Positions 1 to 64,000 of a stretch of DNA of 64,000 nt are shown here, piece after piece. Each line of letters starts with the position of its first letter. Position 1 is the first letter of the stretch. Origin of the DNA: a virus; IMG/VR virus record IMGVR_UViG_3300045988_075126, positions 1 through 64,000 of that record; one strand, given 5' to 3'. The notes under the pieces were generated by a model. That model did no database searches. It was given only the letters and a program-made list of their open reading frames with translations, and was not told the DNA's origin. A program made the translations under genes and the position numbers.

Positions 1-2
1 AT

Positions 3-11
3 TGCCGCAAA
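3..11 (+). repeat. TGCCGCAAA 9-mer, copy to the left of the att core (candidate integrase arm-type site)
   Basis: Exact 9-mer also present twice at 305-324 on the other side of the tRNA fragment. Confidence 0.4.
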
Positions 12-71
12 ATGATTATTCACCTGTAGTGTAAGCTACTATTGCTTAGATATTTATTGATATTCCGAGCA

Positions 72-118
72 ACAGCCTTCTAAGCTGTGGGTCTTGGGTT
101 CGAACCCCAACGGAATCA
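72..118 (+). other. 3' portion of a tRNA-Arg(UCU) gene without D arm or 5' half: probable attachment-site core
   Basis: ACAGC-CTTCTAA-GCTGT anticodon arm (TCT at 79-81), GGGTC variable loop, TTGGG-TTCGAAC-CCCAA T arm, CGGAATC acceptor strand plus A; upstream bases cannot form a D arm; integrase gene 250 nt downstream. Confidence 0.7.
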
Positions 119-304
119 CAATAACAAAGCATAAAGCGTAGGTGATATAATCGAAAGGTTATGTCACCTATTTTGCTTTAAAACGCTAAAATTCATCTAG
201 TTATAAGCGTGAAGTAAGTCTATTAGTGTCGTATGCGATAGAGTATATGGCGATGATGTGAATTTCACAAGTAAGCTGTACAATCCACAAGTAAAGTGTA
301 GAAA

Positions 305-343
305 TGCCGCAAAATTGCCGCAAATGCACAAAAATGTCCGCAA
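305..343 (+). repeat. Two exact (305-313, 316-324) and one degenerate (335-343) TGCCGCAAA copies just upstream of int
   Basis: Direct reading; same 9-mer as 3-11. Confidence 0.45.
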
Positions 344-370
344 TACATTGTAAATTTAAAGAGAATCATT

Positions 371-1552
371 ATGGCAACAATAACATATGAACTTGGAAAA
401 CCAAAGCTAGATAAGTCTAGAAAGGTATCTATCGTAGTCTCACACAAGGGGCAGAGAAGAAGAATTCCTACCAATATCGTTCTGACTGATAGTGACGTCT
501 CACGAAGCGGGAAGATTTCATCCCGAAAGATACAGAAGGCGATTGATGACAAGATAAATCTCCTTAAGGATAAATTATATGACCTAGAGATTGACTTGTT
601 AGGCAAGGATGTAGATATTGATTGGATTTTCTCGCATATAACAAAAGAAAGCGAAACTCTTGATTTCTTCGAGTATGCAGAGAAATGGATAGAACGTTCC
701 ACCAATAAAGGAAAGAAGAATTATTCTATAATGCTGAACTCCTTGGAACGTTTTAATCAATGCAGAAAACTGCCATTCTCGCTTATAGACTATAGTTTCC
801 TTAATAGATATAAAGATTATCTCGATGGGCATCCTAGAGCACAGTCTTTATACCTTGGCAATATCCGTCACTTGTTCAATGAGGCTATTAAGGAATACAA
901 CACGGACGATAAGAAAGTGATTACCAATAATCCTTTCGAGAAATTCTCTATTCCCAAGGATATGCCTAACACAAAGAACAGGGTAATCAGTGAAGAGAAC
1001 CTTGTTAAAGTGTTTAACTTCAAAGGTACAAGGCGTATCGGTATGGCTAGGGATTGTTACATTATGTCGTTCTGTCTGATGGGAATGAATTCTGTTGATA
1101 TGTATGAATGTACGCAATACAAGAATGGTGTGCTTGCATACGACAGAGCCAAGACTAGGGACAAGCGAGCAGACAACGCCCACATAGAAATAGAAGTACC
1201 TGATGTTATAAAACCTTTATTTAAAAAGTACAAAGGAACATCTAGGGTTTTTGATTTCTATATAAAGTATTCCAATTCGGGTAGCTTCAACAAGCATATC
1301 AACAAAGGTCTGCATTATATAGCGGACGAGTTGGGAATACCTCGTTTTGACTTCTATTCAGCCCGTCATACTTGGGCATCAATTGCTAGAAACAAACTGG
1401 GAATAGATAAATATACGATTCATGAAGCTCTTAACCATGTTTCGGACTTGGACATAACCGATATTTATATCCAGAAGGATTATACCAATATCAACAAGGC
1501 AAATGCAAAGGTCGTTGATTATCTTATCAACCTTGCAGGAAACAATATATAA
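371..1552 (+). CDS. int: Tyrosine recombinase / phage integrase
   Basis: 393 aa; C-terminal 'SARHTWASIA...ALNHVS...DIY' resembles the R-HxxR-H-Y catalytic region; adjacent to tRNA fragment. Confidence 0.9.
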   Translation: MATITYELGKPKLDKSRKVSIVVSHKGQRRRIPTNIVLTDSDVSRSGKISSRKIQKAIDDKINLLKDKLYDLEIDLLGKDVDIDWIFSHITKESETLDFFEYAEKWIERSTNKGKKNYSIMLNSLERFNQCRKLPFSLIDYSFLNRYKDYLDGHPRAQSLYLGNIRHLFNEAIKEYNTDDKKVITNNPFEKFSIPKDMPNTKNRVISEENLVKVFNFKGTRRIGMARDCYIMSFCLMGMNSVDMYECTQYKNGVLAYDRAKTRDKRADNAHIEIEVPDVIKPLFKKYKGTSRVFDFYIKYSNSGSFNKHINKGLHYIADELGIPRFDFYSARHTWASIARNKLGIDKYTIHEALNHVSDLDITDIYIQKDYTNINKANAKVVDYLINLAGNNI

Positions 1553-1567
1553 TATAATAAGGAGATA

Positions 1568-1600
1568 GGGGAAGTTTAGTCTTCCCCCTCTTTGTTTTTG
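1568..1600. terminator. Stem-loop GGGGAAG/CTTCCCC followed by a T-rich run, between convergent genes
   Basis: Hairpin 1568-1587 then CTCTTTGTTTTTG; partly overlaps the 3' end of the minus-strand ORF. Confidence 0.45.
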
Positions 1601-1875
1601 TTCTCCTCTTCCTTTTTATTCATTTTTGCACCAGTAGCTTTCATGATAGCCTTCAGAGCTTCTTCAAAGTTCAAGGAATCCTTTCCGCCATTAGGATGTT
1701 TCTCCCACCAGTCAGGGTCAACCCAACGCATTGCCTTGTCATACCAAGATTGGTCGATGGAGGTTTTCTTGCCATCTTGACTTATCAACAAATATCCACC
1801 TTGTCCATCGCTAGCTATTCGCTGAACTTGTTCAAGGTTGACCCATGTCTTTTGTTTTTCGCTATATACCCACAT
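1576..1875 (-). CDS. Hypothetical protein (99 aa)
   Basis: ATG ORF with its own -7 box 36 nt upstream; divergent from the HTH gene. Confidence 0.6.
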   Translation of the reverse strand: MWVYSEKQKTWVNLEQVQRIASDGQGGYLLISQDGKKTSIDQSWYDKAMRWVDPDWWEKHPNGGKDSLNFEEALKAIMKATGAKMNKKEEENKNKEGED

Positions 1876-1910
1876 AGTTATTGATTTAAATTATTTTTGT
1901 TCCTATTGTG

Positions 1911-1918
1911 CAAAGATA
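1911..1918 (-). promoter_or_regulatory. Bacteroidota -7 box (TATCTTTG on minus strand)
   Basis: Matches TAnnTTTG. Confidence 0.55.
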
Positions 1919-1992
1919 CCGCAAAGTATTAAAAATACCAAATAAAACCTATTTCTATATTTCAAGTTTGACCAAATGTGAGTTATTTTGTG

Positions 1993-2000
1993 TACCTTTG
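1993..2000 (+). promoter_or_regulatory. Bacteroidota -7 box TACCTTTG
   Basis: Matches TAnnTTTG, 18 nt before the ATG at 2018. Confidence 0.55.
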
Positions 2001-2017
2001 CAGAAAATTCTTAAAAT

Positions 2018-2458
2018 ATGATACAAAGATTTACGGAAATGTACTACGATGATGCTGTGCGCTTCGCTCAGTATATACAGGCTACGGAAGGTGGCGAGAT
2101 TGAACTAGTTAAAGAGGATGCAGATGGTTTTCCTCTTCCGCCTAAGCACAAGGTGTTTGACAACATGGTGAATTGTCTGAAGATAAGAAACTTTGAGATT
2201 GCTTATCTTCAGCAAAGACGTAATCCCGATGATGATAAGAAACATCGCAATCGAAATCTCTATCGCTACATCATGGGTCAGAAGATTAAAGAGGTTCGTG
2301 AACTTAGCGGTATGACCTTAGAGGAGTTGGCAGAAAAGTCAGGTTATAAGCCTAACAACATTCGTAACATTGAAATCGGGCGTTTTAACGCAGATATTGA
2401 TACGTTATGCAATATTGTTGAGGCTATGGATGCTCATTTTGAGGTGATGAAGGATTAA
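2018..2458 (+). CDS. XRE-family helix-turn-helix regulator (repressor-like)
   Basis: C-terminal 'IMGQKIKEVRELSGMTLEELAEKSGYKPNNIRNIEIG' is a typical HTH_3 pattern. Confidence 0.8.
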   Translation: MIQRFTEMYYDDAVRFAQYIQATEGGEIELVKEDADGFPLPPKHKVFDNMVNCLKIRNFEIAYLQQRRNPDDDKKHRNRNLYRYIMGQKIKEVRELSGMTLEELAEKSGYKPNNIRNIEIGRFNADIDTLCNIVEAMDAHFEVMKD

Positions 2459-2500
2459 AATGTGTTTCTGAATATAAATTATATTTAATATTTAAAAGAA

Positions 2501-2583
2501 ATGTATTAAATAATTTGCAAGATTTAGGTGTTTTTCTTATCTTTGCAACGTAATATAAAAGGTGAGACACACCGAAACAACTG
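2501..2583 (+). promoter_or_regulatory. Early-class promoter (ATTAAATAATTTGCAAG block, -7 TATCTTTG at 2538-2545) plus 27-nt leader motif 2557-2583
   Basis: AAAAGGTGAGACACACCGAAACAACTG; ATG follows 10 nt later. Confidence 0.65.
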
Positions 2584-2593
2584 TATTGAATAT

Positions 2594-2947
2594 ATGAATA
2601 AAGCATATTTGATTTTCAGCAAGAACACAAGCATTCAAGAATGTTGTACTTGGTTTCGTTATCGTGACGAAGCTTTAAAATACAATAAAGAACATTTTGA
2701 AAACGTGTTTAAGGTACTGCCACATGAGTTTGATTCTTTGAAAGATGTTGACCCTTGCGAGCCGACAGAGTTCACGAAGTCTTCAAGATGCGAGCATTGC
2801 TGGAGAAAGATCAAGAATGATTATCTAAAACATATAGGAGATATGAATATGAAGAAAGAAGAAAATTTTGACCCAAATGTCATTGATGACAGCGAGTTTG
2901 AAGAAGTAAATAAGTCGTTTGAAGAGAAGTTTGGCGAAAAGAAATAG
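2594..2947 (+). CDS. Hypothetical protein (117 aa)
   Basis: Start moved to the first ATG after promoter and leader; the track ORF start at 2528 lies inside the promoter. Confidence 0.6.
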   Translation: MNKAYLIFSKNTSIQECCTWFRYRDEALKYNKEHFENVFKVLPHEFDSLKDVDPCEPTEFTKSSRCEHCWRKIKNDYLKHIGDMNMKKEENFDPNVIDDSEFEEVNKSFEEKFGEKK

Positions 2948-3014
2948 TATTTCACAATTAGCCAAAAGTGAGTTTAATAACCCGAACGCATTTGTTAGGA
3001 TGGAAGAATTATGC

Positions 3015-3022
3015 TATCTTTG
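3015..3022 (+). promoter_or_regulatory. -7 box TATCTTTG
   Basis: TAnnTTTG, 26 nt upstream of the ATG at 3049. Confidence 0.55.
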
Positions 3023-3048
3023 CATTGCGTTCCTTGAAATAATTAATT

Positions 3049-3564
3049 ATGAGTAATAACAAAGAAGATTTTGATGCGCAGGTAAGTGCATTTAAAGAGA
3101 AGTATCCCGATTTCAAGCCAGCCAAACCTATTGAGGTTCTTAACTTGATTATGACAAGAAAGAATGCTAAGGAGATTCTTGAAGGCAAGAAGAAGGTTGA
3201 GTACAGAGCCTATACAGACCATTATATTGGTCGTTTGTTTGACAAGGATGTTTTGGAGTTCCTTAAAAAGCATGGTGAAGAAGAGGATGTAATTAAAGCG
3301 CAAGAGGAGGGTATTGTTGACCCATTGCGAGTAGTGAAGACAATCCACTTCCATGATTATAACAACTCGTGGTATCTCGATTGCGATGTTTTGGTGAATG
3401 ATACCTGCATCGTAATGAAAGAAGATATGGATTTCCTTCATGAAGAGTATGATAGTCATGACCTGGATGAAATGTATGAGGCATTGGAGCTTAAAAAAGA
3501 GAAAGAGCGTCCTTTGTTTTTCTTCTTTGTTGTTGACAAGGTAACTAAAACGACTCTAAAGTAG
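3049..3564 (+). CDS. Hypothetical protein, possible ASCH/PUA-like fold
   Basis: 171 aa; 'AKEILEGKKKVEYRAY' resembles the ASCH N-terminal motif (weak, by eye). Confidence 0.65.
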   Translation: MSNNKEDFDAQVSAFKEKYPDFKPAKPIEVLNLIMTRKNAKEILEGKKKVEYRAYTDHYIGRLFDKDVLEFLKKHGEEEDVIKAQEEGIVDPLRVVKTIHFHDYNNSWYLDCDVLVNDTCIVMKEDMDFLHEEYDSHDLDEMYEALELKKEKERPLFFFFVVDKVTKTTLK

Positions 3565-3642
3565 GTGGGCGTAAGTCCACTGACCCTAGATAATTCCTCA
3601 AGGGGAGTAGTTTATGATTCGTGGACTTAAAACGTTACAACT

Positions 3643-3867
3643 ATGTCAGAGGCATCAAGAGGTTATCGTTACACCCAATGGAGAGCGGTAACAAATCGTA
3701 CAACAGGTCTTCGTGCAGGTGAGAGACGACAGCGTGGTAGAAATATCGAATATCGTAACACTGGCGCACAAGGAACTACTTACGGTGGCGCAATGCGTAC
3801 ATTGGCAGCTCGTACAGCAGCTAATAACGTCACAGAGCGTGTAAACCGCAGACTTAGAAGAGGTTAA
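3643..3867 (+). CDS. Small, very basic arginine-rich protein (74 aa)
   Basis: About 17 Arg, mostly CGT codons; flanked upstream by competing hairpins and downstream by a terminator. Confidence 0.55.
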   Translation: MSEASRGYRYTQWRAVTNRTTGLRAGERRQRGRNIEYRNTGAQGTTYGGAMRTLAARTAANNVTERVNRRLRRG

Positions 3868-3877
3868 AAGTCTTAGA

Positions 3878-3916
3878 GGGGTTGAATGAATTAAGTTTCA
3901 TTCACCCCTTGTTTTT
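3878..3916 (+). terminator. Rho-independent terminator
   Basis: GGGGTTGAATGAA...TTCATTCACCCC stem followed by TTGTTTTT. Confidence 0.7.
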
Positions 3917-3930
3917 AAGGAGAATAATGT

Positions 3931-4632
3931 ATGCAAGAACTAAAAAGAGCAAGAGAAATCATTGACGATGTTTCCAAGGAGACAGACAGTATATTGCTTT
4001 TCCATTCTTTGAGTGGAAAGGATTCTATCGTCTTGCTTGACTTATGTTACAAGAAGTTCAAGCGAGTTATTGTTGTATTCATGTATCTTGTGAAAGACTT
4101 GGAACATATCATGCGTTACTACAATTACGCTAAAGCCAAATACCCGAACATAGAATTTGTTCAAGTTCCCCATTATGCTTTGTTCAATTATATTAAGACA
4201 GGGTATATGGGAATAAAGCAGAATACAAAACAAAGGCAATGGACTCTAGCTGACATTACCGAGAAACTTAGGGAGAAGCTAGGAGTTGAGTGGGCTTGTT
4301 ATGGATTCAAACAATCGGATTCTTTGAACAGACGCCTTATGCTAAGAAGTTATACGGATGGGAAGGAAGCTATTAATTGGAAGACGAAGAAGTTTTATCC
4401 ATTATCTACATATAAGAATAAGGAGATTTTGGATTTTATTCTTGACCATCGCTTGAAGAACCCAGAGGTGTGTGGAACGAATAAGCAAAGTTCGGGAGTT
4501 GATATTGAAGATATAGAATACCAAAAGTATCTCAAAGAGTTATATCCGGCAGATTTGGAGAAGATATACGAGGTATTCCCTATGGCAAGGATAGTCATGT
4601 TAAAAGCTAATAATAAGGAGGAACTGAAATGA
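3931..4632 (+). CDS. PAPS-reductase-like PP-loop ATPase (paralog 1)
   Basis: 'LLFHSLSGKDSIVLLDL' is a PP-loop SGGxDS-like motif; about 45 percent identical by eye to 5410..6144. Confidence 0.85.
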   Translation: MQELKRAREIIDDVSKETDSILLFHSLSGKDSIVLLDLCYKKFKRVIVVFMYLVKDLEHIMRYYNYAKAKYPNIEFVQVPHYALFNYIKTGYMGIKQNTKQRQWTLADITEKLREKLGVEWACYGFKQSDSLNRRLMLRSYTDGKEAINWKTKKFYPLSTYKNKEILDFILDHRLKNPEVCGTNKQSSGVDIEDIEYQKYLKELYPADLEKIYEVFPMARIVMLKANNKEELK

Positions 4633-5408
4633 AAAAAGGAAGTGAAACAAAGATAATAAAGAGGTCTCAGATAAATCTGAACCCTTGTAATCCGAAGGTA
4701 CATACCGATGCAGACATCAAGCAGCAGAAAGCTAACATAAAGAAAGTTGGTCTCATTGGTGGTATTCAATGGAATGAGACAACAGGCAATCTTATAGATG
4801 GACATAAACGAGTGATGAGTGTTGACCTTATCCAAGGTTATGATGGAACTCCCGAAACGGATTATGACATCAAGGTAGAAGCCGTTGATTTTGATGAGAA
4901 GACCGAAAAGGAGCAGTTGTTGTTTATGGCGAAGTCGCAAGACCCGATAGATTACAATTTGGTTGCTAAGAATTTCAGTATAGACGAAATAGATTTCAAG
5001 GCTGCTGGCTTCACGGAACAGGACACTGAACAAATAAAAATGTTGCAAGATGATTTGGAAGCATCTTTAAAAGAGTCTGGTATGAATGACTTCAGTGAGG
5101 ATTTTCTGAATGAACCGATGGCTTCTGTAGCTGAGCCAGTACCAATGACGGAATTGCCAAACATAGAAAAAACATCTGAAGAGATTGTAGCCGAGCATGC
5201 TGCCAAGCCTAAGATGACAAAGGAAGAGGTTAAAGAGCAGAAGCAACATTGTACTGATGTCGGCATGAAAAGGCAGGAAGATATTGATAACTTCATATTT
5301 ATCGACTTTGAAAGCTTGGAACAGAAGCAGCTGTTTTGTGATATGCTGCACATGGTAGCCACTAGCTCTATGCGTGTTTCCGGAAGTCAGGTCTTAGGTT
5401 TATTGTAA
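4629..5408 (+). CDS. ParB N-terminal (ParB/Srx) nuclease-like domain protein
   Basis: 'GGIQWNETTGNLIDGHKRV' resembles the ParB-box DGHHR/GxxR motif; ATGA overlap with the upstream gene. Confidence 0.8.
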   Translation: MKKGSETKIIKRSQINLNPCNPKVHTDADIKQQKANIKKVGLIGGIQWNETTGNLIDGHKRVMSVDLIQGYDGTPETDYDIKVEAVDFDEKTEKEQLLFMAKSQDPIDYNLVAKNFSIDEIDFKAAGFTEQDTEQIKMLQDDLEASLKESGMNDFSEDFLNEPMASVAEPVPMTELPNIEKTSEEIVAEHAAKPKMTKEEVKEQKQHCTDVGMKRQEDIDNFIFIDFESLEQKQLFCDMLHMVATSSMRVSGSQVLGLL

Positions 5409-5409
5409 T

Positions 5410-6144
5410 ATGGGACGTAAGCGAGTAAAGCCTCTTGTAGTGAGGAAAAATCCCATAGAAGTTGCCAATATGGTAATTGATATGGTTAGGGAACAGAGTC
5501 CAGATTGCATTGTTATGATGTCTCTTGGCAAGGATTCCATTGTTACATTGGACTTATTGTATGATAAGTTTGAACGGATAGTGTGTGTATTTATGTATCT
5601 CGTAAAAGACTTGGAACATATACAGCGATGGATAAACTGGTTGAGGGCAAGATACCCGAAGATAGAGTTCGAGCAAATTCCGCATTGGAATACTACATAC
5701 AATCTTCATTATGGGGTGTATTGTGTACCGAACCCAAAGGTAAAGGTACTTAATCTTTCTATGGTCGTAAAAGCCTTAAAGATACGTTTCGGAATAGAAT
5801 ACGTGTTCTTTGGTATGAAGAAAGCAGACTCGATGAACCGTAGCCTTATGTTGAAGTCTTATGAGGATGAAAATTACATTCATGGTGGGAATTGTTATCC
5901 TCTTGCTGATTTTACTCAAAAACAAATCCTTCAATATATGAAGCATCGGCATCTACCTAAGCCGATAATGTACTCCAGAGCATTGCGATCAGAGAATGCT
6001 GAGGTGGGGAATGCATCAGGAGGTTTGTCTTTGGACTTGGATTGTTTTGCATGGCTAAGGGATAATGCACCTGAAGACTTAGAGCGTATATATAAGGTGT
6101 TTCCGCAAAGTAGGGTGATTCTTTATAGGTATGACAACAAGTAA
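5410..6144 (+). CDS. PAPS-reductase-like PP-loop ATPase (paralog 2)
   Basis: 'VMMSLGKDSIVTLDLL...FMYLVKDLEHI' parallels paralog 1. Confidence 0.85.
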   Translation: MGRKRVKPLVVRKNPIEVANMVIDMVREQSPDCIVMMSLGKDSIVTLDLLYDKFERIVCVFMYLVKDLEHIQRWINWLRARYPKIEFEQIPHWNTTYNLHYGVYCVPNPKVKVLNLSMVVKALKIRFGIEYVFFGMKKADSMNRSLMLKSYEDENYIHGGNCYPLADFTQKQILQYMKHRHLPKPIMYSRALRSENAEVGNASGGLSLDLDCFAWLRDNAPEDLERIYKVFPQSRVILYRYDNK

Positions 6145-6191
6145 TACTCTTTTTAATTTATATATATAATAATGTATTATTTTCTTTTTGG

Positions 6192-6231
6192 TATAGGCGG
6201 GCTTGCGAAAGTCTGCCTATATTGTTAAAAT
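6192..6231 (+). terminator. Stem-loop TATAGGC...GCCTATA after the PAPS/ParB operon
   Basis: 7-bp stem, preceded by a T-run (could act bidirectionally). Confidence 0.4.
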
Positions 6232-6289
6232 CATAAAATTAGCAGCACTTAAAGCAAACAAAAGTTAAATGCGTAAAGAAAAACCATAA

Positions 6290-6408
6290 TATATTTGCAA
6301 GTTAAAAAATAAAATCGTATCTTTGCAATGTCTTTAAGAGATACTTGAAGATTTGCCGCAAGACAAGTTTCTTGCAAGATAGTGCAGGGCGAGCACGTTA
6401 AAAACTAG
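6290..6408 (+). promoter_or_regulatory. Early-class promoter (ATATTTGCAAG, -7 TATCTTTG at 6318-6325) plus variant leader motif 6388-6408
   Basis: GGCGAGCACGTTAAAAACTAG, 10 nt before the ATG at 6419. Confidence 0.55.
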
Positions 6409-6418
6409 CACAATTGTT

Positions 6419-6673
6419 ATGAAGATGATTACCGACAAGCAGAAGAAGTTCATCAATGATATTAAAGGTGTTATCACAGAAAATGGCATAAATGCTATTG
6501 ATGCATTGGACTTGAATAAGTTTACTTGCTATGATGCATCTAAGCTTATTAGTGGCTTGCTTGGTCTTAGAGATTGCTACAAGGCGATTTCAAGAGGCGC
6601 ATGTGTAACTAGTACAGCGTATTGCGATGAGGCTTTAGATAATGTCTTTAATACAATTGAAAAGTACAAATAA
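6419..6673 (+). CDS. Hypothetical protein (84 aa)
   Basis: ATG ORF after promoter and leader. Confidence 0.65.
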   Translation: MKMITDKQKKFINDIKGVITENGINAIDALDLNKFTCYDASKLISGLLGLRDCYKAISRGACVTSTAYCDEALDNVFNTIEKYK

Positions 6674-6676
6674 TAA

Positions 6677-6703
6677 AAAAGGTGAGACACACCATAAAAA
6701 CTG
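6677..6703 (+). promoter_or_regulatory. 27-nt leader motif copy without a recognisable promoter
   Basis: AAAAGGTGAGACACACCATAAAAACTG, identical to the copy at 54932-54958. Confidence 0.6.
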
Positions 6704-6739
6704 TCTAAGAGAAAGAATAGCAAAGAATAAGTAAGAAAT

Positions 6740-6898
6740 ATGATAGCTTTCTTAAACGAACGTCACGATATGGATTGCGCAACGTTACGTCAGCGTTTTG
6801 CAGTATGCTATGGTATGAGTGAGAACGAGGCGAAGAAAGTTATTTTGGAGTTGACTATGCTTCAGATTTTTGCAGAAAATTTTGGTGTTGAAATTTAA
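6740..6898 (+). CDS. Hypothetical small protein (52 aa)
   Basis: ATG ORF below the track threshold, fills the gap after the leader motif. Confidence 0.4.
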   Translation: MIAFLNERHDMDCATLRQRFAVCYGMSENEAKKVILELTMLQIFAENFGVEI

Positions 6899-6909
6899 AA
6901 CTTAGAATT

Positions 6910-7380
6910 ATGGATAAGAATACAGCATATCAAGTAATAAGCCAATTTAAGGAAAATAATTGTAATAGCGAAGCTTTGGCTAACGCTTTGGATGAAGCAT
7001 TGAAAGCTTTGAAGCCAGTGGCTACAAATAACGTTTACGTTATCAAGTTGGCTATATTGGGGACTACGTTATCTACGTTATGGATAGAAACATCTAACGA
7101 TAAGAAAAAGATGCAGGCACATATTGCAGAATGGAGAAGTAAGATAGTAGAGCGATGCAAAGATGATAATAGCTCTTTCGAGTTTGATTTTCAACATGGG
7201 AGTCCTTATAATTTCACGGCAAACAAAAAGAATTGCAATGAGTTGCCTTTTTACTTTGATGGCAAACATTATTGCTTTTCGATATTAGAGGGGTATAAAA
7301 GTCTTAAAAGCAAATATGAGCAGAGTATCGAGCACGATATGGATGCCGTTCAAGATATGATGTCTTATTTAAATTTATAG
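6910..7380 (+). CDS. Hypothetical protein (156 aa)
   Basis: Compact same-strand ORF. Confidence 0.7.
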   Translation: MDKNTAYQVISQFKENNCNSEALANALDEALKALKPVATNNVYVIKLAILGTTLSTLWIETSNDKKKMQAHIAEWRSKIVERCKDDNSSFEFDFQHGSPYNFTANKKNCNELPFYFDGKHYCFSILEGYKSLKSKYEQSIEHDMDAVQDMMSYLNL

Positions 7381-7383
7381 AGT

Positions 7384-7650
7384 ATGAAGTTATATGAGGT
7401 AGGAGGTATTATCAAAGAGGTGCAGCCAAAGAATGGAGAAAAGATTTCACTAGAGGAAGCTCAGGCTTTGGTTGATGGATATGTTGAATTGATACATCTT
7501 GATGGCGATAATATTTTGTTATGTGATGGTGATGGAGTACTAAGGTTCAAGCGAATAAATACATTAGCAACAAGTCACGCAAAACAATTAGGTTGGAAAG
7601 GTAGTTATTTAGTTGGGAGTGTTTTATTTTTAAAGGATAAGGAGTTTTAA
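7384..7650 (+). CDS. Hypothetical protein (88 aa)
   Basis: Compact same-strand ORF. Confidence 0.65.
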   Translation: MKLYEVGGIIKEVQPKNGEKISLEEAQALVDGYVELIHLDGDNILLCDGDGVLRFKRINTLATSHAKQLGWKGSYLVGSVLFLKDKEF

Positions 7651-7652
7651 AC

Positions 7653-7991
7653 ATGAGTAAGGCTAGAAAAAATGATAAGAATAAGGATATACCTGAAGAG
7701 CGAATAACTCTTAGGGTATTGGAGAATTATTCCAAAATGCAAGAAGAATTGTGTCGTCTCCGCAAGAAAACACGTGAACAAGGCTATAAACTTAACGAAC
7801 TCAACAATCGACTACAGAGGCTTAACTCGAAAGAAGTTAGATGTGAGTTAGAGAAGTACAGAAAATTACTCTTAGAGCGTGATGAGTTACGTGAAAAGAA
7901 TAAAGCTTTAGAGCAGGTGGTAAAGCAGTATGATGGGCTAAAAAGGTTTTTCACTAATGAATTAAACGAGAAAGAGGAGGGAAAAGAATGA
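7653..7991 (+). CDS. Hypothetical coiled-coil protein (112 aa)
   Basis: Charged heptad-like sequence; 4-nt overlap with the next gene. Confidence 0.65.
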   Translation: MSKARKNDKNKDIPEERITLRVLENYSKMQEELCRLRKKTREQGYKLNELNNRLQRLNSKEVRCELEKYRKLLLERDELREKNKALEQVVKQYDGLKRFFTNELNEKEEGKE

Positions 7992-8752
7992 TTATAGGTT
8001 CAATGACAGGGCGTGAACTCTTTGAGATATTCAAGAAGGATAAGCCTATGCTAGAAAAATTTGCTATCGAAAAAGCAAAGAAGCTCATCCGTGAACTTCG
8101 AAAGGGAATGGGGCAATGTACTACTCAATGTTATGATTTCAAGACGAAAGACTCTACCGAGTACAAAGTATGCGTGTATGTAAATAGAGGAAACATCAGA
8201 CAATTCTATTTCGATATGTTTATCTATTGCAAGGAGACGAATGATTATGTATGTGCTACTTCCTTGTTGGACGAAGAGAATAGCGCAGAGCAGTTCAGTT
8301 ATACGCCCCATTTCTTACGAAGATATGCCGAGCGAGCATTGGGAATAGAGAATATGCCAATTAATAGGGTTTTAGCCCATATTGAAAGAGAAGTGGCTTA
8401 TACGGTGCTTATTTATAAGAATGATACAAGCAAGGTTGTCGCTACGAGTATGGGGCTTTATCTGCAAAAGATTGACTATAAGCGAGGTATTAATATTTGC
8501 AAGACTTTTGTTAGCGTAGATATGCTTAGATCTTCCCAAATTAAAGCATATATGGTAGTTGCCGACTTAATTAAAGAATATTCTGAACGATACACTAAAG
8601 TTCAAAGGAATGATAATGTACAGGTAGATTTCGCTAAAGATTGTTTGGCAAGAGGTATAACAGAAAAGGATTTGATTGAAGCTTATGGCGAATATTTCAA
8701 GAACAAAAAAATAAAAGAAAGGGGTTCGTATGGAGAGAATGACAAGAAATGA
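7988..8752 (+). CDS. Hypothetical protein (254 aa)
   Basis: Compact same-strand ORF. Confidence 0.7.
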   Translation: MIIGSMTGRELFEIFKKDKPMLEKFAIEKAKKLIRELRKGMGQCTTQCYDFKTKDSTEYKVCVYVNRGNIRQFYFDMFIYCKETNDYVCATSLLDEENSAEQFSYTPHFLRRYAERALGIENMPINRVLAHIEREVAYTVLIYKNDTSKVVATSMGLYLQKIDYKRGINICKTFVSVDMLRSSQIKAYMVVADLIKEYSERYTKVQRNDNVQVDFAKDCLARGITEKDLIEAYGEYFKNKKIKERGSYGENDKK

Positions 8753-9728
8753 TGCTGCTGCTTATTTAGGTGTTGACCCTCAAACGGTAACGAATTGGGT
8801 TAACAAGGGTTTGCTTGGAGGCTACAATGATAAGAGCAGTAAACGCTTTTGGGTGAATGCAGATGATGTTAAGAAGTATTCCGAGAAGTACAAGATGTTG
8901 TCAGTTACAGAAGACTTGCTTGATAGAGAACAGAAAGAGTTGCTGGCAAGTGAGCGCAAGGTAAATGCGAAGATACAAATGTTAATGCATGATGCCTTGA
9001 ACGTTTCTTCTTTCAGCTATGACAAGATAGGCGGTTCACTTTGTACGTTATTGGAGTTAACGTCACAAGGTGGAATGCGAGAGAAGAAGATTATGCAAGC
9101 ATTTTTTAATGGCGACAGAATTAGTAATATAGCCTACGAGTTTGGACTTTCAAGGGAGAGGGTGCGCCAGATTGTCATTAAGGCTATCCGGAAGTTCAAT
9201 TATGCGGTTGAAGAACTTGCTGATTTGAAGCAGGAGAACAATTCCTTGAAAGAAGAAATTAAGAATGTAAAAATGCAGTTGATAATGCAAGAGGGTGAAA
9301 AAGAAGAAGAACTTTCAGAAGATGTTCCTCCTTCAGTGTTCTCTATCCGCTTGGTAAATTGTAATTTACCAGTACGTGTTCTTAATGTGACAAAGGCAGC
9401 CGACATAGATACTATTGGAGATTTGGTACAATATTCCAAGTTCGAAATGGTAAAATTCAGAAACTTCGGAAAGAAAAGCCTTATGCAATTGGATGAATTC
9501 ATACACGAAATGGGCTTGGAATGGGGAATGGATAAGGCAAAGATATACGCAAGAGGTGTTCAGCGAATGAAGGATGACACTTACATTGAAGAGCTGTTTA
9601 GGATACATCTTGCGGACATAACAAGCGATATTGAGAAAAAGTATAATCTTTCTCCGGCTGAGGCTATGAAGAGAGCTTATAGTGAAATGAAGAGATATGT
9701 AGGATTTAAAGAGAAGAGCAATGAATGA
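8730..9728 (+). CDS. Chimeric transcription factor: excisionase/MerR-type HTH + sigma-70 region-4-like + RNAP alpha-CTD-like domains
   Basis: 'AAAYLGVDPQTVTNWVNKGLL'; 'FGLSRERVRQIVIKAIRKF'; 'LPVRVLNVTKAADIDTIGDLVQ...FRNFGKKSLMQLDEFIHEMGLEWGM'. Confidence 0.8.
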   Translation: MERMTRNDAAAYLGVDPQTVTNWVNKGLLGGYNDKSSKRFWVNADDVKKYSEKYKMLSVTEDLLDREQKELLASERKVNAKIQMLMHDALNVSSFSYDKIGGSLCTLLELTSQGGMREKKIMQAFFNGDRISNIAYEFGLSRERVRQIVIKAIRKFNYAVEELADLKQENNSLKEEIKNVKMQLIMQEGEKEEELSEDVPPSVFSIRLVNCNLPVRVLNVTKAADIDTIGDLVQYSKFEMVKFRNFGKKSLMQLDEFIHEMGLEWGMDKAKIYARGVQRMKDDTYIEELFRIHLADITSDIEKKYNLSPAEAMKRAYSEMKRYVGFKEKSNE

Positions 9729-9996
9729 AGTATATAACGATGTTTTAGGTAAGGTATTAAACATTAAATCAAACAATAATATTGCCGTTAAAGTTGAACA
9801 AGGAGCATTAGAAGTTAATCTGAAACAATGCAGTGTAAAGCGCATTATGTGGTTCTCTGTCTTCTTGATTGATGGGTTTACTATGCGACCATGTAGCTAT
9901 ACTTTCTATTCCTCTATGAGTGATGACGAGTTGGATGATACATTTACACAAGTAGAAGACAGATTGGAATTTCTGAAAAACTTAAATTCTAAATGA
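9721..9996 (+). CDS. Hypothetical protein (91 aa)
   Basis: ATG overlapping the upstream stop. Confidence 0.55.
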   Translation: MNEVYNDVLGKVLNIKSNNNIAVKVEQGALEVNLKQCSVKRIMWFSVFLIDGFTMRPCSYTFYSSMSDDELDDTFTQVEDRLEFLKNLNSK

Positions 9997-10092
9997 TATG
10001 ACGGAACAAGAAAGAAGAGTTGTGAACCGTCTTCTGTGAAACAAACGATGGTAGGTGTTGAAGTTCTGTATAATAAAGAAAAAGAATGATTG

Positions 10093-10161
10093 CACAATAT
10101 GGATAAGTGAATATGTAAGCCTTTGATATTTAGGTACTCCCAAGGTTATTTCGTATCTTTG
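10093..10161 (+). promoter_or_regulatory. Late-class promoter: CACA-N9-AGTGAA inverted repeat, with -7 TATCTTTG (10154-10161) 48 nt after AGTG
   Basis: Same geometry as the 12293, 15599 and 17156 sites. Confidence 0.55.
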
Positions 10162-10184
10162 CAAATAAAAAAGGAGATTTATAT

Positions 10185-10826
10185 ATGGCGGATAGAGGAT
10201 ATAGAGGCAGACCTCAACGAGGCGAAAGAGCGGATAGGCAAATCAATGCCGGACATAGCCGTGGCTTGGATGCGGCTTTGTCCGACACTGAAGCTAAGAT
10301 TAGAAAGTTAAAGACAGAACGTATTTATGCTTTCGACCAAAATGGAAAAGAGATAAGCCATTCCACAAAAGGTACTTCTACAAGTACGAAATTGCCAAGT
10401 GGTTACAATTACAAAGATGCGATATTGACGCATAACCACCCAGGAGAAGGGTTGGATAGCAATATTGCAGGTAGGATAGGAAGAAGCTTTAGTAGTGCAG
10501 ATATTGCTACTACGGTCATAAATAACGCATCAGAGATAAGAGCTATCACAGGCTCTTATACATACTCTATGAAAAGACCGAAGAATGGTTGGGGAATAAG
10601 TACGCAACGTCAAGCCGTGAATGTTGCAAGAAAAATAAAGGATAGGCGTATGAAATATTTTAATTCATATGTCGCTAAACCAAGTTCCGATTACACTCAC
10701 GGAAGAATAAGTAGAGAGCAGTTGTCAATTGCTTGGGACAGAGCTGATGTAGTTAGTACTAATAAAGCTCTTCGTGAAGTCGCAAAGGAATTAGGTTGGA
10801 ATTATACTCGCAAGCGTACTAGTTAA
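10185..10826 (+). CDS. Hypothetical protein with JAB/MPN-like 'HNHP...SxxD' motif
   Basis: 'AILTHNHPGEG...SFSSADI'; basic N-terminus; late-class promoter. Confidence 0.7.
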   Translation: MADRGYRGRPQRGERADRQINAGHSRGLDAALSDTEAKIRKLKTERIYAFDQNGKEISHSTKGTSTSTKLPSGYNYKDAILTHNHPGEGLDSNIAGRIGRSFSSADIATTVINNASEIRAITGSYTYSMKRPKNGWGISTQRQAVNVARKIKDRRMKYFNSYVAKPSSDYTHGRISREQLSIAWDRADVVSTNKALREVAKELGWNYTRKRTS

Positions 10827-10852
10827 GGCATATATTCAAAGGATGGGTAGTA

Positions 10853-11296
10853 TTACCCCTCCTCATGTGGAAAGAACTTTCCCATCATCGCAAGCGCAGT
10901 AGTACATTTTTCAAATTGTTTTTGGAATCCGTACTTCTTGGCTCTCGATTGGTTGTGATGCAGGTCATTGATTTTGACTTGGATTGCAACCATATCTTTT
11001 GAGTCGATGATAGATTGTACGTAGTCGAAATACGGAACACCTTCCTTGTGGGTTAGAATGCATACACTATCGGCAATGTCTTTTCTTACTCCTAGTGATA
11101 ACAGCTTGTCGTAGGTCATATCCGTATCTTCTATCGTATCATGGAGAAATCCGACACAAATCTCTTCGGTGCTATTACCCATTTCTCCTACATGGATGGG
11201 ATGCAATATCACCGGAAGTCCAACCTTATCAATCTGTCCCTTGTGCGCCTCACAAGCAATGCGGAGGCACAACTCTATCATTTCAGAATCTTTCAT
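10853..11296 (-). CDS. HD-domain small alarmone hydrolase (SpoT/RelA hydrolase-like, SAH)
   Basis: 'AHKGQIDKVGLPVILHPIHV' and 'GFLHDTIEDT' match the HD(p)ppGpp-hydrolase signature. Confidence 0.85.
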   Translation of the reverse strand: MKDSEMIELCLRIACEAHKGQIDKVGLPVILHPIHVGEMGNSTEEICVGFLHDTIEDTDMTYDKLLSLGVRKDIADSVCILTHKEGVPYFDYVQSIIDSKDMVAIQVKINDLHHNQSRAKKYGFQKQFEKCTTALAMMGKFFPHEEG

Positions 11297-11522
11297 ATTC
11301 TTCTTTCGTTATTAACTCACCTAGTTCAAGAGCATCTTGTGCATAGGTGTTCTCATTAAACTTAAACTCTTTTGGCTTACGTCCTTTACCTTTAGGGTAA
11401 CACATAAGTTCTTTATTTACATATTGATAACGGACAACGATGTCATCCTCCCAATAGTAAACATAAACCGACTCTCCGTTTTTAAGGAGGTGGCTGATTT
11501 TGTTCTTATCTTTATTATTCAT
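11283..11522 (-). CDS. Hypothetical protein (79 aa), overlaps the SAH start by 14 nt
   Basis: The track start at 11549 is TTG inside the promoter; first ATG used. Confidence 0.6.
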   Translation of the reverse strand: MNNKDKNKISHLLKNGESVYVYYWEDDIVVRYQYVNKELMCYPKGKGRKPKEFKFNENTYAQDALELGELITKEEYERF

Positions 11523-11546
11523 AGTCTTTATCTCCTTATTACAATG

Positions 11547-11588
11547 CAAAGATATAAAAAAGATATTAAACTTGCAAATAAATTAATG
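11547..11588 (-). promoter_or_regulatory. Early-class promoter (CATTAATTTATTTGCAAG block, -7 TATCTTTG)
   Basis: The -33 block is identical to that of the promoter at 36190-36232. Confidence 0.6.
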
Positions 11589-11616
11589 TTTATTGCTTGA
11601 AATTTAAATATATTAA

Positions 11617-12231
11617 TTATTGAAACGTTGCATAGTAAGCTTGTTGCATAGATACCGACCTTTGTTTCTTGCCTCCGTTACTCTTGGCGGTTCTACTCTG
11701 CTCGTATAACGCATGTCCCCAACCGGATGGTTTCTTGGTCTCTTTATAGATTTCTCGCATGGTCTTCCCACCCAATAGCTTGTAGGCTATCGAGTAATTT
11801 TCCTTGGCGTAAATCATCTTGGCAGTGTTAACTTGTATCTCACCAATAAGTCCGGTCTTCTTGTTCCGGATATTGATGATGTTTCCTGAATAACCAGTAT
11901 CCAGTTTCTGTTCCTTGAGTCTTACGAACTCAAAGCCTTTGTATTTTCCTTTTAGGTCTTTTATTATTTTCGGTATTGACCCTTTATCTGCTATGATGGT
12001 TGTTCTGTACGAGTCCTTTATGTCTTTAATGCCATTAGCCTCGCCCTTAGCCTTACGTACTATGGAGTCAACACTCTTGTAATTAATAGGAGTGACTCTT
12101 GCTCCATATTTCTTAGCTATACCTTCCGCTATAGCTTGTAGCTTATTACCTACCGACTCGGCTTTTCTCCGCATTGAGGTTGCTTGTGCTCTCAGCCTAG
12201 CATATGTCCCATTATTACCTACGTCTCCCAT
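11617..12231 (-). CDS. RelA/SpoT-homologue synthetase-fold protein (small alarmone synthetase / toxSAS-like)
   Basis: 'YKSVDSIVRKAKG', 'IKDSYRTTII', 'GYSGNIINI', 'GEIQVNTAKMIYAKE' follow the order of the RSH synthetase motifs; the track start is TTG, ATG at 12231 used. Confidence 0.7.
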   Translation of the reverse strand: MGDVGNNGTYARLRAQATSMRRKAESVGNKLQAIAEGIAKKYGARVTPINYKSVDSIVRKAKGEANGIKDIKDSYRTTIIADKGSIPKIIKDLKGKYKGFEFVRLKEQKLDTGYSGNIINIRNKKTGLIGEIQVNTAKMIYAKENYSIAYKLLGGKTMREIYKETKKPSGWGHALYEQSRTAKSNGGKKQRSVSMQQAYYATFQ

Positions 12232-12243
12232 ATCTTTTTTGTG

Positions 12244-12251
12244 CAAAAGTA
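12244..12251 (-). promoter_or_regulatory. Possible -7 box (TACTTTTG on minus strand)
   Basis: TAnnTTTG, 13 nt upstream of the ATG at 12231. Confidence 0.35.
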
Positions 12252-12292
12252 ACCAAAATATAAGCCAATTAGCATGTTGCTGCGATATGTTA

Positions 12293-12365
12293 TTTCACTA
12301 AAAAGACAAAGTGAAAAGACACGCAGACAAACATTCATCTTAAACAATTATTATTCATACCTTTG
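12293..12365 (+). promoter_or_regulatory. Late-class promoter: TTTCACT-N10-AGTGAAA, with -7 TACCTTTG (12358-12365) 48 nt after AGTG
   Basis: Direct reading. Confidence 0.6.
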
Positions 12366-12387
12366 CAAGAAACAATGAGTTGATAAG

Positions 12388-13194
12388 ATGACGAAACCAA
12401 GAGATTATTTCACAGGCAAGCAAGAAGAGTTCAAACGCTCCGAAGTGCAGATAGCACCATATAATCCAAGGAAGATTTCACCGCAGCAGAAAGCTACATT
12501 GAAACGTTCCATAAGAAAATATGGCGTTGTTGGTGGTATAACCGTCAATAAGCAAACAATGACCATCGTAGGCGGCAACCAAAAAGTAACCATCGTGGAT
12601 GAGATTATGGGCTATCCCGAAAAGGATTATACTCTTTTGGCTGAGGCTGTAAATATGGATTACAAGACCGAAGTTGAACTGAATTTCATGCTTAATTCCG
12701 AGAATGCTCATGGAGAATGGGATGACATGAAAGTCCGTGAGTTACTTCCGGACATAAACTATATGGATGCCGGATTAACGGAAGAAGACTTATCCCTGTT
12801 CGGCTATGATGCAATGGTAAAGACTGAAGGCGAAGATGAGTTAGGTAAAGAACTTAATTCCTTACTAGACCCATTTGCCCAAGAAAGCGAAAACAGAAAA
12901 GTGCCAGCACCAAAGGAAGTGCAAGAAGAGCAGAGACGACAGATAGAACAAAATCAAATTATAGCCAATCAGCAGCAAGATGCTCAATATCAAGCGAATA
13001 AAGAGCGTATGCAACAGGTAAAGAAAGAGGTAAATACCAAGGCAGCGGAAAAAGCTTTAGAAGCCGAGTCTTACGTCATGCTATCCTTTGACAACATCGA
13101 AAACAAGGAACGCTTTATGAGCACCTTTGGCTTTATCGAAACCGATAAGGTAATAAAGGGAGAAATGCTTATGAAGGTTGCTAAACGCATATAA
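12388..13194 (+). CDS. ParB-like domain protein, paralog of 4629..5408 with a degenerate catalytic motif
   Basis: 'APYNPRKISPQQKATLKRSIRKYGVVGGITVNKQTMTIVGGNQKV' aligns to the 4629 protein, but DGHKR is replaced by GGNQK. Confidence 0.75.
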   Translation: MTKPRDYFTGKQEEFKRSEVQIAPYNPRKISPQQKATLKRSIRKYGVVGGITVNKQTMTIVGGNQKVTIVDEIMGYPEKDYTLLAEAVNMDYKTEVELNFMLNSENAHGEWDDMKVRELLPDINYMDAGLTEEDLSLFGYDAMVKTEGEDELGKELNSLLDPFAQESENRKVPAPKEVQEEQRRQIEQNQIIANQQQDAQYQANKERMQQVKKEVNTKAAEKALEAESYVMLSFDNIENKERFMSTFGFIETDKVIKGEMLMKVAKRI

Positions 13195-13206
13195 ACAAAA
13201 AACAAT

Positions 13207-13398
13207 ATGAAAGCAATGAAAAAGATTATAAGATTCACGTTAGGGTTTATAATGGCGGCAATAACAATAGGTATGCTCATTCCCTTTATGATTGTTTCTA
13301 TGTTTCTCAAAAAAAGGAGAAAGAAAACGTTCAATATATGGGTGTCGTGTCTTTTTACCCCTTTGATAAACAAGATAGGACAATTGGTCAACTCATAA
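13207..13398 (+). CDS. Small membrane protein (63 aa)
   Basis: Hydrophobic segment 'FTLGFIMAAITIGMLIPFMIVSMF'. Confidence 0.55.
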   Translation: MKAMKKIIRFTLGFIMAAITIGMLIPFMIVSMFLKKRRKKTFNIWVSCLFTPLINKIGQLVNS

Positions 13399-13410
13399 AA
13401 TCGAAAGATT

Positions 13411-13536
13411 ATGAAGAAGAACAAGAAAAGATTAATGAAGATTGCGAACTTGGCTATAGCTATGGTATTGGCAATACCGATGTTCATACTAGCTGTTCCT
13501 TTCTATATGTATAACAAGATTAGAGGCAAGGTGTAA
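13411..13536 (+). CDS. Small membrane protein (41 aa)
   Basis: ATG ORF 'MKKNKKRLMKIANLAIAMVLAIPMFILAVPFY...'. Confidence 0.4.
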   Translation: MKKNKKRLMKIANLAIAMVLAIPMFILAVPFYMYNKIRGKV

Positions 13537-13582
13537 ATCCCATCTGCCCAATATATAGCGAAACAATAATAAATACAAGAAA

Positions 13583-14161
13583 ATGGCAAAACCGAAATTT
13601 GATTACAATGGCGATGCTTTCTACGATGAGATAGAACAGCTTGCAAAGCAAGGTCAGAAGGATTCTGAAATTGCCTACGCCCTTGGTTTGAAGTTTGGGG
13701 TTGACCTAAATCCACAGGTCTTCAACCGAATGAAAAACGGAAAATACGAGAATTGGAATGAAGACGAAAATGCGGAAAGAGGCGAAAGGATAACTCAATC
13801 CCTCGTGCGTGGCAGAGAATTTATTAATGCAATCGTGCGTGGCAGATTCCTTAAATGCGCCCTTGGAGGTGTCAAGGTAAAAGGCAAGACAACCACCAAA
13901 AGACACATGGTTGTAGATGGAGTTATGACAGATGATATAGTAGTGGAAACTAGAGAAACTGAGCAGGAGACTCCACCTAACGTACAAGCTCTTTCTACTT
14001 GGCTATTCCATTATGATATGACTTGGAGAGAGATACAGAGAGGTAAGAAGGATGAAGAGGAAAAGGGCATTCCTTTTGACCCTAAGAAAGGTATATCCGT
14101 CAATAAGTGGATTGAAAGAGAGATAGAACAGGAAGCAGAAGAGCAAGGGGAGGGTGAGTAA
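13583..14161 (+). CDS. Terminase small subunit (putative)
   Basis: 192 aa with an N-terminal HTH-like segment, immediately upstream of and abutting TerL. Confidence 0.65.
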   Translation: MAKPKFDYNGDAFYDEIEQLAKQGQKDSEIAYALGLKFGVDLNPQVFNRMKNGKYENWNEDENAERGERITQSLVRGREFINAIVRGRFLKCALGGVKVKGKTTTKRHMVVDGVMTDDIVVETRETEQETPPNVQALSTWLFHYDMTWREIQRGKKDEEEKGIPFDPKKGISVNKWIEREIEQEAEEQGEGE

Positions 14162-15444
14162 TGGCTAAAACACATTCCGTTTATTATCCGTTATATAATG
14201 ACAAGACGCATTTCATTTACCTTATTACAGGAAGTCGTGCGTCAGGAAAAAGTTTCTCCGTCTCTCAGTTTATCGAAAGACTTACTTTTGAATACAATGC
14301 CGAAAGAAAGATAGCGCATAAGATTCTTTATACACGTTATACAATGGTGAGTGCCGCTATTTCCGTAATTCCAGAGGTTAAAGAGAAAATAGAGATTGAT
14401 GGCACACAGGATTACTTCAAGAACACGAAGACCGATATAGTCAATAAGATGACAGGAGCTGAAATCATGTTCCGTGGTATCAATACTTCTAGTGGTAATC
14501 AGACTGCGAAGTTAAAGTCAATCCATGGAGTGACTATATTTGTTGTTGATGAGGCTGAGGAGTGGACTAGCGAGGAAGACTTTGAGCGAATTATGCTCTC
14601 TATCCGTCAGAAAGGCTTGCACAATCGAGTAATAATCATTATGAACCCATGCGATTCCAATCATTGGGTATATAAGCGTTTTATAGAAAAGACACATAAA
14701 GAGGTGTATTTTGATGGCGTTCCCGTCCAGATCAGCACAGACCCAAGAGTGTTGCACATTCATACTACATATCTTGATAACATAAAGCATTTGTCACCGG
14801 AGTTCCTTAATGAGGTGTTGGAAATGAAGGAGAATGAACCGGAGAAATATGCTCATATAATGATAGGTAGATGGACTGACGTATCAGAGGGTGCAATATT
14901 CAAGCATGTTGGCATTGTGGATAAGTTCCCTAGCAACGCAAGGAAAGTAGCCATCGGAGTAGACTGGGGATATTCGAAAGACTATACTGCCATTGTGAAG
15001 TGTGGTATCGTAGATAATCGCCTGTATATAGAGGAACTTTGCTATAGAACGGAAATGTTGTCCAATGATATTATAAAATTCTTGCGCCCTTATGCGGAAG
15101 AAGGTTTGTTTGTGTATGCGGATAGTGCTGACCCTAGACTTATAGATGAGGTAGCTCTTGGTGGAATAGTCATATATGGAGCACAAAAGGGTGCTGGTTC
15201 GATATTGGCTGGTATTGACAAGATGCAGACATTCGAAATCTTCACTACTAGGCAATCAGTCCATTTACAGAGCGAGTTCCGTAAATATGTGTGGTCAAAA
15301 GATAAGGATGGTAATTACATCAATGTTCCGGAAGACCATGACAATCATTTAATAGATGCTGCTAGGTATTATATTCTAGCTGTATTGCTCGGTAAGGTAA
15401 TGAAGCCAAGGAAAGCATCAAAATCAGACTTAGGAGTGTACTAA
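14161..15444 (+). CDS. terL: Terminase large subunit (PBSX-type)
   Basis: Walker A 'GSRASGKS', Walker B 'FVVDEAEE', nuclease part 'GVDWGYSKDYTA', 'DHDNHLIDAARYY'. Confidence 0.92.
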   Translation: MAKTHSVYYPLYNDKTHFIYLITGSRASGKSFSVSQFIERLTFEYNAERKIAHKILYTRYTMVSAAISVIPEVKEKIEIDGTQDYFKNTKTDIVNKMTGAEIMFRGINTSSGNQTAKLKSIHGVTIFVVDEAEEWTSEEDFERIMLSIRQKGLHNRVIIIMNPCDSNHWVYKRFIEKTHKEVYFDGVPVQISTDPRVLHIHTTYLDNIKHLSPEFLNEVLEMKENEPEKYAHIMIGRWTDVSEGAIFKHVGIVDKFPSNARKVAIGVDWGYSKDYTAIVKCGIVDNRLYIEELCYRTEMLSNDIIKFLRPYAEEGLFVYADSADPRLIDEVALGGIVIYGAQKGAGSILAGIDKMQTFEIFTTRQSVHLQSEFRKYVWSKDKDGNYINVPEDHDNHLIDAARYYILAVLLGKVMKPRKASKSDLGVY

Positions 15445-15555
15445 ATGACAAATATAATTACTTTTGTAATAAAAATACAAATATTTAACTATTAGATAGT
15501 TAGTGTAAGTACTCTATGATGGTGAATAAAGATCTAGTGTAAATAAAAAAGATTG

Positions 15556-15598
15556 TTTACTAAATAAAGATAGATTCTTTAGTAAATAGTCTTTTTTA
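15556..15598 (+). terminator. Rho-independent terminator
   Basis: TTTACTAAA...TTTAGTAAA 9-bp stem, then CTTTTTTATT. Confidence 0.6.
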
Positions 15599-15669
15599 TT
15601 CACTTAAAAACTAAGTGAAAGGCATACGTAAATTAAAGTGTGTAGAAACCATGTTTATTATTACCTTTG
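15599..15669 (+). promoter_or_regulatory. Late-class promoter: TTCACTTA-N5-TAAGTGAA, with -7 TACCTTTG (15662-15669) 48 nt after AGTG
   Basis: Direct reading. Confidence 0.65.
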
Positions 15670-15687
15670 CTTCAAAAAGTTATAAGG

Positions 15688-17100
15688 ATGTTTGTAGATT
15701 CAATTATTCAGATAAAGACATATTTTCGAAACCTCACGCTCAATGCGTTGGGTGTGGAGAGAAATATCTTCGAACGTTTGGAAGATAATGATGTTGATTC
15801 TGTCGTAAACATGATGGAACAACATGATTTCGATGTGGATAATGCCATTTCGGAATATAATCCGCAAACTCACAAGGTGATGAGCCGTGAGGATAAATGG
15901 GTAAAGGGAGAAAAACCATATAGGACGGAGAAGTTGGCAAGGACAAGGCAGAGATACATCAATGAGGTAGAGTTGTTCTTCTTGTTAGGTAATCCGATAA
16001 TGTGGAAGAAAGTAGAAGGTGACGATGAAGCCTTTGAGCTATACAAAAAATACTTGAAGAATATATACTTCAATACCAAGCTTCGCCAATGCAAGCGACT
16101 TGCCGGAGCGGAAACCGAAAGCGGACTTGTCTTTAATTTCTCGCAAAAAAACGGAGAAATGCATGTTGATGTATACGTAGCAGCACGTTCCAAAGGACAT
16201 AAGATGAGAGAATTGTTTGACCAATATGGAAATATGCTTGCTTTTGCGATAGGTTATTCCTTAAAGCGAGAGACAAGAACTGTTGAATGTTGGGATATAT
16301 TGACATCGGTCTTCAACTATCATTGTGAGCGTGGTGGCTTTGGATGGAAGGTGTATAAGTATCCTAATCCGACCGGAAAGATTAACGGCATCTACTTTCG
16401 CCAACCTAAATCATGGGATGGTGCAGAGCCAAGAATGGAACGTGAAGAGATGTTAGACTCCAAGATAGGAGATACGAACAACTATTTTGCCGACCCTATA
16501 GCTGCGGCAACCGCTGACGTGATACAATCAATCCCTAAGCGGAACAAGCCAGGCAAGCTGATACAATTGACAGGAAAGGATTCTAGGTTTGAATATATCA
16601 ATCCACCTCAGAACTCAGAAATTCGCAAGGCAGAGAAAGAGGACTTGGCTCAATCTATATTGTTTGATACATTTACACCGGATATGTCACCGGAACTGAT
16701 GAAAGCCATGAGTACGCTTACCAGTGTAGGTATAAAGCGAGCGTTGGTATTGGGCTACATCAAGAGGGCGAACCGAATGGAAATCTATGAAGAGCTTGTC
16801 GGTAGATTGTCGCATGTTATTATTGCCGTTATGAAGGAACTATATCCTGAAAAGAGAAGCAAGTTGGATAAGCTGGAAGTAGAGTTCGATTTCGCAGAGC
16901 CTTTTGAGGATGATAAAAAAGATAAGTGGAAAGTTATTGCGGAACTATACAATCAAGGTGTCCTGTCTCTAGAGACCGCTGTCCAAATGTTGGCTCTTAC
17001 GGATGCTCCAGCAGAAGAAATAGAAAAGATACGGAAGGATGCAGAAGATAAAGTAGCGTTAGCCGCAAAAGTAAGGGGAAACGAAAATACAACTTCATAA
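15688..17100 (+). CDS. Portal protein (putative)
   Basis: 470 aa, directly after TerL; the track start at 15667 is TTG within the promoter, first ATG used. Confidence 0.65.
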   Translation: MFVDSIIQIKTYFRNLTLNALGVERNIFERLEDNDVDSVVNMMEQHDFDVDNAISEYNPQTHKVMSREDKWVKGEKPYRTEKLARTRQRYINEVELFFLLGNPIMWKKVEGDDEAFELYKKYLKNIYFNTKLRQCKRLAGAETESGLVFNFSQKNGEMHVDVYVAARSKGHKMRELFDQYGNMLAFAIGYSLKRETRTVECWDILTSVFNYHCERGGFGWKVYKYPNPTGKINGIYFRQPKSWDGAEPRMEREEMLDSKIGDTNNYFADPIAAATADVIQSIPKRNKPGKLIQLTGKDSRFEYINPPQNSEIRKAEKEDLAQSILFDTFTPDMSPELMKAMSTLTSVGIKRALVLGYIKRANRMEIYEELVGRLSHVIIAVMKELYPEKRSKLDKLEVEFDFAEPFEDDKKDKWKVIAELYNQGVLSLETAVQMLALTDAPAEEIEKIRKDAEDKVALAAKVRGNENTTS

Positions 17101-17121
17101 TATCAAAAGCTTATTGTTTTT

Positions 17122-17155
17122 GGGCGCATTTCCTATTTGGATTTGCGCCCTTTTT
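17122..17155 (+). terminator. Rho-independent terminator
   Basis: GGGCGCA...TGCGCCC followed by TTTTT. Confidence 0.75.
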
Positions 17156-17225
17156 GCACTTAAATTTTAAGTGAAAGCATTGTGGTAAAAATATAATATT
17201 ATTCCTCATTTTGTTTTTAATTTTG
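17156..17225 (+). promoter_or_regulatory. Late-class promoter: CACTTAAA-T-TTTAAGTG palindrome, with -7 TAATTTTG (17218-17225) 48 nt after AGTG
   Basis: Direct reading. Confidence 0.6.
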
Positions 17226-17230
17226 CAGAC

Positions 17231-17710
17231 ATGAATTCGAATGAACTTATCATAAACGGAAAGGATGCTTGGACTAACTATCGTGTAAAGATGGGTAGTG
17301 GATTCTTAGATGCATTAGAGGCTGATGCAGACAATAAGAGTTATATTGCCAACGAGGTAAGAACTGAGCATGGAACTAGGGTTGTTCCTATTCGTCCAAA
17401 AAAGGCAGAAAGAAGCATTACATTAGAGTTTGTCATTATTGGCAGAGACCATACTGACTACAATAAAAGGGTAAAAGCCTTTGATGCGCTTATGGATAAT
17501 GGCTTTGTTACTATACAGGTTCCGAAATCAAAAGATGATGTTTATCGTTTGTATTGTGCAAGAAAATCATCTAGCTATTCTAGGGGAAAAGGAGGTTCTA
17601 TAGGCAAGAAGAGTTTGAAGTTAGTGGAGTACAATCCTACAAATAGAGGAGAACTGACGGATTCGGATAGAGAAAAATTCACTTTAAAAGAATTTGAAGA
17701 TATAGAATAA
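17231..17710 (+). CDS. Distal-tail-protein (Dit)-like tail component (tentative)
   Basis: 159 aa, 'INGKDAWTNY...ERSITLEFVIIG...DDVYRLY' pattern and position directly before the Tal-like N-terminus. Confidence 0.5.
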   Translation: MNSNELIINGKDAWTNYRVKMGSGFLDALEADADNKSYIANEVRTEHGTRVVPIRPKKAERSITLEFVIIGRDHTDYNKRVKAFDALMDNGFVTIQVPKSKDDVYRLYCARKSSSYSRGKGGSIGKKSLKLVEYNPTNRGELTDSDREKFTLKEFEDIE

Positions 17711-17712
17711 TT

Positions 17713-20700
17713 ATGAAAACTTTCAAGGAAATCGACATAAAGTACTACGATAATAGCGGAAACGTACAAGTAAGATGTACTGTTCCTGTTACACAAGAAG
17801 CATCAGTTCATTATGAATTGATGCAGTCTCACTATTGTAAACTTTCGTTTAACCTTTCTAGACCGACATATTTCTTGCGTGGTGATTTTATCGAAACACC
17901 ATATGGGCGATTTGAGCTTATAGATTTAACTAAGGCCAAAGATAATGATACTATTGGGTATTCCTACGAAATCCAATTCGATGCCTATTATCGTAAGTTA
18001 AAGAATAAGATCCTGAAGTATCGCCCGAATACAGGTTCACAAGAATCGACATTCTCTCTTACTTCAAAAATTAGTACTCATATAGAAGTGATAATGAAAA
18101 ATCTAGCTTATTATGCGAAGTTAGATAAGTCTTACCTTTATGACCCTAATTTTGAAGGAGAAGGAACGGATTATACTTATGTTATAGATGCGAGTGTAGA
18201 TGCGAATGCTGCAAAGCTTATAACTTACTCTAATACAAGTATATTGGATGCTATTGCGAATATAGCTCAGACGTTTGGTTGTGAATGGTGGTTTGAGGGA
18301 AATATACTGCATTTTGGAACTTGCGAGAATACGAATGCTATTACTGATTTCAGACTTAACGATAATATCGTTTCTATGTCAAGCTCACAAAGCCAATCCA
18401 CTTATGCAAACAGGGTATATGCTTTTGGAGCTGCAAGGAACTTGCCTAGCGGATATAAGAATGATGCTGATGCGGATATAACAAAGGATGGTGTTGTTGA
18501 AAAACGTCTCATGCTACCAAATTCAGCAGAATGCTCTGACAAGAACAAGCAATTGCTGGCAGAGAATGGCTTTGAACTGAAAAATGGATATATACAAGTT
18601 AGTGGACTCCGTGAAGACCAGTATGTTGAGGGAGTAACTACAAATGATGATATTTATCCAAGAAATCTTATCAAGACTTCTAAGGTAACATCATATGAAA
18701 AAGATGTAGAAGATGAAAGTACACCCGAAGAAGGAGATTACATCAAACGGACTTTTTATCGTGTTAATTCGCTTGCTATTGTCAATGAAGATGGCGAAAA
18801 AACAGGTGATATGGCTTTCCGAAAGGCGTATATTCTTAGTGGCAAGAACTTACATATAGTATTTCAAAGCGGTTCTCTTAATGGTATGGACTTCGAATGT
18901 GAGTTTAATCCAGATGGAGTTTCTGAAATACTTAAGGACGATGATGGTAATCCGATATTGAAAGATGGAAAAGAACAGATAAATCCTAAGTCGCAGGTAT
19001 TTGAGATTGTTGCTAATGAGGATTATGGTCGTTTCTTGCCGGATATAACTTTGCACCCGAAGGATGGAGATACTTTTGTTCTCTATAATTGGGATTCTAC
19101 CAAATTGGGTGATACTTTAGTTTCTTCCGCTTCCAATGAGTTGCTGACGGATGCCATAAAGGATTTGAAGAAGTCCATGATAGACCCTACGACATATACA
19201 TGTACCGCTGAGGCTAACTATTCCTATAATCAGGGTAGGGGTAACTTGCATGGAGTAGGAGACAGAGTAAATCTTTATAATAAAGGTTATGGTGACAGTT
19301 ATAGGGCTTCAAGAATTATCGGTTATGAGTTTTGTCTAGATATTCCTTATGATGGAGCAAAATATTATGTTGGAGAAAAACCGTCATATTCACGACTCAA
19401 TGCAATGGAGTCTAAAATTGAGGAACTTGTCTATAATGGACAGAGTTATCTTAATGGTAATGGCGGAAGCGGAAGGTCGATTTACATCATTAAGAGTTAT
19501 GATAGCATAACTCCTACGGATTATAATGTATTTTCAGCAAAAGCTGTTGATGAACAAAGATTAAACAAGACAAAGGACGACACCGCCAAGGGCACAATCA
19601 CTTGGGAGAAGGTACAGAAGCTTTTAAGTGGATTGCTTGTCGGTAACTTCAACAATGAGAACGGCGGCTCGTGGACTCCCGATACAGAAGGTCGTTCGCA
19701 TCTCATCACAGATTACCTGGAGGTGAGGATGAAGGCTATATTCGAGGAGCTTGTAATCAAGAAAACCTCCACCATCGGTGGCAAGGAGATTATCTCTCCT
19801 GCTGGTGGCGTGGTGGCTCACAAGGTGGAAGAGGTTACTGTGACATATAATAATGTGTCACAGAAGGCTTATCGTTGCTATTTCTTAGCAGAGCAGGAAG
19901 GTGATGCCGTAGATAATGATTTCTCCGTTAACGACCAAGTGCGCTCGGAATCATTCAATGTTCGCAAGGGCACTTACCATAAGGTGGGTAATCACTTCTA
20001 TTGGCGATTGGTAATCGGTCGTGACGAGGAACCCGTAGAGCTGGAAGGAAAGAAGTATCATTATATCGACCTCTCGGATACCGATTGCGCTACTGCAAGC
20101 GATGTTCCTGCCAAAGGTGATGTATTGTCGCAGTGCGGTAATAGAACCGATGTAGAACGTCAGAACTGCCTTATCTTCTCGGCGGTAGATACCTATTCGC
20201 CATTCGTCAGCTTGTACCACGGTATAAATAGCTACTCTTTTGCCAACAAAGAATACGTAGAGTATGGTGTAAACAAACAGACTAACAAGGCATTTTTTAA
20301 TGTTTATGGCGATATGTATGTGGGCGACCGACCTACTAAGGAGAATGGCTATGAGGGTAGTAGCTACATCAAGTATGACAGCGCAGCCAAGCAGGTATCT
20401 ATTAAGGGTAAGCTTTCGGCGAAATCTACCGTGGATGGCAAGGAACTGTCTCAGTATATCAAGGAGAACTCAGCAGGAGGCTTGACCGAGGAGCAGGTGA
20501 ACAATCTCATCAAGAACTCGCAGGTGATAGCTGACCTTCAGAATCAGGTTGACGGAGCTATCGAGACGTGGTTTTACGATGGTGTGCCTACTTTGAAGAA
20601 TGCCCCAGCCAGCAGTTGGACGACAGACAAGGAAAAAGATACCCATTTGGGCGACCTTTATTATGATAACAAGACGGGCAAGGCATACCGCTTTGCCAAG

Positions 20701-23700
20701 GATGGCAACACCTATAAGTGGACTATCATTACAGATACCGACATCGCCAAAGCTCTATCCGATGCCAGCAAGGCACAGGAGACCGCAGATGGCAAAATGA
20801 AGGTGTTCAGTACACAGCCTATTCCGCCTTATCAGTTGGGCGACATTTGGGTAAACGCTACCTATCCTACAGATGGCAGCATCTACAAGAATGAAATCCT
20901 GCGCTGCCAGACTGCCAAGGCAAAAGGTTCGTCATTTGCCATCGCTGACTGGACTAAGGCTTCCAAGTACACCGATGATTCTGCCCTCAATATCTTCAAG
21001 GAAGAGTACAAAAACGATATGGCTAGCTACAAGGAGCAGCTTGATGAGAAAGTAGAGACCTGGTTCTACAACTATGCTCCTACTACTCAGAATAAGCCTG
21101 CTTCTGACTGGACTACCGATACATTGAAGTCGCAGCACGCTGGCGACCTGTTCTACAATACGTCTAATGGCTACACATACCGTTGGACGGGTACGGCATG
21201 GGCGAGAATCAAGGATAACGACATCAACACTGCTATGACCGCAGCAAGCAAGGCGCAGGACACGGCAGATGGAAAGCGTACCGTTTTCACCTCTCAGCCT
21301 ACTGTTCCTTATGACGAGGGCGATTTATGGGCTAGCGGCGGAGATGATGGCAAGACTCTGATGGTGTGCGTTAAGAGTAGAGCCACTGGCAGCTTCACCT
21401 CATCAGAATGGGTAAAGGCTAATGATTCCGACCTCAACGCATTCGCCAAGACCATAGAGGAGAGCTTGACGGGAATACGAGACCAGCTCGACAAGAAGGC
21501 TGAGACTTGGTATCAGCCTTCTGACCCGAGTACATCTTGGACTACCGATGATGCGAAGAAGGAGCATAAGGGCGACCTGTGGTATAACACAAACAACAAC
21601 CAGACTTTCTTTTGGAATGGTACGAAATGGGATAAACAGGATGTGCCTACCGAGGTCTTCGACAAGATAGATGGCAAATCCAGCATCTATGTAAGCAAGC
21701 CTGCATCCTATGAGGAACGTGACCTCTGGATTTTGGAAGCAGCATATACCCTCGGTGGTGTTGCATATTCCAAGGGCGAGCTTGTCGTGGCAACCAAGAG
21801 CAATGCTTCATTCAGCGCAGCCGATTGGACTAAGAAAGTGAAGTACACAGACGATACTGTAGCGAACGCAGCAAAGAAGGCAGCGGAAGAGGCGAAGAAG
21901 GCGGCAGATACCGCACAGACGAATGTTACGAATCTCGGCAAGACCGTTACAAGCAACAAGAAGGCATTCGATAATTATGTTACGGATGGCTATCTAGAGC
22001 CTTCTGAGATTGCGGCTATGGCGCAGGATTCCAAGCGACTTGAAGATGCTTTTGCAGCCGCCGAGAAATCTTACACTGAGGTGAAGGAAGCAGCGGTACT
22101 GAAGGACACCAAGGAACTCACTGACCTCAACACTGCTTTCGCTACCCTCACGACTGCCAAGACGGAACTCGTTACGTATCTCTCAGATATTTCGGCAAGA
22201 TACAATGCGGCTAATACTGAGAAAAAGGCTACCATCGTTTCAGCCGTAGGAACGAAGTTCACCAACTTCCAGTCAGCATACAGCGCATTTTATGACAAAT
22301 TGGGTTTGGCAAACGCCTATATCACTAGCAAGATATATGGCGACTTGAAGCAGAATATTACCGACCTTGCAGGCTACAAGTATATCAAGGACGCACTCGG
22401 TCAGACAACAGATATTGATGGCGGTCTTGTAATGACAACACTCCTTGCTTTGAGAGACGCAGACGGAAACGTTCAGAGTGGTATCAACGGAGCGATAGAC
22501 ACGAACAGAGGAAAGAAGAGCATCGCAACTTGGTGGGGTGGTCAGATGGTGGATAAGGACTACAATAGCGGAAGCCTTACTCCTGCTACTTCCCTCGTTC
22601 GCTTTGACGGTTCGGGCTATCTCGCAAATGGTGCAATCTGGTGGGACGTGGACGGAAAGGTTCACGCTGACCCTACATCATTTATCATCAGCGAGAAGAA
22701 TCTTGGCGCATACCTTGCATTCTTTGAGCCTACATGGAAGAGCGGTAGCAATGGCACTAACATAAAAGACCTTGTGGCTTTGACTCCGCAAGCTCCTTTT
22801 ACGACACTCAGCGTAAGCAATGATTTGTTGGTAGAGGGAAAGCTTAAATTAGGTAGTATTACCCTCAGTGTGGTAAATGGTGCTTTGAAGATTGACGGCA
22901 ATGTGTATTCCACAGGTGGAATGAGCGCATACGGCGATGGTACTAACAATGGTGGTGGCGGTGGCTTGGTCGCAAGCGTGAAGAGCTACACAGACATCAT
23001 CAAAGGCACGTATACAGACAATGACTTGGCAAGCATTCCTAACGCTTATGCCATCAAGGCTCTCAGCAATCGAATCGACAACATCAGTTCTGAACTTGGT
23101 GGTCTTAGCTTGGATTGGGCAAACATCACAGGAAAGCCTTCTACTTTCACTCCTAGCGCACACACGCACAAGTGGGTGGATATTACAGACCGTATCACCA
23201 AGGTTTCTCAACTTACGAATGATAGCGGCTACACCACAAACAAGGGAACGGTAACATCGGTTAAGCTAACTTTGCCAACTGGATTGTCTCTTGGTACGAC
23301 AAAGGAAATCACAACAAGTGGAACTTTCGCCATAAGCTTGACTTCGGGTTATTCCATCCCTACGACATCAAAGCAAGGGCAATGGGATTCTGCCTACAAT
23401 TGGTACAAATTAATGACTACCGATGAGGAAACAGCTGATGGTGTTATCAACAAGTGGAATGAGGTCGTGAATTTCCTTACTGGCATTGCGCAGACAGACA
23501 CCTTGGATGGCATACTCAGCGGCATCAACAATTCTATCACGGAAGAAGCTAACAGGGCAAAGAAGGCAGAGGGTGCAAATGCTACAAACATTGCCACAAA
23601 CAAGGCGAACATAACAACCTTGCAAGGCTACTTCACGAATGGCTCGGCGAAGTCCGCCATCAAGCTGACCAACGCACGTAAACTTTGGGGTAACAGCTTT

Positions 23701-26700
23701 GACGGAACAGCCGACATAAGCGGTAGCATCGTTGTGCCTAGTGGAAAGTACATCACTATTGGCAACATAAAGTTGGAGTATGATGCAACTAACAAAGCGT
23801 TGAAAATAACGAACACCTCGACCAACGAAGTTGCAAATCTTTATACTAGTGGTGGTGTATCTGCTTATGGTGTCGGAACTACATCTAGCGGTAGTACTGG
23901 AGGCGGTGGATTGAATGGCACGGTGAAATCATACAATGATGCCAAGAGCCTTACAAGCGAAAGTCTTAGCGAGGTTGCTAGTGCTTACTCTGTTGCTGCA
24001 CTCTACAGCAGCATCAATGATGCCATAGGTCGCATAAACACCTTGGAAGGAGGAAGTGCGACAAGCATAGAGGTTACAGGAAGTGGCAATGCGGTGACAG
24101 GTGTGTCGAAAAGTGGTACTAAACTGACATTTACAAAGGGAGCTACTTTCTTGACATCCCATCAAGACATCAGCGGAAAGAGTGACAAGACACATACGCA
24201 CAGCGTGAAGATTAATGGTGTCACTAAGACCATCGCAGCCACAGGTGGAACAGCCGTTGACTTGGGAACTTACCTTACTTCTCATCAGTCCTTGGCTGCT
24301 TACTTGAAGTCTGCCGATGCGGAGAAGACCTATAGCAAGTTGGGACACACCCACGCATTCAGCGAGATTACGGGAAAGCCAACAACACTTGCTGGCTATG
24401 GAGTCACCGATGGAGTCAATACGGTTACGCTTAGTGGCTCAGGGAACGCCGTTACTAGCGCAAGCATAGACGGTCACACCTTGACTTTGACAAAGGGAAG
24501 CACATTCTCCCTCAGCGGTCACACCCATACCTTCGCTAGCTTGACCTCAAAGCCTACTACAATAGCAGGATATGGCATCACGGACGCTTATACCAAGGCG
24601 CAAGTGGACTCGACCATTGCTAAGTATCTCCCTCTTGCAGGAGGAACGATAACAGGTGCGCTTACCGTCAACGGCATCGCTACCTTCAAGAGCAAGGTTG
24701 CCATTGGCGACATCTACATCATCAATGATGGAAGCGGCAATCTCTACGTTCAGAAGACGGACGGAAAGACCGCCGCCAACTTCTATGCGACAGGCGGCAT
24801 CACGGCTTTCGGTGCTTCTTCCGTCAGCGGTGGCACAGGAAGCGGATTGAACGGCTCAGTCCTTGGCTTCGAAAAGGCTACAGCCATGACTTCCGCCGAC
24901 AACGGAGACAGCAGCAAGACGGAAGTTTCATTCCTTGCTACTGCTTGGAGCATCAAGCAGCTCAACGACAAGATAAACGCATTCGGGACAGGCGTGTTCT
25001 CCGACTATCTTACGATAGCAGCTGCCAAGGCGACCTATCAGCCAAAGGGTAGCTATCTTACTTCGCATCAGACCATCTACGGCTTGACTATTCAGAAGAA
25101 TGGTACAAGCCTAGGCACTTACACCCCAAACTCTGCTGCGAAAACCATAAACGTAACCGTTCCTACCAAGTTGTCCGAACTCAGCAATGATAGCGGATAT
25201 ACTAAGAACACAGGTACGGTCACATCGGTTGCAGTCTCTGTCCCTACGGGGCTTTCGGTCAGTGGCTCGCCTATCACTACCAATGGAACTATTGCCATTG
25301 CCCTTGCTTCTGGTTACTCCATTCCTACTACTGCAAAGCAGACAGCTTGGGATGGTGCGGTATCAGCAAAGCATACTCATAGCAATAAGTCTGTACTGGA
25401 CGGCATTTCATCCACTAAGGTAAGTCATTGGAATAGTGCCTATGACTGGTACGCCCTTATGACTACTGACGAGGAGACTGCGGACGGAATTATCAATAAG
25501 TGGAACGAGGTGGTGAGCTTCCTCGCCAATATTGCGCAGACAGACACTTTAAGTGGTATCGTTGACGGAATCAACAAGTCTATATCTGACGAGGTAGCAA
25601 GAGCGAAAAAGGCAGAAGGGGTAAATGCTTCGGGCATATCCGCAAACAAAGGGAGTATCGCCACCTTGCAAGGTTACTTCACAAACGGTTCAGCGAAGAA
25701 GGCTCTCCAGCTTACTAATGCTCGCAAATTGTGGGGAAATTCGTTCAATGGCACTGCTGACATCAATGGAAGCATCATCGTGCCTAGTGGAAAGTATATC
25801 TCCATCGGTAACATCAAGTTGGAGTATGATGCAGCTAATAAGGCGCTGAAGATTACGAATACTACGACTAACGAGGTGGCAAACCTCTATACTAGTGGTG
25901 GTGTTTCTGCCTATGGTGTTGGGACATCCTCATCCAGTGGTGGCGGCTTGAACGGCAGTGTGAAGAGTTATTCAGATGCCTTGAAGCTCACATCAGAATC
26001 GCTGTCTGAGGTTGCTTCTGCCTACTCCATCAAGGCTCTTGATTCTCGTATCTCTAGCTTGGAAGGTGGTAGTGCTACTGCTATTTCTGTCAGCGGTAGC
26101 GGTAATGCGGTTACGTCTGTCACCAAGAATGGTACTACTATCAGCATAGTTAAAGGTAGTACGTTCTTAACTAATCATCAGTCACTTGATGGTTACGTTA
26201 ATGCAATATCTGTAAGTGGAAGTGGAAATGCTATCACGTCTGTATCTAAAAGCGGAAAGGGTATTACATTTACTAAAGGTGCTACTTTCTTGACTAGTCA
26301 CCAAAGTCTTGCTAACTATTATACCAAAAGTAGTGTAGATTCACTTCTTAGTGGTAAGTCGGCAACTAGTCATACACATAGTGTTAAGATTAACGGTATC
26401 ACTAAAACCATTGCGGCTAGTGGTGGAGATGCTGTAGATTTGGGAACTTATCTCACCGCACATCAAAGTCTCGCAGCTTATGCAACTCAGAATTGGGTTA
26501 AAAATGAAGCTACTGCTCATAACGCAGATATGGTAGATAATTATCACGCTAGTGGTTTGTTTACTGGTTTCAGTATTTCTGATGTTGCAAACAAGGTTAC
26601 TATTAGTATTGGTGGAACTTCTAAAGCACTGAATTTAGTAAGAGCTTTTCCTAGTGGTGTTGGAAACAATTTTAACGATATTGCAACACACGGGAATAGT

Positions 26701-29700
26701 ATGGGTATGTCTAATATTGCAGCACCTTATGCTAGTTCTACTGCTAACTATCAAACGTTGAATGGTTATGTTAATCCTAATGGACAAACTGGTTGGCATC
26801 ATTATATTAATCTGTCTTATACTGATAGTAATAATACGGCAACTTCTCCTAATATGTGGCAAACTCAGTTTGCTATAAAAGCTGGCACTACTGAAGTTTA
26901 TGTCCGTTCTAGAGCTGGAGGCAAGATAAGTAATGATGCAGCTTGGGCTGCTCCTTGGGTAAGACTTGCTAGAGTTACTGACAATGTAGCATCTGCATCA
27001 AAAGTTGCTAATGCTCTTTCTTGGAGCGGTTATAGTAGTGGTTCTTATAATGGTTCTGCTGTAAAGTCTATTAGTATTCCAAATAATACTAATCAGCTTA
27101 CTAATGGAGCAGGGTTCATTACATCTTCTGCTTCAATTACTGGTAATGCTGGAAGTGCTACTAAATTACAGAATGCTAGAACTATAAACGGAACATCGTT
27201 TAATGGTACAGCCAACATAGTAACTTCTTATTGGGGAACTGCTAGAAAGCTTTGGGGTAATAGCGTGAATGGTAATGCTGATGTAAATGGCAGTATAACT
27301 ATTGCTAATACTGATGGTGTTTATGTGCAAATTGGTGATGTCAGATTAGTTTATGATAAAGCTAATACTGCCATTAAAGTAGTTAAGTCTGATGGTACAA
27401 CCGCAGCTAACTTCTATGCTACTGGTGGCATTTCTGCCTATGGAGAGGGAAGCGCTGGAACAACAGGAAGCAACAACTTCTCGGCAAAGGCGTATGCCGA
27501 TTCCATCAAGCTCACAAGCGAGAACCTTAGCGAGATTGCAAGTGCCTATTCCATCGCCGTGCTTAACAACTCGTTGAACGCTGCCATTGGTAGAATCTCC
27601 ACCTTGGAGGGTGGTAGCGCAACAAGCATTGAAACCACAGGCTCAGGCAATGCCGTAACTAGCGTGTCGAAGAGTGGAACAAAGATAACCTTCACAAAAG
27701 GCTCTACATTCTCGCTCAATGGGCATACGCACGACTTCATTACCGTGGGGGCGAATCAAACTATCACGGCTACACAATACACAAAAAGCCGTCTGAGCGT
27801 GCGCCCTTACTACAACAGCGGTGGCCCGACTACATACGGAAACATCTTGGAGGTTGTCAGCGGAAATAGCGGCGGTGGTCAGCTTGGTATGGAATGGTCG
27901 GGAAGCCAAACCAAGACGGACGGAACGGACACCAACGTAGGCAAGTTGTATTATCGTAGCAAGCGAGATAATATGGCAGGCTGGACGGTTTGGAAGAGAC
28001 TTGCCTTCGCCGAGGAGCTTGCTTGGGGCAACATCAGCGGAAAGCCTACAAGTCTCAGTGGATATGGTATCACGGACGGTGTGAACGCCGTTAGCGTAAC
28101 AGGCTCGGGCAATGCCGTGACAGCCGCATCTGTTAGTGGGCATACCTTGACCTTGACGAAGGGTAGCTCATTCAGCTTGTCTAACCATACTCACTATATA
28201 GGAACGACACAGGTACAGGGCAGCAGTGCCGAGCAAGCATTGACTGGAATAACCAAGATTGACAACATCTTGAAGTTGTCAAAGGCTAGTGTCACCGTCA
28301 ACACAAGCTACAAGGCTGAGCAGAATCGCTTGGTGATTTATGGAAGTACCTATGGCAACGATGCAAACTACATCAAGTCTGCTGGAAAGCTGTCCTATGG
28401 CGATGGCGGTCCACAATTGGTTTTCTCAACTGGCGAGAACCCAGACGCAAGTGGCGTTCAATCGGCTGCATTGGTTTATACTGACCATGGCAAGATTGGA
28501 GCAGGAGTAAGCCTTTCGTTCGTGACGAACCAAGGCGATGCCTACTTTATTGCTCCACACATCAAGGCTCTCACGGCGTTCCAAGGAAACCTTGCGTGGA
28601 GCTATATCACCAACAAGCCAACCACTTTGTCGGGATTTGGCATTACGGATGGCTTGCGCTCGGTTACTAAGCCAAGTGGAAGCAATGTGTTCGTGACTGG
28701 CATATCCACCAGTGGAACAGCCATCACCTACACCAAGAGCTACACGAAGAAGAGCCTTTCTGTGGTGGGCACTTCGGGATGGACTAACGCATCGACCGAT
28801 GGCAACATTATTCCTGACATGAGCTTCATAGCTCATTGGAACGGAGCATATAGTGGCACAAGTTCAAACCTCGCCTATTGCAACAAGGGTGCTTTCGGCT
28901 CGTTTGCCATCAAGAACAGCCTTGCCTTCTCAGAACTCACAAGCAAGCCGACAACGATAAGTGGGTATGGCATTACTGATGCTTATACGAAGTCACAGGT
29001 GGATGCCATCGCCGCAAAGTACTTGCCTTTGACAGGTGGAACGCTCACAGGTCAGCTTAAGATTGTGGCAAGCGCATTGAAAGGTGCTTACAATGGATTG
29101 CTCATTGGCGATGATTGCTACATTGGTGATTGTAACTTTGGCAACACTATCGGCTTGATGGGCGTTGGCAACAACAACGCAGGAATGGTGAAGTTCGGCA
29201 AGGGAGGTATGCAATTCGGTTACAACGGCTCGAATCACATAGCTTCGACTACCGCACAATGGATAAACCTCAATGCGGATTTGCTCGATGGTTGGCACAA
29301 AGACAACATCGTATGGTCGGGAGCGGTAAACAGCAACACCGCAAACCTTTCCCACTATTGGGCGAAGTTGTTTGACATTACCGTCACAGGCAACCAATAT
29401 GATGATAGAAGTTTCACGTTCCTCTTCTCCAACGGATATAACGATACCTATTCGGTTGTCGTGTTGAGAATCCGTCAGAATGGAGCGAATGGCTCTGGGG
29501 CATACAACTTTGGCATATCCTTGCGTGAGTTGGTTGGAAACATGTCTTCAAGGTTGCGTGTGTACTACAACAATGCAACTGGCAATGTTCAACTTTGGGG
29601 AAATTGCCAAAATAAATATGGAAGTCTGTCTTACACTATCATCAAGAAGACAGGGCGCACGTCTGCCGATTTCACAAGCCAAGGAACTTTGGTGACAAAT

Positions 29701-32256
29701 ACATCGTTCTCTGCGGCTCAAAGCTTGCCAGCAACCACAGGGGATAGTCCTTATACCTTGCTTGATGGTGCTACGAGAATTGGCATCGTGAAGCAAGCAG
29801 ACCAACTTGTAACGGCTCGCTCGCTATGGGGTCAGTCCTTCAACGGAACAGCAAACGTGAGCGGCAACATGACAGGTGTGGGCAACATCAATACTTCCGC
29901 AGCACCAGCAGGAACTATCTACACAAACAACTGGTTCAGAAGCAAGGGAAGCACTGGTTGGTATAGTGAAGACCACGGCGGTGGTTGGTACATGACCGAC
30001 AACACTTGGATTCGCAGCTTTGGTAGCAAGGATGTATACCTCTCCAACAAACTTAGCGTGAATGGTAACGTCGGCATCGGAACGGCCTCACCATCTTACA
30101 AGCTGCATGTTGTTGGCGACATCTACACAACAACCAAGGTGAACATCAACGGCATCGTCTTGGAGAAGGATTCGGACGGTAACTTGAAGGTCAACGGAAA
30201 CCTCTATGCCACAGGTGGAATAAGCGCATACGGAACTAGCTCTGCTGGAAGTGGCGGTGGATTGAGCGGTAGCGTTCTCGCATGGGACTCCGCTATCAAG
30301 ATGCCTAACGCTACGAATGGAAGTTCCGACACTACCAAGACGGAATCATCTTTCTTGGCCAGTGCTTGGTCTATAAAGCAGCTTTACAACAAGGTTACTA
30401 GCTTGGAGGGTGGCTCGGCAATGAACGTAAGCGTTAGTGGAAGCGGCAACGCCGTGACCTCTATCAGCAAGAGCGGCACTACTATCAGCGTAGTTAAGGG
30501 TAGTACGTTCCTCACGGCTCACCAAAGCCTTGCCGGTTACATGAAGACTGCGACTGCGGATGCAAAGTATATGTATCATAGCCGCAATAACATCGTGTCC
30601 GACTTGAATAACTTCGCAACAAATGGTGCTGCTCATATCTATGAAATGAACGGCGTAACTAACAAGCCGAATGATAACTCTTGGATACAGGTAATGAACT
30701 GGGGAACGGGAGATGCAAGCTATGGTTTCTTGCTTGCCAATGAATACACTGCTAATGGTCACATGTACTTCCGTCAGAAAATTGCGGGTTCGTGGAAAGA
30801 TTGGAAGACCATCATCGACTCATCAAACATCGGGTCACAGTCGGTAAATTACGCTGCATCGGCGGGTTCTGTTGCTTGGACGAACGTAAGCGGAAGACCT
30901 AGCACGATGAAAAATCCAAGTGCTCTTTCTTGGAGCGGATATTCAAGCGGAAGCTATGATGGTAGTGCAGCAAAAAGCATAAGCATTCCGAACAACACGA
31001 ACCAATTGACGAATGGAGCAGGGTTCATTACATCTTCTGCTTCAATTACTGGTAATGCTGGAAGTGCCACGAAACTCCAAACCACAAGAACGCTTTGGGG
31101 ACAAAGTTTTAATGGAACGGCTAACATAAGTGGAAGCATGACAGGTGTCGGCGACATGACCTTGGACGCAGGGGCAAGGATAAAGCACGGTTCGGGCAAC
31201 CTTTACATCGGAAACTCGGACAACTCCAACTGGATAGGTGTTCAAGACATCTGTAGCCAGTCCTCCATCGGAGATGGCAACTGGAGCTTGCGAACGAGCG
31301 GAGCTGCGCATTTCAAGGACACGACAATCAACGGAACGGCGACTATTAAGAATTTACTTAGCCTTGTTGACGGCTCGCACAAAGGCTTGAAGATGGGAAG
31401 CACGTATATCTCATCCCTCGATGGTGAAGTTATCTTGCAAGGCAACACAGCCCTCCGATTCGGAAATGATGCATGGGACCACAACCAGTGGGCGGGTCTT
31501 AAGTACGACCATAGCAGCAAGACCGTTTACCTCGGCATTGCCGATGGAAGCATATTCAAGGCGAACAGTGCCCAAAGTGGGGGTGTCATCAACCTTAAGC
31601 AAGGAATAAGCTCCGTCTATACTCCAGCATTGTACGCTGGCGGCGACATTTATCACACAGGTGCATATAGAATGCTATGGAAGAATAGCAAAGCATCAAA
31701 GTATCTGAATGTGATGAACATATCGCAGGATGATAATGGCATTCTCACCATAGGCTACGGAAACTTCTCCAACAACAAGAATGTGGTACTTGAAGGCTAT
31801 AACCTTAACTTTCGAGTTGGCAACGATAGCGGAATGAAGTCCATGTGGCTTAATTACAACAATGGCAATCCTGTGCTGAGTTTGGATGGTAATTTCTATG
31901 CCACTGGCGGTGTTACGGCTTACAAGAGTTCCGATGAACGCTTGAAGCATGACATACACGGCGTTGACAGCTTGGCTATCATCAAGGCGATGGGTGGCAC
32001 GGTTGCATTCCGATACAATGCCGACAACAAGGATAGCATCGGTTGGATTGCCCAAAGGGTTCTTCACAACACCTTCATGCAAGACCTTGTGGAGAAAGAC
32101 GACAAGGGCTTCCTCAAAATCAACTATTGGTCTCCAAAGCTGATTGCCGTTGCCTTTGGTGCTATCGAGCAAGTTGACGATGAGGTGAGCCGCTTGAAGC
32201 GAAGAGTGAGAGACTTGGAAAACGAAGTTGAACAATTAAAAAGTGATAGATTATGA
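17713..32256 (+). CDS. Giant (4,847 aa) tail-associated (Tal-like N-terminus) / tail-fibre protein with a C-terminal S74 intramolecular-chaperone domain
   Basis: Single uninterrupted ORF; the N-terminal ~250 aa resemble the prophage-tail endopeptidase/Tal region; many fibre-type repeats; C-terminus 'YKSSDERLKHDI...' is the S74 autoproteolysis motif. Confidence 0.9.
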   Translation: MKTFKEIDIKYYDNSGNVQVRCTVPVTQEASVHYELMQSHYCKLSFNLSRPTYFLRGDFIETPYGRFELIDLTKAKDNDTIGYSYEIQFDAYYRKLKNKILKYRPNTGSQESTFSLTSKISTHIEVIMKNLAYYAKLDKSYLYDPNFEGEGTDYTYVIDASVDANAAKLITYSNTSILDAIANIAQTFGCEWWFEGNILHFGTCENTNAITDFRLNDNIVSMSSSQSQSTYANRVYAFGAARNLPSGYKNDADADITKDGVVEKRLMLPNSAECSDKNKQLLAENGFELKNGYIQVSGLREDQYVEGVTTNDDIYPRNLIKTSKVTSYEKDVEDESTPEEGDYIKRTFYRVNSLAIVNEDGEKTGDMAFRKAYILSGKNLHIVFQSGSLNGMDFECEFNPDGVSEILKDDDGNPILKDGKEQINPKSQVFEIVANEDYGRFLPDITLHPKDGDTFVLYNWDSTKLGDTLVSSASNELLTDAIKDLKKSMIDPTTYTCTAEANYSYNQGRGNLHGVGDRVNLYNKGYGDSYRASRIIGYEFCLDIPYDGAKYYVGEKPSYSRLNAMESKIEELVYNGQSYLNGNGGSGRSIYIIKSYDSITPTDYNVFSAKAVDEQRLNKTKDDTAKGTITWEKVQKLLSGLLVGNFNNENGGSWTPDTEGRSHLITDYLEVRMKAIFEELVIKKTSTIGGKEIISPAGGVVAHKVEEVTVTYNNVSQKAYRCYFLAEQEGDAVDNDFSVNDQVRSESFNVRKGTYHKVGNHFYWRLVIGRDEEPVELEGKKYHYIDLSDTDCATASDVPAKGDVLSQCGNRTDVERQNCLIFSAVDTYSPFVSLYHGINSYSFANKEYVEYGVNKQTNKAFFNVYGDMYVGDRPTKENGYEGSSYIKYDSAAKQVSIKGKLSAKSTVDGKELSQYIKENSAGGLTEEQVNNLIKNSQVIADLQNQVDGAIETWFYDGVPTLKNAPASSWTTDKEKDTHLGDLYYDNKTGKAYRFAKDGNTYKWTIITDTDIAKALSDASKAQETADGKMKVFSTQPIPPYQLGDIWVNATYPTDGSIYKNEILRCQTAKAKGSSFAIADWTKASKYTDDSALNIFKEEYKNDMASYKEQLDEKVETWFYNYAPTTQNKPASDWTTDTLKSQHAGDLFYNTSNGYTYRWTGTAWARIKDNDINTAMTAASKAQDTADGKRTVFTSQPTVPYDEGDLWASGGDDGKTLMVCVKSRATGSFTSSEWVKANDSDLNAFAKTIEESLTGIRDQLDKKAETWYQPSDPSTSWTTDDAKKEHKGDLWYNTNNNQTFFWNGTKWDKQDVPTEVFDKIDGKSSIYVSKPASYEERDLWILEAAYTLGGVAYSKGELVVATKSNASFSAADWTKKVKYTDDTVANAAKKAAEEAKKAADTAQTNVTNLGKTVTSNKKAFDNYVTDGYLEPSEIAAMAQDSKRLEDAFAAAEKSYTEVKEAAVLKDTKELTDLNTAFATLTTAKTELVTYLSDISARYNAANTEKKATIVSAVGTKFTNFQSAYSAFYDKLGLANAYITSKIYGDLKQNITDLAGYKYIKDALGQTTDIDGGLVMTTLLALRDADGNVQSGINGAIDTNRGKKSIATWWGGQMVDKDYNSGSLTPATSLVRFDGSGYLANGAIWWDVDGKVHADPTSFIISEKNLGAYLAFFEPTWKSGSNGTNIKDLVALTPQAPFTTLSVSNDLLVEGKLKLGSITLSVVNGALKIDGNVYSTGGMSAYGDGTNNGGGGGLVASVKSYTDIIKGTYTDNDLASIPNAYAIKALSNRIDNISSELGGLSLDWANITGKPSTFTPSAHTHKWVDITDRITKVSQLTNDSGYTTNKGTVTSVKLTLPTGLSLGTTKEITTSGTFAISLTSGYSIPTTSKQGQWDSAYNWYKLMTTDEETADGVINKWNEVVNFLTGIAQTDTLDGILSGINNSITEEANRAKKAEGANATNIATNKANITTLQGYFTNGSAKSAIKLTNARKLWGNSFDGTADISGSIVVPSGKYITIGNIKLEYDATNKALKITNTSTNEVANLYTSGGVSAYGVGTTSSGSTGGGGLNGTVKSYNDAKSLTSESLSEVASAYSVAALYSSINDAIGRINTLEGGSATSIEVTGSGNAVTGVSKSGTKLTFTKGATFLTSHQDISGKSDKTHTHSVKINGVTKTIAATGGTAVDLGTYLTSHQSLAAYLKSADAEKTYSKLGHTHAFSEITGKPTTLAGYGVTDGVNTVTLSGSGNAVTSASIDGHTLTLTKGSTFSLSGHTHTFASLTSKPTTIAGYGITDAYTKAQVDSTIAKYLPLAGGTITGALTVNGIATFKSKVAIGDIYIINDGSGNLYVQKTDGKTAANFYATGGITAFGASSVSGGTGSGLNGSVLGFEKATAMTSADNGDSSKTEVSFLATAWSIKQLNDKINAFGTGVFSDYLTIAAAKATYQPKGSYLTSHQTIYGLTIQKNGTSLGTYTPNSAAKTINVTVPTKLSELSNDSGYTKNTGTVTSVAVSVPTGLSVSGSPITTNGTIAIALASGYSIPTTAKQTAWDGAVSAKHTHSNKSVLDGISSTKVSHWNSAYDWYALMTTDEETADGIINKWNEVVSFLANIAQTDTLSGIVDGINKSISDEVARAKKAEGVNASGISANKGSIATLQGYFTNGSAKKALQLTNARKLWGNSFNGTADINGSIIVPSGKYISIGNIKLEYDAANKALKITNTTTNEVANLYTSGGVSAYGVGTSSSSGGGLNGSVKSYSDALKLTSESLSEVASAYSIKALDSRISSLEGGSATAISVSGSGNAVTSVTKNGTTISIVKGSTFLTNHQSLDGYVNAISVSGSGNAITSVSKSGKGITFTKGATFLTSHQSLANYYTKSSVDSLLSGKSATSHTHSVKINGITKTIAASGGDAVDLGTYLTAHQSLAAYATQNWVKNEATAHNADMVDNYHASGLFTGFSISDVANKVTISIGGTSKALNLVRAFPSGVGNNFNDIATHGNSMGMSNIAAPYASSTANYQTLNGYVNPNGQTGWHHYINLSYTDSNNTATSPNMWQTQFAIKAGTTEVYVRSRAGGKISNDAAWAAPWVRLARVTDNVASASKVANALSWSGYSSGSYNGSAVKSISIPNNTNQLTNGAGFITSSASITGNAGSATKLQNARTINGTSFNGTANIVTSYWGTARKLWGNSVNGNADVNGSITIANTDGVYVQIGDVRLVYDKANTAIKVVKSDGTTAANFYATGGISAYGEGSAGTTGSNNFSAKAYADSIKLTSENLSEIASAYSIAVLNNSLNAAIGRISTLEGGSATSIETTGSGNAVTSVSKSGTKITFTKGSTFSLNGHTHDFITVGANQTITATQYTKSRLSVRPYYNSGGPTTYGNILEVVSGNSGGGQLGMEWSGSQTKTDGTDTNVGKLYYRSKRDNMAGWTVWKRLAFAEELAWGNISGKPTSLSGYGITDGVNAVSVTGSGNAVTAASVSGHTLTLTKGSSFSLSNHTHYIGTTQVQGSSAEQALTGITKIDNILKLSKASVTVNTSYKAEQNRLVIYGSTYGNDANYIKSAGKLSYGDGGPQLVFSTGENPDASGVQSAALVYTDHGKIGAGVSLSFVTNQGDAYFIAPHIKALTAFQGNLAWSYITNKPTTLSGFGITDGLRSVTKPSGSNVFVTGISTSGTAITYTKSYTKKSLSVVGTSGWTNASTDGNIIPDMSFIAHWNGAYSGTSSNLAYCNKGAFGSFAIKNSLAFSELTSKPTTISGYGITDAYTKSQVDAIAAKYLPLTGGTLTGQLKIVASALKGAYNGLLIGDDCYIGDCNFGNTIGLMGVGNNNAGMVKFGKGGMQFGYNGSNHIASTTAQWINLNADLLDGWHKDNIVWSGAVNSNTANLSHYWAKLFDITVTGNQYDDRSFTFLFSNGYNDTYSVVVLRIRQNGANGSGAYNFGISLRELVGNMSSRLRVYYNNATGNVQLWGNCQNKYGSLSYTIIKKTGRTSADFTSQGTLVTNTSFSAAQSLPATTGDSPYTLLDGATRIGIVKQADQLVTARSLWGQSFNGTANVSGNMTGVGNINTSAAPAGTIYTNNWFRSKGSTGWYSEDHGGGWYMTDNTWIRSFGSKDVYLSNKLSVNGNVGIGTASPSYKLHVVGDIYTTTKVNINGIVLEKDSDGNLKVNGNLYATGGISAYGTSSAGSGGGLSGSVLAWDSAIKMPNATNGSSDTTKTESSFLASAWSIKQLYNKVTSLEGGSAMNVSVSGSGNAVTSISKSGTTISVVKGSTFLTAHQSLAGYMKTATADAKYMYHSRNNIVSDLNNFATNGAAHIYEMNGVTNKPNDNSWIQVMNWGTGDASYGFLLANEYTANGHMYFRQKIAGSWKDWKTIIDSSNIGSQSVNYAASAGSVAWTNVSGRPSTMKNPSALSWSGYSSGSYDGSAAKSISIPNNTNQLTNGAGFITSSASITGNAGSATKLQTTRTLWGQSFNGTANISGSMTGVGDMTLDAGARIKHGSGNLYIGNSDNSNWIGVQDICSQSSIGDGNWSLRTSGAAHFKDTTINGTATIKNLLSLVDGSHKGLKMGSTYISSLDGEVILQGNTALRFGNDAWDHNQWAGLKYDHSSKTVYLGIADGSIFKANSAQSGGVINLKQGISSVYTPALYAGGDIYHTGAYRMLWKNSKASKYLNVMNISQDDNGILTIGYGNFSNNKNVVLEGYNLNFRVGNDSGMKSMWLNYNNGNPVLSLDGNFYATGGVTAYKSSDERLKHDIHGVDSLAIIKAMGGTVAFRYNADNKDSIGWIAQRVLHNTFMQDLVEKDDKGFLKINYWSPKLIAVAFGAIEQVDDEVSRLKRRVRDLENEVEQLKSDRL
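20557..21800 (+). repeat. Three tandem ~150-165-aa Trp-rich repeats inside the fibre gene
   Basis: 'ETWFY..P...WTTD....H.GDL(Y/F/W)YN...G..Y.W.G..W' seen three times. Confidence 0.75.
23206..24166 (+). repeat. Fibre module copy A1 (~320 aa)
   Basis: 'NDSGYT.N.GTVTSV...WYKLMTTDEETADGVINKWNEV...LYTSGGVSAYGVG...FLTSHQ' is highly similar to 25174-26183. Confidence 0.85.
25174..26183 (+). repeat. Fibre module copy A2 (~335 aa)
   Basis: Diverged duplicate of 23206-24166 lying ~2.0 kb downstream. Confidence 0.85.
27103..27158 (+). repeat. 56-bp exact DNA repeat, copy 1
   Basis: AATGGAGCAGGGTTCATTACATCTTCTGCTTCAATTACTGGTAATGCTGGAAGTGC, identical at 31012-31067. Confidence 0.9.
31012..31067 (+). 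repeat. 56-bp exact DNA repeat, copy 2
   Basis: Identical to 27103-27158; flanking protein sequence 'ALSWSGYSSGSY.GSA.KSISIPNNTNQLTNGAGFITSSASITGNAGSATKLQ' is also duplicated. Confidence 0.9.
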
Positions 32257-33335
32257 GTTTGAACAATGGAATCATCAGTGCTCCAGTAAGCATAGATGAT
32301 GTAAAAAGTGTACTTGGAGAGGGTAGCAATGACCTTGCCACATTGTGTAAGTCCACCAACATAAACATGTGGAGTAGGCATAAGCCTGTCATTCATCCGT
32401 CTTTGTTTGACGAGAATGCAATAGTAGGTACTGATGGGAATTTTGGCTTTAACATACCAAAGTTTACGTCAGTTAAGGCTTTGTATGAGAATTACATGAA
32501 GTACGCAAATGAAGATGGGCTTTATCCTGGCGATGAGGGTTGGAACATTCCTACAAATGGTGTAACTTACGTTCATCCAACAGGTGGCAGTAGCTCACCT
32601 TATAGGCTTGGTGACTTTAAGAGTTACGATAAAAATGCTACTTGCTTGATGCACGACTTTGACATAAATACCTACACGGATGAGGAATTATCGTTTATCA
32701 TTAGTATTGACAAAGATTCAGGTGGAACTCAAATTCCATTTAGGGATATTGCTACTTATAAGAATTGCTACTTTGGTGTGGCTTTTCTTAGAGACGACAG
32801 CTTGGCTATCCATAGCATCCTTACATCCAACAACAAGAATGATAATTTTCTAAAGACAACATTTGTGTATCAGAATCTTGTCAATTTGTTGTATATCGCA
32901 GTTCCATTTATGTCTCCGATACCCCATTTGAAGAATGCTCCAAATTTGGAAACGTCAGACAGCATCGAATGTTATCCTATCGTTGGGGTTTCTCCTATTC
33001 TGTTCTATGGCAAGAACGATACTGGTGACTATAGCAAGTATATGTACTTCGTATATCCAGACCGAGACAGCAATGGTAACGAGTGTATAAGAATATATAA
33101 TAAAAGTACAGTTCTGAATGTCGGTTATGTTTTGTACTTGTTGTATGCTGATTCAAGTTATTATAACGGATATACATTAAAAGATGGAGAATATAGAGTT
33201 GATGCAGGATATATAAGCGCAAAAAGCAATGTGGTGACGTACCTTAACAATGATTGGCTGATAAAGGGGAAATCTTATAAGCTGGTTCTCTATAGTACAA
33301 ATAACAACAAGATAGCACAAGAAATGGAGTTGTAA
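32253..33335 (+). CDS. Hypothetical protein (360 aa), tail-fibre-associated by position
   Basis: ATGA overlap with the fibre gene stop. Confidence 0.7.
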   Translation: MSLNNGIISAPVSIDDVKSVLGEGSNDLATLCKSTNINMWSRHKPVIHPSLFDENAIVGTDGNFGFNIPKFTSVKALYENYMKYANEDGLYPGDEGWNIPTNGVTYVHPTGGSSSPYRLGDFKSYDKNATCLMHDFDINTYTDEELSFIISIDKDSGGTQIPFRDIATYKNCYFGVAFLRDDSLAIHSILTSNNKNDNFLKTTFVYQNLVNLLYIAVPFMSPIPHLKNAPNLETSDSIECYPIVGVSPILFYGKNDTGDYSKYMYFVYPDRDSNGNECIRIYNKSTVLNVGYVLYLLYADSSYYNGYTLKDGEYRVDAGYISAKSNVVTYLNNDWLIKGKSYKLVLYSTNNNKIAQEMEL

Positions 33336-33409
33336 CATCAATAATGTTAAAAATATAAAAACAACGGAAAATAACAATATAAAATTCTTTAATTATGGAA
33401 TATTTTTCT

Positions 33410-33417
33410 TATCTTTG
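33410..33417 (+). promoter_or_regulatory. -7 box TATCTTTG
   Basis: TAnnTTTG upstream of 33499. Confidence 0.5.
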
Positions 33418-33498
33418 CGCTGTTAAATAGATTATTATTCTGCTTTTATTTGCAAATAGAAGAATAAAATAGTTTAAACGTTTAAATTTTAAGGAATA

Positions 33499-33822
33499 AT
33501 GAAAGTAACATTTGGAAAGATGACAGAGTTCAAGCGAGAGGTTGACATCGTGAACGATTCGACCAAGATGAAGGGCAATGTTGCCGTCAGTGACGGAAGC
33601 ATTGTAAGTGTTGACAACGGTGTTGTGTTGGACGGCGACGGCAACCAGATTGCCACGTTCAGCCAGTATTCCACGGACAACTTGAACGTGAACTACAACA
33701 CCTCAGACTTGCAGAAGATGATTGATGCCGTGACAAGCATCAACGAATTTGCTTCCTACATCAAGGAGCACGTCGATGAGTTGTCGGATGGCATCGTTTC
33801 CTCTGACACCACAGAGGAATAA
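33499..33822 (+). CDS. Hypothetical protein (107 aa) with strong C-ending codon bias
   Basis: ORF with GAC/AAG/ATC/TTC-type codon usage unlike its neighbours. Confidence 0.7.
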   Translation: MKVTFGKMTEFKREVDIVNDSTKMKGNVAVSDGSIVSVDNGVVLDGDGNQIATFSQYSTDNLNVNYNTSDLQKMIDAVTSINEFASYIKEHVDELSDGIVSSDTTEE

Positions 33823-33932
33823 CAATTAGCTTGGTTGGTGGGTACGAGGGCGGCAGTCGGTAGTGCCCACTTTCCAACTGAGCGAACTAACATACATTAT
33901 TTATTAATTAATTATAATAAACCAAGTTAATT

Positions 33933-34397
33933 ATGAAGAAGATTAAGACAATCGAGGCGGTCTACGCCTACAAGACATTGAAGGGCTTCAAGACAAGCTC
34001 TTTGAGTGAGGAAACCATGTTGGCGGTATGGAAGAACATGAAGGCTCTCCGTTCCATCGCCGACACCTTCGACAAGGACAAGGAGGAGGCTCAGGAGTCC
34101 TTGAAGGATGACAAGTTCGAGGAAATGCAAGGCAAGCTCAAAACCGCACAGGAGAACGAGCGCAAGATGAAGGAGGAGGGCTACACCTACACCAAGGAGG
34201 ACACAGACCTCTTGCAAGAGGTGAACGCCTACTTCGCTGGCTTCAGCAAGAAGACCATGGAATACTTCAACGAACTCGCCGACAAGGAGGTCGAGGTGGA
34301 AATCACCGAGGTCGAGGAAGCCGAGCTGCTTAAGGCTATCAAGGCTTGCGAGAAGAGCTTTGACGATATGGAGATGCTCGCTTGCATCTGCAAGTAA
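33933..34397 (+). CDS. Hypothetical acidic protein (154 aa) with strong C-ending codon bias
   Basis: As above; followed by a terminator. Confidence 0.7.
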   Translation: MKKIKTIEAVYAYKTLKGFKTSSLSEETMLAVWKNMKALRSIADTFDKDKEEAQESLKDDKFEEMQGKLKTAQENERKMKEEGYTYTKEDTDLLQEVNAYFAGFSKKTMEYFNELADKEVEVEITEVEEAELLKAIKACEKSFDDMEMLACICK

Positions 34398-34425
34398 TAT
34401 TTAACAGGATAAGGATGTTCTTTAT

Positions 34426-34462
34426 ATGGGCGGCTGATTGTTTCGGTCGCCCATCCTTTTTA
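34426..34462 (+). terminator. Rho-independent terminator
   Basis: ATGGGCG...CGCCCAT then CCTTTTTAC. Confidence 0.7.
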
Positions 34463-34579
34463 CTTACAATCTGTAATTTACCCCCCATTTTTGAATGGCA
34501 AATCTTACAGATTGGTATTTTTGCAAAGTTTAACTCTGAAAAGTTGTGCAAAATGAATGTTTTTTTGTGCAGAATTGTT

Positions 34580-34587
34580 TATTTTTG
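34580..34587 (+). promoter_or_regulatory. -7 box TATTTTTG
   Basis: TAnnTTTG. Confidence 0.4.
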
Positions 34588-34663
34588 CAGCACGTTCCTT
34601 ATTATTAAGAATGAGGAACTAAGAATAAATAATAAACACCAAAAACAAAAAGGAGAAGAATTT

Positions 34664-35215
34664 ATGACTAAAGAGGAAGAAGATGAAGTCCATCGGTTAG
34701 TTCAATCAGTCGGTGTTGTACAGTTGTCAAGAGTAATGTTTAAGGGTATGGACGTTAGCGAAATGATTAACGTAATTATCCTTGCAGGTAGAGGCTACAG
34801 CGTGAAGCTACTCACTTGGTTCAAGTATTATTGTGAAGTGATGCCTCTGTTTATCATGCTTTTTCATATTGCATGCATGGTAACATTTGCGTCTCATGAA
34901 AAAGAAATGTGCATATGGTTTAAGGAGAATTGGGTATCGGCAGCATTTATCTATTTTTCAGTTTACATCCATCCGCTTGTGCTTATAATTGCGAGCAGAT
35001 TCTTTTGGCTCTGCTACAGATGGCGTATTCCGATGATTATATACCTATTTGGGATAAATGCTATTCATATCGTATACTGGAATGTTTTTACCACCAACGA
35101 AATGGTGGAAGCTAATGTTGTAATACTTGTAATGACTATTATATTTTATGTATATGGTTTTGCCGATAAGTATTTCTCAGGCAAGGGCTGTCAAAGTTTA
35201 ATCTCTAGATTATAA
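34664..35215 (+). CDS. Multi-pass membrane protein (183 aa)
   Basis: Several hydrophobic segments; the track ORF start at 34382 runs through the terminator and promoter, so the internal ATG is used. Confidence 0.6.
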   Translation: MTKEEEDEVHRLVQSVGVVQLSRVMFKGMDVSEMINVIILAGRGYSVKLLTWFKYYCEVMPLFIMLFHIACMVTFASHEKEMCIWFKENWVSAAFIYFSVYIHPLVLIIASRFFWLCYRWRIPMIIYLFGINAIHIVYWNVFTTNEMVEANVVILVMTIIFYVYGFADKYFSGKGCQSLISRL

Positions 35216-35219
35216 TGAT

Positions 35220-35564
35220 ATGGGAAAGTTATTTGGTTATCACACCTTGGGAGTGTTATTAAAATCGTTGTCTGACTCTTGCTTTCGAGCAGACGAGCAA
35301 GAGAAGAGAGGGGAGAAGGTAACTGCTTGCGGAATGAGTAGCGATGAGATAGAAGACCTTTGTGAGAACTATCTGCCGTATGCTCTCAACCCGATGCTGA
35401 GCACGGAGGAGGTCAAGGAGAAGCTGCATGTTTCTGATGCTACCCTTAACAGAATGGTGGCTAGGGGCGATTTGCCCAATGGCGAGTGTAAGAAGCGTGG
35501 GCACACCCGATATTGGAAGAAGTGGGATATTCTGCACTTCATTAAGAGTAAGAGAGGTAAGTGA
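35220..35564 (+). CDS. Excisionase/AlpA-type HTH protein (114 aa)
   Basis: 'LSTEEVKEKLHVSDATLNRMVARGDLP' HTH_17-like. Confidence 0.6.
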   Translation: MGKLFGYHTLGVLLKSLSDSCFRADEQEKRGEKVTACGMSSDEIEDLCENYLPYALNPMLSTEEVKEKLHVSDATLNRMVARGDLPNGECKKRGHTRYWKKWDILHFIKSKRGK

Positions 35565-35580
35565 TTGCCTCTCTTTTTTA
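35551..35580. terminator. Stem-loop AGAGAGG...CCTCTCT plus T-run between convergent genes
   Basis: Direct reading. Confidence 0.55.
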
Positions 35581-35586
35581 TTGTTT

Positions 35587-36096
35587 TCATATTTTCAAGA
35601 AGTCTTCTACATCAATGTACTCAATTCCGAAATTCTCCGCACATTGTTTGTCGGAGTCTGAGAAGTCACCTTCTTTTCCACTAGCATCACCTATCATCAG
35701 CAGCTCACTCTTTTTCCAAGAAGAATACGACTCAAGCATTCCTGTATTTGGCTTTCTCATGCAAATCTCTGCATTTGATGGGCAATACATGGAGTTGACA
35801 AAGATGTTGCGTCCAGTATGATGGCGAAGATATTTTTGCATAAAGCTTTCAATAGCCTTAATCTTTCCGATAAATTCCTGTTCATCAACGAATTGAGGTA
35901 TGCCACCTTGGTTTGAGACTATTTCCACATAGTAAAGAGTAGGGAATGCTTCTACTATCTTATCCAAAACCTCTTTGCGGATTTTGAAATCTGTTACATC
36001 TGTAGGAAAGGTGTTTCCTGAAATAGTCTTGATTATAGTATCGTCTAAATCAATAAATAGTACTTTTTTCTTGATTGAATATCCTTTTTCTATCAT
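35587..36096 (-). CDS. HAD-superfamily polynucleotide 3'-phosphatase-like protein (PNK3P-type)
   Basis: 'VLFIDLDDTII' (DxDxT), 'SNQGGI', 'RKPNTGML', 'IGDASGKEGDFSDSDKQCAENFGIEYIDVEDF'. Confidence 0.8.
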   Translation of the reverse strand: MIEKGYSIKKKVLFIDLDDTIIKTISGNTFPTDVTDFKIRKEVLDKIVEAFPTLYYVEIVSNQGGIPQFVDEQEFIGKIKAIESFMQKYLRHHTGRNIFVNSMYCPSNAEICMRKPNTGMLESYSSWKKSELLMIGDASGKEGDFSDSDKQCAENFGIEYIDVEDFLKI

Positions 36097-36154
36097 ATTT
36101 TTGCTTATCCTTTATATTAATGTCATTACCTAAAAAAATGAAGTTTATAAAACA

Positions 36155-36232
36155 CAGTTGTTTTGGTGTGTCTCACCTTTTTAACAATGCAAAGATACGA
36201 CAAAACGGATATTCTTGCAAATAAATTAATGC
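36155..36232 (-). promoter_or_regulatory. Early-class promoter (CATTAATTTATTTGCAAG, -7 TATCTTTG at 36190-36197) plus leader motif 36155-36181
   Basis: Minus-strand reading AAAAGGTGAGACACACCAAAACAACTG. Confidence 0.65.
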
Positions 36233-36245
36233 AAATTTTGAATCG

Positions 36246-36590
36246 TTATCTGTTTTTAAAGAAATCATTAATAATTCTCGCAATAGCTTCTTGTTTGATG
36301 ATGATAGGGGCATCACCTTGATATTCTATCACTTGGCAACCGCATTCCTTCCAAAATAGAGTGCTATTTATGCGTTCTCCATCTACCAAGATCCAATCCG
36401 GATGATGTTCAAACGAATGCATCTTAGTTAGCGGAACGAGAATGAATAATTTATTCTCCATCTTGTTTACGAGTAACGACAAGTCATTATCATCAAATGT
36501 AATGATAACTCGATTTTCATTCTCAGATAGAACGTTAAAATCCTCATTAAAACGTTCATAAAGGTAATTTTTGATTTTCGAACAACTCAT
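36246..36590 (-). CDS. Hypothetical protein (114 aa)
   Basis: Compact minus-strand ORF. Confidence 0.65.
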   Translation of the reverse strand: MSCSKIKNYLYERFNEDFNVLSENENRVIITFDDNDLSLLVNKMENKLFILVPLTKMHSFEHHPDWILVDGERINSTLFWKECGCQVIEYQGDAPIIIKQEAIARIINDFFKNR

Positions 36591-36666
36591 ATTCTTGTAA
36601 TTTTATAGGAGGGCAGATGGAAAAATCCAAGGTCTGCCCGCCAAGTTAAACTTATAAGGAAATCTT

Positions 36667-37035
36667 CTATAATATCGACTGACAAAGCCATCCCATAAGA
36701 TAGCATGGTTCTTCGCCTTGCATATCTATTCCCAGATGGTTGCATATATGTGCTACTACATGAAACATTTCATGTGTGAGACTATTTATATACTCACCTT
36801 CAGAAGTAGACTTGCAAATGAGCACAACACTTGTTTTCTTTGAAACATTTGTGTATGTCAATCCTTTGTTTGAAGAATCGGTTGAAATGTGGTCGTATGC
36901 ATCCAATAATGGTTGCCCCTTACAATCAATGGAACTTAGTAAGTCCATAGCTTCGTCAACCTCTTCTTGATTAGCTACATGACATACAATCACATTCCAA
37001 TCGTATTTCTCCAAGTAAATTTCTTGTTTAATCAT
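36667..37035 (-). CDS. Hypothetical small protein with an HExxH motif (122 aa)
   Basis: 'SLTHEMFHVVAH'; 4-nt overlap with the upstream gene. Confidence 0.6.
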   Translation of the reverse strand: MIKQEIYLEKYDWNVIVCHVANQEEVDEAMDLLSSIDCKGQPLLDAYDHISTDSSNKGLTYTNVSKKTSVVLICKSTSEGEYINSLTHEMFHVVAHICNHLGIDMQGEEPCYLMGWLCQSIL

Positions 37036-37460
37036 AATACATCATCCCATGGAATGCCGATACCATTATGGTTGCAATCGGCATAAAATCTATTAAAAAT
37101 AAATCCGTCCGCTTGGTCTGGGTCATCCACCATATCCTTAATGAATTGAGCCAAAGCAGCTTCGTCCTTTAAAGAGGACTTAAAGAAATCGGCTCTAGCC
37201 ATGTTTGCGACATAGACGAAATCGTAATTGTCGGCATTCTCTAACTTTACGTTGTTGACTTTAAGAAGTTCCTCGACTGTATCTTTTTCTGTCGGTTCAA
37301 CTTTTTCGAGCTTACCAGTCGTTGCGTTTGTCTTGCGCATTAAGGTAATAGCCCAATCACACATCTTTTTATTGAAGTGCCAGCCATTGTAGCGAAGGTA
37401 TGCAATCATCCCTTCAGGCTTCATATCGTATGCGTCAAGTGGTATTTTGTATCTTCCCAT
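37032..37460 (-). CDS. Hypothetical protein (142 aa)
   Basis: Compact minus-strand ORF. Confidence 0.7.
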   Translation of the reverse strand: MGRYKIPLDAYDMKPEGMIAYLRYNGWHFNKKMCDWAITLMRKTNATTGKLEKVEPTEKDTVEELLKVNNVKLENADNYDFVYVANMARADFFKSSLKDEAALAQFIKDMVDDPDQADGFIFNRFYADCNHNGIGIPWDDVL

Positions 37461-37512
37461 AATAAAAGCTTTTAAAGGAGGTGGAGATTTCTCCCCACCT
37501 CAAAGTGTAATA

Positions 37513-37752
37513 CTAATAGCGATAACCGCCACCTCTGCGACCACCATGTCTTTCACCATAGCGGTCATCATCGTCATCATCCCAATTGTCTCGGTAATCC
37601 GGCATTGGGCTTCTGTGACCCATTCGTCCATACTTGTCATCCCCCATTTCATCAATGCAGTGCATGAGTTTACCACCATACTTAAGCATCTTCTCTACAA
37701 GTTCCGACATTTCATTTACCTTGTTTTCGGTAATTTCTATCATGTATCCCAT
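37513..37752 (-). CDS. Hypothetical protein (79 aa) with an acidic/Arg-Gly-rich tail
   Basis: 'DNWDDDDDDRYGERHGGRRGGGYRY'. Confidence 0.6.
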   Translation of the reverse strand: MGYMIEITENKVNEMSELVEKMLKYGGKLMHCIDEMGDDKYGRMGHRSPMPDYRDNWDDDDDDRYGERHGGRRGGGYRY

Positions 37753-37758
37753 AATGAT

Positions 37759-38277
37759 TTACTTTTTTGTATTAACTTTTTCCAAAGCCACTGACAACAT
37801 AGACTTAATATCGGTCAAAGTTCCCTTCATTCCGCTAACCTCGCTTTTGAGGTTATTGATGTCTTCTTCCTGTTGTCTGTCTTTGGCTATTTGTGGATTC
37901 AATACGGCACGCATCTTTGCGCACTCTTCCATAACCTTTTTGTGGTATGGCTCGCTTTCCACAATTTCCTTAGAATGCCGATACATAGCTTCAACTTCCG
38001 CATCCATAGCTTCACGGCTTTCAGAAACCACGAGGTTTTCCGAATTTGCAATTTGCATATTGGATGGGAGTTGTTTGAACTCCATTTGTTCATTAGGCAA
38101 TTTTACGACAACATCAACGGTAGTCTCCATTGGTTGTGGGTTGAATTGCCCAGGAGTATATGTCGGGAACTTAGGTTGTGGGTTACTGACCGACACAACC
38201 TGTCCGATTTTAAGACTTGGGTTTTCACCCTTGTCAAGCACATAGAATATGCTGTTAGGTCGAAGTCCTTGAAACAT
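37759..38277 (-). CDS. Hypothetical protein (172 aa), coiled-coil C-terminus
   Basis: Compact minus-strand ORF. Confidence 0.7.
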   Translation of the reverse strand: MFQGLRPNSIFYVLDKGENPSLKIGQVVSVSNPQPKFPTYTPGQFNPQPMETTVDVVVKLPNEQMEFKQLPSNMQIANSENLVVSESREAMDAEVEAMYRHSKEIVESEPYHKKVMEECAKMRAVLNPQIAKDRQQEEDINNLKSEVSGMKGTLTDIKSMLSVALEKVNTKK

Positions 38278-38296
38278 AGCTTTGTAATGTTAATTG

Positions 38297-38641
38297 TTAA
38301 ACAATACCCGTCATTAGCTGAAGGGTGTTAGTATCTCGCTCGAACCAAAACTGATAAACTCCAGTTCCTGCAATGTCGGCTACCGTCAAAGGATTGCCGT
38401 TGAACTTAGTTACAGCTTGGGTTACGCCATTGGTCTCGAAAAGGATTGGCAGCGTATTTGTCGTACCTGTCGGAATGGCTTGATGTAGGTTCACAAAGAT
38501 AGTTCCCCTATAGTTAGCATTCACGAAGGCGTGGTTTCTGAACGAGAAAATGACATTTTCGGTGTTCACCACCACGCCTGTAGATGCGATAGCTGCCGAG
38601 CCGTTACGATTAACCCATGCAAAAGGTCTCATCCATAACAT
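38297..38641 (-). CDS. Hypothetical beta-rich protein (114 aa)
   Basis: Compact minus-strand ORF. Confidence 0.7.
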   Translation of the reverse strand: MLWMRPFAWVNRNGSAAIASTGVVVNTENVIFSFRNHAFVNANYRGTIFVNLHQAIPTGTTNTLPILFETNGVTQAVTKFNGNPLTVADIAGTGVYQFWFERDTNTLQLMTGIV

Positions 38642-38659
38642 AGCAGCCTCCTTTCCTAA

Positions 38660-39646
38660 TTAACCCCAAAAGCTTGCATTGTTGACACCATTCAGACCAT
38701 ATAAGCCTGTTTGCCAAGCAACGCAATTTGGAACAGCAGTAAATGGACTGTAGCTGGTTGTAACAGTTGATGGAAGCTTACACTTGATACCATCTACCTC
38801 TTTTTGCAAGCCAGCCAACATAGCGTTGACAGGTGCTATAGCTTGACCTACAATCTGCGAAGTCATGGCAGAAGACTTATAAGTTCCATTCTCTTCACGA
38901 AGATGGTCTATCTTGTCCTGCATATCTCTGAGTTCTGCTTGGCGTTGGCCATTAACTACGGTCTGAGTACTATCTTTAATAGCATTCAAAATGTCGCATG
39001 TCTGACCCTTGGTTTCGAAAGCAACATTAGAAAAGCCTCGTTCCTGACTTACGGCTACATTGTTGATGGCATTCTGCAAAGTGCCAGTCTGCTGGCACAT
39101 AGCCAACTTGACGTTTCCGTCCATAGCCGTAATATTGTTATTTACACGGCAGCAGCAATCAGCGAGTTGTGATGCAATCTGCATGTTACCTTGCTGAAGA
39201 GCGTTGATGGTTTGCATTCCGCTCATGCCTACTTGGTTGCCCACGTTCTGAACTTGGGTTGTCAAGGCAGAGATTGCTTGTTGAATCTGTCCTTCAGTAC
39301 AATTGAGCTGAGTAGCGAGATTACTGAGTGCATTACGATTGCCACCGATAGCATCCATAAGCAAGGAACGACCATAGTCATTGTTGATTTCATTGGCAAG
39401 ACCTGCGCCATTACCACGACCACCAAAGCCGAAACCATTACCGCCCCAACCACAGAAGCAAAGGATAAAGAGCAGCCAAATGAACCAAGAACCATCGCCA
39501 TTGCCGAATCCGTTATTACCCTTCATCGCAAGAAGAACGTTTGGGTCAACGCCTCTCTGTTGGAGCAAAGGAGCTATCAAGCTCATCATTCCTCCATTGT
39601 TACCTGAACCCTCTGGATTAAAAACATAAGTTTTTGATGTCTCCAT
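38660..39646 (-). CDS. Gly/Asn/Gln-rich protein with one transmembrane segment (328 aa)
   Basis: 'GNGDGSWFIWLLFILCFCGWGGNGFGFGGRGNG', then Q/N-rich repeats; first gene after the promoter at 39706. Confidence 0.75.
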   Translation of the reverse strand: METSKTYVFNPEGSGNNGGMMSLIAPLLQQRGVDPNVLLAMKGNNGFGNGDGSWFIWLLFILCFCGWGGNGFGFGGRGNGAGLANEINNDYGRSLLMDAIGGNRNALSNLATQLNCTEGQIQQAISALTTQVQNVGNQVGMSGMQTINALQQGNMQIASQLADCCCRVNNNITAMDGNVKLAMCQQTGTLQNAINNVAVSQERGFSNVAFETKGQTCDILNAIKDSTQTVVNGQRQAELRDMQDKIDHLREENGTYKSSAMTSQIVGQAIAPVNAMLAGLQKEVDGIKCKLPSTVTTSYSPFTAVPNCVAWQTGLYGLNGVNNASFWG

Positions 39647-39705
39647 AAGAATAATCTTTTTGTGTTAAACCTTAATTAAACTAACTCTATGTAACGTTAC
39701 GGCTG

Positions 39706-39713
39706 CAAAGTTA
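39706..39713 (-). promoter_or_regulatory. -7 box (TAACTTTG on minus strand)
   Basis: TAnnTTTG, 60 nt upstream of the ATG at 39646. Confidence 0.5.
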
Positions 39714-39841
39714 CGAATAATAAGCAAAAGGTTTAACAACTCTATCAAACTTTCTTTTAATCGTTAATAATCAATAAGTTAAAGTGATAGGGGGTAATAT
39801 CATACTTTCGAATGCATGAAAATCAAAGGCTTGTTTGCAAA

Positions 39842-39887
39842 TTCCGTTTGCAGAAAACGAAAAATGCAAACGGAACTGCAAACGGAA
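39842..39887 (-). terminator. Hairpin TTCCGTTTGCA / TGCAAACGGAA with an extra tandem copy of the 11-mer; probable terminator of the HTH-gene pair
   Basis: 11-bp perfect inverted repeat (39842-39852 / 39865-39875) plus a direct copy at 39877-39887, immediately after the stop of 39889..40506. Confidence 0.55.
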
Positions 39888-39888
39888 A

Positions 39889-40506
39889 TTAAGCACACAC
39901 AAACTTGAAACCAAATTTTTCAGTATAGTATTCCTCTTTAGGGTGTCTTTTTGTCTCGGAGTCATAGCAGAGAATAAACGGCTCACCCTTAGAGTAGAAA
40001 TAGTTATAAGATTTTCGCAAATACATCTTCGCATTCAAAGCCTTTGGGGAGAGTTTTCTTATTCTTAACCTTGTTTCTTGAGGCTTACCCGACAACACTC
40101 TAAGTTCGTCCATTTTGTATTGCATGTGAAGTTTTCTTCCTTTACTTGCATATCTTTCTTTATTCCAATAGTTTCTTAGAGACTTGTTTCGCTCTTTACG
40201 AATTCTATTTATCGTTTCTACATTGTGTTTTAAACCAAGCTTACTGACTTGTCCTAATATTGTAGATTGAGGAATATTCAACACTTCGGAAATTTCCCTT
40301 GCTGTCATCGTTTGGTACATGACGGAAATTTGGCTGATGGTTTCTTTACTCAACTTGTTGTCTATTTTTGTGCCACCTAAAATAGTGATATATTTATATA
40401 AGGTGTGTAGTGTAACACCAGCAGCCTTGGCTACTTTCTTTCGTGGGTAGTCATTGATGTGGACTTTAATATAGTCTATCTGTTCTTTTGTTAATCTTCT
40501 TGGCAT
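39889..40506 (-). CDS. Double-HTH DNA-binding protein (paralog B)
   Basis: 'KEQIDYIKVHINDYPRKKVAKAAGVTLHTLYKYI' and 'MTAREISEVLNIPQSTILGQVSKLGL'; similar to 40491..41132. Confidence 0.75.
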   Translation of the reverse strand: MPRRLTKEQIDYIKVHINDYPRKKVAKAAGVTLHTLYKYITILGGTKIDNKLSKETISQISVMYQTMTAREISEVLNIPQSTILGQVSKLGLKHNVETINRIRKERNKSLRNYWNKERYASKGRKLHMQYKMDELRVLSGKPQETRLRIRKLSPKALNAKMYLRKSYNYFYSKGEPFILCYDSETKRHPKEEYYTEKFGFKFVCA

Positions 40507-41132
40507 TCTTCATCCTCCTCAAAAGAAAATCCATATTTGTTCTTATAGTATTCTTCATTCATCCTATGAGTATTCCGGTCATAACCTATGGTGTATGGCT
40601 CACCTTCGAAAGCGAAATATCCATGCTTTGTTATGAGATTGTACTTGGCATGATATGCTTTTATAGGCATATCCGCAAATTTGAATCTTGTCTGTTGCGG
40701 AATGCAGGATATAACTCTGAATTTCTCCATCTGCATGGTTCTTTGCCAGCTTTTTACCCTTTTACTTATTGTTGCTTTCTCATACGCTTTCTTTAAATTT
40801 GCCAAACTATTCCTTTTAAGTCTTTCGATAGTTTCATTCGAATGAGTAAGCTTTAGTCTTTTTGCCGCCTTTCCTACTGTAGACGGATGACACCCTACAA
40901 TCTCGGCAATCTCTTTGACTGAATGGTTGGTGTAAAGCTTTGCAATTTGTTCATCACGCTTCTTGTTGGGTTTCGGAACAGGTCTTTTATGTTCGATTTT
41001 ACAATTGCAATCATGTAGAATCTTATACAAGAATTTCACGCTGACACCCATTCTTTGTGCCAACTTGTATCTTGGTCGTTCATTTATGTGCGCCTTAATG
41101 ATGTCTATTGTATCTTGTTCTATTATCTTCAT
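40491..41132 (-). CDS. Double-HTH DNA-binding protein (paralog A)
   Basis: 'IDIIKAHINERPRYKLAQRMGVSVKFLYKIL', 'SVKEIAEIVGCHPSTVGKAAKRLKL'; shares the C-terminal 'GEP..I.YD..T.R...EYY..K(F/Y)GF.F'. Confidence 0.75.
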   Translation of the reverse strand: MKIIEQDTIDIIKAHINERPRYKLAQRMGVSVKFLYKILHDCNCKIEHKRPVPKPNKKRDEQIAKLYTNHSVKEIAEIVGCHPSTVGKAAKRLKLTHSNETIERLKRNSLANLKKAYEKATISKRVKSWQRTMQMEKFRVISCIPQQTRFKFADMPIKAYHAKYNLITKHGYFAFEGEPYTIGYDRNTHRMNEEYYKNKYGFSFEEDEECQED

Positions 41133-41139
41133 TTTTATT

Positions 41140-41213
41140 CAGTTTTTTATGGTGTGACTCACCTGTATTTGCAAAGGTAATGAGATTTTATTGATAGAGC
41201 AAATAATTTAATG
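41140..41213 (-). promoter_or_regulatory. Early-class promoter (-7 TACCTTTG at 41172-41179) plus leader motif variant 41140-41165
   Basis: Minus-strand reading CAGGTGAGTCACACCATAAAAAACTG, 7 nt before the ATG. Confidence 0.6.
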
Positions 41214-41312
41214 TGTTATAACTTTGTTTAAGGAAATATTTAATTATTTGCACAAAAATTAATTGTGTAGTTTTCTGACTCGGCTATTTTCACATTATTA
41301 TATATAAATAGC

Positions 41313-41320
41313 TATCTTTG
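41313..41320 (+). promoter_or_regulatory. -7 box TATCTTTG
   Basis: TAnnTTTG, 19 nt before the ATG at 41340. Confidence 0.55.
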
Positions 41321-41339
41321 CAACAAAAAACATAAGGAA

Positions 41340-41768
41340 ATGACAGCGGAAACTATTCAATTAATACAGACGGGAATTAATCTTCTTTGCGCATCGGGAG
41401 TTATCTCCACGTTGCTGTACTATAATAGTAGAAAACGAAAGGAGGCGGCACTCGCATCACAGGAAGAGAATAAGACTATTTCATCATATGCCGATGAGTG
41501 GAAGGCTCTCTATGAACGTTCCAACGAGTCGGTCGTTAATCTTAATAGTAAAGTAGATGAATTGTATGAGGAAATCAATCAGTATCGTATTACCATACGC
41601 AATCTTAGGGATGAGAAGAACGATTTGAAGCTTGCCTTGCATGAGGCACAATGGAACAGATGCATCAAGGATGGATGCCAACTTAGAACCCCACCAAGAA
41701 AACGAGATTCTTTAGAAGCATTTGTTGAAAAAGAAGAGAGTGCTATATATCGTGACAGGGAGGATTAA
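41340..41768 (+). CDS. N-terminal TM plus coiled-coil protein, lysis-cassette member (holin/antiholin or spanin-like)
   Basis: 'GINLLCASGVISTLLYY' TM segment; position before the holin-like and endolysin genes. Confidence 0.55.
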   Translation: MTAETIQLIQTGINLLCASGVISTLLYYNSRKRKEAALASQEENKTISSYADEWKALYERSNESVVNLNSKVDELYEEINQYRITIRNLRDEKNDLKLALHEAQWNRCIKDGCQLRTPPRKRDSLEAFVEKEESAIYRDRED

Positions 41769-41771
41769 AAT

Positions 41772-42041
41772 ATGATTAAGTATCTGAAATTACTTATACA
41801 AGTTAATAGCGGACATTCAAGCAAGGCATTCTTCTTAGTGTCCGTGACCTTGATAGGTTTCTTGATGCTCTTAGTTGTATGCTTCATCTTAGTGTGGGAA
41901 GTGGTGACTTATGGGACGATCAAGACCGATTTGATGGGGTTAAGTGCATTTGTTGGTAGTGTGGCTAGTTTGTTCGTCACGGCTGGCATTACCAAGACTA
42001 TAGGGGAACGTGGCGAACATCAAAGCGAAAAAGATAAATAG
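41772..42041 (+). CDS. Holin-like two-TM protein (89 aa)
   Basis: Two hydrophobic segments, charged C-terminus, directly upstream of the endolysin. Confidence 0.6.
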   Translation: MIKYLKLLIQVNSGHSSKAFFLVSVTLIGFLMLLVVCFILVWEVVTYGTIKTDLMGLSAFVGSVASLFVTAGITKTIGERGEHQSEKDK

Positions 42042-42044
42042 ACT

Positions 42045-42593
42045 ATGGCAGACTCAAGTATTTTAAAACCATTCATTCTCTCATTCGAGGGTGGATATTC
42101 TAACAAAAAGAGTGACAGGGGAGGCGCAACGATGAAAGGTGTGACCCTAGAGACGTTCCGTAAAGTTTATGGTGCTAGTAAGACCGCATCGGACTTGAAG
42201 AAGATAACCGATGAACAATGGCATCACATATTCAAGAAATACTATTGGGATGCTTGTAAAGCTGACCAAATCAACAACCAGTCGGTGGCTAATCTCTTGG
42301 TTGACTTTGCTTATAATAGTGGAGTAAGCAGAGCCGTACAAAAGATTCAGACTATCGTAGGAACAAAAGCTGATGGTATCATGGGTAACATGACCTTGGC
42401 TGCTATCAATTCATACAAACAAGGCCAATGGTCGTTGTTCGATAAGTTGAAGGTGTCACGAATTGCCTTTCTCAATGCGTTTGTGAACAATGACCCAAAG
42501 CAAAGTGTGAACCTGCATGGATGGCTTCGAAGAGTTGGAAATATACAATACGGAAAGCTCGTATGTAACAACGGAAAGATAATCACTTGGTAA
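42045..42593 (+). CDS. Endolysin, GH108-type muramidase with a C-terminal peptidoglycan-binding domain
   Basis: 'ILSFEGGYSNKKSDRGGATMKGVT' matches the GH108 EGGY...D.GG.T..G signature. Confidence 0.85.
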   Translation: MADSSILKPFILSFEGGYSNKKSDRGGATMKGVTLETFRKVYGASKTASDLKKITDEQWHHIFKKYYWDACKADQINNQSVANLLVDFAYNSGVSRAVQKIQTIVGTKADGIMGNMTLAAINSYKQGQWSLFDKLKVSRIAFLNAFVNNDPKQSVNLHGWLRRVGNIQYGKLVCNNGKIITW

Positions 42594-42725
42594 TCTTACG
42601 AGATACAGGCTCAACTAAGGCATTAGTAAGACCATCATCCTTAATTGGGTGGTGGTTTTTCTTCACTTTTGAAATTTTGAAAAAGAGAGAGTGGGCAGAA
42701 AAATTGTTCCTATTGGTTTTATTTG

Positions 42726-42733
42726 TACCTTTG
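42726..42733 (+). promoter_or_regulatory. -7 box TACCTTTG
   Basis: TAnnTTTG, 20 nt before the ATG at 42754. Confidence 0.45.
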
Positions 42734-42753
42734 CACACAAAAAGGAGGTTGAT

Positions 42754-43347
42754 ATGGAGCTTAGATTTGATTGGTGGCGTTGGCTCGTTACCATATTGGT
42801 AGGTTTCTTCATCATGCTTATGATGTACGGATGCCGGACGACAAGATATGTAGATGTAGAAAAAGTGGTGCGAGACACTACGACTTATGCCCATTGGGAC
42901 TCAATTGTCAACGAAAGGGTCAAGCTTATTCGGGATAGCTTGCTGTCTTATCATTGGGAGCAGACCGAAAAGCAGGTTAAGGATTCCACTTACATCAAGG
43001 ATGATGTCAAGACAAGGGTAGATGAGAGTGGTAAGGTGCTAGGTAAGGATTCTACTCATATAGAGATTAGATACAGGGACAGCAAGGAACTATCCAAGGT
43101 TCGTGATAGCCTTATTCATTATAAGGAGATAGCAGAGCGAGCGAGTATATATAAGGCTCAGAGGGATAGCCTAAACAGAGAATTGAGTATTGCCCAGACC
43201 AAAAAGGAATATATTGAGAAAGACTTGGAGGGATGGGACTTGTTCTATTGGAAATTCGGTATGATTTCCTTTTGGGTCGTTTCCTTGATGCTGGTTACGA
43301 TGATTTTCTTTCTCACAGTAAAATATAAGAAAAAGTTATTTTATTAG
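42754..43347 (+). CDS. Unimolecular-spanin-like protein (N-terminal lipobox, C-terminal TM)
   Basis: 'FFIMLMMYGC' lipoprotein-type signal and C-terminal 'FGMISFWVVSLMLVTMIFFLTV'. Confidence 0.55.
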   Translation: MELRFDWWRWLVTILVGFFIMLMMYGCRTTRYVDVEKVVRDTTTYAHWDSIVNERVKLIRDSLLSYHWEQTEKQVKDSTYIKDDVKTRVDESGKVLGKDSTHIEIRYRDSKELSKVRDSLIHYKEIAERASIYKAQRDSLNRELSIAQTKKEYIEKDLEGWDLFYWKFGMISFWVVSLMLVTMIFFLTVKYKKKLFY

Positions 43348-43398
43348 GTTGGTTTTTAGTTATTAAGGTTTTAGATTGGTTTAAGGTAACAACTTATG

Positions 43399-43436
43399 GA
43401 GCAGCTGCCAGTGATGGTGGTTGCTCTCTTTTTTTT
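43399..43436 (+). terminator. Rho-independent terminator
   Basis: GAGCAGC...GTTGCTC stem followed by T8. Confidence 0.7.
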
Positions 43437-43592
43437 GTCTTGAAAATGCCTTAGAGTGTAAAATGTTAAAATTGCAAGCGACTTAATGTATTTGCGGTTT
43501 TATATATGTAACTAAAATTGTGTTGTGTGTTAAAAATGTGCAATTAGAATAGAATAACACATTAAAACCCTTGCAGTTTGAAAATAAATTAG

Positions 43593-43600
43593 TATCTTTG
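43593..43600 (+). promoter_or_regulatory. -7 box TATCTTTG
   Basis: TAnnTTTG. Confidence 0.55.
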
Positions 43601-43727
43601 CAGCGTGCTTTGTTGGTGCTGACACGCTTACAAGAATCAATAAGATTTTCCGTGGCGAAAGCCACATCACGATAATCCTTACCTAGATTTCGGTGTCAGA
43701 CGAATGAAGGGTAAGGATTTCTTTTAT
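43601..43727 (+). promoter_or_regulatory. Structured ~155-nt 5' leader with competing helices and an intrinsic-terminator-like hairpin
   Basis: GCGTG/CACGC (43603/43623), CTGACAC/GTGTCAG (43619/43693), GTGGC-GAAA-GCCAC (43652-43665), AATCCTTACC/GGTAAGGATT (43674/43710) followed by TTCTTTT. Confidence 0.5.
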
Positions 43728-43755
43728 CCTTATTAGAATAAAAAGTGTTATAATT

Positions 43756-44649
43756 ATGAGGAATAGAACATTGAACATACCAATTGCAAGATTGTCTAAA
43801 GCCTTGGAGAATGAAGAGGCTTTTGAGGTGTTCTGTGCCAGCGTAATTATAAAAGAGCATTTTGAATTTTCAACTTTACATACTAAAGGAAAGCCGATTA
43901 AGGCTTTAATGAAATGTCTTCATTGCAAGTACAACACTGCAAAGAGAGTTTTCGATGCGATGTTGAAATCTAAGGCTGTTTCATATTGCGAAAAGAATGG
44001 TGTGCTTTTTTGCAAGCCATTCCGTAACAACATGAAATCTTGCTATCATGGTTACAAGGCAACAAGCGAAGACAATGTATATAAGTTGAAATATGACAAA
44101 GACCAGCCACATACTTTAAGGGAGATAAAGAAAATGCTCCGACTCGTTCTTCTAAAAAACGATGTACTTGTTCGTCAAAGGGCTACTTATAAGACTTCAC
44201 ATAAAAATTCCGTAGAGATACCGGAGAAGGAACAGGTACAGACCCATCGCATGTTTGGAAAGCGAATTGGACGTTCTAAGTCAACCGTTTCAAGGTACAT
44301 CAAGCAAATGGTGAATGATGGTGTAGTAAGAGAGAGTAAATTAGTATCTGAATGTGTTATTCCCCATTTAAATGATGTTACTGCGAAACAATGGTATGCA
44401 AAAAATCCAAAGAAAGGTCGTTTCTTTGCGTGGCGCAATGTAAAGACTGGAGAATGGTCTGGTTGGCAAACTCTCGGAAAGGTTTATACGATGAATGATG
44501 CTAAAGAAGAGCGTAAGTTTATGCACTTGCTTTGGAATCATGTACATCGTGTAACTACTAAGTTTACAAAGAAAGGAATAGGAGAAAATGACTTAATAGA
44601 AGGTAATGAGTATCTTACAAATTATATGGGTAAAAAACAAAAAATGTAA
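43756..44649 (+). CDS. HTH-containing protein (297 aa), possible replication-initiation or regulatory protein
   Basis: 'FGKRIGRSKSTVSRYIKQMVNDGVV' HTH; function inferred only from context. Confidence 0.65.
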   Translation: MRNRTLNIPIARLSKALENEEAFEVFCASVIIKEHFEFSTLHTKGKPIKALMKCLHCKYNTAKRVFDAMLKSKAVSYCEKNGVLFCKPFRNNMKSCYHGYKATSEDNVYKLKYDKDQPHTLREIKKMLRLVLLKNDVLVRQRATYKTSHKNSVEIPEKEQVQTHRMFGKRIGRSKSTVSRYIKQMVNDGVVRESKLVSECVIPHLNDVTAKQWYAKNPKKGRFFAWRNVKTGEWSGWQTLGKVYTMNDAKEERKFMHLLWNHVHRVTTKFTKKGIGENDLIEGNEYLTNYMGKKQKM

Positions 44650-44722
44650 GTATTTCCCTTTTGCAACACATATATTACTTCACTTCACTATATCCTAGCG
44701 TATATGTGAGCAAGTAATAGAT

Positions 44723-44751
44723 TATAGTGATATACATAGTATATCGCTATA
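44723..44751. repeat. 13-bp inverted repeat TATAGTGATATAC-ATA-GTATATCGCTATA (one mismatch)
   Basis: Direct reading, intergenic. Confidence 0.6.
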
Positions 44752-44760
44752 ACATAGTAG

Positions 44761-45528
44761 ATGGTTGCTTGTAGGGAAGAAAACAAACAAAAGAAAGAAG
44801 CTATGGGAGAAAGAAGACAAACAGAGGGCGATGAGCACAGAATCGTTGCAAAGCCAACTTATGAAGAGTTTGCAATGTATTGCTCGATGGCAGGTTTTAT
44901 GAAAGACAATCTAAAGTGGCTTTATGGTCGCTTCGATGATGTCGGATGGTTGCTACCAAGCGGTAAAGTCCCTAAGAAATGGGAGGATTTGGTCAAGAAA
45001 TGGAATTCCTTGAAGAACCCAAGCCAGACTTACCGCAAGCATGGTTTCAAGTTCAAGACCAAGGAAGAGAAGATGCACGACTGCTACGAAGTGTGGACAG
45101 ATGGTTCTGCGGTACTTAGGACTGATACCAAGCGAAGAAAGTATACTGGTGGTGCTGCCTATGTGATTTTACACGAAGGCAAGGTGTATAAGCAGGGAAA
45201 CTACGGAACTATAGACACGACAATTAGCCGTATGGAGCTTTTGGCAATCATTTGTGGTGTCGGTCATTGTCCACAGGGTGCGGCTGTGACGGTTCATAGT
45301 GATAGCCAATATGCACTTAAGACTTTGAGCGGTGTTTATTCTGCACACAAGAACTTAGACTTGATGGAGAAGTTTAGAAAGCATTCCGCTCATATAGCAC
45401 ACATCACTTGGCGCAAGGTGAAGAGTCACACAGGAGTTGAGTACAATGAGCTTTGCGACCGATTGGCGAACGAAGGTAGAATAGCTGCCGAGATAAAGGC
45501 AGGTTTAAGAGTAAATTCAAAAGCTTAG
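44761..45528 (+). CDS. RNase HI-domain protein with a ~115-aa N-terminal extension
   Basis: 'VWTDGSA', 'ISRMELLA', 'VHSDSQYA', 'HTGVEYNELCDRLA' in the DEDD order. Confidence 0.85.
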   Translation: MVACREENKQKKEAMGERRQTEGDEHRIVAKPTYEEFAMYCSMAGFMKDNLKWLYGRFDDVGWLLPSGKVPKKWEDLVKKWNSLKNPSQTYRKHGFKFKTKEEKMHDCYEVWTDGSAVLRTDTKRRKYTGGAAYVILHEGKVYKQGNYGTIDTTISRMELLAIICGVGHCPQGAAVTVHSDSQYALKTLSGVYSAHKNLDLMEKFRKHSAHIAHITWRKVKSHTGVEYNELCDRLANEGRIAAEIKAGLRVNSKA

Positions 45529-45532
45529 AGGA

Positions 45533-46582
45533 ATGAAGATACGGACATTTCAACTTTGTGCTGGGTATGACTCTCAACTGATGGCTTTAGAGCGGTTGAA
45601 AAAGAAACATTCTGATTTCGATTACGAGTGCATCGGTTGGTCGGAGATAGAGCCAAGTGCAATAGCTTTGCATAACGCTTGCTTTCCTCATCTATCCGGC
45701 AAGAACTTTGGTGACATGACAAAGATAGATTGGAGCAAGGTTGAAGACTTTGACTTGCTGACATATTCAACACCTTGCCAGTCTGTTTCGCAAGCCGGAA
45801 AGCAGGAAGGAATAGAGGAGGGAAGTAATACCCGTTCCTCTATCCTTTGGTTCACAAGAAACACCATTATTACCAGGAGACCGAAATACCTCTTAATGGA
45901 GAATGTAGAGGCTTTGGTTCAAACAAAGTTTATCGGGTTCTTCAACAAGTGGCGCAAGGAGTTGGAATCCTACGGATATGTTAACTATGCTAAGGTGGTA
46001 AATGCAGCCGACTGCGGTGTTCCTCAGAACAGAAAGCGTGTCTTCATGCTCTCTATACGAAACGATGGTGATAAGATAGATTATCATTTTCCGAGAAAGA
46101 TAAAGCTGGAGAAACACTTAGTTGATGTCTTGGAGGAAAATGTGGACGAGAAGTACTTTTTGAGCGATGCCCTGCTATGTAAAGAGAAGTTTGTGTCAAA
46201 TGAAAGGAAAGAGCCTATGAGTGCAGCTATAAGAACTCGTTCTGAGGGGAAGTGGATAAAAGGCGAAATGCATAGTCCAAAGGTCGAGCTTGGAAAGAAT
46301 ATAGCCAATACCATTACATCTGCGAGCAAGGACTCCTTGGTTGTGCTTGGAGAGACAAGGTTGCGCATTAGGCGTTTGACTCCGAGAGAACTCTTCCGCT
46401 TAATGAACGTTGACGAAGAATACATAGACAAGATGCTTGAAAGTGGAGTGTCGAAGTCAAGTCTTCAAAAGGCTGCTGGAAATTCGATTGTCGTAGCTTG
46501 CATGGAGAGAATATTCAAGGAACTTTGGTTTTCTGAGAGTAATGTTAAGGTCGCTGATGATGGTCAGCTATGTCTATTTTAA
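45533..46582 (+). CDS. dcm: DNA (cytosine-5)-methyltransferase
   Basis: Motif I 'FQLCAGYDS', IV 'STPCQSVSQAG', VI 'LMENVEAL', VIII 'QNRKRVF', X 'AAGNSIVV'. Confidence 0.92.
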   Translation: MKIRTFQLCAGYDSQLMALERLKKKHSDFDYECIGWSEIEPSAIALHNACFPHLSGKNFGDMTKIDWSKVEDFDLLTYSTPCQSVSQAGKQEGIEEGSNTRSSILWFTRNTIITRRPKYLLMENVEALVQTKFIGFFNKWRKELESYGYVNYAKVVNAADCGVPQNRKRVFMLSIRNDGDKIDYHFPRKIKLEKHLVDVLEENVDEKYFLSDALLCKEKFVSNERKEPMSAAIRTRSEGKWIKGEMHSPKVELGKNIANTITSASKDSLVVLGETRLRIRRLTPRELFRLMNVDEEYIDKMLESGVSKSSLQKAAGNSIVVACMERIFKELWFSESNVKVADDGQLCLF

Positions 46583-46860
46583 ATATTGACGATATGATGT
46601 TTTTAAATAGTAACGAGAAAAAGGAGAAAGCAAATGCTATCTCATACAAGATAGATGAGTACATCTGGGGACGAAAGGATTTTGTTACTGATTGCCCCTA
46701 TGATGAGAAAGGCAGATATACCAATGCCATTAATAAAGTTGGTGATTTGGGCTGCAACACTTGCGAATGGCAGGTGAGGCATAACCCAAGAACGCAAGTA
46801 GTTATGTGCTCCCATCCAAAGGAGGAGAATAGCGAGGTTAAGAAACTGTTTAAGGATTAA
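46570..46860 (+). CDS. Hypothetical Cys-containing protein (96 aa)
   Basis: Overlaps the dcm stop; compact operon packing. Confidence 0.65.
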   Translation: MSILNIDDMMFLNSNEKKEKANAISYKIDEYIWGRKDFVTDCPYDEKGRYTNAINKVGDLGCNTCEWQVRHNPRTQVVMCSHPKEENSEVKKLFKD

Positions 46861-46865
46861 AGATT

Positions 46866-47258
46866 ATGTATAAAGAAAAGTTAAAGAAAGATTACGAGAA
46901 TGCTTGTAATGCTTACTTGAAGGCATTCTGTGAGAAGCATGAGTTTTATGGATTGGATAATCCGGAGACATATTGGATAGGAGACCAAGTTGGAGAAATA
47001 GCCAATTGCGGTGATTTTACCTTCGATATGGCTACTATTGTAACTGATATAGACAAGGATGCTCCAGAGGAAGAGTTGTTGAAATGGTATGATTATACTA
47101 TTGAAGCTAGTGAGTTCAATTTGCCTGTTCCAAACTTCGACCATTGGCTTATGGGGTGTCCTATAACACCAAGTAAATGGTTCGAGAATATGCGAGCAAA
47201 GCGTAAGGAGTTTGAGGATTTATTAAAACAAGAAAACGAAAGGTTGAAAAATGGATAG
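46866..47258 (+). CDS. Hypothetical protein (130 aa)
   Basis: Compact same-strand ORF. Confidence 0.7.
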   Translation: MYKEKLKKDYENACNAYLKAFCEKHEFYGLDNPETYWIGDQVGEIANCGDFTFDMATIVTDIDKDAPEEELLKWYDYTIEASEFNLPVPNFDHWLMGCPITPSKWFENMRAKRKEFEDLLKQENERLKNG

Positions 47259-47529
47259 AAGTAATCTTTTTAATCATTTGTTGAGGCTATTTGATGAAGG
47301 TCTCAGTATGAATACTACCGAGCTTGAATTCGGTACACTTGAAGTAACGGCAGAGAATCGAAGCCAAGGCAAGCAAATCACATTCTTTGCAAAGGGCATG
47401 GAGGATGCAAAGCAGAAAGCTACGGAATGGCAGGTTGGTCAGATGCTCTTGAATTGTGATGACTTTGAAGAGATAGTAATGTTCTTGGCTCAAAGAAAGA
47501 AACTTAAAGCGGAAATGAAGTATGGATAA
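47251..47529 (+). CDS. Hypothetical protein (92 aa)
   Basis: Compact same-strand ORF. Confidence 0.65.
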   Translation: MDRSNLFNHLLRLFDEGLSMNTTELEFGTLEVTAENRSQGKQITFFAKGMEDAKQKATEWQVGQMLLNCDDFEEIVMFLAQRKKLKAEMKYG

Positions 47530-47677
47530 GAATTTTAGAAGTTGCTTTTGTTGTATCCATTTCTTGGGATTACTAAATACTAGCGCAGGTAATGTTTTAA
47601 AATGCAAGAAAGGAAGCACTACGAAAGTACAAGGGAAGAGACTGACAGAAATCGCTGCAAGATGCAAAAATTACAAA

Positions 47678-47701
47678 GCGTGAGGCACACGTTAAAAACT
47701 G
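47678..47701 (+). promoter_or_regulatory. Variant leader motif copy
   Basis: GCGTGAGGCACACGTTAAAAACTG. Confidence 0.4.
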
Positions 47702-47818
47702 AATTTGATTAATATGGTTACAAAAACTTTCAAGTGTTTGAACGCATAAAATGCAAAAATCTACTAAATGAATGGTTGTATTAATGCTTAAAGATTAAAA
47801 TACTTTAAACACGTATAT

Positions 47819-47914
47819 AAATACATTAAATAACTTGCATATTTCGAGATTTGTTTGTATCTTTGCAATGTAATTAAGAGACAAATTTAAATGGTGAGAC
47901 ACACCACAAAAACT
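47819..47914 (+). promoter_or_regulatory. Early-class promoter (AAATACATTAAATAACTTGCA, -7 TATCTTTG at 47858-47865) plus leader motif 47888-47914
   Basis: AAATGGTGAGACACACCACAAAAACTG, 7 nt before the ATG. Confidence 0.65.
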
Positions 47915-47921
47915 GGAGATA

Positions 47922-48233
47922 ATGACAAAGAAAGAAATTTTAAAACAATGGCTTGATGAACCGAAAGTGAAATATTGTGGCAAATCAAATTTCACGTTAG
48001 GTTATGGTGATGGCTGGGATTGGGTTAAAGATACCCTACGACCAGCTATCACGAAGAATGCGATGTTCCTTAGATTCTTGGAGCATGGTTTCCGTGAGAT
48101 AGAGGGATTTCTGAAATCGAAGACCGGAAAGCCAAGCGAAGAGGATTGCACCTTGTATTCTGTTGGTTACAAAGATGGGGTCAAGGATGCCATGATTGCA
48201 ATTAAGAATAGATTTGAAAAATTAAAATCCTAG
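47922..48233 (+). CDS. Hypothetical protein (103 aa)
   Basis: ATG ORF after promoter and leader. Confidence 0.7.
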   Translation: MTKKEILKQWLDEPKVKYCGKSNFTLGYGDGWDWVKDTLRPAITKNAMFLRFLEHGFREIEGFLKSKTGKPSEEDCTLYSVGYKDGVKDAMIAIKNRFEKLKS

Positions 48234-48500
48234 TTCCGGAAGCCTTTGATTAGGCTACAGCGGTTATCCATTCAATCGTCTGGAGCGGATTAGCCTCAGC
48301 CCCGAATGGAATTGGGAGCTACGTTAGGGATGAATACATAGGCACGTCAGGATGTCCGTCCAAGTTCTGACCTCTGCGGTCGATGATTAAAAGCGAGGAA
48401 ACTTGCGGTGTTGTCGGCAAGAAACCATCCTATAACATTGGCGATGGGCGCACAACCACCTTTCGAGGTGAGATTTATTTATTAATTTAAATTAATTTTT
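48234..48500 (+). ncRNA. Candidate IscB omegaRNA (HEARO-type) region
   Basis: 267-nt ORF-free, G+C-richer, helix-rich segment directly upstream of iscB on the same strand (e.g. TCCATTC/GAATGGA 48267/48304, GTCAGGA/TTCTGAC 48346/48365, CACC-TTTCGA-GGTG 48457-48470); exact ends and guide not determinable by eye. Confidence 0.65.
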
Positions 48501-49748
48501 ATGATTTACGTAAGGAACAAGGAAGGTAAGGCATTGATGCCAAGCGAGCGTGGAGCGAGGATAGGTTATCTTCTTCGCCATGGTAAGGCTCATGTTGTCA
48601 GCCGTGTTCCGTTTATCGTTCAGTTGGATTATGAGAGCACCACCTATACGCAGGAAGTGAGCCTTGGCATTGATGCTGGCTCAAAGCACATAGGCGTTTC
48701 GGCTAGTTCCGAGAAGAAGGAGCTGCTTGCAGCGCAGGTTGAGTTAAGAAGTGATGTTGTGAACTTGCTTTCTGCTCGCAGGGAGTTGAGACGGACAAGG
48801 CGAAACCGCAAGACACGTTACCGCAAGGTTCGTTTTGATAACCGCAAGAAGAAAGATGGTTGGCTTGCACCCAGTATTGAGCAAAAGGTTGAGAGCCACT
48901 TGAAGGTTATCCGCTTGGTTCATAAGTTACTTCCAATTACGAAGACCACTATTGAGGTTGCTCAGTTCGATGCTCAGAAAATCAAGAATACCGACATCAA
49001 GGGTGAGGAGTATCAGCAGGGCGAACAGATGGGCTTTTGGAATGTTAGGGAGTACGTCTTGGCAAGGGATGGGCACAAGTGCATTCACTGCAAGGGTAAG
49101 AGCAAAGACCCTATCTTGAATGTTCACCATTTGGAGAGCCGCAAGACTGGTAGCAATTCCCCAAGCAATCTCGTAACGCTTTGCGAGACCTGCCACAAGG
49201 CTTACCATCGTGGAGAGTTCGACTTGAAAGTCAAGCGTGGCACTACTTTGCGTGATGCTGCGGTGATGAACATTATGCGTTGGGCGGTCTATGAGCGAGC
49301 GAAGGCAGAGTTTGGGAATGTTCACTTGACTTATGGTTACATAACTAAGCACACTCGCATAGAGAATGGTATTGCTAAGAGCCATGCAGCCGATGCTTTC
49401 TGTATTGCCAAGAACGTAAATGCAATGCGGTTGGAATTCTTCTTCATGTGCCGTTGTGTTCCCCGTCATACGAGAGCCTTGCATGTAGCGAATCCAAAGA
49501 AAGGTGGCATCCGCAGAAGCACGATAGCCTCTCATAAGATAGGTAAGTCTCGCTTCCAGCGTTTCGACATGGTGCGGTGGATGGGCGAGGAATGCTTTAT
49601 CTTTGGCAGCACGCATGGTAATGTTGTTTTGCGTAAAATTGATGGTGTAAAGGTGCATGAAACGCAAGCTGTGAACATCAAGACGATAAAGTTTTTGAGG
49701 AGATTGAGAAATAATATTTTAGTTAAAGAAATAGTTTTTATAAGTTGA
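48501..49748 (+). CDS. iscB: IscB RNA-guided nuclease (PLMP domain, split RuvC with inserted HNH)
   Basis: 'EGKALMP' (PLMP), 'LGIDAGSKHIG' (RuvC-I), Arg-rich bridge 'RRELRRTRRNRKTRYRK', 'IEVAQFD' (RuvC-II), 'CIHCKG...NVHHLESR...NLVTLCETCHKAYH' (HNH), 'KSHAADAFCIA' (RuvC-III). Confidence 0.9.
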   Translation: MIYVRNKEGKALMPSERGARIGYLLRHGKAHVVSRVPFIVQLDYESTTYTQEVSLGIDAGSKHIGVSASSEKKELLAAQVELRSDVVNLLSARRELRRTRRNRKTRYRKVRFDNRKKKDGWLAPSIEQKVESHLKVIRLVHKLLPITKTTIEVAQFDAQKIKNTDIKGEEYQQGEQMGFWNVREYVLARDGHKCIHCKGKSKDPILNVHHLESRKTGSNSPSNLVTLCETCHKAYHRGEFDLKVKRGTTLRDAAVMNIMRWAVYERAKAEFGNVHLTYGYITKHTRIENGIAKSHAADAFCIAKNVNAMRLEFFFMCRCVPRHTRALHVANPKKGGIRRSTIASHKIGKSRFQRFDMVRWMGEECFIFGSTHGNVVLRKIDGVKVHETQAVNIKTIKFLRRLRNNILVKEIVFIS

Positions 49749-49754
49749 ATTATT

Positions 49755-50045
49755 ATGGATTTAGGAAAGGCGATTAAGACAATGAGGGTAAGCAAGGGCT
49801 TGACCCAACGACAACTTGGTAAGGCTATCGGTTGTAGCGAGACAAATATGTTGTTTATGGAGACCGGAAGAACGTTTCCACGTAAGGGTAAGATTGATGC
49901 AATATGCAAGGTATTGGAGATTCCGATGTCATATTTGTTGATGTTCTCTATTACACCGGATGATATTCCGGAAGATAAGCAGAGTTTGTATACAAGCATC
50001 GTTGAGCCGATGCGTAACGAATTTATTAGGGAGTTGTTGCGATGA
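49755..50045 (+). CDS. XRE-family HTH protein (96 aa)
   Basis: 'MRVSKGLTQRQLGKAIGCSETNMLFMETG'. Confidence 0.8.
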   Translation: MDLGKAIKTMRVSKGLTQRQLGKAIGCSETNMLFMETGRTFPRKGKIDAICKVLEIPMSYLLMFSITPDDIPEDKQSLYTSIVEPMRNEFIRELLR

Positions 50046-50275
50046 AGAAAGGCTATTATTTTGTGGCTAAGTATGTCAAGAATGGCATAACACGAATATG
50101 TACAGGTACACAAGAGACGATTGAAGGCTATTTTGATTTCGTCAGTGCTAGTAATTTTATAGCAAAGGAACATAATGTTGATTTCGAAGACGTAATTGTA
50201 ACTTTTTGGTCTGAGATTAATTCAATAATGTTAGATAAATATAGGAAAACATTAGGAGAGCAGAAAAATGGTTGA
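50042..50275 (+). CDS. Hypothetical protein (77 aa)
   Basis: 4-nt overlap with the upstream gene. Confidence 0.6.
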   Translation: MKKGYYFVAKYVKNGITRICTGTQETIEGYFDFVSASNFIAKEHNVDFEDVIVTFWSEINSIMLDKYRKTLGEQKNG

Positions 50276-50456
50276 ATTCGAGTACGAAGGAAATATCATT
50301 TGGAAAAATTACGACTTTCATTTTATGCCTTGTGTAGGAGATAAAGTTGTGATTAACAATCTGACATACAAGATTAAGTCTCGTGTGTTCAAGTGTGATG
50401 GGAAGATAGTTAAAGTGGTTTTAAAAAAGGTAGATAATGAAATTACGAATAGTTAA
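50268..50456 (+). CDS. Hypothetical protein (62 aa)
   Basis: Overlapping operon packing. Confidence 0.55.
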   Translation: MVEFEYEGNIIWKNYDFHFMPCVGDKVVINNLTYKIKSRVFKCDGKIVKVVLKKVDNEITNS

Positions 50457-50778
50457 ACATGTTTGTGCCGATGGAGTAGAAAGAGGTATATTGGAGTACC
50501 GCAACCATTGGTGGGAGAAGTGGAAGCCATTGCATCAGGAAGGCAAGCTGGCTTATGTCTCATATATGGGAACGAAACCATATAAGTCATTGCAGGAAGA
50601 GTGCTTTGATGTACTAGGATTGAATGAAGAACAGATAAAGGTGCGTGAACAGATGTTCCGTTATATCTTGGATGCAGAAGAGGTATATGTTGGTGCTAGA
50701 ATAGGCAACGAATATCATATCGGCTATGATGTTGATAATGATGAGAGTCTTGAAACGCTTAGAAATTTGGAGGAATAG
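50437..50778 (+). CDS. Hypothetical protein (113 aa)
   Basis: Compact same-strand ORF. Confidence 0.6.
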   Translation: MKLRIVKHVCADGVERGILEYRNHWWEKWKPLHQEGKLAYVSYMGTKPYKSLQEECFDVLGLNEEQIKVREQMFRYILDAEEVYVGARIGNEYHIGYDVDNDESLETLRNLEE

Positions 50779-50780
50779 TT

Positions 50781-51077
50781 ATGTTCGGAAAGATTTTTTC
50801 GGTTAAGACCGATATTGTATATCGTAGAGAAGAGAGTTTGAATCTCTTCGATGGCAAGAAGAAACTTGATAAGGTGGTGTCTGGTCGGGTAATCAGAGAA
50901 CAAATCAAGTTGTTTGGTTTCACCATCAGGACAAAGTATTTTTATCAGATTTGCTGCCCACAAGTCAATATGAATGATACCCATGAGGTTTGCACATTGA
51001 ATAAGGTCGAGGATTTGGTTAGAACAGAGTGCTATAACAAGGTTGTTGAATATTCAAACAGAAAGCATCATGCCTAG
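50781..51077 (+). CDS. Hypothetical protein (98 aa)
   Basis: Compact same-strand ORF. Confidence 0.6.
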   Translation: MFGKIFSVKTDIVYRREESLNLFDGKKKLDKVVSGRVIREQIKLFGFTIRTKYFYQICCPQVNMNDTHEVCTLNKVEDLVRTECYNKVVEYSNRKHHA

Positions 51078-51894
51078 TGTAAATTGTTTCAGAAGAGTCT
51101 TGTTGAATGTAGGTGGCAAGAAGATAGTCATAAGTGTTCCGAATGGAATGACCGAAACCGAAGTGAATAAGATTATGGTCGTTACTAGGGCTTATCTTCA
51201 GCAGTATGTATATGTCGAAATGGTCTTAGCAGAGTGCTTTATGCAGAAAATCGAAAAGAGTATTCTGAAGAAGAAATGCGTTAGGTTTGAAGTTAAGAAG
51301 AAGTGGGTAGACTGCAAGAAGAACCTTCGAAAGGTGGTTAAGTATTATGACGCTTATGTTCCTAATGCAGATTTTAATGAAGAATTCGCAATGACGTTCT
51401 ATGACAAGATTAGTGGAGACTTGTATAAGTTGCGAGATAAGCTTGCTTTAAGATTACAGAACTTAGGGATTGGAGAAAAATCGGGAGTTTATGCGAATGC
51501 AATCATCCTGTACAATCTGACAAACCTTTGTTTGGGAACTTATGAGAATATCATCCGTAAGTTGTATGAAGATTTGCATGTTAACTTAATGCAAGCGTTC
51601 AAGGACTTTGCCCCTATATTGGCCTTTGAAAACTCTTATGACTTCATGGCATTGGTGATGGATAAGGATTTCAAGAGATTGGCTGACCATTTGATGACTA
51701 AAGAAATTCTTTCTTATTTCGATAAGGTAAGAAAAGGTGTCTTTGATGAACAGACTTTGAATGAGGCGGCTATCAATGCAACGGAAGACCTGAAGGACGA
51801 TGAGAAGGATTTACAGCGAACTTATATAGGAATTAGTGACTTTATGAAGAGTGACTATCCTTTGGAGAGTGTGACATCTAAGAAAGCAAGCTGA
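51070..51894 (+). CDS. Hypothetical protein (274 aa)
   Basis: The track start at 51043 is TTG; first ATG used. Confidence 0.65.
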   Translation: MPSVNCFRRVLLNVGGKKIVISVPNGMTETEVNKIMVVTRAYLQQYVYVEMVLAECFMQKIEKSILKKKCVRFEVKKKWVDCKKNLRKVVKYYDAYVPNADFNEEFAMTFYDKISGDLYKLRDKLALRLQNLGIGEKSGVYANAIILYNLTNLCLGTYENIIRKLYEDLHVNLMQAFKDFAPILAFENSYDFMALVMDKDFKRLADHLMTKEILSYFDKVRKGVFDEQTLNEAAINATEDLKDDEKDLQRTYIGISDFMKSDYPLESVTSKKAS

Positions 51895-52151
51895 TGAAGA
51901 TTGAACCAAGTGAGTTCTTGCCGATAGGTAATGAGTTTCAGAAAATCTTCGGTGTAAGCTTTGGAAAGTTCATTGATATGCGGTTTCTTTTGGCAAGAAA
52001 AGAGCTGGTCTTCAACTTGCTGAAGTTCACAGACTGGCTTGAAGAACGTTATCCGGATGAGTGTTCCATTGATGGAGTGAGTTACAATGCGGTTGTCGGG
52101 CGAAAGTTTGGCAAGCGAGGTGTTAAAATGATTAAGAAGTTGATAGGATGA
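51894..52151 (+). CDS. Hypothetical protein (85 aa)
   Basis: ATG overlaps the upstream stop. Confidence 0.6.
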   Translation: MKIEPSEFLPIGNEFQKIFGVSFGKFIDMRFLLARKELVFNLLKFTDWLEERYPDECSIDGVSYNAVVGRKFGKRGVKMIKKLIG

Positions 52152-52873
52152 AGTACATGGGTAGTAAGGCTAGAATCGTGCATGAGATATTGCCGATTAT
52201 GCTGGACAAAGAACATGATACGTTTGTTGACGCTTTCTGTGGTGGATGTAGTGTTATTGAAAATGTGCCGGACACGTATCGCAGGATTGCCAACGATAAG
52301 AATAGGTATCTTATCGAAATGTGGAAGTATCTTCAGAATGATGGGTTTGTCTTCAACCATATTAGCAAGACGTTGTATAACTTTGCACGAGACTGTTATC
52401 ATGGAAAGAATAATTACTTCACAGAAGCAGGTGTCGGACTAATTGGCTTTATGGCGAGCTTTAATGGTCGTTTCTTTGATGGTGGCTATAGCGGACATAA
52501 TGTGGTCGGCAAGAACGGAAAGGTAAGAGATTACATAAGGGAGCAGATAGAAAACACAATGCGTGATGTGCCTCTTCTCAAAGGTGTTGAGTTCTATAGC
52601 GGCAGTTATGATGAACTTGTGATACCGGATAGGAGTATAGTGTATTGCGATTTGCCTTACAAAGCTACGAAAAAGTATGATGTATCAAAGAATTTCGATT
52701 ACGAAAGATTCTATATATGGTGCATGGAAATGGCTAGAAGAGGTCATAAGGTCTTTATCAGCGAGTACCAGATGCCCCAAGAGTTCAGATGTGTTTGGGA
52801 AAAGGAAGTAACCAATTCCCTTAACCCGAATATCACAAAGAGACCAGTCGAAAGGTTGTTTACAATTGATTAG
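52148..52873 (+). CDS. dam: DNA N6-adenine methyltransferase (D12/Dam class)
   Basis: 'YMGSKARIVHEILPIM', 'FVDAFCGGCSV' (SAM site), 'YCDLPY' (DPPY-type catalytic motif). Confidence 0.88.
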   Translation: MKYMGSKARIVHEILPIMLDKEHDTFVDAFCGGCSVIENVPDTYRRIANDKNRYLIEMWKYLQNDGFVFNHISKTLYNFARDCYHGKNNYFTEAGVGLIGFMASFNGRFFDGGYSGHNVVGKNGKVRDYIREQIENTMRDVPLLKGVEFYSGSYDELVIPDRSIVYCDLPYKATKKYDVSKNFDYERFYIWCMEMARRGHKVFISEYQMPQEFRCVWEKEVTNSLNPNITKRPVERLFTID

Positions 52874-52882
52874 AAAGAAGAA

Positions 52883-53041
52883 ATGAAAGAAACTTATTGC
52901 TTGGAAGATACGCTTTACAACACAAAGCGTTACTTCACTTTGGAAAATGGTGTAGTATCAGGAACGGAACTTGCGCAGGAAGACTTTAATGTGTTCCTCG
53001 ACCTTGCAAGTTGTCTTGGTTATAATGTAGTGAAACTATGA
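52883..53041 (+). CDS. Hypothetical small protein (52 aa)
   Basis: ATG ORF below the track threshold. Confidence 0.35.
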   Translation: MKETYCLEDTLYNTKRYFTLENGVVSGTELAQEDFNVFLDLASCLGYNVVKL

Positions 53042-53649
53042 CAAGGCGAGTAAACAAGGATTGTCCGTTCACAGCAGAAGAACTGGATGGGTTCAGAGCT
53101 GCTTTGTATAGTGTGAATACATCGTTTCACTGCTGTAATGCAGCTCCGGTAGATTGGGCGGCAGGTTGGCAGCGGAATGATATAAGAAAGTCAAGGTAGG
53201 ATTGCCATAATCTACCAAATTTCCACGTATCAAAGCCGTGTGATGCCTTGCGTGGGGGCAGGATGGTAAACTTAGGAGTCGCACGGCTTTATTTGGAAGT
53301 TTCCATATCTACAAATAGCCTATCGCTAATGGTTGTTCCCTTGGGCAGGGAAATAGTTAATACCGCATCGTAAGATGTGAACACTTAAAATTGCCGATAG
53401 CCATTGGCAAATGCCCATCAGTCAGCGACAGAAACCCTTGGGCAAGGTTGGGAATGGTGCACAGTCTTCAAATTCGCATCTGTCGCTGACAAACGGATGA
53501 GTGGCATTGGCAACTGAAAGCAATGCGACCCTCGCAAACTTGGAGCGGATTTCTTGATTAAACATTCCGTGTACTGGGTCACTGGGGAGGTATTGCCACC
53601 AAGAAGGGTTTGAATCCCTTCTCATCCACTAATTTTAAAAGGTTAAATT
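53042..53649 (+). ncRNA. Candidate large structured RNA of unknown class with a tRNA-like 3' module
   Basis: No plus-strand ORF of 60 aa or more; perfect helices of 7-11 bp throughout; 3' end has an acceptor-like stem GGATGAG/CTCATCC and T-arm-like AAGGG-TTTGAAT-CCCTT; strand assigned from the tRNA-like module and gene context. Confidence 0.5.
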
Positions 53650-53877
53650 ATGAATGAATTTTGTAAGGATTTAATTTCAAAAGGCGTTCCTAGATGGGTA
53701 GTAGAGGATGCCTATAAATTTACAATTGAGCCTTTGAAATCAACAGAAGGCTTGGTAGGAATTGATAAGGAAAATAGTGAGCTATATAGAAATGTCATTA
53801 TCGCAGCCTACATTGAGGGTGCTAGTGCTACATTGTTAAAAGTGCAAAGATATTATGGCGGTGAGGAACATAGTTAG
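53650..53877 (+). CDS. Hypothetical protein (75 aa)
   Basis: Compact same-strand ORF. Confidence 0.6.
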   Translation: MNEFCKDLISKGVPRWVVEDAYKFTIEPLKSTEGLVGIDKENSELYRNVIIAAYIEGASATLLKVQRYYGGEEHS

Positions 53878-54094
53878 ACAATGGAACGAGGCAACTGAAG
53901 GATATTCGTACCGCTTCAAAGGTGGAGATATTTTCCTCCGGTTGGTTAAGGCTGAAGAATGTTACGAATTGCGTAACCCTATAGGCTATGGTGTTCAAGT
54001 AGTCAAGTGCAAAGACTTGGATGAAGCAGATGCTAAAGCCAAGGAAGTGCTAGAAGCGTTTTTTGATGACAAAGTTAATATAAAAGCAATCTGA
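53855..54094 (+). CDS. Hypothetical protein (79 aa)
   Basis: Overlapping operon packing. Confidence 0.6.
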   Translation: MAVRNIVRQWNEATEGYSYRFKGGDIFLRLVKAEECYELRNPIGYGVQVVKCKDLDEADAKAKEVLEAFFDDKVNIKAI

Positions 54095-54096
54095 TT

Positions 54097-54366
54097 ATGG
54101 ACTTAGAATTAATGATTGATAAGATAGATTTTAATCAAGGTGCAAGGCAGATAGCCAAACAAGCCTTGGAGTTGGGAATGAAATGCCAAAAGGAATGTGC
54201 TTGGCATCCGGTAGAAGAATTGCCTGAGCACAACAGACGCATTGTCGGTTTGACCAAGGTTCGCAAGCGTTTCAAGCATCTGAATTTCATGGGTGAGGAA
54301 TGGTGGAAGAAGTTTACGGAGTCCAACGCCATCTATAAATGGGCTTATGTTGAGGACTTGATTTAA
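54097..54366 (+). CDS. DUF551-like small protein (tentative)
   Basis: 'WHPVEELPE' ... 'YKWAYVEDLI' pattern shared with three other ORFs. Confidence 0.6.
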   Translation: MDLELMIDKIDFNQGARQIAKQALELGMKCQKECAWHPVEELPEHNRRIVGLTKVRKRFKHLNFMGEEWWKKFTESNAIYKWAYVEDLI

Positions 54367-54367
54367 A

Positions 54368-54733
54368 ATGAAAGATATAAAGCGTATACCTAAAATAGGT
54401 GAGGTTATTTCTTTCTTTGATGATGGTAAGGTCTGTTGCTCTAGGTTGTATAAGGCAATCATAAAGGACGTGGTTTTATATGCTTATGCACCGGATTATG
54501 TAAAGCAAGCATTCAAGACTAATTCAGAAGTGTGTAGTTGGATCTGGAATGGAACAACTGATTATTTCATTGGTTGTGTTATTAAAGAGTATGATAAGAA
54601 TGAAATTTGGTTTGCTCGCACAAAAGAAGGTGGTTGGTTTAGTTTAGATATTCAGTCCGATTGGCAAGGTGGAGTACTTGATGTAGATGGAGAATTAAAG
54701 AAAGTACTAGATAGTAATCGAAGAAATCCATAA
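54368..54733 (+). CDS. Hypothetical protein (121 aa)
   Basis: Compact same-strand ORF. Confidence 0.65.
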   Translation: MKDIKRIPKIGEVISFFDDGKVCCSRLYKAIIKDVVLYAYAPDYVKQAFKTNSEVCSWIWNGTTDYFIGCVIKEYDKNEIWFARTKEGGWFSLDIQSDWQGGVLDVDGELKKVLDSNRRNP

Positions 54734-54853
54734 TGCTATTTTGTTTTAAATGTTTGCCCCATCACTATATATAATAATGTAGTGGTGGGGATTTTAGTGT
54801 TAACGTCAGTGAATTATTAATTTATATTATTATAGTGTGTTAAAAGATAAAAG

Positions 54854-54958
54854 AAATACATTAAATAATTTGCATGTTTCGGATATTCTTTGTATCTTTG
54901 CATCGTAGTTAAGAAACAAGGTTACTAATTAAAAAGGTGAGACACACCATAAAAACTG
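54854..54958 (+). promoter_or_regulatory. Early-class promoter (AAATACATTAAATAATTTGCATG, -7 TATCTTTG at 54893-54900) plus leader motif 54932-54958
   Basis: AAAAGGTGAGACACACCATAAAAACTG, 10 nt before the ATG. Confidence 0.65.
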
Positions 54959-54968
54959 TAATAAGAAA

Positions 54969-55229
54969 ATGGAAAAGAATAATGCTTATGTAGAGGTGTT
55001 ATTAAAGATTGCTAGCCTCATGGGTAGAACAAAGGAGTCTATCCAGATGTCGTCTTCTAATACCCATACGAGTATTATGATGTTTGCCGCAAATAATAGC
55101 AAGATTATTGGAAATTGGTATTTTGATGCTTCCGATAGCAAGGAGTTGGTGGATGCTACTTTCAATAGTCTGAAGGCTTTGGTTGAGTCTCTTGAGCACA
55201 ATAAGAGCAATGACGGACAAGCAGCGTAA
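54969..55229 (+). CDS. Hypothetical protein (86 aa)
   Basis: ATG ORF after promoter and leader. Confidence 0.65.
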   Translation: MEKNNAYVEVLLKIASLMGRTKESIQMSSSNTHTSIMMFAANNSKIIGNWYFDASDSKELVDATFNSLKALVESLEHNKSNDGQAA

Positions 55230-55458
55230 GTACATAGAAAGTCTTATCAAGAAAGTGTTTCGTAATGCAGATTCGCAGAGCGAAATACTTTCCAGATTGG
55301 ATAGGGTTAAGATTTCAAGCCAACAAGCTTCAGTAATGATACATGCATTGAAGTTAGAGTGCAACATCGGTCGTTCCGTTCCGGCATATATGTTAATGGC
55401 AAATAATCTAAATCCAAAAATGGATGAGTTCTTTAGCATATTAGGTTATGATGAATAA
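55210..55458 (+). CDS. Hypothetical protein (82 aa)
   Basis: The track start is TTG; first ATG used. Confidence 0.55.
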   Translation: MTDKQRKYIESLIKKVFRNADSQSEILSRLDRVKISSQQASVMIHALKLECNIGRSVPAYMLMANNLNPKMDEFFSILGYDE

Positions 55459-55487
55459 CGGATTCGTCAAGAAGAAAAGAAGTTGAT

Positions 55488-55763
55488 ATGAAAAAGGTAT
55501 TTATGATAATTGCCGTTGCCGCCATTTTGGTAGGTTGCAAAGGTAAGGGTACAAGAGTCCAAATCTCGGATTTTGTTGACAAATTCAAGGTCGAGAAATT
55601 GTTTGTTGTTGATAGTATAACAGTGTACAGGTTTTATGACCAAGGAAATGCTATCTATTTCACTAACCGGAAAGGTAGGGTATATGCAACCCATTCCGAG
55701 TACAATCCGGTTACTCATACATACAATGACGAGGTTAACGAAACTTTATGTGAAGGAGATTGA
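55488..55763 (+). CDS. Putative lipoprotein (91 aa)
   Basis: 'MKKVFMIIAVAAILVGCKG' signal peptide plus lipobox. Confidence 0.7.
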   Translation: MKKVFMIIAVAAILVGCKGKGTRVQISDFVDKFKVEKLFVVDSITVYRFYDQGNAIYFTNRKGRVYATHSEYNPVTHTYNDEVNETLCEGD

Positions 55764-55765
55764 AA

Positions 55766-55978
55766 ATGAATAAACGAAAATGCAAGAAGTTATTCTACAA
55801 GGAGAGTACTAAATGGCTTTTGAAAAGAGGTTGGACTGACGGTTATATAAGTCCTAATACTATAAAATATGTAGTAAGAAAGTTAGAAAAACTCACAAAG
55901 TTAAAACTTTTATACTACTTACATAATAAAGTTGAAGAAGATTACTTTATGATAAGGAAGGAGGTGAACAATGACTAA
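55766..55978 (+). CDS. Hypothetical basic protein (70 aa)
   Basis: The track start is TTG; first ATG used. Confidence 0.55.
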   Translation: MNKRKCKKLFYKESTKWLLKRGWTDGYISPNTIKYVVRKLEKLTKLKLLYYLHNKVEEDYFMIRKEVNND

Positions 55979-56159
55979 ATGGTACTCTGCAAAAGAAGCT
56001 CCAAACTACGAAGAATGGATTCTTACAGAATGGTATGATGGAGACGATGGAGGTATTAAGTACGAAGCTGATTATCTTTACTCTTTAGTTTATTGGAAAG
56101 ATTATGTAAGGAGAAACAACATCACAAAGTGGTGCTATATTAAAGATATAAAAGATTAG
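55971..56159 (+). CDS. DUF551-like small protein (tentative)
   Basis: 'WYSAKEAPN' ... 'TKWCYIKDI'. Confidence 0.6.
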   Translation: MTKWYSAKEAPNYEEWILTEWYDGDDGGIKYEADYLYSLVYWKDYVRRNNITKWCYIKDIKD

Positions 56160-56258
56160 GTATATGAAAGTACTTAAGAAGATTTTTTGTGAGCATATTT
56201 TCGATAATCGAAATAAAGGCTTGTAGTGTTAGTCCGAATTTAAAGAGGAGGTTTGATT

Positions 56259-56477
56259 ATGAAATTATCTGAAATAGAATTAGATTTTTTGTATGAGAAA
56301 TCTGCCGAGTTGTTTAGAGATAAAGTAAAACAACGAGGGGAAGATTATGAACATGATAATAGATGCGCTTGCCCTGAAGCAGTTCGCAGAACTCATCTAC
56401 GAACTCTCGCAAGAGAATCTATAGAAGATGTTAAGATTTTAATTGATGAACTGCGTAATAATGGTTATGAAGCTTAA
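56259..56477 (+). CDS. Hypothetical protein (72 aa)
   Basis: The track start is TTG; first ATG used. Confidence 0.55.
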   Translation: MKLSEIELDFLYEKSAELFRDKVKQRGEDYEHDNRCACPEAVRRTHLRTLARESIEDVKILIDELRNNGYEA

Positions 56478-56481
56478 TAAA

Positions 56482-56901
56482 ATGGTTTTAGATGATAAGA
56501 AAATAGATGAAGCCGCAAGAGGAGCAGCAGACTTGTATGAGCAAGATTTGCCTATAATGTCTTATGATGAAGACACAGAGGTTGATGGTCAGCATCATTT
56601 CTGCCAAGAGTTTGGCGCAGAGTTGTTTAAGGATGGTGTTAAGTGGACTATCAATGAGTTATTGAAGGACTTGCTTCACCCTGCTAGCGAAGTTCCTCGA
56701 AATGACAACGGAAAGATTCTTGCGTTTTCAAGAGAATTCGGTTTTAGAAAGCTCTACGATATGAACGCTATGCTTGATGAAACTTCATGTCGCACATATC
56801 AAGGAATGTGGAAAGAGCAAGTCAAATTATATCGTTTAACTGATTGGATATTCGTAGATGAATTGTTTGACTTGATTACGAAAGGAGGCAATCATGATTA
56901 A
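56482..56901 (+). CDS. Hypothetical protein with a DUF551-like C-terminal half (139 aa)
   Basis: 'LHPASEVPR' ... 'TDWIFVDELF'; start chosen as the first ATG after the upstream stop. Confidence 0.55.
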   Translation: MVLDDKKIDEAARGAADLYEQDLPIMSYDEDTEVDGQHHFCQEFGAELFKDGVKWTINELLKDLLHPASEVPRNDNGKILAFSREFGFRKLYDMNAMLDETSCRTYQGMWKEQVKLYRLTDWIFVDELFDLITKGGNHD

Positions 56902-57118
56902 GGAAGTAACAATGTACTCTGTCGTTTGTGACAGATGCAGAAAGACTTATGGTGTGGATGATGGCATTGACTGTTGGGTGGACATCTGTACTGCTAGAGA
57001 ACAAGCAATGGAATCCGAATGGGTAGAAATTGGCGATAAGCACTACTGCCCAGACTGCTATGAGTTTAGCTATGAGTTAGAAGAGTATGTTCCTAAAAAG
57101 AAAGGAGGCGACCTATGA
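56894..57118 (+). CDS. Zinc-ribbon-like small protein (74 aa)
   Basis: 'CDRC' ... 'CPDC' cysteine pairs. Confidence 0.6.
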   Translation: MIKEVTMYSVVCDRCRKTYGVDDGIDCWVDICTAREQAMESEWVEIGDKHYCPDCYEFSYELEEYVPKKKGGDL

Positions 57119-57276
57119 AGATATTCACATTCGATGTTATGCTCAACGGAAGATTCGTCTGCACATTAAAGTATAAATATTGTGCGCTATTCCCCATAGA
57201 TTTTGAAGATTTAGAGAAGTTCGTCCTCAAAAAGAGACCAACTTTGAAAGGTAAGGATTTTAGAATTGCATTTTAA
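57115..57276 (+). CDS. Hypothetical small protein (53 aa)
   Basis: ATGA overlap with the upstream stop; below the track threshold. Confidence 0.4.
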   Translation: MKIFTFDVMLNGRFVCTLKYKYCALFPIDFEDLEKFVLKKRPTLKGKDFRIAF

Positions 57277-57288
57277 GGAGTAAAGTGT

Positions 57289-57657
57289 ATGGTACAGAAA
57301 TATATAGTTGGTGATGTTGTCATGTACAACAACAAAATCATGGTTGTCAAAGAACCAAGAGACGGAAGCCACTTTGACTTATCTTGCCACAAAGAAGGAT
57401 TGGTGTACTGCTTTGTTGGTGTTGATGAAATAAAGCCAGTGCTTCTTACAGCTGCCATTCTTCTTAAGAATGGATGGAGTAAGGGACAAATATACTTTAG
57501 GCATAGTCGTATTCCAAGAATTAAACTTTGCACAGACGGCGGTATTAGTTGGTCTGTTTCAATAAATAATGATATTATGGGAGGGTATATCAGTTACGTC
57601 CACGAGTTACAGCATATCCTATTTGCTTTTAAAATCACATCAGAAATGGAGGTGTAG
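57289..57657 (+). CDS. Hypothetical protein (122 aa)
   Basis: Compact same-strand ORF. Confidence 0.65.
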   Translation: MVQKYIVGDVVMYNNKIMVVKEPRDGSHFDLSCHKEGLVYCFVGVDEIKPVLLTAAILLKNGWSKGQIYFRHSRIPRIKLCTDGGISWSVSINNDIMGGYISYVHELQHILFAFKITSEMEV

Positions 57658-57659
57658 GT

Positions 57660-57806
57660 ATGAAAGTAATATTTATAATAGGTATAGTCTTGATTATATT
57701 TGGAGTGTACTTGTTCTTGAAAGATTTTGCATATATGCTCCAAGGAGTCATACTTATGATATTAGGAGCAGGTATATTAGGCATCAGCTTGTCTTATATC
57801 GTTTAA
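57660..57806 (+). CDS. Small two-TM membrane protein (48 aa)
   Basis: 'VIFIIGIVLIIFGVYLF' and 'VILMILGAGILGISL'. Confidence 0.45.
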   Translation: MKVIFIIGIVLIIFGVYLFLKDFAYMLQGVILMILGAGILGISLSYIV

Positions 57807-57839
57807 TGTTTAACGCCTTCTGGCACAAATTGATTGATT

Positions 57840-58109
57840 ATGATTTTAAATTGTATTACAGCTATTATTATTGTGGCGATTGTTTGTACCACCATTGTCG
57901 TTAACTGCTATATCAGCAAGAAGACTGCTGATTATAAGGCGACATTAAAAAAGCGCAAGGAATTTATGTCCGATATTGGTTATTATATTAATAGAATCAA
58001 TAAGAATTTTGAGCGTATAGACGTAGAGAAAAGTGCAAGGGAGCAAATAGGCTCTGACTTGCATTTTGTCAGAGATTATATCTATAAGTATTGTGATGAG
58101 ATAGATTAA
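57840..58109 (+). CDS. N-terminal TM protein (89 aa)
   Basis: The track start is TTG; ATG at 57840; 'ILNCITAIIIVAIVCTTIVV'. Confidence 0.55.
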   Translation: MILNCITAIIIVAIVCTTIVVNCYISKKTADYKATLKKRKEFMSDIGYYINRINKNFERIDVEKSAREQIGSDLHFVRDYIYKYCDEID

Positions 58110-58137
58110 CCGCCTTTAGGCATAAATAAATAGTAAT

Positions 58138-58323
58138 ATGAAAGCAAGTGAGTTGATAGAGCATTTAAAATCTTACATTGATTTTACAGGTGGAGATTGT
58201 GAAATGCTTGTATTTGATAAAGCAGAAGGTGTTTCTTGTGGTATCGAGAATACTTCTACGGATGGTGATTATGTGTTTCTGCACATTTCATCCGATAAAT
58301 ACACAACAAAGATACCTGAGTAA
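58138..58323 (+). CDS. Hypothetical protein (61 aa)
   Basis: Compact same-strand ORF. Confidence 0.55.
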   Translation: MKASELIEHLKSYIDFTGGDCEMLVFDKAEGVSCGIENTSTDGDYVFLHISSDKYTTKIPE

Positions 58324-58357
58324 TTACCATCCCTTATGGGATATAAATATAAGAAAT

Positions 58358-59140
58358 ATGAAGGAATTAAGAAAGAAAACATTTAAAAATGGTGTCGTGT
58401 ATTGTCTTCAGTTAGAAGATGGTTTTCTAGTTGAAACTACAGATACATTCTTGCCTTATTACACTAAAGATGCAATAGGCAGACATCAGAATAAGCTCGA
58501 CAACAATGAGCTTGGCGACCGCATGGAACGTTGGATGATAGGAGTATCTACAATGAGTGGATGTCCAGTAAGATGCAAGTTCTGTGCTACAGGCAACATG
58601 AAACGTTATCGCAATCTTACAGCAGAAGAAATCGTTGAACAGGTTGAATTTGCCATCAACAAGGCAGGTGCTGACCCAAGCAAAGCAAAAGAGTTTAAGA
58701 TAAACTATACTCGTATGGGCGAGCCATTCCTTAATATTGATGCAGTCAAAGAGGCTATTCGTGTTATTACTGAGAAATATCCTAATACCCATCATTACGT
58801 ATCAACGATTGGTATCAAGGGGAGTGATTTTTCTTTCATTAAGGGAAATATTACGTTACAGATTAGTTTGCATTCATTTGATGATAACAAGCGTAATTGG
58901 TTGATTCCTTACAAGAACAAAATGACTATTCAAGAGTTAGGTCAGATACGGACACAAAGCAATCTGAAAACAACAATCAACCTCACTCTTGTTGATACAT
59001 CTGATTTCGATGCGAAAAAGTTGGCTGAGTGGTTTGATAAGGAACATTTCTTTGTGAAGTTGTCTCCTATCAATGTGAATAACATATCAGAAAAGAATCA
59101 TCTTGGAACTGGTGTAGTAGAAGGAATTAATTTAGTATGA
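58358..59140 (+). CDS. RlmN/Cfr-family radical-SAM enzyme, N-terminal ~260-aa fragment lacking the C-terminal catalytic Cys loop
   Basis: 'GVSTMSGCPVRCKFCATGNMKRYRNLTAEEIVEQV', 'RMGEPFLN', 'LQISLHS', 'KLSPIN' follow the RlmN/Cfr motif order; the track ORF start at 58178 is not used. Confidence 0.8.
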   Translation: MKELRKKTFKNGVVYCLQLEDGFLVETTDTFLPYYTKDAIGRHQNKLDNNELGDRMERWMIGVSTMSGCPVRCKFCATGNMKRYRNLTAEEIVEQVEFAINKAGADPSKAKEFKINYTRMGEPFLNIDAVKEAIRVITEKYPNTHHYVSTIGIKGSDFSFIKGNITLQISLHSFDDNKRNWLIPYKNKMTIQELGQIRTQSNLKTTINLTLVDTSDFDAKKLAEWFDKEHFFVKLSPINVNNISEKNHLGTGVVEGINLV

Positions 59141-59904
59141 AAAAGGGAATTTTTAGATACAGGATTATCACGAATCTGAATTGCAACATGAATGAAAGCA
59201 CAGGAGTAAACGGAAATTGTTACTTCTGTTACCAAAAGTTCAAGTCACCGTTGCGCTTGGATAGTGATAAGATGGAGGAAACATTGAAGAAGGTTGGTGT
59301 TCTGAAAAGAGCAACTATCATGGGAGGCGAAAGCTTGCTCAATCCAGATTTGGTAAAGATTGTAAAGATAGTCAGCAACTATACATCTGATGGTATCTGT
59401 CTTGTTACAAATGGAATACTGCTTAATGAGGACATCATCGTTGCATTGAAAGATGCCGGATTAACTGAGGTTGCTATCAGCGTGTCTTCTATCGAACAAT
59501 ACGAAAGACGTAGAGACATGGCACTTCTGTGTAAGGAGATTATTCCAAACACAAGAATAAACATTCCTAAGTGCAAGGAAAGTTTGAATCCACAACTACT
59601 GGAAACAATACTATCAGATAGTTTCTATAGCATTGTATGCGAAGATTTACAGGCAAGGTATGGTGAGATAAGACTCCCAGATGGTTCTGTAAAGGTTGGT
59701 GATGACGGATATGGATTTTATGATTACAAGTGGAATGGCCATACGTTTGGAGTATTTGGCAATTATGGGAAGTACAACAGAAGCGATATTATCATAACTC
59801 CTCTTGGAAATTTCTGTGATTGGGAAAAGTATTGCAAGGCCGTTAAGAACAATGAACTTGTCAGAAGAAACAATCATATTGATGATGACAAAATTGTGCA
59901 TTGA
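59137..59904 (+). CDS. Second radical-SAM protein with an expanded CX11CX2C cluster motif
   Basis: 'NLNCNMNESTGVNGNCYFCY', 'IMGGESLLNP'; ATGA overlap with the upstream gene. Confidence 0.7.
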   Translation: MKKGIFRYRIITNLNCNMNESTGVNGNCYFCYQKFKSPLRLDSDKMEETLKKVGVLKRATIMGGESLLNPDLVKIVKIVSNYTSDGICLVTNGILLNEDIIVALKDAGLTEVAISVSSIEQYERRRDMALLCKEIIPNTRINIPKCKESLNPQLLETILSDSFYSIVCEDLQARYGEIRLPDGSVKVGDDGYGFYDYKWNGHTFGVFGNYGKYNRSDIIITPLGNFCDWEKYCKAVKNNELVRRNNHIDDDKIVH

Positions 59905-60325
59905 TTTCGGAAGTGGCTATAATCCAAAGGCTGGATATAAAACTTGCGATGTAAAAACCTTTCCACAATTGGATTTTCAGTATGATGGGAAAGATGAGAT
60001 TGTCGGTCTTAGAGAAAAATCAGTAGATGTATTTTATCTAAGAAACGTTGTTCATCATATCCCAGATTTACAGAGAACTTTTACAACCTTGAAGAAGTAT
60101 CTGAAGGTAGGTGGGAAGCTAGTTATCATTGATTGCAATAAAGGTCATTATAAGACAAATGTATTTCTTGACAATTTATGGTATAGATTTGTTGGCAATA
60201 ACAACGAAATCTTTATCAGTAAACAGTATAGAGATTACATTAACGTTTTGAAAAAGTTAGGTTTTAAGCAATTATATTATAAATCATTTAAAGAAAAGGA
60301 GATTACTAAGTATGAATGCAATTAA
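59852..60325 (+). CDS. Class I SAM-dependent methyltransferase
   Basis: 'CIDFGSGYNP' (motif I), 'DVFYLRNVVHHI', 'LKVGGKLVIID'; start uncertain (59852 or 59882). Confidence 0.75.
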   Translation: MNLSEETIILMMTKLCIDFGSGYNPKAGYKTCDVKTFPQLDFQYDGKDEIVGLREKSVDVFYLRNVVHHIPDLQRTFTTLKKYLKVGGKLVIIDCNKGHYKTNVFLDNLWYRFVGNNNEIFISKQYRDYINVLKKLGFKQLYYKSFKEKEITKYECN

Positions 60326-60431
60326 GAATCAATTGGAAAAGATGGGCTACGATTATGCAGTAGCAATCGCAACAAAGGCTGAAATTGAGAATGGAGCTGC
60401 TTGTGGCCAGCTCGCTATTATTTGTGAGTAA
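60312..60431 (+). CDS. 39-aa ORF corresponding to the C-terminal strand plus 'AACGQL' catalytic-cysteine loop of RlmN/Cfr
   Basis: 'MNAIKNQLEKMGYDYAVAIATKAEIENGAACGQLAIICE' versus the recalled E. coli RlmN '...[32 protein letters not shown]'. Confidence 0.6.
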   Translation: MNAIKNQLEKMGYDYAVAIATKAEIENGAACGQLAIICE

Positions 60432-60483
60432 GTAATTAACCACCCTCTCCTTGGCAACAGGGAGAGGGTAAAAAGAAGAAAAT

Positions 60484-60792
60484 ATGGCAGACATGGAATT
60501 TGGAAAATGTGATATTTGTGGCAAAGAAGCTGCTTTATCACGTACATATTTCAAATATAGAATAGGTAGTTGTGAGTGTTGTGAAAGCAAATTGCGTGAT
60601 GGCTCAAAAGGTCATTTTGAGGTTGTGCATCATTGCAATAAATGCGTTCCTCATTTACCTACAGTTATTCATCCTTTATTTAAGGCTTTAGATGGTAAAG
60701 TTTACAGAGCAAATGTTACTAACGTTTTACCATTTGAAATTGAAGGTAAATACATTATCGAAGAACCAGTAATCAAGGAGGATAAGCAATGA
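60484..60792 (+). CDS. Cys-rich (zinc-ribbon-like) protein (102 aa)
   Basis: 'CDIC...CECC...HHCNKC'. Confidence 0.65.
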   Translation: MADMEFGKCDICGKEAALSRTYFKYRIGSCECCESKLRDGSKGHFEVVHHCNKCVPHLPTVIHPLFKALDGKVYRANVTNVLPFEIEGKYIIEEPVIKEDKQ

Positions 60793-61304
60793 GCAAAATG
60801 AACGTTAAGGAGTCACTTCTAGATGTTGTTAAAAGCAACAACCTAGAGATACTCAAAATAGATTTATTTAACGATTTTGAGTTGTTCGTAAGAGAAGGCA
60901 CTAGGGAACGTAATGAGTATTGCAAGACTTATACAACATTAGACGATTTGGATTTTGAGGTAGAGGCTTACTTGCTGAATGATGAAGTACGTGGAATTGT
61001 ATACTGCCAAGATAAAGACACAAAAGAACCTGTGTGGATTGAACCTTGGAGTGATGAATGCTGTTCTTGGTGGCAGGTTAGCAGAGTCCCAAAGTTCTAC
61101 AAACGAAATACTTTAAATGAAGTAAAGTTATTATTAATCAGTGCTAGAAACAGGTTTCGTAGTGCTATTGATGGTGTGATGATACCTCCTGATGAGAGAT
61201 ATAGAGAAAAGTCAAAAGCATTTGAGGAACTTGAAAAAGCACTTGAAGAGTTGGAAAACGAAACTATGTGGGTAAGCAAGCCCGATAAGGAGGACAAGGT
61301 ATGA
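60789..61304 (+). CDS. Hypothetical protein (171 aa)
   Basis: 4-nt overlaps on both sides. Confidence 0.65.
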   Translation: MSKMNVKESLLDVVKSNNLEILKIDLFNDFELFVREGTRERNEYCKTYTTLDDLDFEVEAYLLNDEVRGIVYCQDKDTKEPVWIEPWSDECCSWWQVSRVPKFYKRNTLNEVKLLLISARNRFRSAIDGVMIPPDERYREKSKAFEELEKALEELENETMWVSKPDKEDKV

Positions 61305-61651
61305 ATTACAAAAAGATACTAACGAGATACATTCAAGGAAGGCTGTCAGAATTGTCTAATGTTGACGCTTATGAACCAAACAAGTTGGCATTAACTAACA
61401 TGTTGTGGTTTCTTGGCAAGGCAACCAGTAATGAAGTGATTGTGGCAAAGCTTAAAATCATGGATGGTGCTGATATAAAAAGAAAGAAATATCTTAGTAG
61501 GTATGATGGTAACGAATCATTATACGAGGATGATTATTCCAAGGCGGTAGGAACTATCGGAAAGGATTGCTTGACGTATTTACAAAACGCCAAAAATGAG
61601 GTGCAAGATGAAAACAAGGCAAGCCAAGAAGATTTTGAAGAGCCGGAATGA
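61301..61651 (+). CDS. Hypothetical protein (116 aa)
   Basis: Compact same-strand ORF. Confidence 0.6.
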   Translation: MNYKKILTRYIQGRLSELSNVDAYEPNKLALTNMLWFLGKATSNEVIVAKLKIMDGADIKRKKYLSRYDGNESLYEDDYSKAVGTIGKDCLTYLQNAKNEVQDENKASQEDFEEPE

Positions 61652-61751
61652 TTATTGGTGGTCAAGAAGATATTGGTATAAGTTAGAATTTGACCAATTG
61701 CGTTTTAAAGACCACCGCATCACAAAGGCGATAAGATTAACAAAAAAGTAG
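61608..61751 (+). CDS. Small basic protein (47 aa), paralog of the 62142..62402 N-terminus
   Basis: 'MKTRQAKKILK...DHRITKAIRLTKK' versus 'MKIRQAKKIMK...DHRLLKAMRLTQK'. Confidence 0.45.
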   Translation: MKTRQAKKILKSRNDYWWSRRYWYKLEFDQLRFKDHRITKAIRLTKK

Positions 61752-61757
61752 TAGTGT

Positions 61758-62138
61758 ATGAATATAGAATTTTTATATCTTAGTATGAGCTTTATCTACA
61801 TCCTGCTTGTTTGTTTGGATGGAGAAGATGTTAAGCCAAAATGGAAGCAATGGCTAGCTGACCAACTAGGCATCAAACCAAAGATAGAGGTTAGATACAT
61901 AAAGCCACAAGTTATTAAGCTTCATTCAAGAGTTGCAATGTCAAGCTTTGAAATGCAATATTATTGCCGTGACAAATCTGGCATGGAGCAATTGAAGAGA
62001 AGAGCAATAGAAAGTGTGTATGATGGCATTCTCCGGGAAATGAAGGCAAACGAATTGGTTTCCATTTCGCAATATAATGACATTTATAGTAATAACACTA
62101 TTTATGAGGGGACATGTGAAATTTATAAAAATAATTAG
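61758..62138 (+). CDS. Hypothetical protein with an N-terminal TM segment (126 aa)
   Basis: Compact same-strand ORF. Confidence 0.6.
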   Translation: MNIEFLYLSMSFIYILLVCLDGEDVKPKWKQWLADQLGIKPKIEVRYIKPQVIKLHSRVAMSSFEMQYYCRDKSGMEQLKRRAIESVYDGILREMKANELVSISQYNDIYSNNTIYEGTCEIYKNN

Positions 62139-62141
62139 TAT

Positions 62142-62402
62142 ATGAAGATTAGACAAGCAAAGAAGATAATGAAGGAAGTCTATAAAACCCGATATTGGGC
62201 TTATAGACAAGGCTATTATTGTGGCAAAACGGATGCAGGAAAGCTAGCCGGAGACCATCGTTTGTTAAAGGCTATGCGTCTTACACAGAAGTGGGAAATC
62301 CGCAAGATGCGAAATAAAATATTGAAGAAGAATCCGTTCAAACCGAGAGACCTTCGACGTAGTGTTTTAAAATTAATGAGATATGGATGTAGCAATGCTT
62401 AA
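62142..62402 (+). CDS. Small basic protein (86 aa)
   Basis: Paralogous to 61608..61751. Confidence 0.6.
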   Translation: MKIRQAKKIMKEVYKTRYWAYRQGYYCGKTDAGKLAGDHRLLKAMRLTQKWEIRKMRNKILKKNPFKPRDLRRSVLKLMRYGCSNA

Positions 62403-62459
62403 TCGTAAAATTCTCGGTGTAGATTTTGAATATAAAAACTTCTAAAATGAAAAAGAGAT

Positions 62460-62897
62460 ATGGAAATTAAAGATAACAAATTAGTCCTAGACATTCCTGA
62501 AGGAATGGAAGTGGACGTTGAAAAAAGTGACTTAAAAGCTGGTGTTATAGCATTCAAAAAGAGTCCCCTCAGCTATGAGGATGTTGTATGTTCTTTAAGA
62601 GACCATTGTTTTAGACCTGTCGTATTGAATGTTACTAATTGTAATGTAGAGAAAATTGCAGCATATGATAGGCTTATGGATATAGCAAAGTACTATAATG
62701 GTGATTGGAAGCCAAACTGGAGTGATGCAGGAGAAAGTAAATACGTAATCATAGCAGGCAAATTAGGAAATTTGTTTGTAGAAACTAAATTTGAAACAAA
62801 TTATGGTGTTGTCTGTTTCCGAAGCAAAGAAGATGCCCAAGCTGTTATTGGTAATCCGAATTTCAGAAGCATTCTTGATGCTATTTACAAGGATTAA
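62460..62897 (+). CDS. Hypothetical protein (145 aa)
   Basis: Compact same-strand ORF. Confidence 0.65.
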   Translation: MEIKDNKLVLDIPEGMEVDVEKSDLKAGVIAFKKSPLSYEDVVCSLRDHCFRPVVLNVTNCNVEKIAAYDRLMDIAKYYNGDWKPNWSDAGESKYVIIAGKLGNLFVETKFETNYGVVCFRSKEDAQAVIGNPNFRSILDAIYKD

Positions 62898-62908
62898 AAC
62901 GGTGGTTT

Positions 62909-63148
62909 ATGAAAGAAATGTTCTTTAAGAGTGTAAAGTTCCGTGAAGTTCAGCATTGGGCATTCTCGGATGAATATATAACCGCATACGTGTCGGTGGA
63001 CAATGTTCCTAAGATATACCTAAGTGTTAATACACCTCGTGACGAATATGGGTTTGCGAAAGGCAAACCAAAGCGTTACTTTAGAGTAGGGTTAGGGAAA
63101 TGGCTCACCGAACGAGCGTTTGTTAAAAAATATTTTAGTGAAGAATGA
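62909..63148 (+). CDS. Hypothetical protein (79 aa)
   Basis: Compact same-strand ORF. Confidence 0.6.
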   Translation: MKEMFFKSVKFREVQHWAFSDEYITAYVSVDNVPKIYLSVNTPRDEYGFAKGKPKRYFRVGLGKWLTERAFVKKYFSEE

Positions 63149-63152
63149 AAAT

Positions 63153-63416
63153 ATGAAGAATAAAGACAAAATAATCAATGAGTTTCTGAGCAACTTGTGG
63201 CATGATGCAATTGAGGCTCCTGACTTGGATAGACGAATCTTGTATGTATATAAGCCTAATGGTGAGATAAATCCACCAATATATATCAGAGAGGCTACAT
63301 ACGAAAAGATACGTTGGAAGGAATGTGGTTACAAGCCAATAAATCCAGAACGGATTATTATTCGTTGGCTCTACTTGGATGAATTGTTTCCTAAGAAAGG
63401 AGGTGATAGCAAATGA
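63153..63416 (+). CDS. DUF551-like small protein (tentative)
   Basis: 'WHDAIEAPD' ... 'IRWLYLDELF'; the track start is TTG, ATG used. Confidence 0.6.
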   Translation: MKNKDKIINEFLSNLWHDAIEAPDLDRRILYVYKPNGEINPPIYIREATYEKIRWKECGYKPINPERIIIRWLYLDELFPKKGGDSK

Positions 63417-63586
63417 CCGAGGCAGAATTTAATAAGTTTGTACTTGTATTAGAGAACGAGGCGTTTCGGTTTTCAAGAAGCCAAAAAGAATTTAAGGAAC
63501 ATCGAGTAGTGATAGAGCAGTCTTTCAAGATAGGAGGGCTGTTCATTCTTCGAGAGTTGGAAAAGTATTTTAATCAAAAGAAGTAG
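63413..63586 (+). CDS. Hypothetical small protein (57 aa)
   Basis: ATGA overlap with the upstream stop; below the track threshold. Confidence 0.45.
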   Translation: MTEAEFNKFVLVLENEAFRFSRSQKEFKEHRVVIEQSFKIGGLFILRELEKYFNQKK

Positions 63587-63590
63587 GAGT

Positions 63591-63764
63591 ATGAAAAAAG
63601 TTTCTTTGACTGATGATGAGCTAGAATTACTTATTATCGGGCTGCATTGTGTAGATAGGTCTAATTATAACAACTACGGACGATATTACGATTCTTATGA
63701 TAAAGTGTCGCAAATGAAGGAAGAACTTAGGATTAAACTTAAGAGGGAGTTGTATAATTTTTAG
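63591..63764 (+). CDS. Hypothetical small protein (57 aa)
   Basis: ATG ORF 4 nt after the previous stop. Confidence 0.45.
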   Translation: MKKVSLTDDELELLIIGLHCVDRSNYNNYGRYYDSYDKVSQMKEELRIKLKRELYNF

Positions 63765-63794
63765 TTTTGAATAGTAGCTTAAATATATTAAGAT

Positions 63795-64000
63795 ATGGAA
63801 TTAAAGATAAAAACGAATCATGCATTACCTTGCCGTACAGAGGTATTCACAATTAACGGAAAGAATGCCGAACAAAATGATTTTGGTGATATGTATGACC
63901 ATCATGCTCAAGATGCAGAGCCTTATGCTTGTGCCGATATGCACTTTGACCCAAAGCCTCCAACAAAGGAAGTACTAAACCGCTATAATATAACGGATAA
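63795..64000 (+). CDS. Hypothetical protein, 3'-truncated by the window end
   Basis: ATG ORF open to the window edge. Confidence 0.45.
   Translation, partial: MELKIKTNHALPCRTEVFTINGKNAEQNDFGDMYDHHAQDAEPYACADMHFDPKPPTKEVLNRYNITD

Follow-up and report, generated by a model that had tools for sequence, protein, structure and literature searches.

Known (p)ppApp toxins and their immunity proteins

Toxins that synthesize (p)ppApp are a recently recognized means of killing bacteria, which acts through the drain of ATP. Several systems of this kind, or related to it, provide a framework for the three-gene locus described below. The closest match is an operon encoding MuF-Apk2, BcTis1, and Aph1 in a temperate phage of B. 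caccae (BACCAC_01148-01146; Ahmad et al. 2023, PMC10083569; Aph1 structure, PDB ID: 7SMG). Its toxin, Apk2, is partly counteracted by BcTis1 and by Aph1 individually, and Aph1 acts specifically on (p)ppApp (PMC10083569). The only product of Apk2tox is (p)ppApp, made from ATP; immunity of the hydrolase type can be exchanged between such systems, and that of the Tis1 type is partner-specific (PMC12226406). Prophages of Bacillota and Pseudomonadota also encode Apk enzymes, as MuF-Apk2 fusions; immunity to them takes two forms, namely a specific binding protein and a hydrolase that acts universally. In the Tas1 (Apk1)-Tis1 pair of P. aeruginosa PA14 (PDB ID: 6OX6), the toxin is an effector of a type VI secretion system (T6SS). 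More loosely related are the toxSAS modules (FaRel/ATfaRel with an SAH antitoxin, PhRel2, FaRel2, and CapRel; Jimmy et al. 2020, PMC7229694), in which a single-domain toxic synthetase adjoins its antidote or antidotes, among them in some cases a small alarmone hydrolase, and which are associated with mobile elements and prophages. FaRel also makes (pp)pApp (PMC7229694).

Organization of the cassette

The locus is encoded on the minus strand of the window (i.e., the whole stretch of 64,000 nucleotides of phage DNA that was analyzed), where three genes span positions 10853-12231 (Table 1). It very probably combines an Apk/Tas1-type toxin, a Tis1-type inhibitor and an Aph1-like hydrolase, as judged from sequence comparisons and structural models. 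The region as a whole likely constitutes a self-contained (p)ppApp toxin/immunity cassette of a temperate Segatella/Prevotella phage, for which an intracellular role resembling that of toxin-antitoxin modules is tentatively proposed. All three ORFs reported in a preliminary description of this DNA are present as described, and the motifs it quoted were all found in their translations (YKSVDSIVRKAKG, IKDSYRTTII, GYSGNIINI, GEIQVNTAKMIYAKE, HKGQIDKVGLPVILHP, and LHDTIEDT). The shorter of the two possible starts of the toxin gene, the ATG at 12231, is backed by the conserved N-termini of the homologs. The two downstream genes share 14 nt (11283-11296). The cassette runs antisense to the phage operons on either side, and scans for Rfam families and for repeats revealed no RNA antitoxin or other element within it.

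Table 1 Coordinates of the genes and regulatory elements of the cassette within the window
Feature	Position	Strand	Remarks
Aph1-like HD-domain hydrolase gene (predicted)	10853..11296	-	147 aa
Tis1-family immunity gene (predicted)	11283..11522	-	79 aa
Consensus Bacteroidota promoter, TTTG-N20-TATCTTTG	11547..11578	-	inside the cassette, precedes the tis1-like and aph-like genes
Synthetase toxin gene	11617..12231	-	204 aa from ATG; 209 aa from an upstream TTG at 12246
Toxin -7 box, TACTTTTG	12242..12249	-	10 nt upstream of the toxin ATG, without a matching -33 TTTG
Inverted repeat, TTTCACT-N10-AGTGAAA	12293..12316		about 57-59 nt from each divergent -7 box
-7 box, TACCTTTG	12358..12365	+	divergent ParB-like/TerS/TerL/portal operon; no -33 TTTG

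The likeness to the B. caccae operon extends to three homologous proteins in an identical order, with tis and aph genes that overlap or adjoin each other, and to the carrier, in both cases a temperate phage of human gut Bacteroidota. A copy of that operon is present in one of the related loci (L183; related loci are designated by such numbers below), and the identities to it are 46% for the toxin domain (E 2e-45), 30% for the Tis1-like protein (E 2e-5), and 39% for the hydrolase (E 8e-25). The intervening 79-aa gene, the Bacteroidota context and the hydrolase, which the preliminary description regarded as special features, are thus all typical of the published operon (PMC10083569). A known system is present here in variant form: each of the three parts has characterized homologs, and no new biochemical principle is involved. 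It differs from the B. caccae operon in four respects. The B. caccae toxin is the C-terminus of a MuF fusion of about 540 aa encoded after the portal gene, whereas here it is a free-standing protein of 204 aa; the cassette occupies the other strand and is flanked by the early region and the ParB-like/terminase operon; the immunity genes have a consensus promoter of their own within the cassette; and the hydrolase is divergent.

Identity of the toxin

Tas1 provides the best match in the PDB to the toxin, both in sequence and in fold. A phmmer search retrieved its toxin domain (6OX6_A) with E 2.1e-18 at about 33% identity, and the same chain is the top Foldseek match (E 4e-13, TM 0.76-0.79) of an AF2 model with a pLDDT of 87.6. 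The model has 55 PDB matches at E<=1e-3; all 50 of the 50 listed are RSH synthetase-domain proteins, with Tas1, RelP, RelQ, SAS1, CapRel, Rel, and SpoT among the matches listed. An assignment to a non-RSH nucleotidyltransferase family, named in the preliminary description as one outcome that would overturn its proposal, was not seen. The model contains the SYNTH fold (a central antiparallel β-sheet with flanking helices), in which the catalytic Asp (D73) and the Glu of the EIQ motif (E131) are both invariant. Pfam by itself is equivocal on the synthetase as well as on the hydrolase, because RelA_SpoT (PF04607) matches the toxin with 17.9 bits (E 0.0038, profile positions 3-109 of 113) against a gathering cutoff of 27, and HD_4 matches the hydrolase with 13 bits, also below its gathering cutoff. 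The two profiles proposed in the preliminary description for a check therefore hit the expected proteins at sub-threshold level, while the matches to Tas1 and 7SMG are significant.

The active site environment points in the same direction. Ten residues (K52, K60, D73, R76, K106, G113, G116, E131, Q133, and N135) are invariant in the family (35 homologs), and D73, R76, E131, and Q133 align with D327, R330, E382, and Q384 of Tas1. In Tas1, the residues responsible for ATP binding and catalysis are R330, K353, N370, E382, and Q384 (PMC12691689). The counterparts of K353 and N370 lie in a gapped region of the alignment and are ambiguous; nearby candidates are the invariant K106 and N117 or N120. 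Both toxins also contain the EIQVN motif. The preliminary description had taken Asn in place of the usual Arg of EIQxRT for a sign of divergence; instead, EIQVN is common to the Tas1 sequence (EIQVNS) and invariant in the family, and alignment thus identifies it as a hallmark of the Tas1/Apk lineage rather than a degenerate motif. A motif that does vary is syn3, which reads GxN in the S. pneumoniae Apk2 toxin domain (PMC12226406), GVN in Tas1, and GYSGNIIN here. By its sequence and modeled structure, the protein is an RSH-fold synthetase of the Tas1/Apk lineage of (p)ppApp toxins, whose members are adenosine 3'-pyrophosphokinases, and its product is, by analogy, probably (p)ppApp.

The locus had initially been described as toxSAS-like. 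That view holds insofar as a toxic RelA/SpoT-type synthetase is carried by a Bacteroidota phage next to a hydrolase antidote; membership in the FaRel, PhRel, or CapRel subfamilies does not, as the sequence and structure matches place the toxin in the Tas1/Apk sublineage of RSH proteins (TM 0.49 with CapRel versus 0.76-0.79 with Tas1), and a Tis1-type inhibitor corresponds to no known class of toxSAS antitoxin. A curated defense-system class was also considered for the synthetase and rejected, because NCBIfam returned nothing and PADLOC only two weak, unrelated models (E 0.02-0.04, best 0.022).

The RSH fold is common to toxins of another activity. The synthetase might be a tRNA 3'-CCA pyrophosphokinase like FaRel2, PhRel2, and CapRel, inhibiting translation, with the HD protein removing the tRNA modification; Foldseek does match the model to CapRel, and small alarmone hydrolases can reportedly reverse tRNA pyrophosphorylation. 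Such an activity is very improbable, since the toxin is far closer to the (p)ppApp makers Tas1 and Apk2tox (PMC10083569, PMC12226406), has the EIQVN motif typical of Apk and a partner of the Tis1 type, and obtained no significant match in PADLOC.

The two immunity proteins

The 79-aa protein resembles Tis1 at several levels. Its match to the Pfam family Tis1_ImmP (PF24154; E 1.7e-4, 22.1 bits) falls below the cutoff of 27, and in a phmmer search it aligns over its full length with Tis1 in the PDB (6OX6_B; E 0.012). The AF2 model (pLDDT 94) has the same chain as its top Foldseek match, with TM 0.62-0.65 and an rmsd of 1.8 Å. The protein is 26% identical to P. aeruginosa Tis1 and of similar size (79 versus 77 aa), and a C-terminal G-x-x-I-T-K/R-E-E-Y motif is common to both of them and BcTis1. 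In searches with a family profile HMM, a Tis1-like ORF was found next to nearly every synthetase locus. The 79-aa ORF is therefore predicted to encode a Tis1-family immunity protein that, by analogy, would bind the toxin and occlude its active site; a Tis1-type inhibitor is probably the main immunity factor. The Tas1-Tis1 pair itself differs from the present cassette in its PAAR domain and T6SS context; here the genes are phage-borne and accompanied by an additional, enzymatic immunity gene.

The HD-domain hydrolase overlapping the 79-aa ORF, as noted in the preliminary description, is confirmed by its match to 7SMG, annotated as '(p)ppApp hydrolase' (E 7e-20), and to phrog_990 (E 2e-32). The Aph1 of L183 used above for comparison is the protein of 7SMG except for one substitution within the overlap. 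The catalytic residues of the HD domain (H18, H32, H52-D53, E56-D57, D111, and N115) are kept in the alignment. The specificity of Aph1 is ascribed to a signature of D24, R96, D116, R119, K133, and Y134 (PMC10083569), which is incomplete in the phage protein. D23 and K130 are retained (D24 and K133 of Aph1), while R96, D116, and Y134 are replaced by S95, S117, and C131; R119 aligns with K120, beside the subfamily-invariant R118. Since three of the six signature residues are missing, the substrate preference of the enzyme is insecure. A deletion of 4 aa relative to Aph1 marks the subfamily to which the hydrolases of the window and of L002, L004, L009, and L012 belong. The HD protein is predicted from its sequence to be an Aph1-like (p)ppApp hydrolase of this divergent subfamily and a second, enzymatic immunity factor.

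The divergence of the hydrolase might also be read differently. The synthetase/hydrolase pair could be non-toxic and tune the physiology of the host, or the hydrolase could mainly disarm (p)ppApp-based abortive-infection toxins of the host, the toxin being secondary. As hydrolase-type immunity is interchangeable among Apk toxins (PMC12226406), a phage Aph could neutralize foreign (p)ppApp toxins, and Aph homologs are widespread without toxins (PMC10083569). The tight linkage of toxin, Tis1, and Aph, the strong constraint on the toxin (see below), and the fact that every Apk domain tested so far is toxic speak for a genuine toxin/immunity pairing and make both versions highly improbable.

Absence of a delivery domain

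The free-standing toxin without MuF, which the preliminary description did not mention, is the feature in which the cassette is genuinely different. Most relatives of the toxin are fused to virion-internal proteins, with MuF (SPP1 gp7-like) or an XkdF-like PF14550 domain; those in L010, L012, L014, L016, and L183 are fusions of 510-540 aa. The toxin ORF of the window, in contrast, is bounded by stops (<=226 codons from stop to stop), and its N-terminus is a hydrophilic helix without a signal peptide. No PAAR domain was matched in Pfam on the toxin, and the surroundings consist of phage genes, with no T6SS locus. Neither a Phage_Mu_F Pfam match nor an HPxCRC motif in a credible ORF was found in the window; this absence of MuF holds for the 64 kb, and contigs of such phages reach 100 kb or more. 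A profile of the MuF N-terminus built from the fused relatives, heterogeneous and weak, had no match in the window, and neither MuF nor a major capsid protein was detected when the giant ORF and some 35 further window ORFs were scanned against PHROG and Pfam. Compared with the Apk2 family, the MuF fusion is absent, while a downstream tis1-like gene and aph in a temperate phage are present; the same lack of fusion separates the cassette from the MuF-Apk2 proteins of Bacillota and Pseudomonadota prophages. Since no MuF, PAAR, or signal-peptide delivery domain is present, the anatomy of the protein suggests that it acts in the producing cell.

Promoters and regulatory elements

The pattern TTTG-N20-TATCTTTG occurs 14 times in the window versus 3.1 expected, and none of 100 shuffles reached 14. 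One of these sites lies within the cassette, where a separate promoter had been placed at 11547-11588 in the preliminary description; the site is perfect and conserved in diverged relatives. The -33 TTG and the -7 element are kept in L001, L002, and L009, in which the flanks have diverged, and the full TTTG in L001 only. In L004 and L006, two distant standalone loci, -7 boxes are likewise located ahead of the downstream gene. The promoter is predicted from its sequence and position to drive the two immunity genes separately from the toxin gene.

The -7 box of the toxin gene is kept in L001 and L009 and not clearly in L002; a -7 box alone is statistically non-significant. As it has no -33 TTTG, it implies a very short leader and a promoter that may be weaker or activator-dependent. 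The inverted repeat between the toxin gene and the divergent packaging operon is unique in the window; its arms are kept in L001, L002, and L009, while the spacer is variable, and it represents a candidate regulator-binding site. A scan for E. coli-type terminators and sigma-70 promoters was uninformative, the host being a member of Bacteroidota.

Distribution, selection, and host

Every informative IMG/VR relative (about 70 phage contigs) carries the cassette, at an identical position even where the identity of the toxin is as low as 62-69%. Among these relatives it is fixed and core-like rather than part of a variable accessory island. No relatives lacking the cassette emerged from IMG/VR searches with the neighboring ParB-like protein and its alignment, which returned only near-identical phages. 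Among annotated phage genomes, the sole match is the unannotated fecal contig MT835636.1.

The cassette is under strong purifying selection, with dN/dS values of 0.015 for the toxin (dS 0.27 over 37 alleles), 0.013 for tis, and 0.086 for aph. The toxin is intact in about 95% of the relatives; in a few (L001, L046, L091, and L095) it carries a nonsense or frameshift mutation next to an intact tis. Such alleles, and the exact correspondence of the toxin to the C-terminal toxin domain of the MuF fusions, could indicate a currently functionless remnant left by fission of a MuF-Apk2 gene. The dN/dS estimate largely refutes this reading, and the conserved start codon and promoter, together with the retention of the toxin at 62% identity in diverged phages, leave it a next to negligible probability.

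The phage encodes an integrase and an HTH regulator; the integrase end is bordered by bacterial genes in two loci (L195 and L196) and by phage genes in two others (L193 and L194). The phage is temperate. A contig of 100% identity was binned with Segatella copri, which, with the enrichment of Bacteroidota promoters, supports gut Segatella/Prevotella as the host. The Waltera (Lachnospiraceae) label of L009 was rejected as a probable binning artifact, because the contig has the identical phage gene order.

Proposed action and role

By analogy with the characterized homologs, the toxin would transfer pyrophosphate from ATP onto the 3'-OH of ATP, ADP, or AMP, draining the ATP/ADP pool and yielding (p)ppApp. 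[quoted passage not shown] Its anatomy suggests that the toxin works inside the producing cell, like a toxin-antitoxin or addiction module. The consensus host-type promoter of the immunity pair may keep it in excess over the toxin, whose gene would start near-leaderless from a -7 box only, and the cassette would be transcribed in moron style, antisense to the phage operons. The cassette most likely serves in prophage maintenance, abortive infection, or superinfection control; the intracellular, toxin-antitoxin-like function of the toxin as such is a possibility advanced tentatively.

Because the cassette is fixed and the toxin promoter shares the inverted repeat with the packaging operon, a role in the lytic program of the phage itself fits as well as a toxin-antitoxin or defense role. 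The toxin could be switched on with the packaging/late operon and shut down the ATP/purine metabolism of the host, or be loaded into the virion in trans and injected, while the constitutive tis1/aph genes protect lysogens from superinfecting kin. The promoters of the toxin and of the ParB-like/TerS/TerL operon both lack a -33 element and are equidistant from a conserved, unique repeat, the immunity genes have a consensus promoter of their own, and tis remains intact in toxin-null alleles. The fixation of the cassette, the very strong purifying selection on the toxin, the fusion of most relatives to virion-internal MuF or XkdF-like domains, and the position of standalone copies in other phages, which also adjoin terminase genes, are in agreement with such a late function. 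The toxin, however, has no MuF, other recognizable packaging domain, or capsid-targeting signal, the repeat is a candidate regulatory site, and the antisense orientation is more usual for prophage-expressed morons; a role in infection is not established even for MuF-Apk2 (PMC10083569). A late lytic effector combined with lysogen immunity therefore appears rather unlikely. Its strict form is improbable: here the toxin would be no prophage toxin-antitoxin or defense gene at all, but a late, activator-controlled effector co-regulated with the packaging operon via the inverted repeat, which collapses the ATP/purine metabolism of the host or enters cells without a covalent MuF anchor, the separate, constitutive Tis1-like and Aph-like proteins providing lysogen immunity against kin phages. 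If it were true, a polymorphic-toxin system would have been repurposed for phage-versus-phage superinfection exclusion, and the divergent Aph subfamily might also disarm (p)ppApp-based abortive-infection toxins of the host.

The divergent Aph subfamily constitutes material for testing the published specificity signature. The cassette represents a natural version of Apk without a delivery domain in a very prevalent temperate phage of S. copri, a major commensal of the human gut, and it offers a clean, separable regulation of toxin and immunity along with strong evidence of selection. It could thereby help to decide whether phage Apk toxins act in the cell that makes them, as in addiction or abortive infection, or in the cell that is infected.

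Identity of the cassette proteins

The preliminary description had proposed a phage RelA/SpoT-type synthetase beside a small alarmone hydrolase, in a toxSAS-like module. ORF translation recovers its three minus-strand genes exactly, with a 14-nt overlap between the 79-aa and 147-aa ORFs, and every synthetase and HD motif quoted there is present in the translations. Position 12231 is the likely start of the synthetase, since homologues start at this ATG and both the codon and its upstream -7 box are kept in relatives. The two suggested Pfam profiles give matches, yet RelA_SpoT scores 17.9 bits on the synthetase (cutoff 27) and HD_4 13 bits on the hydrolase, so that Pfam by itself is equivocal.

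Comparison with solved structures is decisive for the predicted identities. Residues 23-201 of the synthetase match the toxin domain of Tas1 (Apk1), the Pseudomonas aeruginosa T6SS effector (6OX6_A, E 2e-18, sequence search of the PDB), and Tas1 is also the best PDB neighbour of the AlphaFold model (pLDDT 87.6, pTM 0.80; E 4e-13, TM 0.76-0.79). RelP, RelQ, SAS1 and the exported Streptomyces alarmone synthetase 8VX3 rank lower (TM up to about 0.65), and CapRel reaches TM 0.49. Asp73, Arg76, Glu131 and Gln133 align with Asp327, Arg330, Glu382 and Gln384 of the Tas1 active site (PMC12691689) and are invariant in 35 homologues; the counterparts of Tas1 Lys353 and Asn370 are ambiguous in the alignment. 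That the synthetase modifies tRNA is unlikely. The Asn of EIQVN, previously read as divergence, is invariant across the family and present in Tas1 (EIQVNS), and constitutes a signature of the lineage rather than degeneration. An NCBIfam search of the synthetase found nothing, PADLOC gave weak matches to unrelated models only, and no cluster member has a name.

The 79-aa protein scores 22.1 bits with Pfam Tis1_ImmP (cutoff 27) and matches Tis1 (6OX6_B) over its full length (E 0.012, sequence), which is also the top fold match of its model (pLDDT 94; TM 0.62-0.65, rmsd 1.8 A). A C-terminal G-x-x-I-T-K/R-E-E-Y motif is common to this protein, P. aeruginosa Tis1 and BcTis1. The HD protein matches the Bacteroides caccae (p)ppApp hydrolase Aph1 (7SMG, E 7e-20), with Rel/SpoT hydrolase domains ranking lower. 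Together with L002, L004, L009 and L012 (related loci), it forms a divergent Aph subfamily with a 4-aa deletion in the alignment. Of the six-residue Aph1 specificity signature (PMC10083569), this subfamily keeps Asp24 and Lys133 and has a conservative Lys/Arg at Arg119, while Arg96, Asp116 and Tyr134 are replaced by Ser, Ser and Cys.

Coordinates of the cassette and of other features of the window
Feature	Position	Strand	Remark
Integrase	371-1552
HTH regulator	2018-2458
PAPS-reductase-like/ParB-like (phrog_9353)/PAPS-reductase-like trio	3931-6144	plus	early region
Sigma-region-4/alpha-CTD-like regulator	8730-9728	plus	332 aa
91-aa ORF	9721-9996
213-aa ORF	10185-10826	plus	convergent with hydrolase gene
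Toxin/immunity cassette	10853-12231	minus
HD hydrolase ORF	10853-11296	minus	147 aa
tis1-like ORF	11283-11522	minus	79 aa
Promoter TTTG-N20-TATCTTTG	11547-11578	minus	perfect pattern, between toxin and immunity genes
Synthetase/toxin ORF	11617-12231	minus	204 aa from ATG; 209 aa from in-frame upstream TTG at 12246
Toxin-gene -7 box	12242-12249	minus	10 nt from toxin ATG; no other promoter element
Inverted repeat TTTCACT-N10-AGTGAAA	12293-12316		midway between both -7 boxes
ParB-like/TerS/TerL/portal operon -7 box	12358-12365	plus	-7 box only; operon divergent from toxin
ParB-like	12388-13194	plus	second paralogue, immediately 5' of TerS
TerS	13583-14161
TerL	14161-15444
SPP1-type portal	15667-17100
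Tail genes	17231 onward
4847-aa ORF	17713-32256	plus	tail-fibre-like
Endolysin	42045-42593

Architecture and relation to the B. caccae operon

In a temperate phage of B. caccae, a MuF-fused (p)ppApp synthetase (Apk2/BcTas1) is followed by the Tis1-like BcTis1 and the HD hydrolase Aph1; BcTis1 and Aph1 each protect partially, and Aph1 is specific for (p)ppApp (Ahmad et al. 2023, PMC10083569). An operon of this type is carried by the IMG/VR locus L183, encoding a 538-aa MuF-Apk2, a 75-aa Tis1-like protein and a 143-aa hydrolase that equals 7SMG save for one substitution. The cassette has the same gene order, and in pairwise comparison its products match the Apk2 toxin domain (190 aa; 46% identity, E 2e-45), the BcTis1-like protein (30%, E 2e-5) and Aph1 (39%, E 8e-25) of L183; it is therefore homologous gene-for-gene to the characterised system. 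Each of the three components, like their arrangement, has a characterised precedent in a related phage whose host is also related, and the cassette is a correctly identified known kind of system.

The toxin, however, corresponds only to about residues 337-538 of Apk2 and cannot be classified as such, since MuF, the defining domain of Apk2, is absent. Its ORF is bounded by stop codons (at most 226 codons), and its N-terminus is a hydrophilic helix. Neither a Pfam MuF match nor an HPxCRC motif was found in the whole 64-kb window, and an ad hoc MuF profile, itself weak, gave no match there; the portal gene is followed by a 159-aa tail-like (Dit-like) protein and the 4847-aa ORF rather than by MuF. 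In reference genomes, fusions of 460-600 aa make up the majority of relatives, and in several long homologues the MuF domain's GWHPxCRC end is still present. Of the 150 nearest cluster representatives in a set of 1.84 billion proteins, 90 have the Apk domain at the C-terminus of a longer protein, 19 have it internally and one N-terminally; the other 40 are short and standalone-like, some of them possibly truncated gene calls. Neighbour joining places the window clade with the standalone phage copies L004 and L006, beside Bacteroidota MuF fusions. On these counts and this grouping, standalone Apk genes are a sizeable architecture, undiscussed in the cited literature.

Other relatives (P0049, P0051, P0055, P0062, P0078) carry an XkdF-like phage protease domain (PF14550) in place of MuF. 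A 282-aa relative lies in a bacterial chromosome (L005, 5033-7117), where its neighbours are small convergent ORFs and a gene with an ADP-ribosyl exotoxin domain; the site may be a toxin-cassette island.

Promoters and inverted repeat

The Bacteroidota promoter pattern is 4.5-fold enriched in the window, its observed count being reached in none of 100 shuffles; scanning for sigma-70-type promoters does not apply to such a host, and searches of the cassette for Rfam families and repeats found nothing. Amid diverging flanks, relatives with toxin identities of 62-88% retain the -7 box and the TTG of the -33 element of the immunity promoter, and distant standalone loci likewise have a -7 box at this place. 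The extended sequence TTTGCA(A/T)G-N16-TATCTTTG occurs at five sites (2514, 6294, 11547(-), 36190(-) and 54869), which seem to be host-type consensus promoters of one class, nearly identical to each other, with the immunity-gene promoter among them.

The inverted repeat, centred about 57-59 nt from each divergent -7 box, is unique in the window, and its arms are kept in relatives while the flanks diverge. Together, the promoters and the repeat suggest differential control of the toxin and the immunity genes. The 332-aa regulator, kept in all relatives, has HTH_17 at its N-terminus, a segment resembling sigma-70 region 4, and the C-terminal domain of an RNA polymerase alpha subunit (PF03118, E 3e-14). 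It is a possible transcription appropriator or late activator, and a candidate to bind the repeat.

Genomic context, spread and selection

The window is from a temperate phage. Its integrase end joins bacterial genes in two related loci (GH2 beta-galactosidase in L195; dnaN and coaBC in L196) and phage genes in two others (L193 and L194, including an S24 repressor-like protein, a Rad52-like protein and NinG). One contig carrying a 100%-identical copy was binned with Segatella copri; the label Waltera of one relative probably stems from a binning error. This phage is common. Its region is found on about 70 IMG/VR contigs (50-130 kb), 1149 sequences belong to the 90% cluster of the toxin, and 175 blocks of the collection index the integrase. 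A GenBank phage search gave a single, unannotated contig.

The PAPS-reductase/ParB-like genes may form a DNA-modification module, and the right half of the window (45533-46582, 48501-49748, 52148-52873, 58178-59904) holds an extensive DNA-modification repertoire of DNA methyltransferases, an HNH endonuclease and two radical-SAM-like proteins. The 4847-aa ORF matches tail/tail-fibre PHROGs and ends in a Peptidase_S74 chaperone domain; GC is mostly 0.47-0.49 at about 20 to 32 kb, its 3' four-fifths, versus 0.35-0.39 over most of the window, and relatives have a much shorter orthologue (2740 aa in L001; in L002 a call of 1678 aa, continuing beyond the locus end). No major capsid protein was recognised across the window. 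The 213-aa ORF has no family match and, by eye only, a JAB/MPN-like THNHPGEG...SFSSAD motif. Within one sample series, eight or more of this phage's IMG/VR contigs end or start no further than 8 nt from about 9721, the ATG of the 91-aa ORF, which could be an assembly breakpoint in a variable region or a genome terminus.

All three cassette genes are present in every informative relative, and ParB-based scans for relatives without the cassette found none. Selection is strongly purifying, with dN/dS of 0.015 for the toxin (37 distinct alleles, dS 0.27), 0.013 for tis1-like (17) and 0.086 for aph-like (8). Toxin-null alleles occur in four relatives (L001 8001-8618, L046, L091 and L095), where codon 75, 141 or about 178 is the site of a frameshift or in-frame stop; tis1-like is intact in all four, and aph is also frameshifted in L091. 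It is unlikely that the cassette toxin is a dead remnant.

Proposed role

With homology of all parts to characterised proteins, kept catalytic residues, gene order and constraint established, relatives (PMC10083569, PMC12226406, PMC12691689) suggest that the toxin would use ATP to pyrophosphorylate the 3'-OH of ATP, ADP or AMP, depleting ATP/ADP and producing (p)ppApp. The Tis1-like protein would occlude the active site of its cognate toxin, and the hydrolase would restore ATP, ADP or AMP, potentially neutralizing foreign Apk toxins too. A purely regulatory role of the cassette is unlikely. As it has no delivery domain, the toxin would act in the producing cell, and their own strong promoter would keep the immunity genes in excess. 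A toxin-antitoxin/addiction-like, abortive-infection or superinfection-control role in the lysogen is tentatively favored, at a little under an even chance. The main alternative, a late-expressed effector co-regulated with packaging genes while constitutive immunity shields lysogens from kin phages, is rather improbable; it fits the inverted repeat common to the toxin and packaging-operon promoters, a cassette that is fixed throughout the lineage, and the tendency of the family to fuse with virion-internal proteins.

For specialists, the cassette is unsurprising. Nevertheless, a toxin without delivery domain, an internal immunity promoter and a divergent Aph subfamily make it more than a plain extra member of a known system, useful as a natural experiment on the purpose of phage Apk toxins.

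Follow-up and report, generated by a model that had tools for sequence, protein, structure and literature searches.

A segment of the 64,000-nucleotide stretch of viral DNA analysed here (the window), positions 48229-49754, is almost certainly an IscB/omegaRNA element of IS200/IS605-ISC type, non-autonomous in that it lacks TnpA, and carried by a temperate gut phage (probability about 0.95). Comparison with relatives suggests that it acts among related phages as an RNA-guided homing or competition element (probability about 0.6). The element and its predicted guide are made up as follows, from left to right.

48212-48228 (boundary +/-1), + strand: predicted omegaRNA guide, about 16 nt, flank-derived and overlapping the upstream gene 47922-48233 at its 3' end
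48229-48234, + strand: degenerate left terminal motif CCTAGT, from the left-junction alignment (family consensus ATTCAAG)
48229-48480, + strand: omegaRNA scaffold, from the HEARO match, covariation and a terminator-like hairpin
48501-49748, + strand: iscB, 415 aa, with PLMP-type N-terminus, RuvC-I, Arg-rich bridge helix, RuvC-II, HNH, RuvC-III and C-terminal region
49720-49744, + strand: degenerate right-end hairpin region within the iscB 3' end, from the right-junction alignment
49745-49754, + strand: terminal hexamer TTGAAT, which includes the iscB TGA stop, then TATT; the XRE ATG follows at 49755

The iscB product matches the NCBIfam equivalog model NF040563 (guided_IscB) over residues 2-302 with 348.7 bits (E 2.7e-104; cut-off 175 bits) and contains the Pfam domains RRXRR (E 7e-60) and HNH (E 6e-8). 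It also matches the IscB chains in the PDB at E ~1e-45, and the catalytic motifs align, including those of OgeuIscB. The catalytic residues are D58 in RuvC-I, E152 in RuvC-II, H209/H210 and N223 in HNH, and H295 and D298 in RuvC-III; the four cysteines of the HNH Cys4 are present, and the PLMP-type motif is KALMP at residues 10-14. The first-pass annotation had described an IscB architecture with intact catalytic residues, and every motif that it quoted (KALMP, GIDAG, an Arg-rich stretch, IEVAQFD, CIHC...HHLES...NLVTLCETCH and SHAADAF) is found at 48501-49748; it had also named loss of RuvC or HNH residues as evidence against its reading, and all of them are kept. Models of Cas9 and Cas9d scored the protein at 14.6 and 20.8 bits, below their cut-offs of 100 and 375, and at 415 aa it is not the Cas9-length effector with a REC lobe that defines type II CRISPR-Cas9. 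The protein is a genuine IscB with intact catalytic residues, and RNA-guided, TAM-dependent cleavage is its predicted activity.

The gene is strongly conserved wherever the element occurs. The iscB ORF is unbroken in all 30 element copies compared, residues D58, E152, H209, H210, N223, H295 and D298 show no variation across them, and the median dN/dS is 0.10. By region dN/dS lies between 0.04 and 0.12, the exception being the last 15 codons, where it is relaxed to 0.43. The alignment to solved IscBs ends near residue 333, so that the C-terminal TAM-interacting region lies beyond sequence alignment; purifying selection acts on residues 311-400 (dN/dS 0.12). The exact window protein was found in at least 205 assembly blocks.

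Upstream of iscB, the Rfam HEARO model aligns over its full length (model 1-211) at 48278-48456 with 77.7 bits and E 2.9e-15. The first-pass annotation had placed an omegaRNA directly 5' of iscB and proposed this search; the full-length match supports the placement, though the score falls about 5 bits short of the gathering score of 83 bits. With E values of 2.7e-104 for the protein and 2.9e-15 for the RNA, the combined IscB/omegaRNA match is far beyond chance. On the 3' side of this match, at 48457-48470, lies a terminator-like hairpin with a T-rich tract after it. The RNAalifold consensus contains 43 pairs, 23 of which show compensatory changes, and 97.1% of cells are paired; the covariation score of 0.406 compares with 0.171 in shuffles, none of 500 of which reached it, and with at most 0.086 in slid controls. 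The gap at 48234-48500 (267 nt), which had been called non-coding and G+C-richer, is borne out on both counts: it holds no + strand ORF of at least 40 aa, and G+C is 0.43-0.49 over 48050-49700 versus 0.30-0.40 in the flanks. Nuclease and RNA scaffold are both intact and under purifying selection. Among other RNA candidates, a minus-strand DUF3085 RNA match (E 0.9) was dismissed as chance, and a tRNA-like Rfam match at 35-118 was unconfirmed by ARAGORN.

Relatives define the ends of the element. Comparison with phages that lack the insertion, as the first-pass annotation had advised, set them at 48229 and 49754: the element is a sharply bounded 1.52-kb insertion, standing in place of 10 nt that the unoccupied allele has. 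In L001 and nine other loci the element is absent and the flanks are joined by 10-11 nt only; those phages bear the element elsewhere. Among the matches listed from gut phage contigs there are at least about 30 copies, with 82-92% amino acid identity and at least about 20 guide-side junctions. Sites A, B, C, E, F and K show presence/absence polymorphism, their unoccupied alleles keeping the target; scans for sites G, I and M turned up no unoccupied allele. The module had been described as fixed in its operon rather than freshly inserted. The comparison does not support that description: the element is discrete, polymorphic in near relatives and present at about 20 junctions. It is rescued in part by the window copy, which has lost its end motifs.

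The guide segment is a copy of the DNA immediately to the left of each insertion. Conservation among the ~30 copies stops at the left boundary, at ATTCAAG, and the sequences 5' of it are unrelated from site to site, at least about 20 of them distinct, which is the expectation for a flank-derived guide. The predicted guide 16-mer of the window, TTTGAAAAATTAAAAT, occurs once in the window and is found exactly in unoccupied relatives, where it is followed by AGGAGGTTAAAT. Across unoccupied alleles of close relatives, the 16 nt adjoining the scaffold (48213-48228) match exactly or with one mismatch, which fits the earlier suggestion that the guide could target the empty site in related phages. The guide had been placed within the 267-nt gap; it lies instead in the last ~16 nt of the upstream gene.

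At the left end, the family motif ATTCAAG is a transposon-encoded, TAM-like motif at the omegaRNA end, and the family consensus there forms a hairpin with some compensatory changes. In the window this motif has mutated to CCTAG, a change that supplies the upstream gene (47922-48233) with its TAG stop at 48231-48233; L026, occupied at the same site, keeps TTCAAG, and its upstream ORF would run 8 codons further. A target-derived origin of ATTCAAG, with the TAM at the left, was rejected since unoccupied alleles are without the motif. One unoccupied allele, L107 at site K, is an exception and does have it. At the right end, the family GGAAG/CTTCC hairpin has the consensus GTGGAAGAAAGGACTTCCGAAAG and is degenerate in the window copy, which reads TAGTTAAAGAAATAGTTTTTATAAG. 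The terminal hexamer is TTGAAT, TTGGAT/TAGGAT, TCGAAT or TTAAAT depending on the site (family form T-W-R-R-A-T); it is TAM-like (N-W-R-R) and probably derived from the target. An IS630/mariner-type organisation of the ends, with terminal inverted repeats and a duplicated TA, was considered and rejected: the base before the conserved A varies and the duplication is absent. The inverted similarity between ATTCAAG... and ...CTTGAAT-like ends arises because TAM and TAM-like motifs are near-palindromic.

The element is co-oriented within an operon of DNA-modification and regulatory genes, and at most sites its right junction lies 4-7 nt 5' of a co-oriented start codon. In the window this is the gene at 49755-50045, whose product is an XRE-type HTH protein (Pfam HTH_31, E 5.5e-10), as had been noted for the neighbour starting 6 nt past the iscB stop. 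Farther upstream, the segment 47819-47914, a putative early promoter and leader in the first-pass annotation, is a repeated unit, 81% identical to 54854-54958 and present in most related loci. A sigma-70 promoter scan, whose reach leaves Bacteroidota-type promoters outside, scored no better than shuffles.

Unoccupied alleles at 8 sites were used to derive a candidate TAM. An N-W-R-R motif directly follows the guide match at 6-7 of the 8: TAGG at site A (where the motif depends on a 1-nt boundary choice), ATGG at A', AAGG at B, ATGA/ACGA at C, ATAG at D, ATGG at E and ATAA at K. Predicted beforehand for site F, the motif was found there as ATGA in 107 of 109 alleles; the same prediction held only partly at site J, where most alternative alleles read ATAT or TATG. 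With a background N-W-R-R frequency of 0.19, the binomial P is 7e-5 to 1e-3. We infer N-W-R-R as the candidate TAM of the window IscB. It resembles published IscB TAMs: PMC12660989 gives NWRRNA for OgeuIscB, and the TAM of GstIscB is TTCAT, which is ATGAA on the iscB strand (bioRxiv 10.1101/2023.03.14.532601). The A(T) common to the junctions could instead reflect microhomology. The start of the family element (ATTC) has TC at the RR positions, as self-avoidance would predict.

The window is itself a target of the relatives' predicted guides, with matches on the + strand at three positions.

45791-45806, + strand: 15/16 match to the site B guide (L009/10/12), inside a C5-methylase gene, then AAGG
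50268-50283, + strand: 16/16 match to the site C guide (L015/16/17/24/29/30), then ACGA
50433-50448, + strand: 15/16 match to the guide of the L007 omegaRNA-only mini-element (site D), then ATAG

Occupied alleles always lack 10 to ~770 nt found in unoccupied alleles, and target duplication is absent; precise insertion beside a TAM without duplication or loss, as is typical of IS200/IS605 elements, was found at no site, with site J closest to a clean insertion. An apparent loss of ~2 kb at site E was rejected, the alignment giving about 215 nt replaced. Deletions on the guide side are recurrent, and omegaRNA-only mini-elements exist that keep the whole omegaRNA and its terminator. Identical junctions occur in differing flank haplotypes; the XRE alleles are only 78% identical and the flanks mosaic, a pattern compatible with homing and unspecific to it. 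At the same site, the iscB genes of the window and L026 differ with a dS of 0.42, more divergent than some flanks (97% identity), which indicates a complex history.

In the proposed mechanism, the operon transcript would be processed into an omegaRNA whose 5' ~16 nt correspond to 48212-48228, and this guide would pair with the identical sequence wherever a related phage or prophage lacks the insert. An unoccupied target would present the guide match followed by a purine-rich N-W-R-R, as opposed to the element's own ATTC or CCTA start; the element's own locus would stay uncut, as the start of the scaffold does not qualify as a TAM. When two phages co-infect a cell, or one superinfects a lysogen, IscB would cut the unoccupied allele. 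Recombination with the element-bearing genome would then copy the element in (homing) and replace whatever separated the cut from the next conserved gene, or the competitor would simply be disabled. New sites and guides would be rare products, probably of a Y1 transposase that the host supplies in trans or of deletions on the guide side, and the window copy with its decayed end motifs would probably now depend on homing alone. Against this mechanism, the losses of 10 to ~770 nt are unexplained by plain TnpA insertion or plain homing alone.

The transposase evidence bears on whether the element is instead an ordinary IS200/IS605-type passenger, mobilized by a host Y1 TnpA in trans, with IscB's part confined to putting the element back after excision, as restorative homing from one sister genome to the other, and no role between different phages. 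Neither the window nor the ~13-kb loci of close relatives yielded a Y1 transposase in a six-frame motif scan, in agreement with the absence of TnpA claimed earlier; as a positive control, the scan did pick one up beside the distant IscBs L033, L038 and L178. None of the ~30 family copies has TnpA; the element consists of omegaRNA and iscB only and leaves no space for it. Most known IscB elements are likewise non-autonomous (PMC13565253), and both viral contigs and C. difficile have distant IscBs that do adjoin Y1 TnpA. A passenger would account for the conserved family ends (the left hairpin and the right GGAAG/CTTCC hairpin), for terminal hexamers that vary by site as expected if target-derived, and for about 20 different junctions, and the restorative mechanism has been demonstrated for GstIscB (bioRxiv 10.1101/2023.03.14.532601). 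We consider it unlikely: TnpA is missing from window and close-relative loci alike, and in a set of one representative genome for each of 185,579 species no bacterial copy is closer than 59%, except one short binned contig (Geobacillus relatives are 52% identical to the window IscB). Moreover, occupied alleles are never simple insertions beside a TAM, and although the window copy has lost the end motifs on both sides, the very same protein is widespread and selection maintains it. Since both motifs have decayed, the window copy probably no longer transposes, its transposase-dependent mobility apparently lost while nuclease and guide were kept.

That decay, the strong purifying selection on iscB and the co-oriented position in the operon would also suit a domesticated weapon, in which IscB and omegaRNA are retained only against competing related phages or prophages and the element is not copied. 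The guides match relatives, and PMC11620839 offers a precedent for phage nucleases in interference competition. This is quite unlikely, as the identical junction in very different flank haplotypes and the occurrence of the family at many sites suggest that the element itself spreads, beyond vertical retention; cleavage with recombination would in any case copy the element in, so that such a weapon differs from an RNA-guided homing or competition element in degree, not in kind. An inactive relic, either an IscB pseudogene or a decayed insertion sequence, is very improbable. The degenerate end motifs, the HEARO score slightly below gathering and the missing TnpA could be read that way, but intact ORFs in 30 of 30 copies, invariant catalytic residues, a dN/dS of 0.10 and compensatory changes that maintain the omegaRNA helices all oppose it.

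One of the nearest characterized systems is GstIscB/ISGst5 of Geobacillus stearothermophilus (Meers et al., bioRxiv 10.1101/2023.03.14.532601; Nature 2023), which resembles the window IscB in size class and catalytic numbering, the GstIscB dead mutant being D58A/H209A/H210A. The two also share an omegaRNA 5' of the ORF, a guide taken from the flank, a TAM of ATGAA/N-W-R-R type when read on the iscB strand (a candidate TAM in the window family), a TAM-like motif within the element at its omegaRNA end that would guard against self-cutting, and non-coding derivatives (PATEs in GstIscB). In contrast to GstIscB, which resides in bacterial chromosomes, the window family is in phage genomes and its cognate TnpA was not found; its ORF extends across the end hairpin to a stop codon within the terminal hexamer, its occupied alleles are always without some adjacent DNA, and its mini-derivatives retain the entire omegaRNA and terminator. 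OgeuIscB-omegaRNA (Altae-Tran et al. 2021; PDB 7UTN, 7XHT) has the same domain order, catalytic motifs and HEARO-class omegaRNA, and its TAM NWRRNA, as stated in PMC12660989, is compatible with the motif derived here; the window IscB is ~80 residues shorter (415 vs 496 aa), and the two sequences can be aligned no further than about residue 333.

Phage homing endonuclease genes of the free-standing type such as T4 SegF/SegB, as presented in PMC13565253, also form a polymorphic cassette between conserved genes, with the target kept in unoccupied relatives, mosaic flanks and replacement of adjacent DNA. Unlike these, the window element would recognise its target by a guide RNA and a short motif rather than by protein, and its self/non-self discrimination would come from the insertion itself. 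The same logic underlies the TnpB-driven IS605 gene drive in plasmids (Mears et al., bioRxiv 10.1101/2025.02.20.638934, via PMC13565253) and the proposed 'transposon non-restorative homing', where a guided nuclease cleaves the orthologous empty site on a replicon sharing the cell and a copy of the element goes in without depending on TnpA. The TnpB drive is an experimental plasmid system, whereas the window belongs to a natural phage population with IscB and comparative data.

A bolder extension, which we offer tentatively, is that this phage lineage may host an RNA-guided gene drive of natural origin, one able to renew the guides it uses, deletion or one-ended transposase alleles together with trans-acting mini-element guides making up a multi-guide arsenal. 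Deletions or one-ended transposase events starting at N-W-R-R would bring new flank to the scaffold, each derived allele would be armed against all genomes without the deletion, the parent included, and omegaRNA-only mini-elements with their own terminator would supply extra guides in trans.

IscB is the ancestor of Cas9, and what is known of its natural role comes, to our knowledge, solely from laboratory work on bacterial insertion sequences. No earlier report of IscB elements in phages was found in the literature searched, which does not prove absence; homing of OMEGA nucleases between co-infecting phages has been proposed on theory (PMC13565253). The window element is of a known kind, IscB/omegaRNA, in an unusual and informative phage setting. 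The common human-gut phage lineage that carries it constitutes a natural data set for a direct test of inter-phage OMEGA homing: alleles with and without the element number in the dozens, the guides are defined and turn over, a TAM candidate is at hand, and there are guide-only elements that would act in trans. A compact, 415-aa IscB/omegaRNA pair that appears functional by its conservation, with many natural guides, may be of interest for genome editing and gut-phage engineering. If the guide-renewing gene drive is real, a small multi-guide phage arsenal of this kind would represent a step from a single-guide transposon nuclease towards array-based systems.

Alignment with related loci, mostly viral contigs, identifies the IscB element as a discrete, mobile insertion and not a fixed operon gene. 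In the GenBank gut phage MT835610.1 (locus L001), both window flanks are collinear and AGGAGGTTAA alone stands in place of 48229-49754; at least nine further IMG/VR loci carry this same unoccupied allele, the version of the site without the element. A protein-guided scan of viral contigs yielded at least 29 loci with IscB at 82-92% amino acid identity, in all of which DNA similarity to the window element starts abruptly at ~48232 and ends at 49731-49754. The left-end consensus of the family is (A)TTCAAGTTYCGGAAGCC...; the sequence before it is unrelated from site to site. The right end reads ...GTGGAAGAAAGGACTTCCGAAAG plus a hexamer, mostly TTGAAT, that holds the iscB stop codon. A census of all fetched loci counted at least about 20 different guide-side junctions, including the following.

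Insertion sites, with the 4 nt following the guide match where the element is absent
Site A: the window position, occupied in the window and L026; TAGG, with the 7-nt left motif
Sites A' and A'': variants sharing the right junction of site A, in L007 and L008; ATGG (A')
Site B: within the C5-methylase gene, in L009, L010 and L012; AAGG
Site C: within a 62-aa ORF, in L015, L016, L017, L024, L029 and L030; ATGA, or ACGA in some alleles
Site D: ATAG
Site E: ATGG
Site K: ATAA

Sites A, A', A'', B and C all belong to the window's own phage lineage, and at sites B and C the window itself is unoccupied. The first-pass annotation had judged the module fixed in its operon. The unoccupied alleles in L001 and at least nine other loci contradict this; the impression was nonetheless partly right because the window copy has lost both the left motif and the right hairpin and is probably immobile for a transposase. 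The left-motif change created the stop codon of the upstream gene, and a TATT spacer lies at the right junction of site A. The window copy is probably still a working guide-nuclease pair, whose parts are as follows.

48212/13-48228: predicted guide, ~16 nt left of the element, at the end of the upstream gene
48278-48456: omegaRNA, full-length Rfam HEARO match (77.7 bits, E 2.9e-15)
48457-48470: last omegaRNA helix, with a T-rich tract after it, immediately ahead of iscB
48501-49748, + strand: iscB, 415 aa

Identification of the ORF as IscB, made initially from its motifs, was confirmed. All the motifs quoted are present, and the 415-aa protein scores 348.7 bits against the NCBIfam equivalog for RNA-guided endonuclease IscB (cut-off 175) and matches both Pfam RRXRR and HNH. 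Its best matches among solved structures are IscB chains (7UTN, 7XHT and others; E ~1e-45), which align with it at the RuvC-I, RuvC-II, HNH and RuvC-III motifs. Its catalytic residues, D58, E152, H209/H210, N223, H295 and D298, are numbered as in the nuclease-dead GstIscB mutant D58A/H209A/H210A (Meers et al., bioRxiv 10.1101/2023.03.14.532601). Each of the 30 close copies keeps an undisrupted ORF (404-424 aa) and unchanged catalytic residues. Their median pairwise dN/dS is 0.10 (0.04 in HNH, 0.12 in residues 311-400); only the final 15 codons, overlapping the end hairpin, show a relaxed value (0.43). The exact window protein recurs in 205 gut-metagenome assembly blocks with unchanged gene context. 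By these sequence measures, the element copies appear functional.

The omegaRNA, predicted earlier for the 267-nt gap upstream of iscB, was located there by the HEARO match, which is 5 bits under the gathering score. Thirty copies were aligned, comprising close, guide-only and distant (45-59% amino acid identity) relatives. RNAalifold gave 43 pairs, 23 of them still paired via two-sided changes, and 97.1% of cells were paired. The covariation score was 0.406 versus 0.171 for shuffles (none of 500 reached it), and slid partners gave 0.086 at most. Covariation at this level marks the omegaRNA as real. The final helix and its T-rich tract look like an intrinsic terminator. As a molecule, the window pair is a canonical IscB/omegaRNA, closest in behaviour to GstIscB/ISGst5.

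As is standard, the guide was assigned from the drop in conservation at the 5' end of the scaffold, the constant part of the omegaRNA. The predicted 16-mer occurs once in the window, and unoccupied relatives hold it exactly or, in most cases, with one mismatch. For GstIscB, the target-adjacent motif (TAM) is given as TTCAT, 5' of the left end as the transposase defines it (Meers et al., bioRxiv 10.1101/2023.03.14.532601); by orientation, we infer that on the iscB strand it reads ATGAA, 3' of the target. The OgeuIscB TAM, NWRRNA (PMC12660989), agrees with this orientation. We therefore read the 4 nt after the guide match in unoccupied alleles, site by site, and wrote down the prediction N-W-R-R before inspecting further sites. 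Site F fits, with ATGA in 107 of the 109 alleles listed, as does a minority of the many alternative alleles of site J; the collection scanned contained no unoccupied alleles of sites G, I and M. Against a background of 0.19, six or seven of eight sites fit (P 1e-3 to 7e-5), a small set in which the call at site A hinges on the choice of boundary. Possibly, the A(T) common to the junctions stems from microhomology. The element itself starts with ATTC (CCTA in the window), and this start would shield the occupied locus from self-cutting, because pyrimidines stand where N-W-R-R needs purines. In unoccupied alleles, the 40 nt left of site A contain one variable base, A/T, which falls within the guide match at a distance of 9 nt from the junction. 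Site C (window 50284-50287) varies at the second base of the TAM-like motif (ATGA versus ACGA). Both may be escape variants.

None of the occupied alleles at the sites compared is a simple insertion: 10 (A), 13 (K), 44 (F), 146 (C), ~215 (E) and ~770 (B) nt of the unoccupied allele are missing. The next co-oriented start codon always lies 4-7 nt downstream of the right junction, and the left junction reaches a variable depth inside the upstream gene. Alleles with a common right junction differ by deletions at the scaffold start of 18 nt (L021/L022), 25 nt (L004/L018), and 54 nt and ~258 nt (L026 versus L007 and L008; window equivalents 47972-48228), every one of which alters the guide and leaves the right junction unaffected. 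Derived deletion alleles often have a mutated left motif (TTTAAG, CTTAAG, ATTTTG). The terminal hexamer is site-dependent (TTGAAT, TTGGAT/TAGGAT, TCGAAT, TTAAAT) and at site C resembles the unoccupied sequence (TAGATA), which suggests that it is target-derived, being the TAM of the original insertion.

The flanks are mosaic, one site A junction adjoining XRE alleles just 78% identical. The XRE gene and its neighbour (49755-50280 and homologues) fall into two allele classes, ~78% identical (the window, L026, L001, L009, L012, L015 and L024 versus L007, L008 and L010), both found with and without the element. In L009, L010 and L012 (~5685-7260), the element cuts off the C5 cytosine methylase right after its PCQ catalytic motif and replaces the 3' ~770 nt (window equivalent 45806-46575); these phages have probably lost the enzyme. 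At site J (L103-L160, flank GTTCACATTTTAAGAAATTGAT), different phages share a conserved leader and continue into one of at least five unrelated, alternative gene starts, among them the IscB element; the pattern resembles that of a hot spot for cassette exchange. The otherwise unoccupied site K allele of L107 (GAAACA ATTCAAG GGTTAG...; ATAAAAG in other unoccupied alleles) carries the 7-nt left motif without the element, which may be explained as a footprint or as a variant that was already present.

Four omegaRNA-only mini-elements of 336-337 nt were also found.

L046 6525-6861, - strand: site E
L068 7405-7741, - strand: site E
L097 4765-5101, - strand: site E
L007 7947-8280, + strand

Each consists of the left end, the full omegaRNA, a terminator-like hairpin (CATCCCTTCGGGGATG, then a T-rich tract) and the right-end hairpin, and lacks iscB. 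Since the L097 and L007 contigs also carry a full IscB element elsewhere, mini-elements may supply extra guides in trans.

The element has space for the omegaRNA and iscB alone. The reported absence of TnpA held up: a six-frame scan found no Y1 transposase motifs in the window or close loci, and the same scan picked up a TnpA in the viral contigs L033 and L038 and in the C. difficile locus L178, each time directly after a distant IscB. These IscBs (42-50% amino acid identity), followed by a same-strand Y1 (IS200/IS605-type) TnpA at L033 ~7400, L038 ~1671 and L178 ~7402, belong to autonomous versions of the same kind of element. Among 185,579 species, one genome each, the nearest bacterial relative is 59% identical, in a Prevotellaceae MAG, the exception being one 15.6-kb contig binned to a Lachnospiraceae MAG that carries the same element. 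With no nearer bacterial relative bar that contig, the family looks phage-borne.

The window derives from a temperate tailed phage, which also encodes an excisionase-like protein.

371-1552, + strand: integrase
14161-15444: large terminase
15667-17100: portal
17713-32256, + strand: one ORF of 4847 aa, 3' of the terminase and portal genes

The element lies among small genes of the same orientation, with RNase H, C5 methylase, XRE regulator and D12 methylase genes on its flanks. Just upstream of the integrase gene, Rfam gives a tRNA-like match (35-118, + strand, 35.6 bits) that ARAGORN does not call; it suggests a prophage end or an attachment site associated with a tRNA. The segment annotated earlier as promoter and leader is a repeat (47790-47921 and, 81% identical, 54854-54958), with weaker copies at 2499-2583, 6317-6341, 6677-6703, 11527-11617 (-) and 36155-36184 (-). 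Its recurrence in the window and in the majority of related phage loci probably marks it as a regulatory cassette that these phages share.

The simplest account of these observations would have five steps. The element would enter intergenic TAM sites, presumably by a Y1 transposase acting in trans, and its guide would then match every relative without the element. IscB would cut element-free genomes in a mixed infection or lysogen, as the TAM pattern suggests, and recombination would copy the element in, replacing the DNA from the cut to the next homologous gene. Guide-side deletions starting at N-W-R-R would create new guides, again TAM-adjacent in all other genomes; speculatively, they could arise if the omegaRNA-side end and a nearby TAM took part in a one-ended transposase reaction. 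Our literature search found no report of IscB elements in phages. A 2026 review treats OMEGA homing into co-infecting phages as a theoretical category only, its experimental support being a TnpB plasmid system (PMC13565253). The setting appears unusual, in that the gut-phage lineage is widespread, a transposase is lacking and population evidence speaks for guide-directed spread.

Follow-up and report, generated by a model that had tools for sequence, protein, structure and literature searches.

To our knowledge, the only class A radical SAM methylases that have been characterized so far are RlmN and Cfr, the textbook examples. Their mechanism rests on two cysteines in one polypeptide. The products are m2A2503 or m8A2503 in 23S rRNA and m2A37 in tRNA (PDB:3RFA, 5HR7, 6FZ6, and 9P0P). 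In RlmN, the C118A substitution traps a covalent protein-RNA adduct, and Cys118 is reported to be indispensable for resolving this adduct (PMC9692996). As for RlmN or Cfr proteins that are split in two, we found no description of any in the literature on crAss-like phages or on phage-encoded RlmN/Cfr.

We analyzed a stretch of 64,000 nucleotides (64 kb; hereafter, the window) from a gut crAss-like phage. It contains a gene for an RlmN/Cfr-like protein (A) that ends early, and a small gene downstream (D) that corresponds to the missing end. The original prediction had placed this pair in a phage, and the source of the DNA agrees. The features of the locus are:

Gene A, 58358..59140, + strand: 260 amino acids, RlmN/Cfr-like radical SAM core.
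Gene B, 59137..59904, + strand: 255-amino-acid radical SAM protein with the cluster motif C16-x11-C28-x2-C31.
Gene C, 59882..60325, + strand: 147-amino-acid minimal class I SAM-dependent methyltransferase with an IDFGSG motif (phrog_5399).
Gene D, 60312..60431, + strand: 39 amino acids, counterpart of the last helix, the last beta-strand, and the AACGQL loop of RlmN.
Hairpin, 60442..60469, + strand: 12 bp, G+C-rich, 10 nt after the stop codon of D (-23.1 kcal/mol, z = -6.3).

The hairpin may mark the end of the operon or stabilize the RNA. It is not followed by a T tract, and a simple terminator scan does not call it.

Gene A has a match to Pfam's Radical_SAM (E = 3e-11). Its CX3CX2C cluster motif is C69/C73/C76, within GCPVRCKFC at residues 68-76, and this is followed by MGEPFLN, ISLHS, and KLSPIN, which is the RlmN/Cfr order that was noticed originally. 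The best profile matches are RlmN (TIGR00048, E = 1.3e-22) and the Cfr models. Because the match to TIGR00048 spans positions 103-300 of 355, A must stop ahead of the C-terminal Cys loop, as the original prediction had it from the translation of the open reading frame; it ends about 30 residues short of the catalytic loop. The same truncation point is found in 2212 database homologues, nearly all of which have 260-262 amino acids. A also lacks the N-terminal helical RNA-binding domain (residues 1 to about 60 of RlmN): just 56 residues precede the profile-matched part, and these are predicted to form three beta-strands and one helix. A caveat is that A scores far below the curated cut-offs for these families, which counts against the assignment to RlmN/Cfr: 80.2 bits for TIGR00048 (87.9 bits with D appended) against a cut-off of 290, and 52-66 bits for the Cfr models against cut-offs of 468-550. 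(Overall, A has 80-88 bits, and the curated RlmN/Cfr cut-offs range over 290-633.)

The methyl-carrying cysteine (C355 in RlmN, C338 in Cfr) is present in the window, but on the separate protein D. The translation of D is MNAIKNQLEKMGYDYAVAIATKAEIENGAACGQLAIICE. Both hmm and hhalign alignments place Cys31 of D at Cys355 of RlmN, and this cysteine is invariant in 26 aligned D sequences, which were drawn from 53 distinct D proteins. In six-frame translation, the window has a single occurrence of the motif [AGS]ACGQ[LMV], and 300 shuffles have none. At least 1000 public contigs encode the exact 39-amino-acid protein. Its dN/dS is about 0.06, which is strong purifying selection, and A is under purifying selection as well. 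In fact, D is better conserved than A, with 62-75% identity where A has 41-47%. IMG's automatic annotation calls the 39-amino-acid protein RlmN. More broadly, annotation pipelines overlook this mini-ORF, call it "hypothetical," or name both fragments "RlmN."

Several comparisons identify D as the missing C-terminus of A. First, A and D in concatenation are collinear with solved RlmN structures over their whole length, up to and including AACGQLA, and nothing is lost at the junction. Second, D extends the match of A to RlmN/Cfr models onto their C-terminal columns, as the original prediction would require. When D is appended to A, seven RlmN/Cfr models from NCBIfam gain 4-10 bits and the match reaches the C-terminal part of the profile; for five of the seven, it then extends to within 3-13 positions of the profile's end. 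Appending a shuffled or reversed D gives no gain in score. Third, a profile of D matches the profile of unsplit relatives at columns 294-330 of 351 (92% probability, E = 6e-7), with the cysteine of D on the invariant cysteine of those relatives. This profile-profile match and the collinear alignment bear out the original claim that the 39-residue ORF is the last strand and the Cys355 loop of RlmN. (A search with the D profile alone against PDB chains, using hmmsearch with E up to 10, gave no match to RlmN, but this is a weak test because the query is so short.)

The AlphaFold2 model of A joined to D is also RlmN-like. Its pLDDT is 92 and its pTM is 0.91, and the D part, with pLDDT of 81-91, is a helix and then a strand. 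(If predicted from the single sequence, the model has a pLDDT of 37 and is uninformative.) The top PDB matches from Foldseek are the RlmN structures 6fz6, 4pl1, 3rfa, and 5hr6 (TM 0.70-0.71), followed by Cfr (9p0p). The target-normalized TM of 0.60 is lower than the query-normalized value of 0.71, which fits with the extra domain of RlmN that has no match in A. Only unsplit relatives inform the D region of the model, so it should be viewed as a homology model rather than as independent evidence of assembly. Taken with the synteny and the natural fusion described below, the profile and profile-profile matches and the selection on D support the view that D is a detached C-terminal Cys-loop module that works with A as a separate polypeptide.

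The pairing of A with D is widespread. In related loci, D lies within 2.5 kb of A and on the same strand for 88 of the 93 distinct split-type A genes. The pair is found in crAss-like phages, including Kehishuvirus tikkala, and in Moorella phage MTATph1, Pectobacterium phage Arno18, and Vibrio phage D479. The position of D varies: it may immediately follow A or precede it, be joined to the N-terminus of A, or occur as a tandem duplicate. For instance, D is a separate upstream gene at two loci (L217 and L229), a natural D-A fusion (P0125) is present on two contigs, and Vibrio phage D479 has two D modules fused in tandem. One locus counts against the pairing: L162 has A, B, and C, with no detectable D within 4 kb. 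The distant relatives were reached with single-protein queries; an alignment-based search for the locus in viral contigs gave close relatives only. No relatives of the "KIGVS" clade were found in viral contigs. The split is not a peculiarity of this locus and is much more general than the sequence of the window alone could reveal. It is ancestral in a large family of phages, in most members of which A adjoins D with an empty gap.

We considered whether the halves might be rejoined or non-functional, through an assembly error, a pseudogene, a frameshift or readthrough, an intron, or trans-splicing by a split intein. In the window, 1.17 kb separates the halves and their frames differ, which, taken alone, could hint at a disrupted gene. 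Nevertheless, the shared truncation, the many contigs with the exact D, and the purifying selection effectively refute this whole set of explanations, and we consider it extremely improbable. An assembly artefact or a pseudogene is ruled out by the homologues with the same truncation, the low dN/dS of D, and the number of contigs. Stop recoding, readthrough, and frameshifting are ruled out by the variety of A-D junctions, which have spacers of 2-21 nt and, among them, every relative frame and every stop codon. Some D genes also come with a Shine-Dalgarno sequence of their own, and together these features point to independent translation of D. A search of positions 57500-61000 against Rfam, with E up to 1, found no intron, ribozyme, or other RNA family there, just a chance match of a miRNA model to the hairpin. 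A split intein is ruled out as well, for want of room: the alignment to RlmN takes up all of D and the tail of A. Finally, the HNH domain of one homologue (P0004) was rejected as a junction endonuclease; it is an upstream gene, fused N-terminally, and is not at the split.

The DNA between A and D encodes two genes that are tightly coupled to their neighbors. As described originally, B is a radical SAM protein with a CX11CX2C motif whose start overlaps the stop codon of A (ATGA), and C is a class I methyltransferase whose end overlaps the start of D. The true start of C is the ATG at 59882 and its stop codon is at 60323-60325, so that it shares 23 nt with the end of B and 14 nt with the start of D (60312). 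Relatives of B have CX5CX2C or the canonical CX3CX2C, and the CX11CX2C of B is a lineage-specific loop insertion. B has three other invariant cysteines (C88, C168, and C233). Its likeness to viperin/MoaA-type enzymes is confined to the N-terminal 100 residues or so, and the C-terminal half is unmatched. Specifically, residues 10-120 or so match MoaA (E = 1e-13), viperin (E = 1e-10), and pVip (E = 4e-13), all with scores far under the cut-offs, and PDB viperins match over positions 16-117.

The original prediction was of a four-gene machine assembled in trans. The part of this that is supported is that D works with A in trans. That all four proteins form one obligate C-methylating machine seems unlikely to us. 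It is true that the overlaps couple the four genes tightly in the window, that C is always paired with B, and that B-C was never found away from A. Also, the A-B-C-D order, for which the original prediction had proposed a search, recurs in diverged lineages: it is kept where B is just 43-64% identical (L187, L189, L200-L213, L218, L219, and L231). But A-D without B-C is commoner, with 45 loci as compared to 20 among L162-L246. B-C is absent from a locus whose A is 96% identical (L075) and from all of the cultured non-crAss phages, and at another locus (L079), B-C lies downstream of D. Since A and D are adjacent in most members, a four-gene machine with B and C as obligatory parts is not supported. 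B and C are an optional, recurrent accessory or tailoring pair. A and D do not need them, given how often they occur without B-C and the placement of B-C at L079; the reverse dependence, of B and C on A and D, may exist.

Other cassettes also occupy the gap. At L080 and L173 it contains a radical SAM gene and small proteins with Cys-rich tails, and at L190, a radical SAM gene and a 51-amino-acid Cys/Trp-rich ORF. At L168, a homing endonuclease gene lies exactly between A and D (phrog_314, E = 6e-25; GIY-YIG phrog_5123, E = 2e-8). There is no homing endonuclease at the split point of the window, where B and C are not nucleases, and the gap is empty in most relatives.

Another reading is that D is a ribosomally made precursor peptide and that A (with B and C, where present) acts as a maturase. 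The end product would be a modified peptide, such as an S-methylated or cross-linked one, and not a modified nucleic acid. D is indeed a stand-alone ORF of about 40 amino acids that adjoins one or two radical SAM genes and a methyltransferase, the cassettes at L080, L173, and L190 have a similar makeup, and the tandem D modules of phage D479 resemble multi-core precursors. On the other hand, all of D is collinear and homologous with the helix, strand, and loop of RlmN, and the truncation of A falls exactly at the point where D takes over. Conservation in D is highest in a part that takes in the strand region AIAT.AE, which would fit a docking element. D is fused to A in P0125, and we saw no leader or cleavage features, and no protease or exporter beside the locus. 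Overall, we doubt that D is a precursor peptide.

The second catalytic cysteine of RlmN and Cfr is the resolving one. As had been predicted, an ungapped alignment places Gly62 of A at Cys118 of RlmN (the comparison was with the C118A structure, PDB:4pl1; the residue is Cys in 6fz6). So, at the position of C118 in RlmN and C105 in Cfr, seven residues before the first cluster cysteine, A does not have a cysteine. In 11 aligned members of the split family this residue is Gly (Ala in one of them), whereas Cys is invariant in the 16 unsplit relatives that they were compared with. Certain unsplit clades lack Cys118 and have the Cys loop: the residue is Ile or Val in the "SNCGQ" clade and Thr in P0186 and P0197. 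The original prediction also pointed to a second cysteine in D (IICE). It is present in the window, but relatives have IITD, IIAE, IIGE, or IISE instead, so it is no general stand-in for Cys118, and we rejected it in that role. Among aligned family members, neither A nor D has any conserved non-cluster cysteine besides the methyl carrier. With no resolving cysteine and no other candidate, the canonical cycle of RlmN, as it has been described (PMC9692996), could not be completed.

One response is that the link is never broken. D would then be a consumable co-substrate and not a subunit, and a 4-kDa peptide would remain methylene-bridged to the base or another target. This seems improbable to us, and we give similarly low weight to the corresponding view of A as a peptide-to-nucleic-acid (or peptide-to-metabolite) ligase with S-methylated D as its consumable methylene donor. 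If the ligase proposal were true, D would be left covalently on an adenine, either in DNA or in the rRNA or tRNA of the host, which could serve phage takeover or protection, and detachment of the Cys loop is what would make the chemistry catalytic; a detached loop would allow many turnovers of A. Consumption of D is consistent with the glycine (rarely alanine) at the Cys118 position and with the trapped adduct of RlmN C118A, for whose resolution C118 is indispensable (PMC9692996). Also, D is a separate and highly conserved gene, in tandem in Vibrio phage D479, which fits with a stoichiometric need. However, the unsplit clades without Cys118 would then be single-turnover suicide enzymes, and so would the D-A fusion. 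This suggests that a Cys118-independent resolution probably exists.

Our best reading is that the class A radical SAM methylase formed by A and D is heteromeric, with the Cys loop in trans and with non-canonical resolution chemistry. We have moderate confidence that A and D are two subunits of one RlmN/Cfr-like (class A) enzyme. A would supply the [4Fe-4S]/SAM barrel. D would be made separately, from a start codon of its own, and would dock on A as the absent C-terminal helix and beta-strand; this would bring the invariant cysteine of its GAACGQL loop into the active site. If it behaves as in RlmN and Cfr, this cysteine would be S-methylated by one SAM; a second SAM would give the 5'-deoxyadenosyl radical, which would convert the methyl group to a thiomethylene radical for attack on the target. 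The likeliest target is an sp2 carbon of a purine in either RNA or DNA; the original prediction had named host rRNA or tRNA and phage DNA as candidates. Given the glycine at the Cys118 position and the lack of the N-terminal RNA-binding domain, both the resolution step and the substrate would have to differ from those of canonical RlmN and Cfr. (The window has no tRNA genes, which might have pointed to a substrate.) For A and D, we have shown homology and collinearity, co-occurrence, purifying selection, and fusion in nature; that they assemble physically, that D is S-methylated, and the radical chemistry and substrate are inferred. In the window's lineage, B and C, which sit between A and D, would be expressed with them from one operon by translational coupling.

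The split family is large and is found in diverse groups of phages, including the very abundant crAss-like phages of the human gut. It amounts to a natural experiment in how a methylcysteine loop is delivered to an active site, in whether the cross-linked intermediate can be resolved without Cys118, and in what phages methylate through radical chemistry. Because cultured phages (Kehishuvirus tikkala, Arno18, MTATph1, and D479) have the pair, the system is directly testable; Kehishuvirus tikkala grows on Bacteroides cellulosilyticus.

How does the A/D pair compare to known systems? RlmN and Cfr share its fold, its cluster motif, and the conserved GEP, S/T, and SxH motifs, as well as the C-terminal module of a helix, a strand, and the AACGQL loop with the methyl-carrier cysteine. 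In the A/D pair, however, this module is a separate protein of about 40 amino acids and the resolving Cys118 is a glycine. The pair is also phage-encoded, lacks the N-terminal RNA-binding domain, and scores far under the curated cut-offs for the family.

As an example of a phage gene in pieces, the nrdA gene of Aeromonas phage Aeh1 is split by the homing endonuclease gene mobE, and its products reassemble into an active reductase (PMC3045599; genes in pieces in T4-like phages are reviewed in PMC2988022). Similarly, A and D are two cistrons that are collinear with a single-gene homologue and are both under selection, and we propose that their products must assemble. The gap between A and D may likewise be a landing site for mobile genes, as the GIY-YIG-type homing endonuclease gene at L168 suggests. 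Unlike the split in Aeh1, the A/D split is ancient and is found across unrelated groups of phages, and its gap is mostly empty. The small piece is only about 40 amino acids, bears a catalytic residue, and can be before or after the large one, and the cargo in the window is a radical SAM and methyltransferase pair instead of an endonuclease.

Among unsplit phage proteins, XMQ95057.1 from Stenotrophomonas phage ANB28 (about 300 amino acids, annotated as RlmN) is 35% identical to A and also lacks the N-terminal domain. But it is a single chain that keeps both Cys118 (TVICCSTQSGC) and the Cys loop (GGGCGQLW), and its gene lies among phage tRNA genes.

Finally, GrcA (YfiD) is a small "spare part" that supplies the C-terminal, radical-bearing catalytic module of pyruvate formate-lyase in trans. 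It has an unrelated fold and uses glycyl radical chemistry, and it repairs a damaged full-length enzyme, whereas A never has the module that D provides.

Gene A encodes a radical SAM protein whose top family matches in a profile search are RlmN (TIGR00048, E = 1.3e-22) and Cfr. The RlmN match spans only positions 103-300 of 355, so A has neither the N-terminal domain nor the C-terminal Cys loop, and it scores far under the curated cut-offs. A mini-protein containing such a loop is encoded apart, by gene D (MNAIKNQLEKMGYDYAVAIATKAEIENGAACGQLAIICE). ORF translation, profiles, and alignment to RlmN structures confirmed the original prediction as to the ORF positions, the truncation of A, the sequence of D, and the glycine at the position of RlmN's resolving cysteine, Cys118. 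(This is Gly62 of A; the alignment is ungapped from there to the cluster motif.) The four genes are closely packed:

58358-59140, + strand: gene A, 260 amino acids
59137-59904, + strand: gene B, radical SAM protein, 255 amino acids; ATGA overlap between its start codon and the stop of A
59882-60325, + strand: gene C, minimal class I methyltransferase, 147 amino acids; 23-nt overlap with B
60312-60431, + strand: gene D, 39 amino acids; 14-nt overlap with C
60442-60469, + strand: 12-bp G+C-rich hairpin 3' of D (-23 kcal/mol, z = -6.3)

The window is part of a crAss-like phage genome, and the nearest named relative of A in the phage collection is from Kehishuvirus sp. 'tikkala' (Crassvirales). 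A near-identical A-B-C-D block is present in an isolate assembly of Segatella copri HF1825 (L192, NZ_JANDWX010000006.1, a 135,577-bp contig; 96% identity for A, 98% for B, and 100% for D), and the protein-cluster representative of C is a RefSeq protein from S. copri (WP_118253205.1). These matches suggest that S. copri hosts or carries the phage. Other genes in the window, upstream of A-D, include:

17713-32256, + strand: ORF of 4847 amino acids (G+C 0.47-0.49 vs. 0.35-0.39 elsewhere in the window)
44761-45528: RNase H
45533-46582: DNA methyltransferase
48501-49748: HNH endonuclease
52148-52873: DNA methyltransferase

The first 1000 residues of the 4847-aa ORF had no match in Pfam; it is probably a giant virion-associated protein or RNA polymerase, as is typical of crAss-like phages. 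Several further ORFs of 200-300 amino acids upstream of A-D had no PHROG match.

Several results agree with the original prediction that D corresponds to the C-terminus of RlmN. First, A and D joined end to end are collinear with RlmN structures (6fz6, 4pl1, 5hr6, and 3rf9) through AACGQLA, and no residue is lost at the junction. (D corresponds roughly to residues 323-363 of E. coli RlmN.) Second, appending D to A raised the scores of seven RlmN/Cfr models from NCBIfam by 4-10 bits, while reversed or shuffled D gave no gain. With D, all seven alignments reach into the profile's C-terminal region, and five of them to 3-13 positions from its end (e.g., 337/338 or 342/355). Third, a profile of D matched a profile of 16 unsplit relatives, which are RlmN-like proteins with the loop in the same chain (profile-profile probability 92%, E = 6e-7). 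The match covers C-terminal columns 294-330 of 351 and places the cysteine of D on the invariant cysteine. Fourth, an AF2 model of A+D (pLDDT 92.4, pTM 0.91) has RlmN as its best match in the PDB (TM 0.70-0.71), followed by Cfr; it is a homology model because only unsplit sequences inform the D region (the input alignment comprised A-only homologues and unsplit relatives). In this model, D folds as helix, strand, and loop (pLDDT 81-91), and the sole weak stretch is the junction (pLDDT 63). The window's six-frame translation has a single occurrence of the motif [AGS]ACGQ[LMV], as compared to none in 300 shuffles, and IMG's automatic annotation of the 39-aa protein is 'RlmN'. The negative result is that a 26-sequence profile of D alone, with an E-value limit of 10, did not find an RlmN chain among the sequences of the PDB. 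The invariant residues in the alignment of D are A20, T21, E24, A30, C31, G32, and Q33.

The split recurs among relatives. A has 2212 homologues in the database, nearly all of 260-262 amino acids, and representatives at 37-64% identity share its end point, with Gly (rarely Ala) at the Cys118 position. Of 93 distinct A genes of the split type for which at least 2 kb of downstream sequence was available, 88 are accompanied by a D motif within 2.5 kb on the same strand, and one of the five apparent exceptions does have D, with CSQ replacing CGQ. In Kehishuvirus tikkala, a 43-aa D begins 2 nt after the A homologue. The pair extends far beyond Crassvirales, to cultured phages of several groups (Moorella phage MTATph1, Pectobacterium phage Arno18 of the Ounavirinae, and Vibrio phage D479). 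D is better conserved than A (62-75% vs. 41-47% identity), and the median dN/dS of its core is 0.06. Adjacent A/D pairs are separated by 2-21 nt and occur in all three relative frames, with each of the three stop codons represented, and some D genes are preceded by a Shine-Dalgarno sequence; therefore, D is its own cistron. Sequence comparison thus indicates an ancient, conserved, and functional split; that it is an artefact, or that the halves are rejoined, seems extremely improbable. Three close relatives (L011, L041, and L073) have deletions that take out D along with the 3' end of either A or B, so the system can be lost in natural populations.

Natural rearrangements indicate that D behaves as a module. 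P0125, from two contigs (L190/L191, Logan DRR595525/6, 44-991), is a D-linker-A fusion, which amounts to circular permutation of the enzyme. Downstream of it lie a radical SAM gene of another, third type (239 amino acids, phrog_17662) and a 51-aa ORF rich in Cys, Trp, and His. In L217 and L229, D precedes A as a separate gene. In phage D479 (L186, OZ195776), a 93-aa ORF after the A homologue (3800-4081) contains two full copies of the D module, one directly after the other (…AGAACGQMAILDE… in each).

In a rough neighbor-joining tree, the split family is a single clade, and its neighbors include unsplit clades that lack Cys118 but retain the Cys loop. Another neighbor, the 'KIGVS…' clade (P0176, P0192, P0198, P0202, P0204, P0211, P0219, P0220, P0229, P0235, P0247, and P0250), contains RlmN-like proteins of ~260-280 amino acids with Gly at the Cys118 position. 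These stop right after the last strand, so the Cys loop is wholly absent; a scan of viral contigs for this clade, with a partner mini-ORF in mind, had no match. Both cysteines are kept in canonical RlmN/Cfr and in a phage 'CC...GGGCGQLW' clade. An unsplit 319-aa member of the latter, from Stenotrophomonas phage ANB28 (L185, PQ434692, 2977-3936), lies among phage tRNA genes (Ile, Pro, Leu, Thr, and Ser), a location that suggests phage tRNAs as the substrates of this sister family. (The RlmN-like matches include proteins of Stenotrophomonas phage BUCTxx99 and Xanthomonas phage JGB6 whose annotation is 'prohibitin family protein', which reflects either a real association or a mis-annotation. In Kehishuvirus tikkala, the second gene upstream of A is of the SPFH/band-7 type; L001, 3426-4643.)

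B and C are optional. The arrangements in loci L162-L246 are A-D (45), A-B-C-D (20), D-A (4), A-D-C (3), and A-B-C (1). L075 has an A that is 96% identical, yet it lacks B-C, and in L079, B-C is downstream of D. The original prediction of a four-gene machine with B and C as obligate parts did not hold up against these counts. The nested order is kept even where B is only 43% identical, and B-C was not found apart from A among the loci examined; still, we consider an obligate four-component system unlikely. Rather, the dependence seems to run one way, with B-C as an accessory to A/D. The B family is small and unnamed (98 clusters), and its resemblance to viperin/MoaA-type proteins is limited to the first ~100 residues. 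The cluster loop of B (59182-59229, residues 16-31) is CX11CX2C in the window, as compared to CX5CX2C in L072, L079, and L189 and CX3CX2C in L187. C88, C168, and C233 are also invariant and could bind a second cluster. (In L187, 1731-4194, a distant A-B-C-D locus, a phage NAD salvage pair is found immediately upstream, with one gene for a NUDIX hydrolase and one for a nicotinamide phosphoribosyltransferase.)

Other genes also occupy the gap between A and D. In L168, a 271-aa GIY-YIG-type homing endonuclease gene (4792-5607; phrog_314, E = 6e-25) lies exactly there; therefore, the gap is a landing site for mobile genes, and such landing may be the origin of the split. L167 and Arno18 have small ORFs in the gap. 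In L080 (6556-7773) and L173 (4327-5884), the gap holds one or two proteins of ~112-116 amino acids whose C-terminal tails are rich in Cys and, after them, another kind of radical SAM protein (288-290 amino acids, canonical CX3CX2C). The Cys-tailed proteins lack PHROG matches, and their only Pfam match is a sub-threshold one for one protein (DUF4085); this content looks like a phage-borne RiPP-like cassette. That D itself is a precursor peptide is doubtful in our view.

In RlmN and Cfr, C355/C338 is methylated using one SAM, the 5'-deoxyadenosyl radical abstracts a hydrogen from the methylcysteine, and the methylene radical adds to C2 or C8 of adenine (PMC9692996). Resolution of the protein-RNA cross-link strictly requires C118/C105, and in the C118A variant the adduct is trapped (PMC9692996). 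A and D would form a heteromeric enzyme of this type, with the Cys loop provided in trans. Family alignments of A and D show no conserved non-cluster cysteine apart from D's loop cysteine; with Gly at the Cys118 position, the resolution step would therefore differ or not happen. D might instead be consumed as a peptide that ends in a covalent adduct, which we think improbable. That A and D are two subunits of one enzyme is, we believe, reasonably likely. Because A has no N-terminal RNA-binding domain, the substrate may be something other than A2503 or A37.

The original prediction knew of no described split RlmN/Cfr, and our literature search likewise found neither that nor this phage family. 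We classify the system as a putative class A radical SAM methylase in which the Cys loop is on a detached subunit and the resolving cysteine is missing. The nearest known parallel is the ribonucleotide reductase of phage Aeh1, a case of genes in pieces (PMC3045599).
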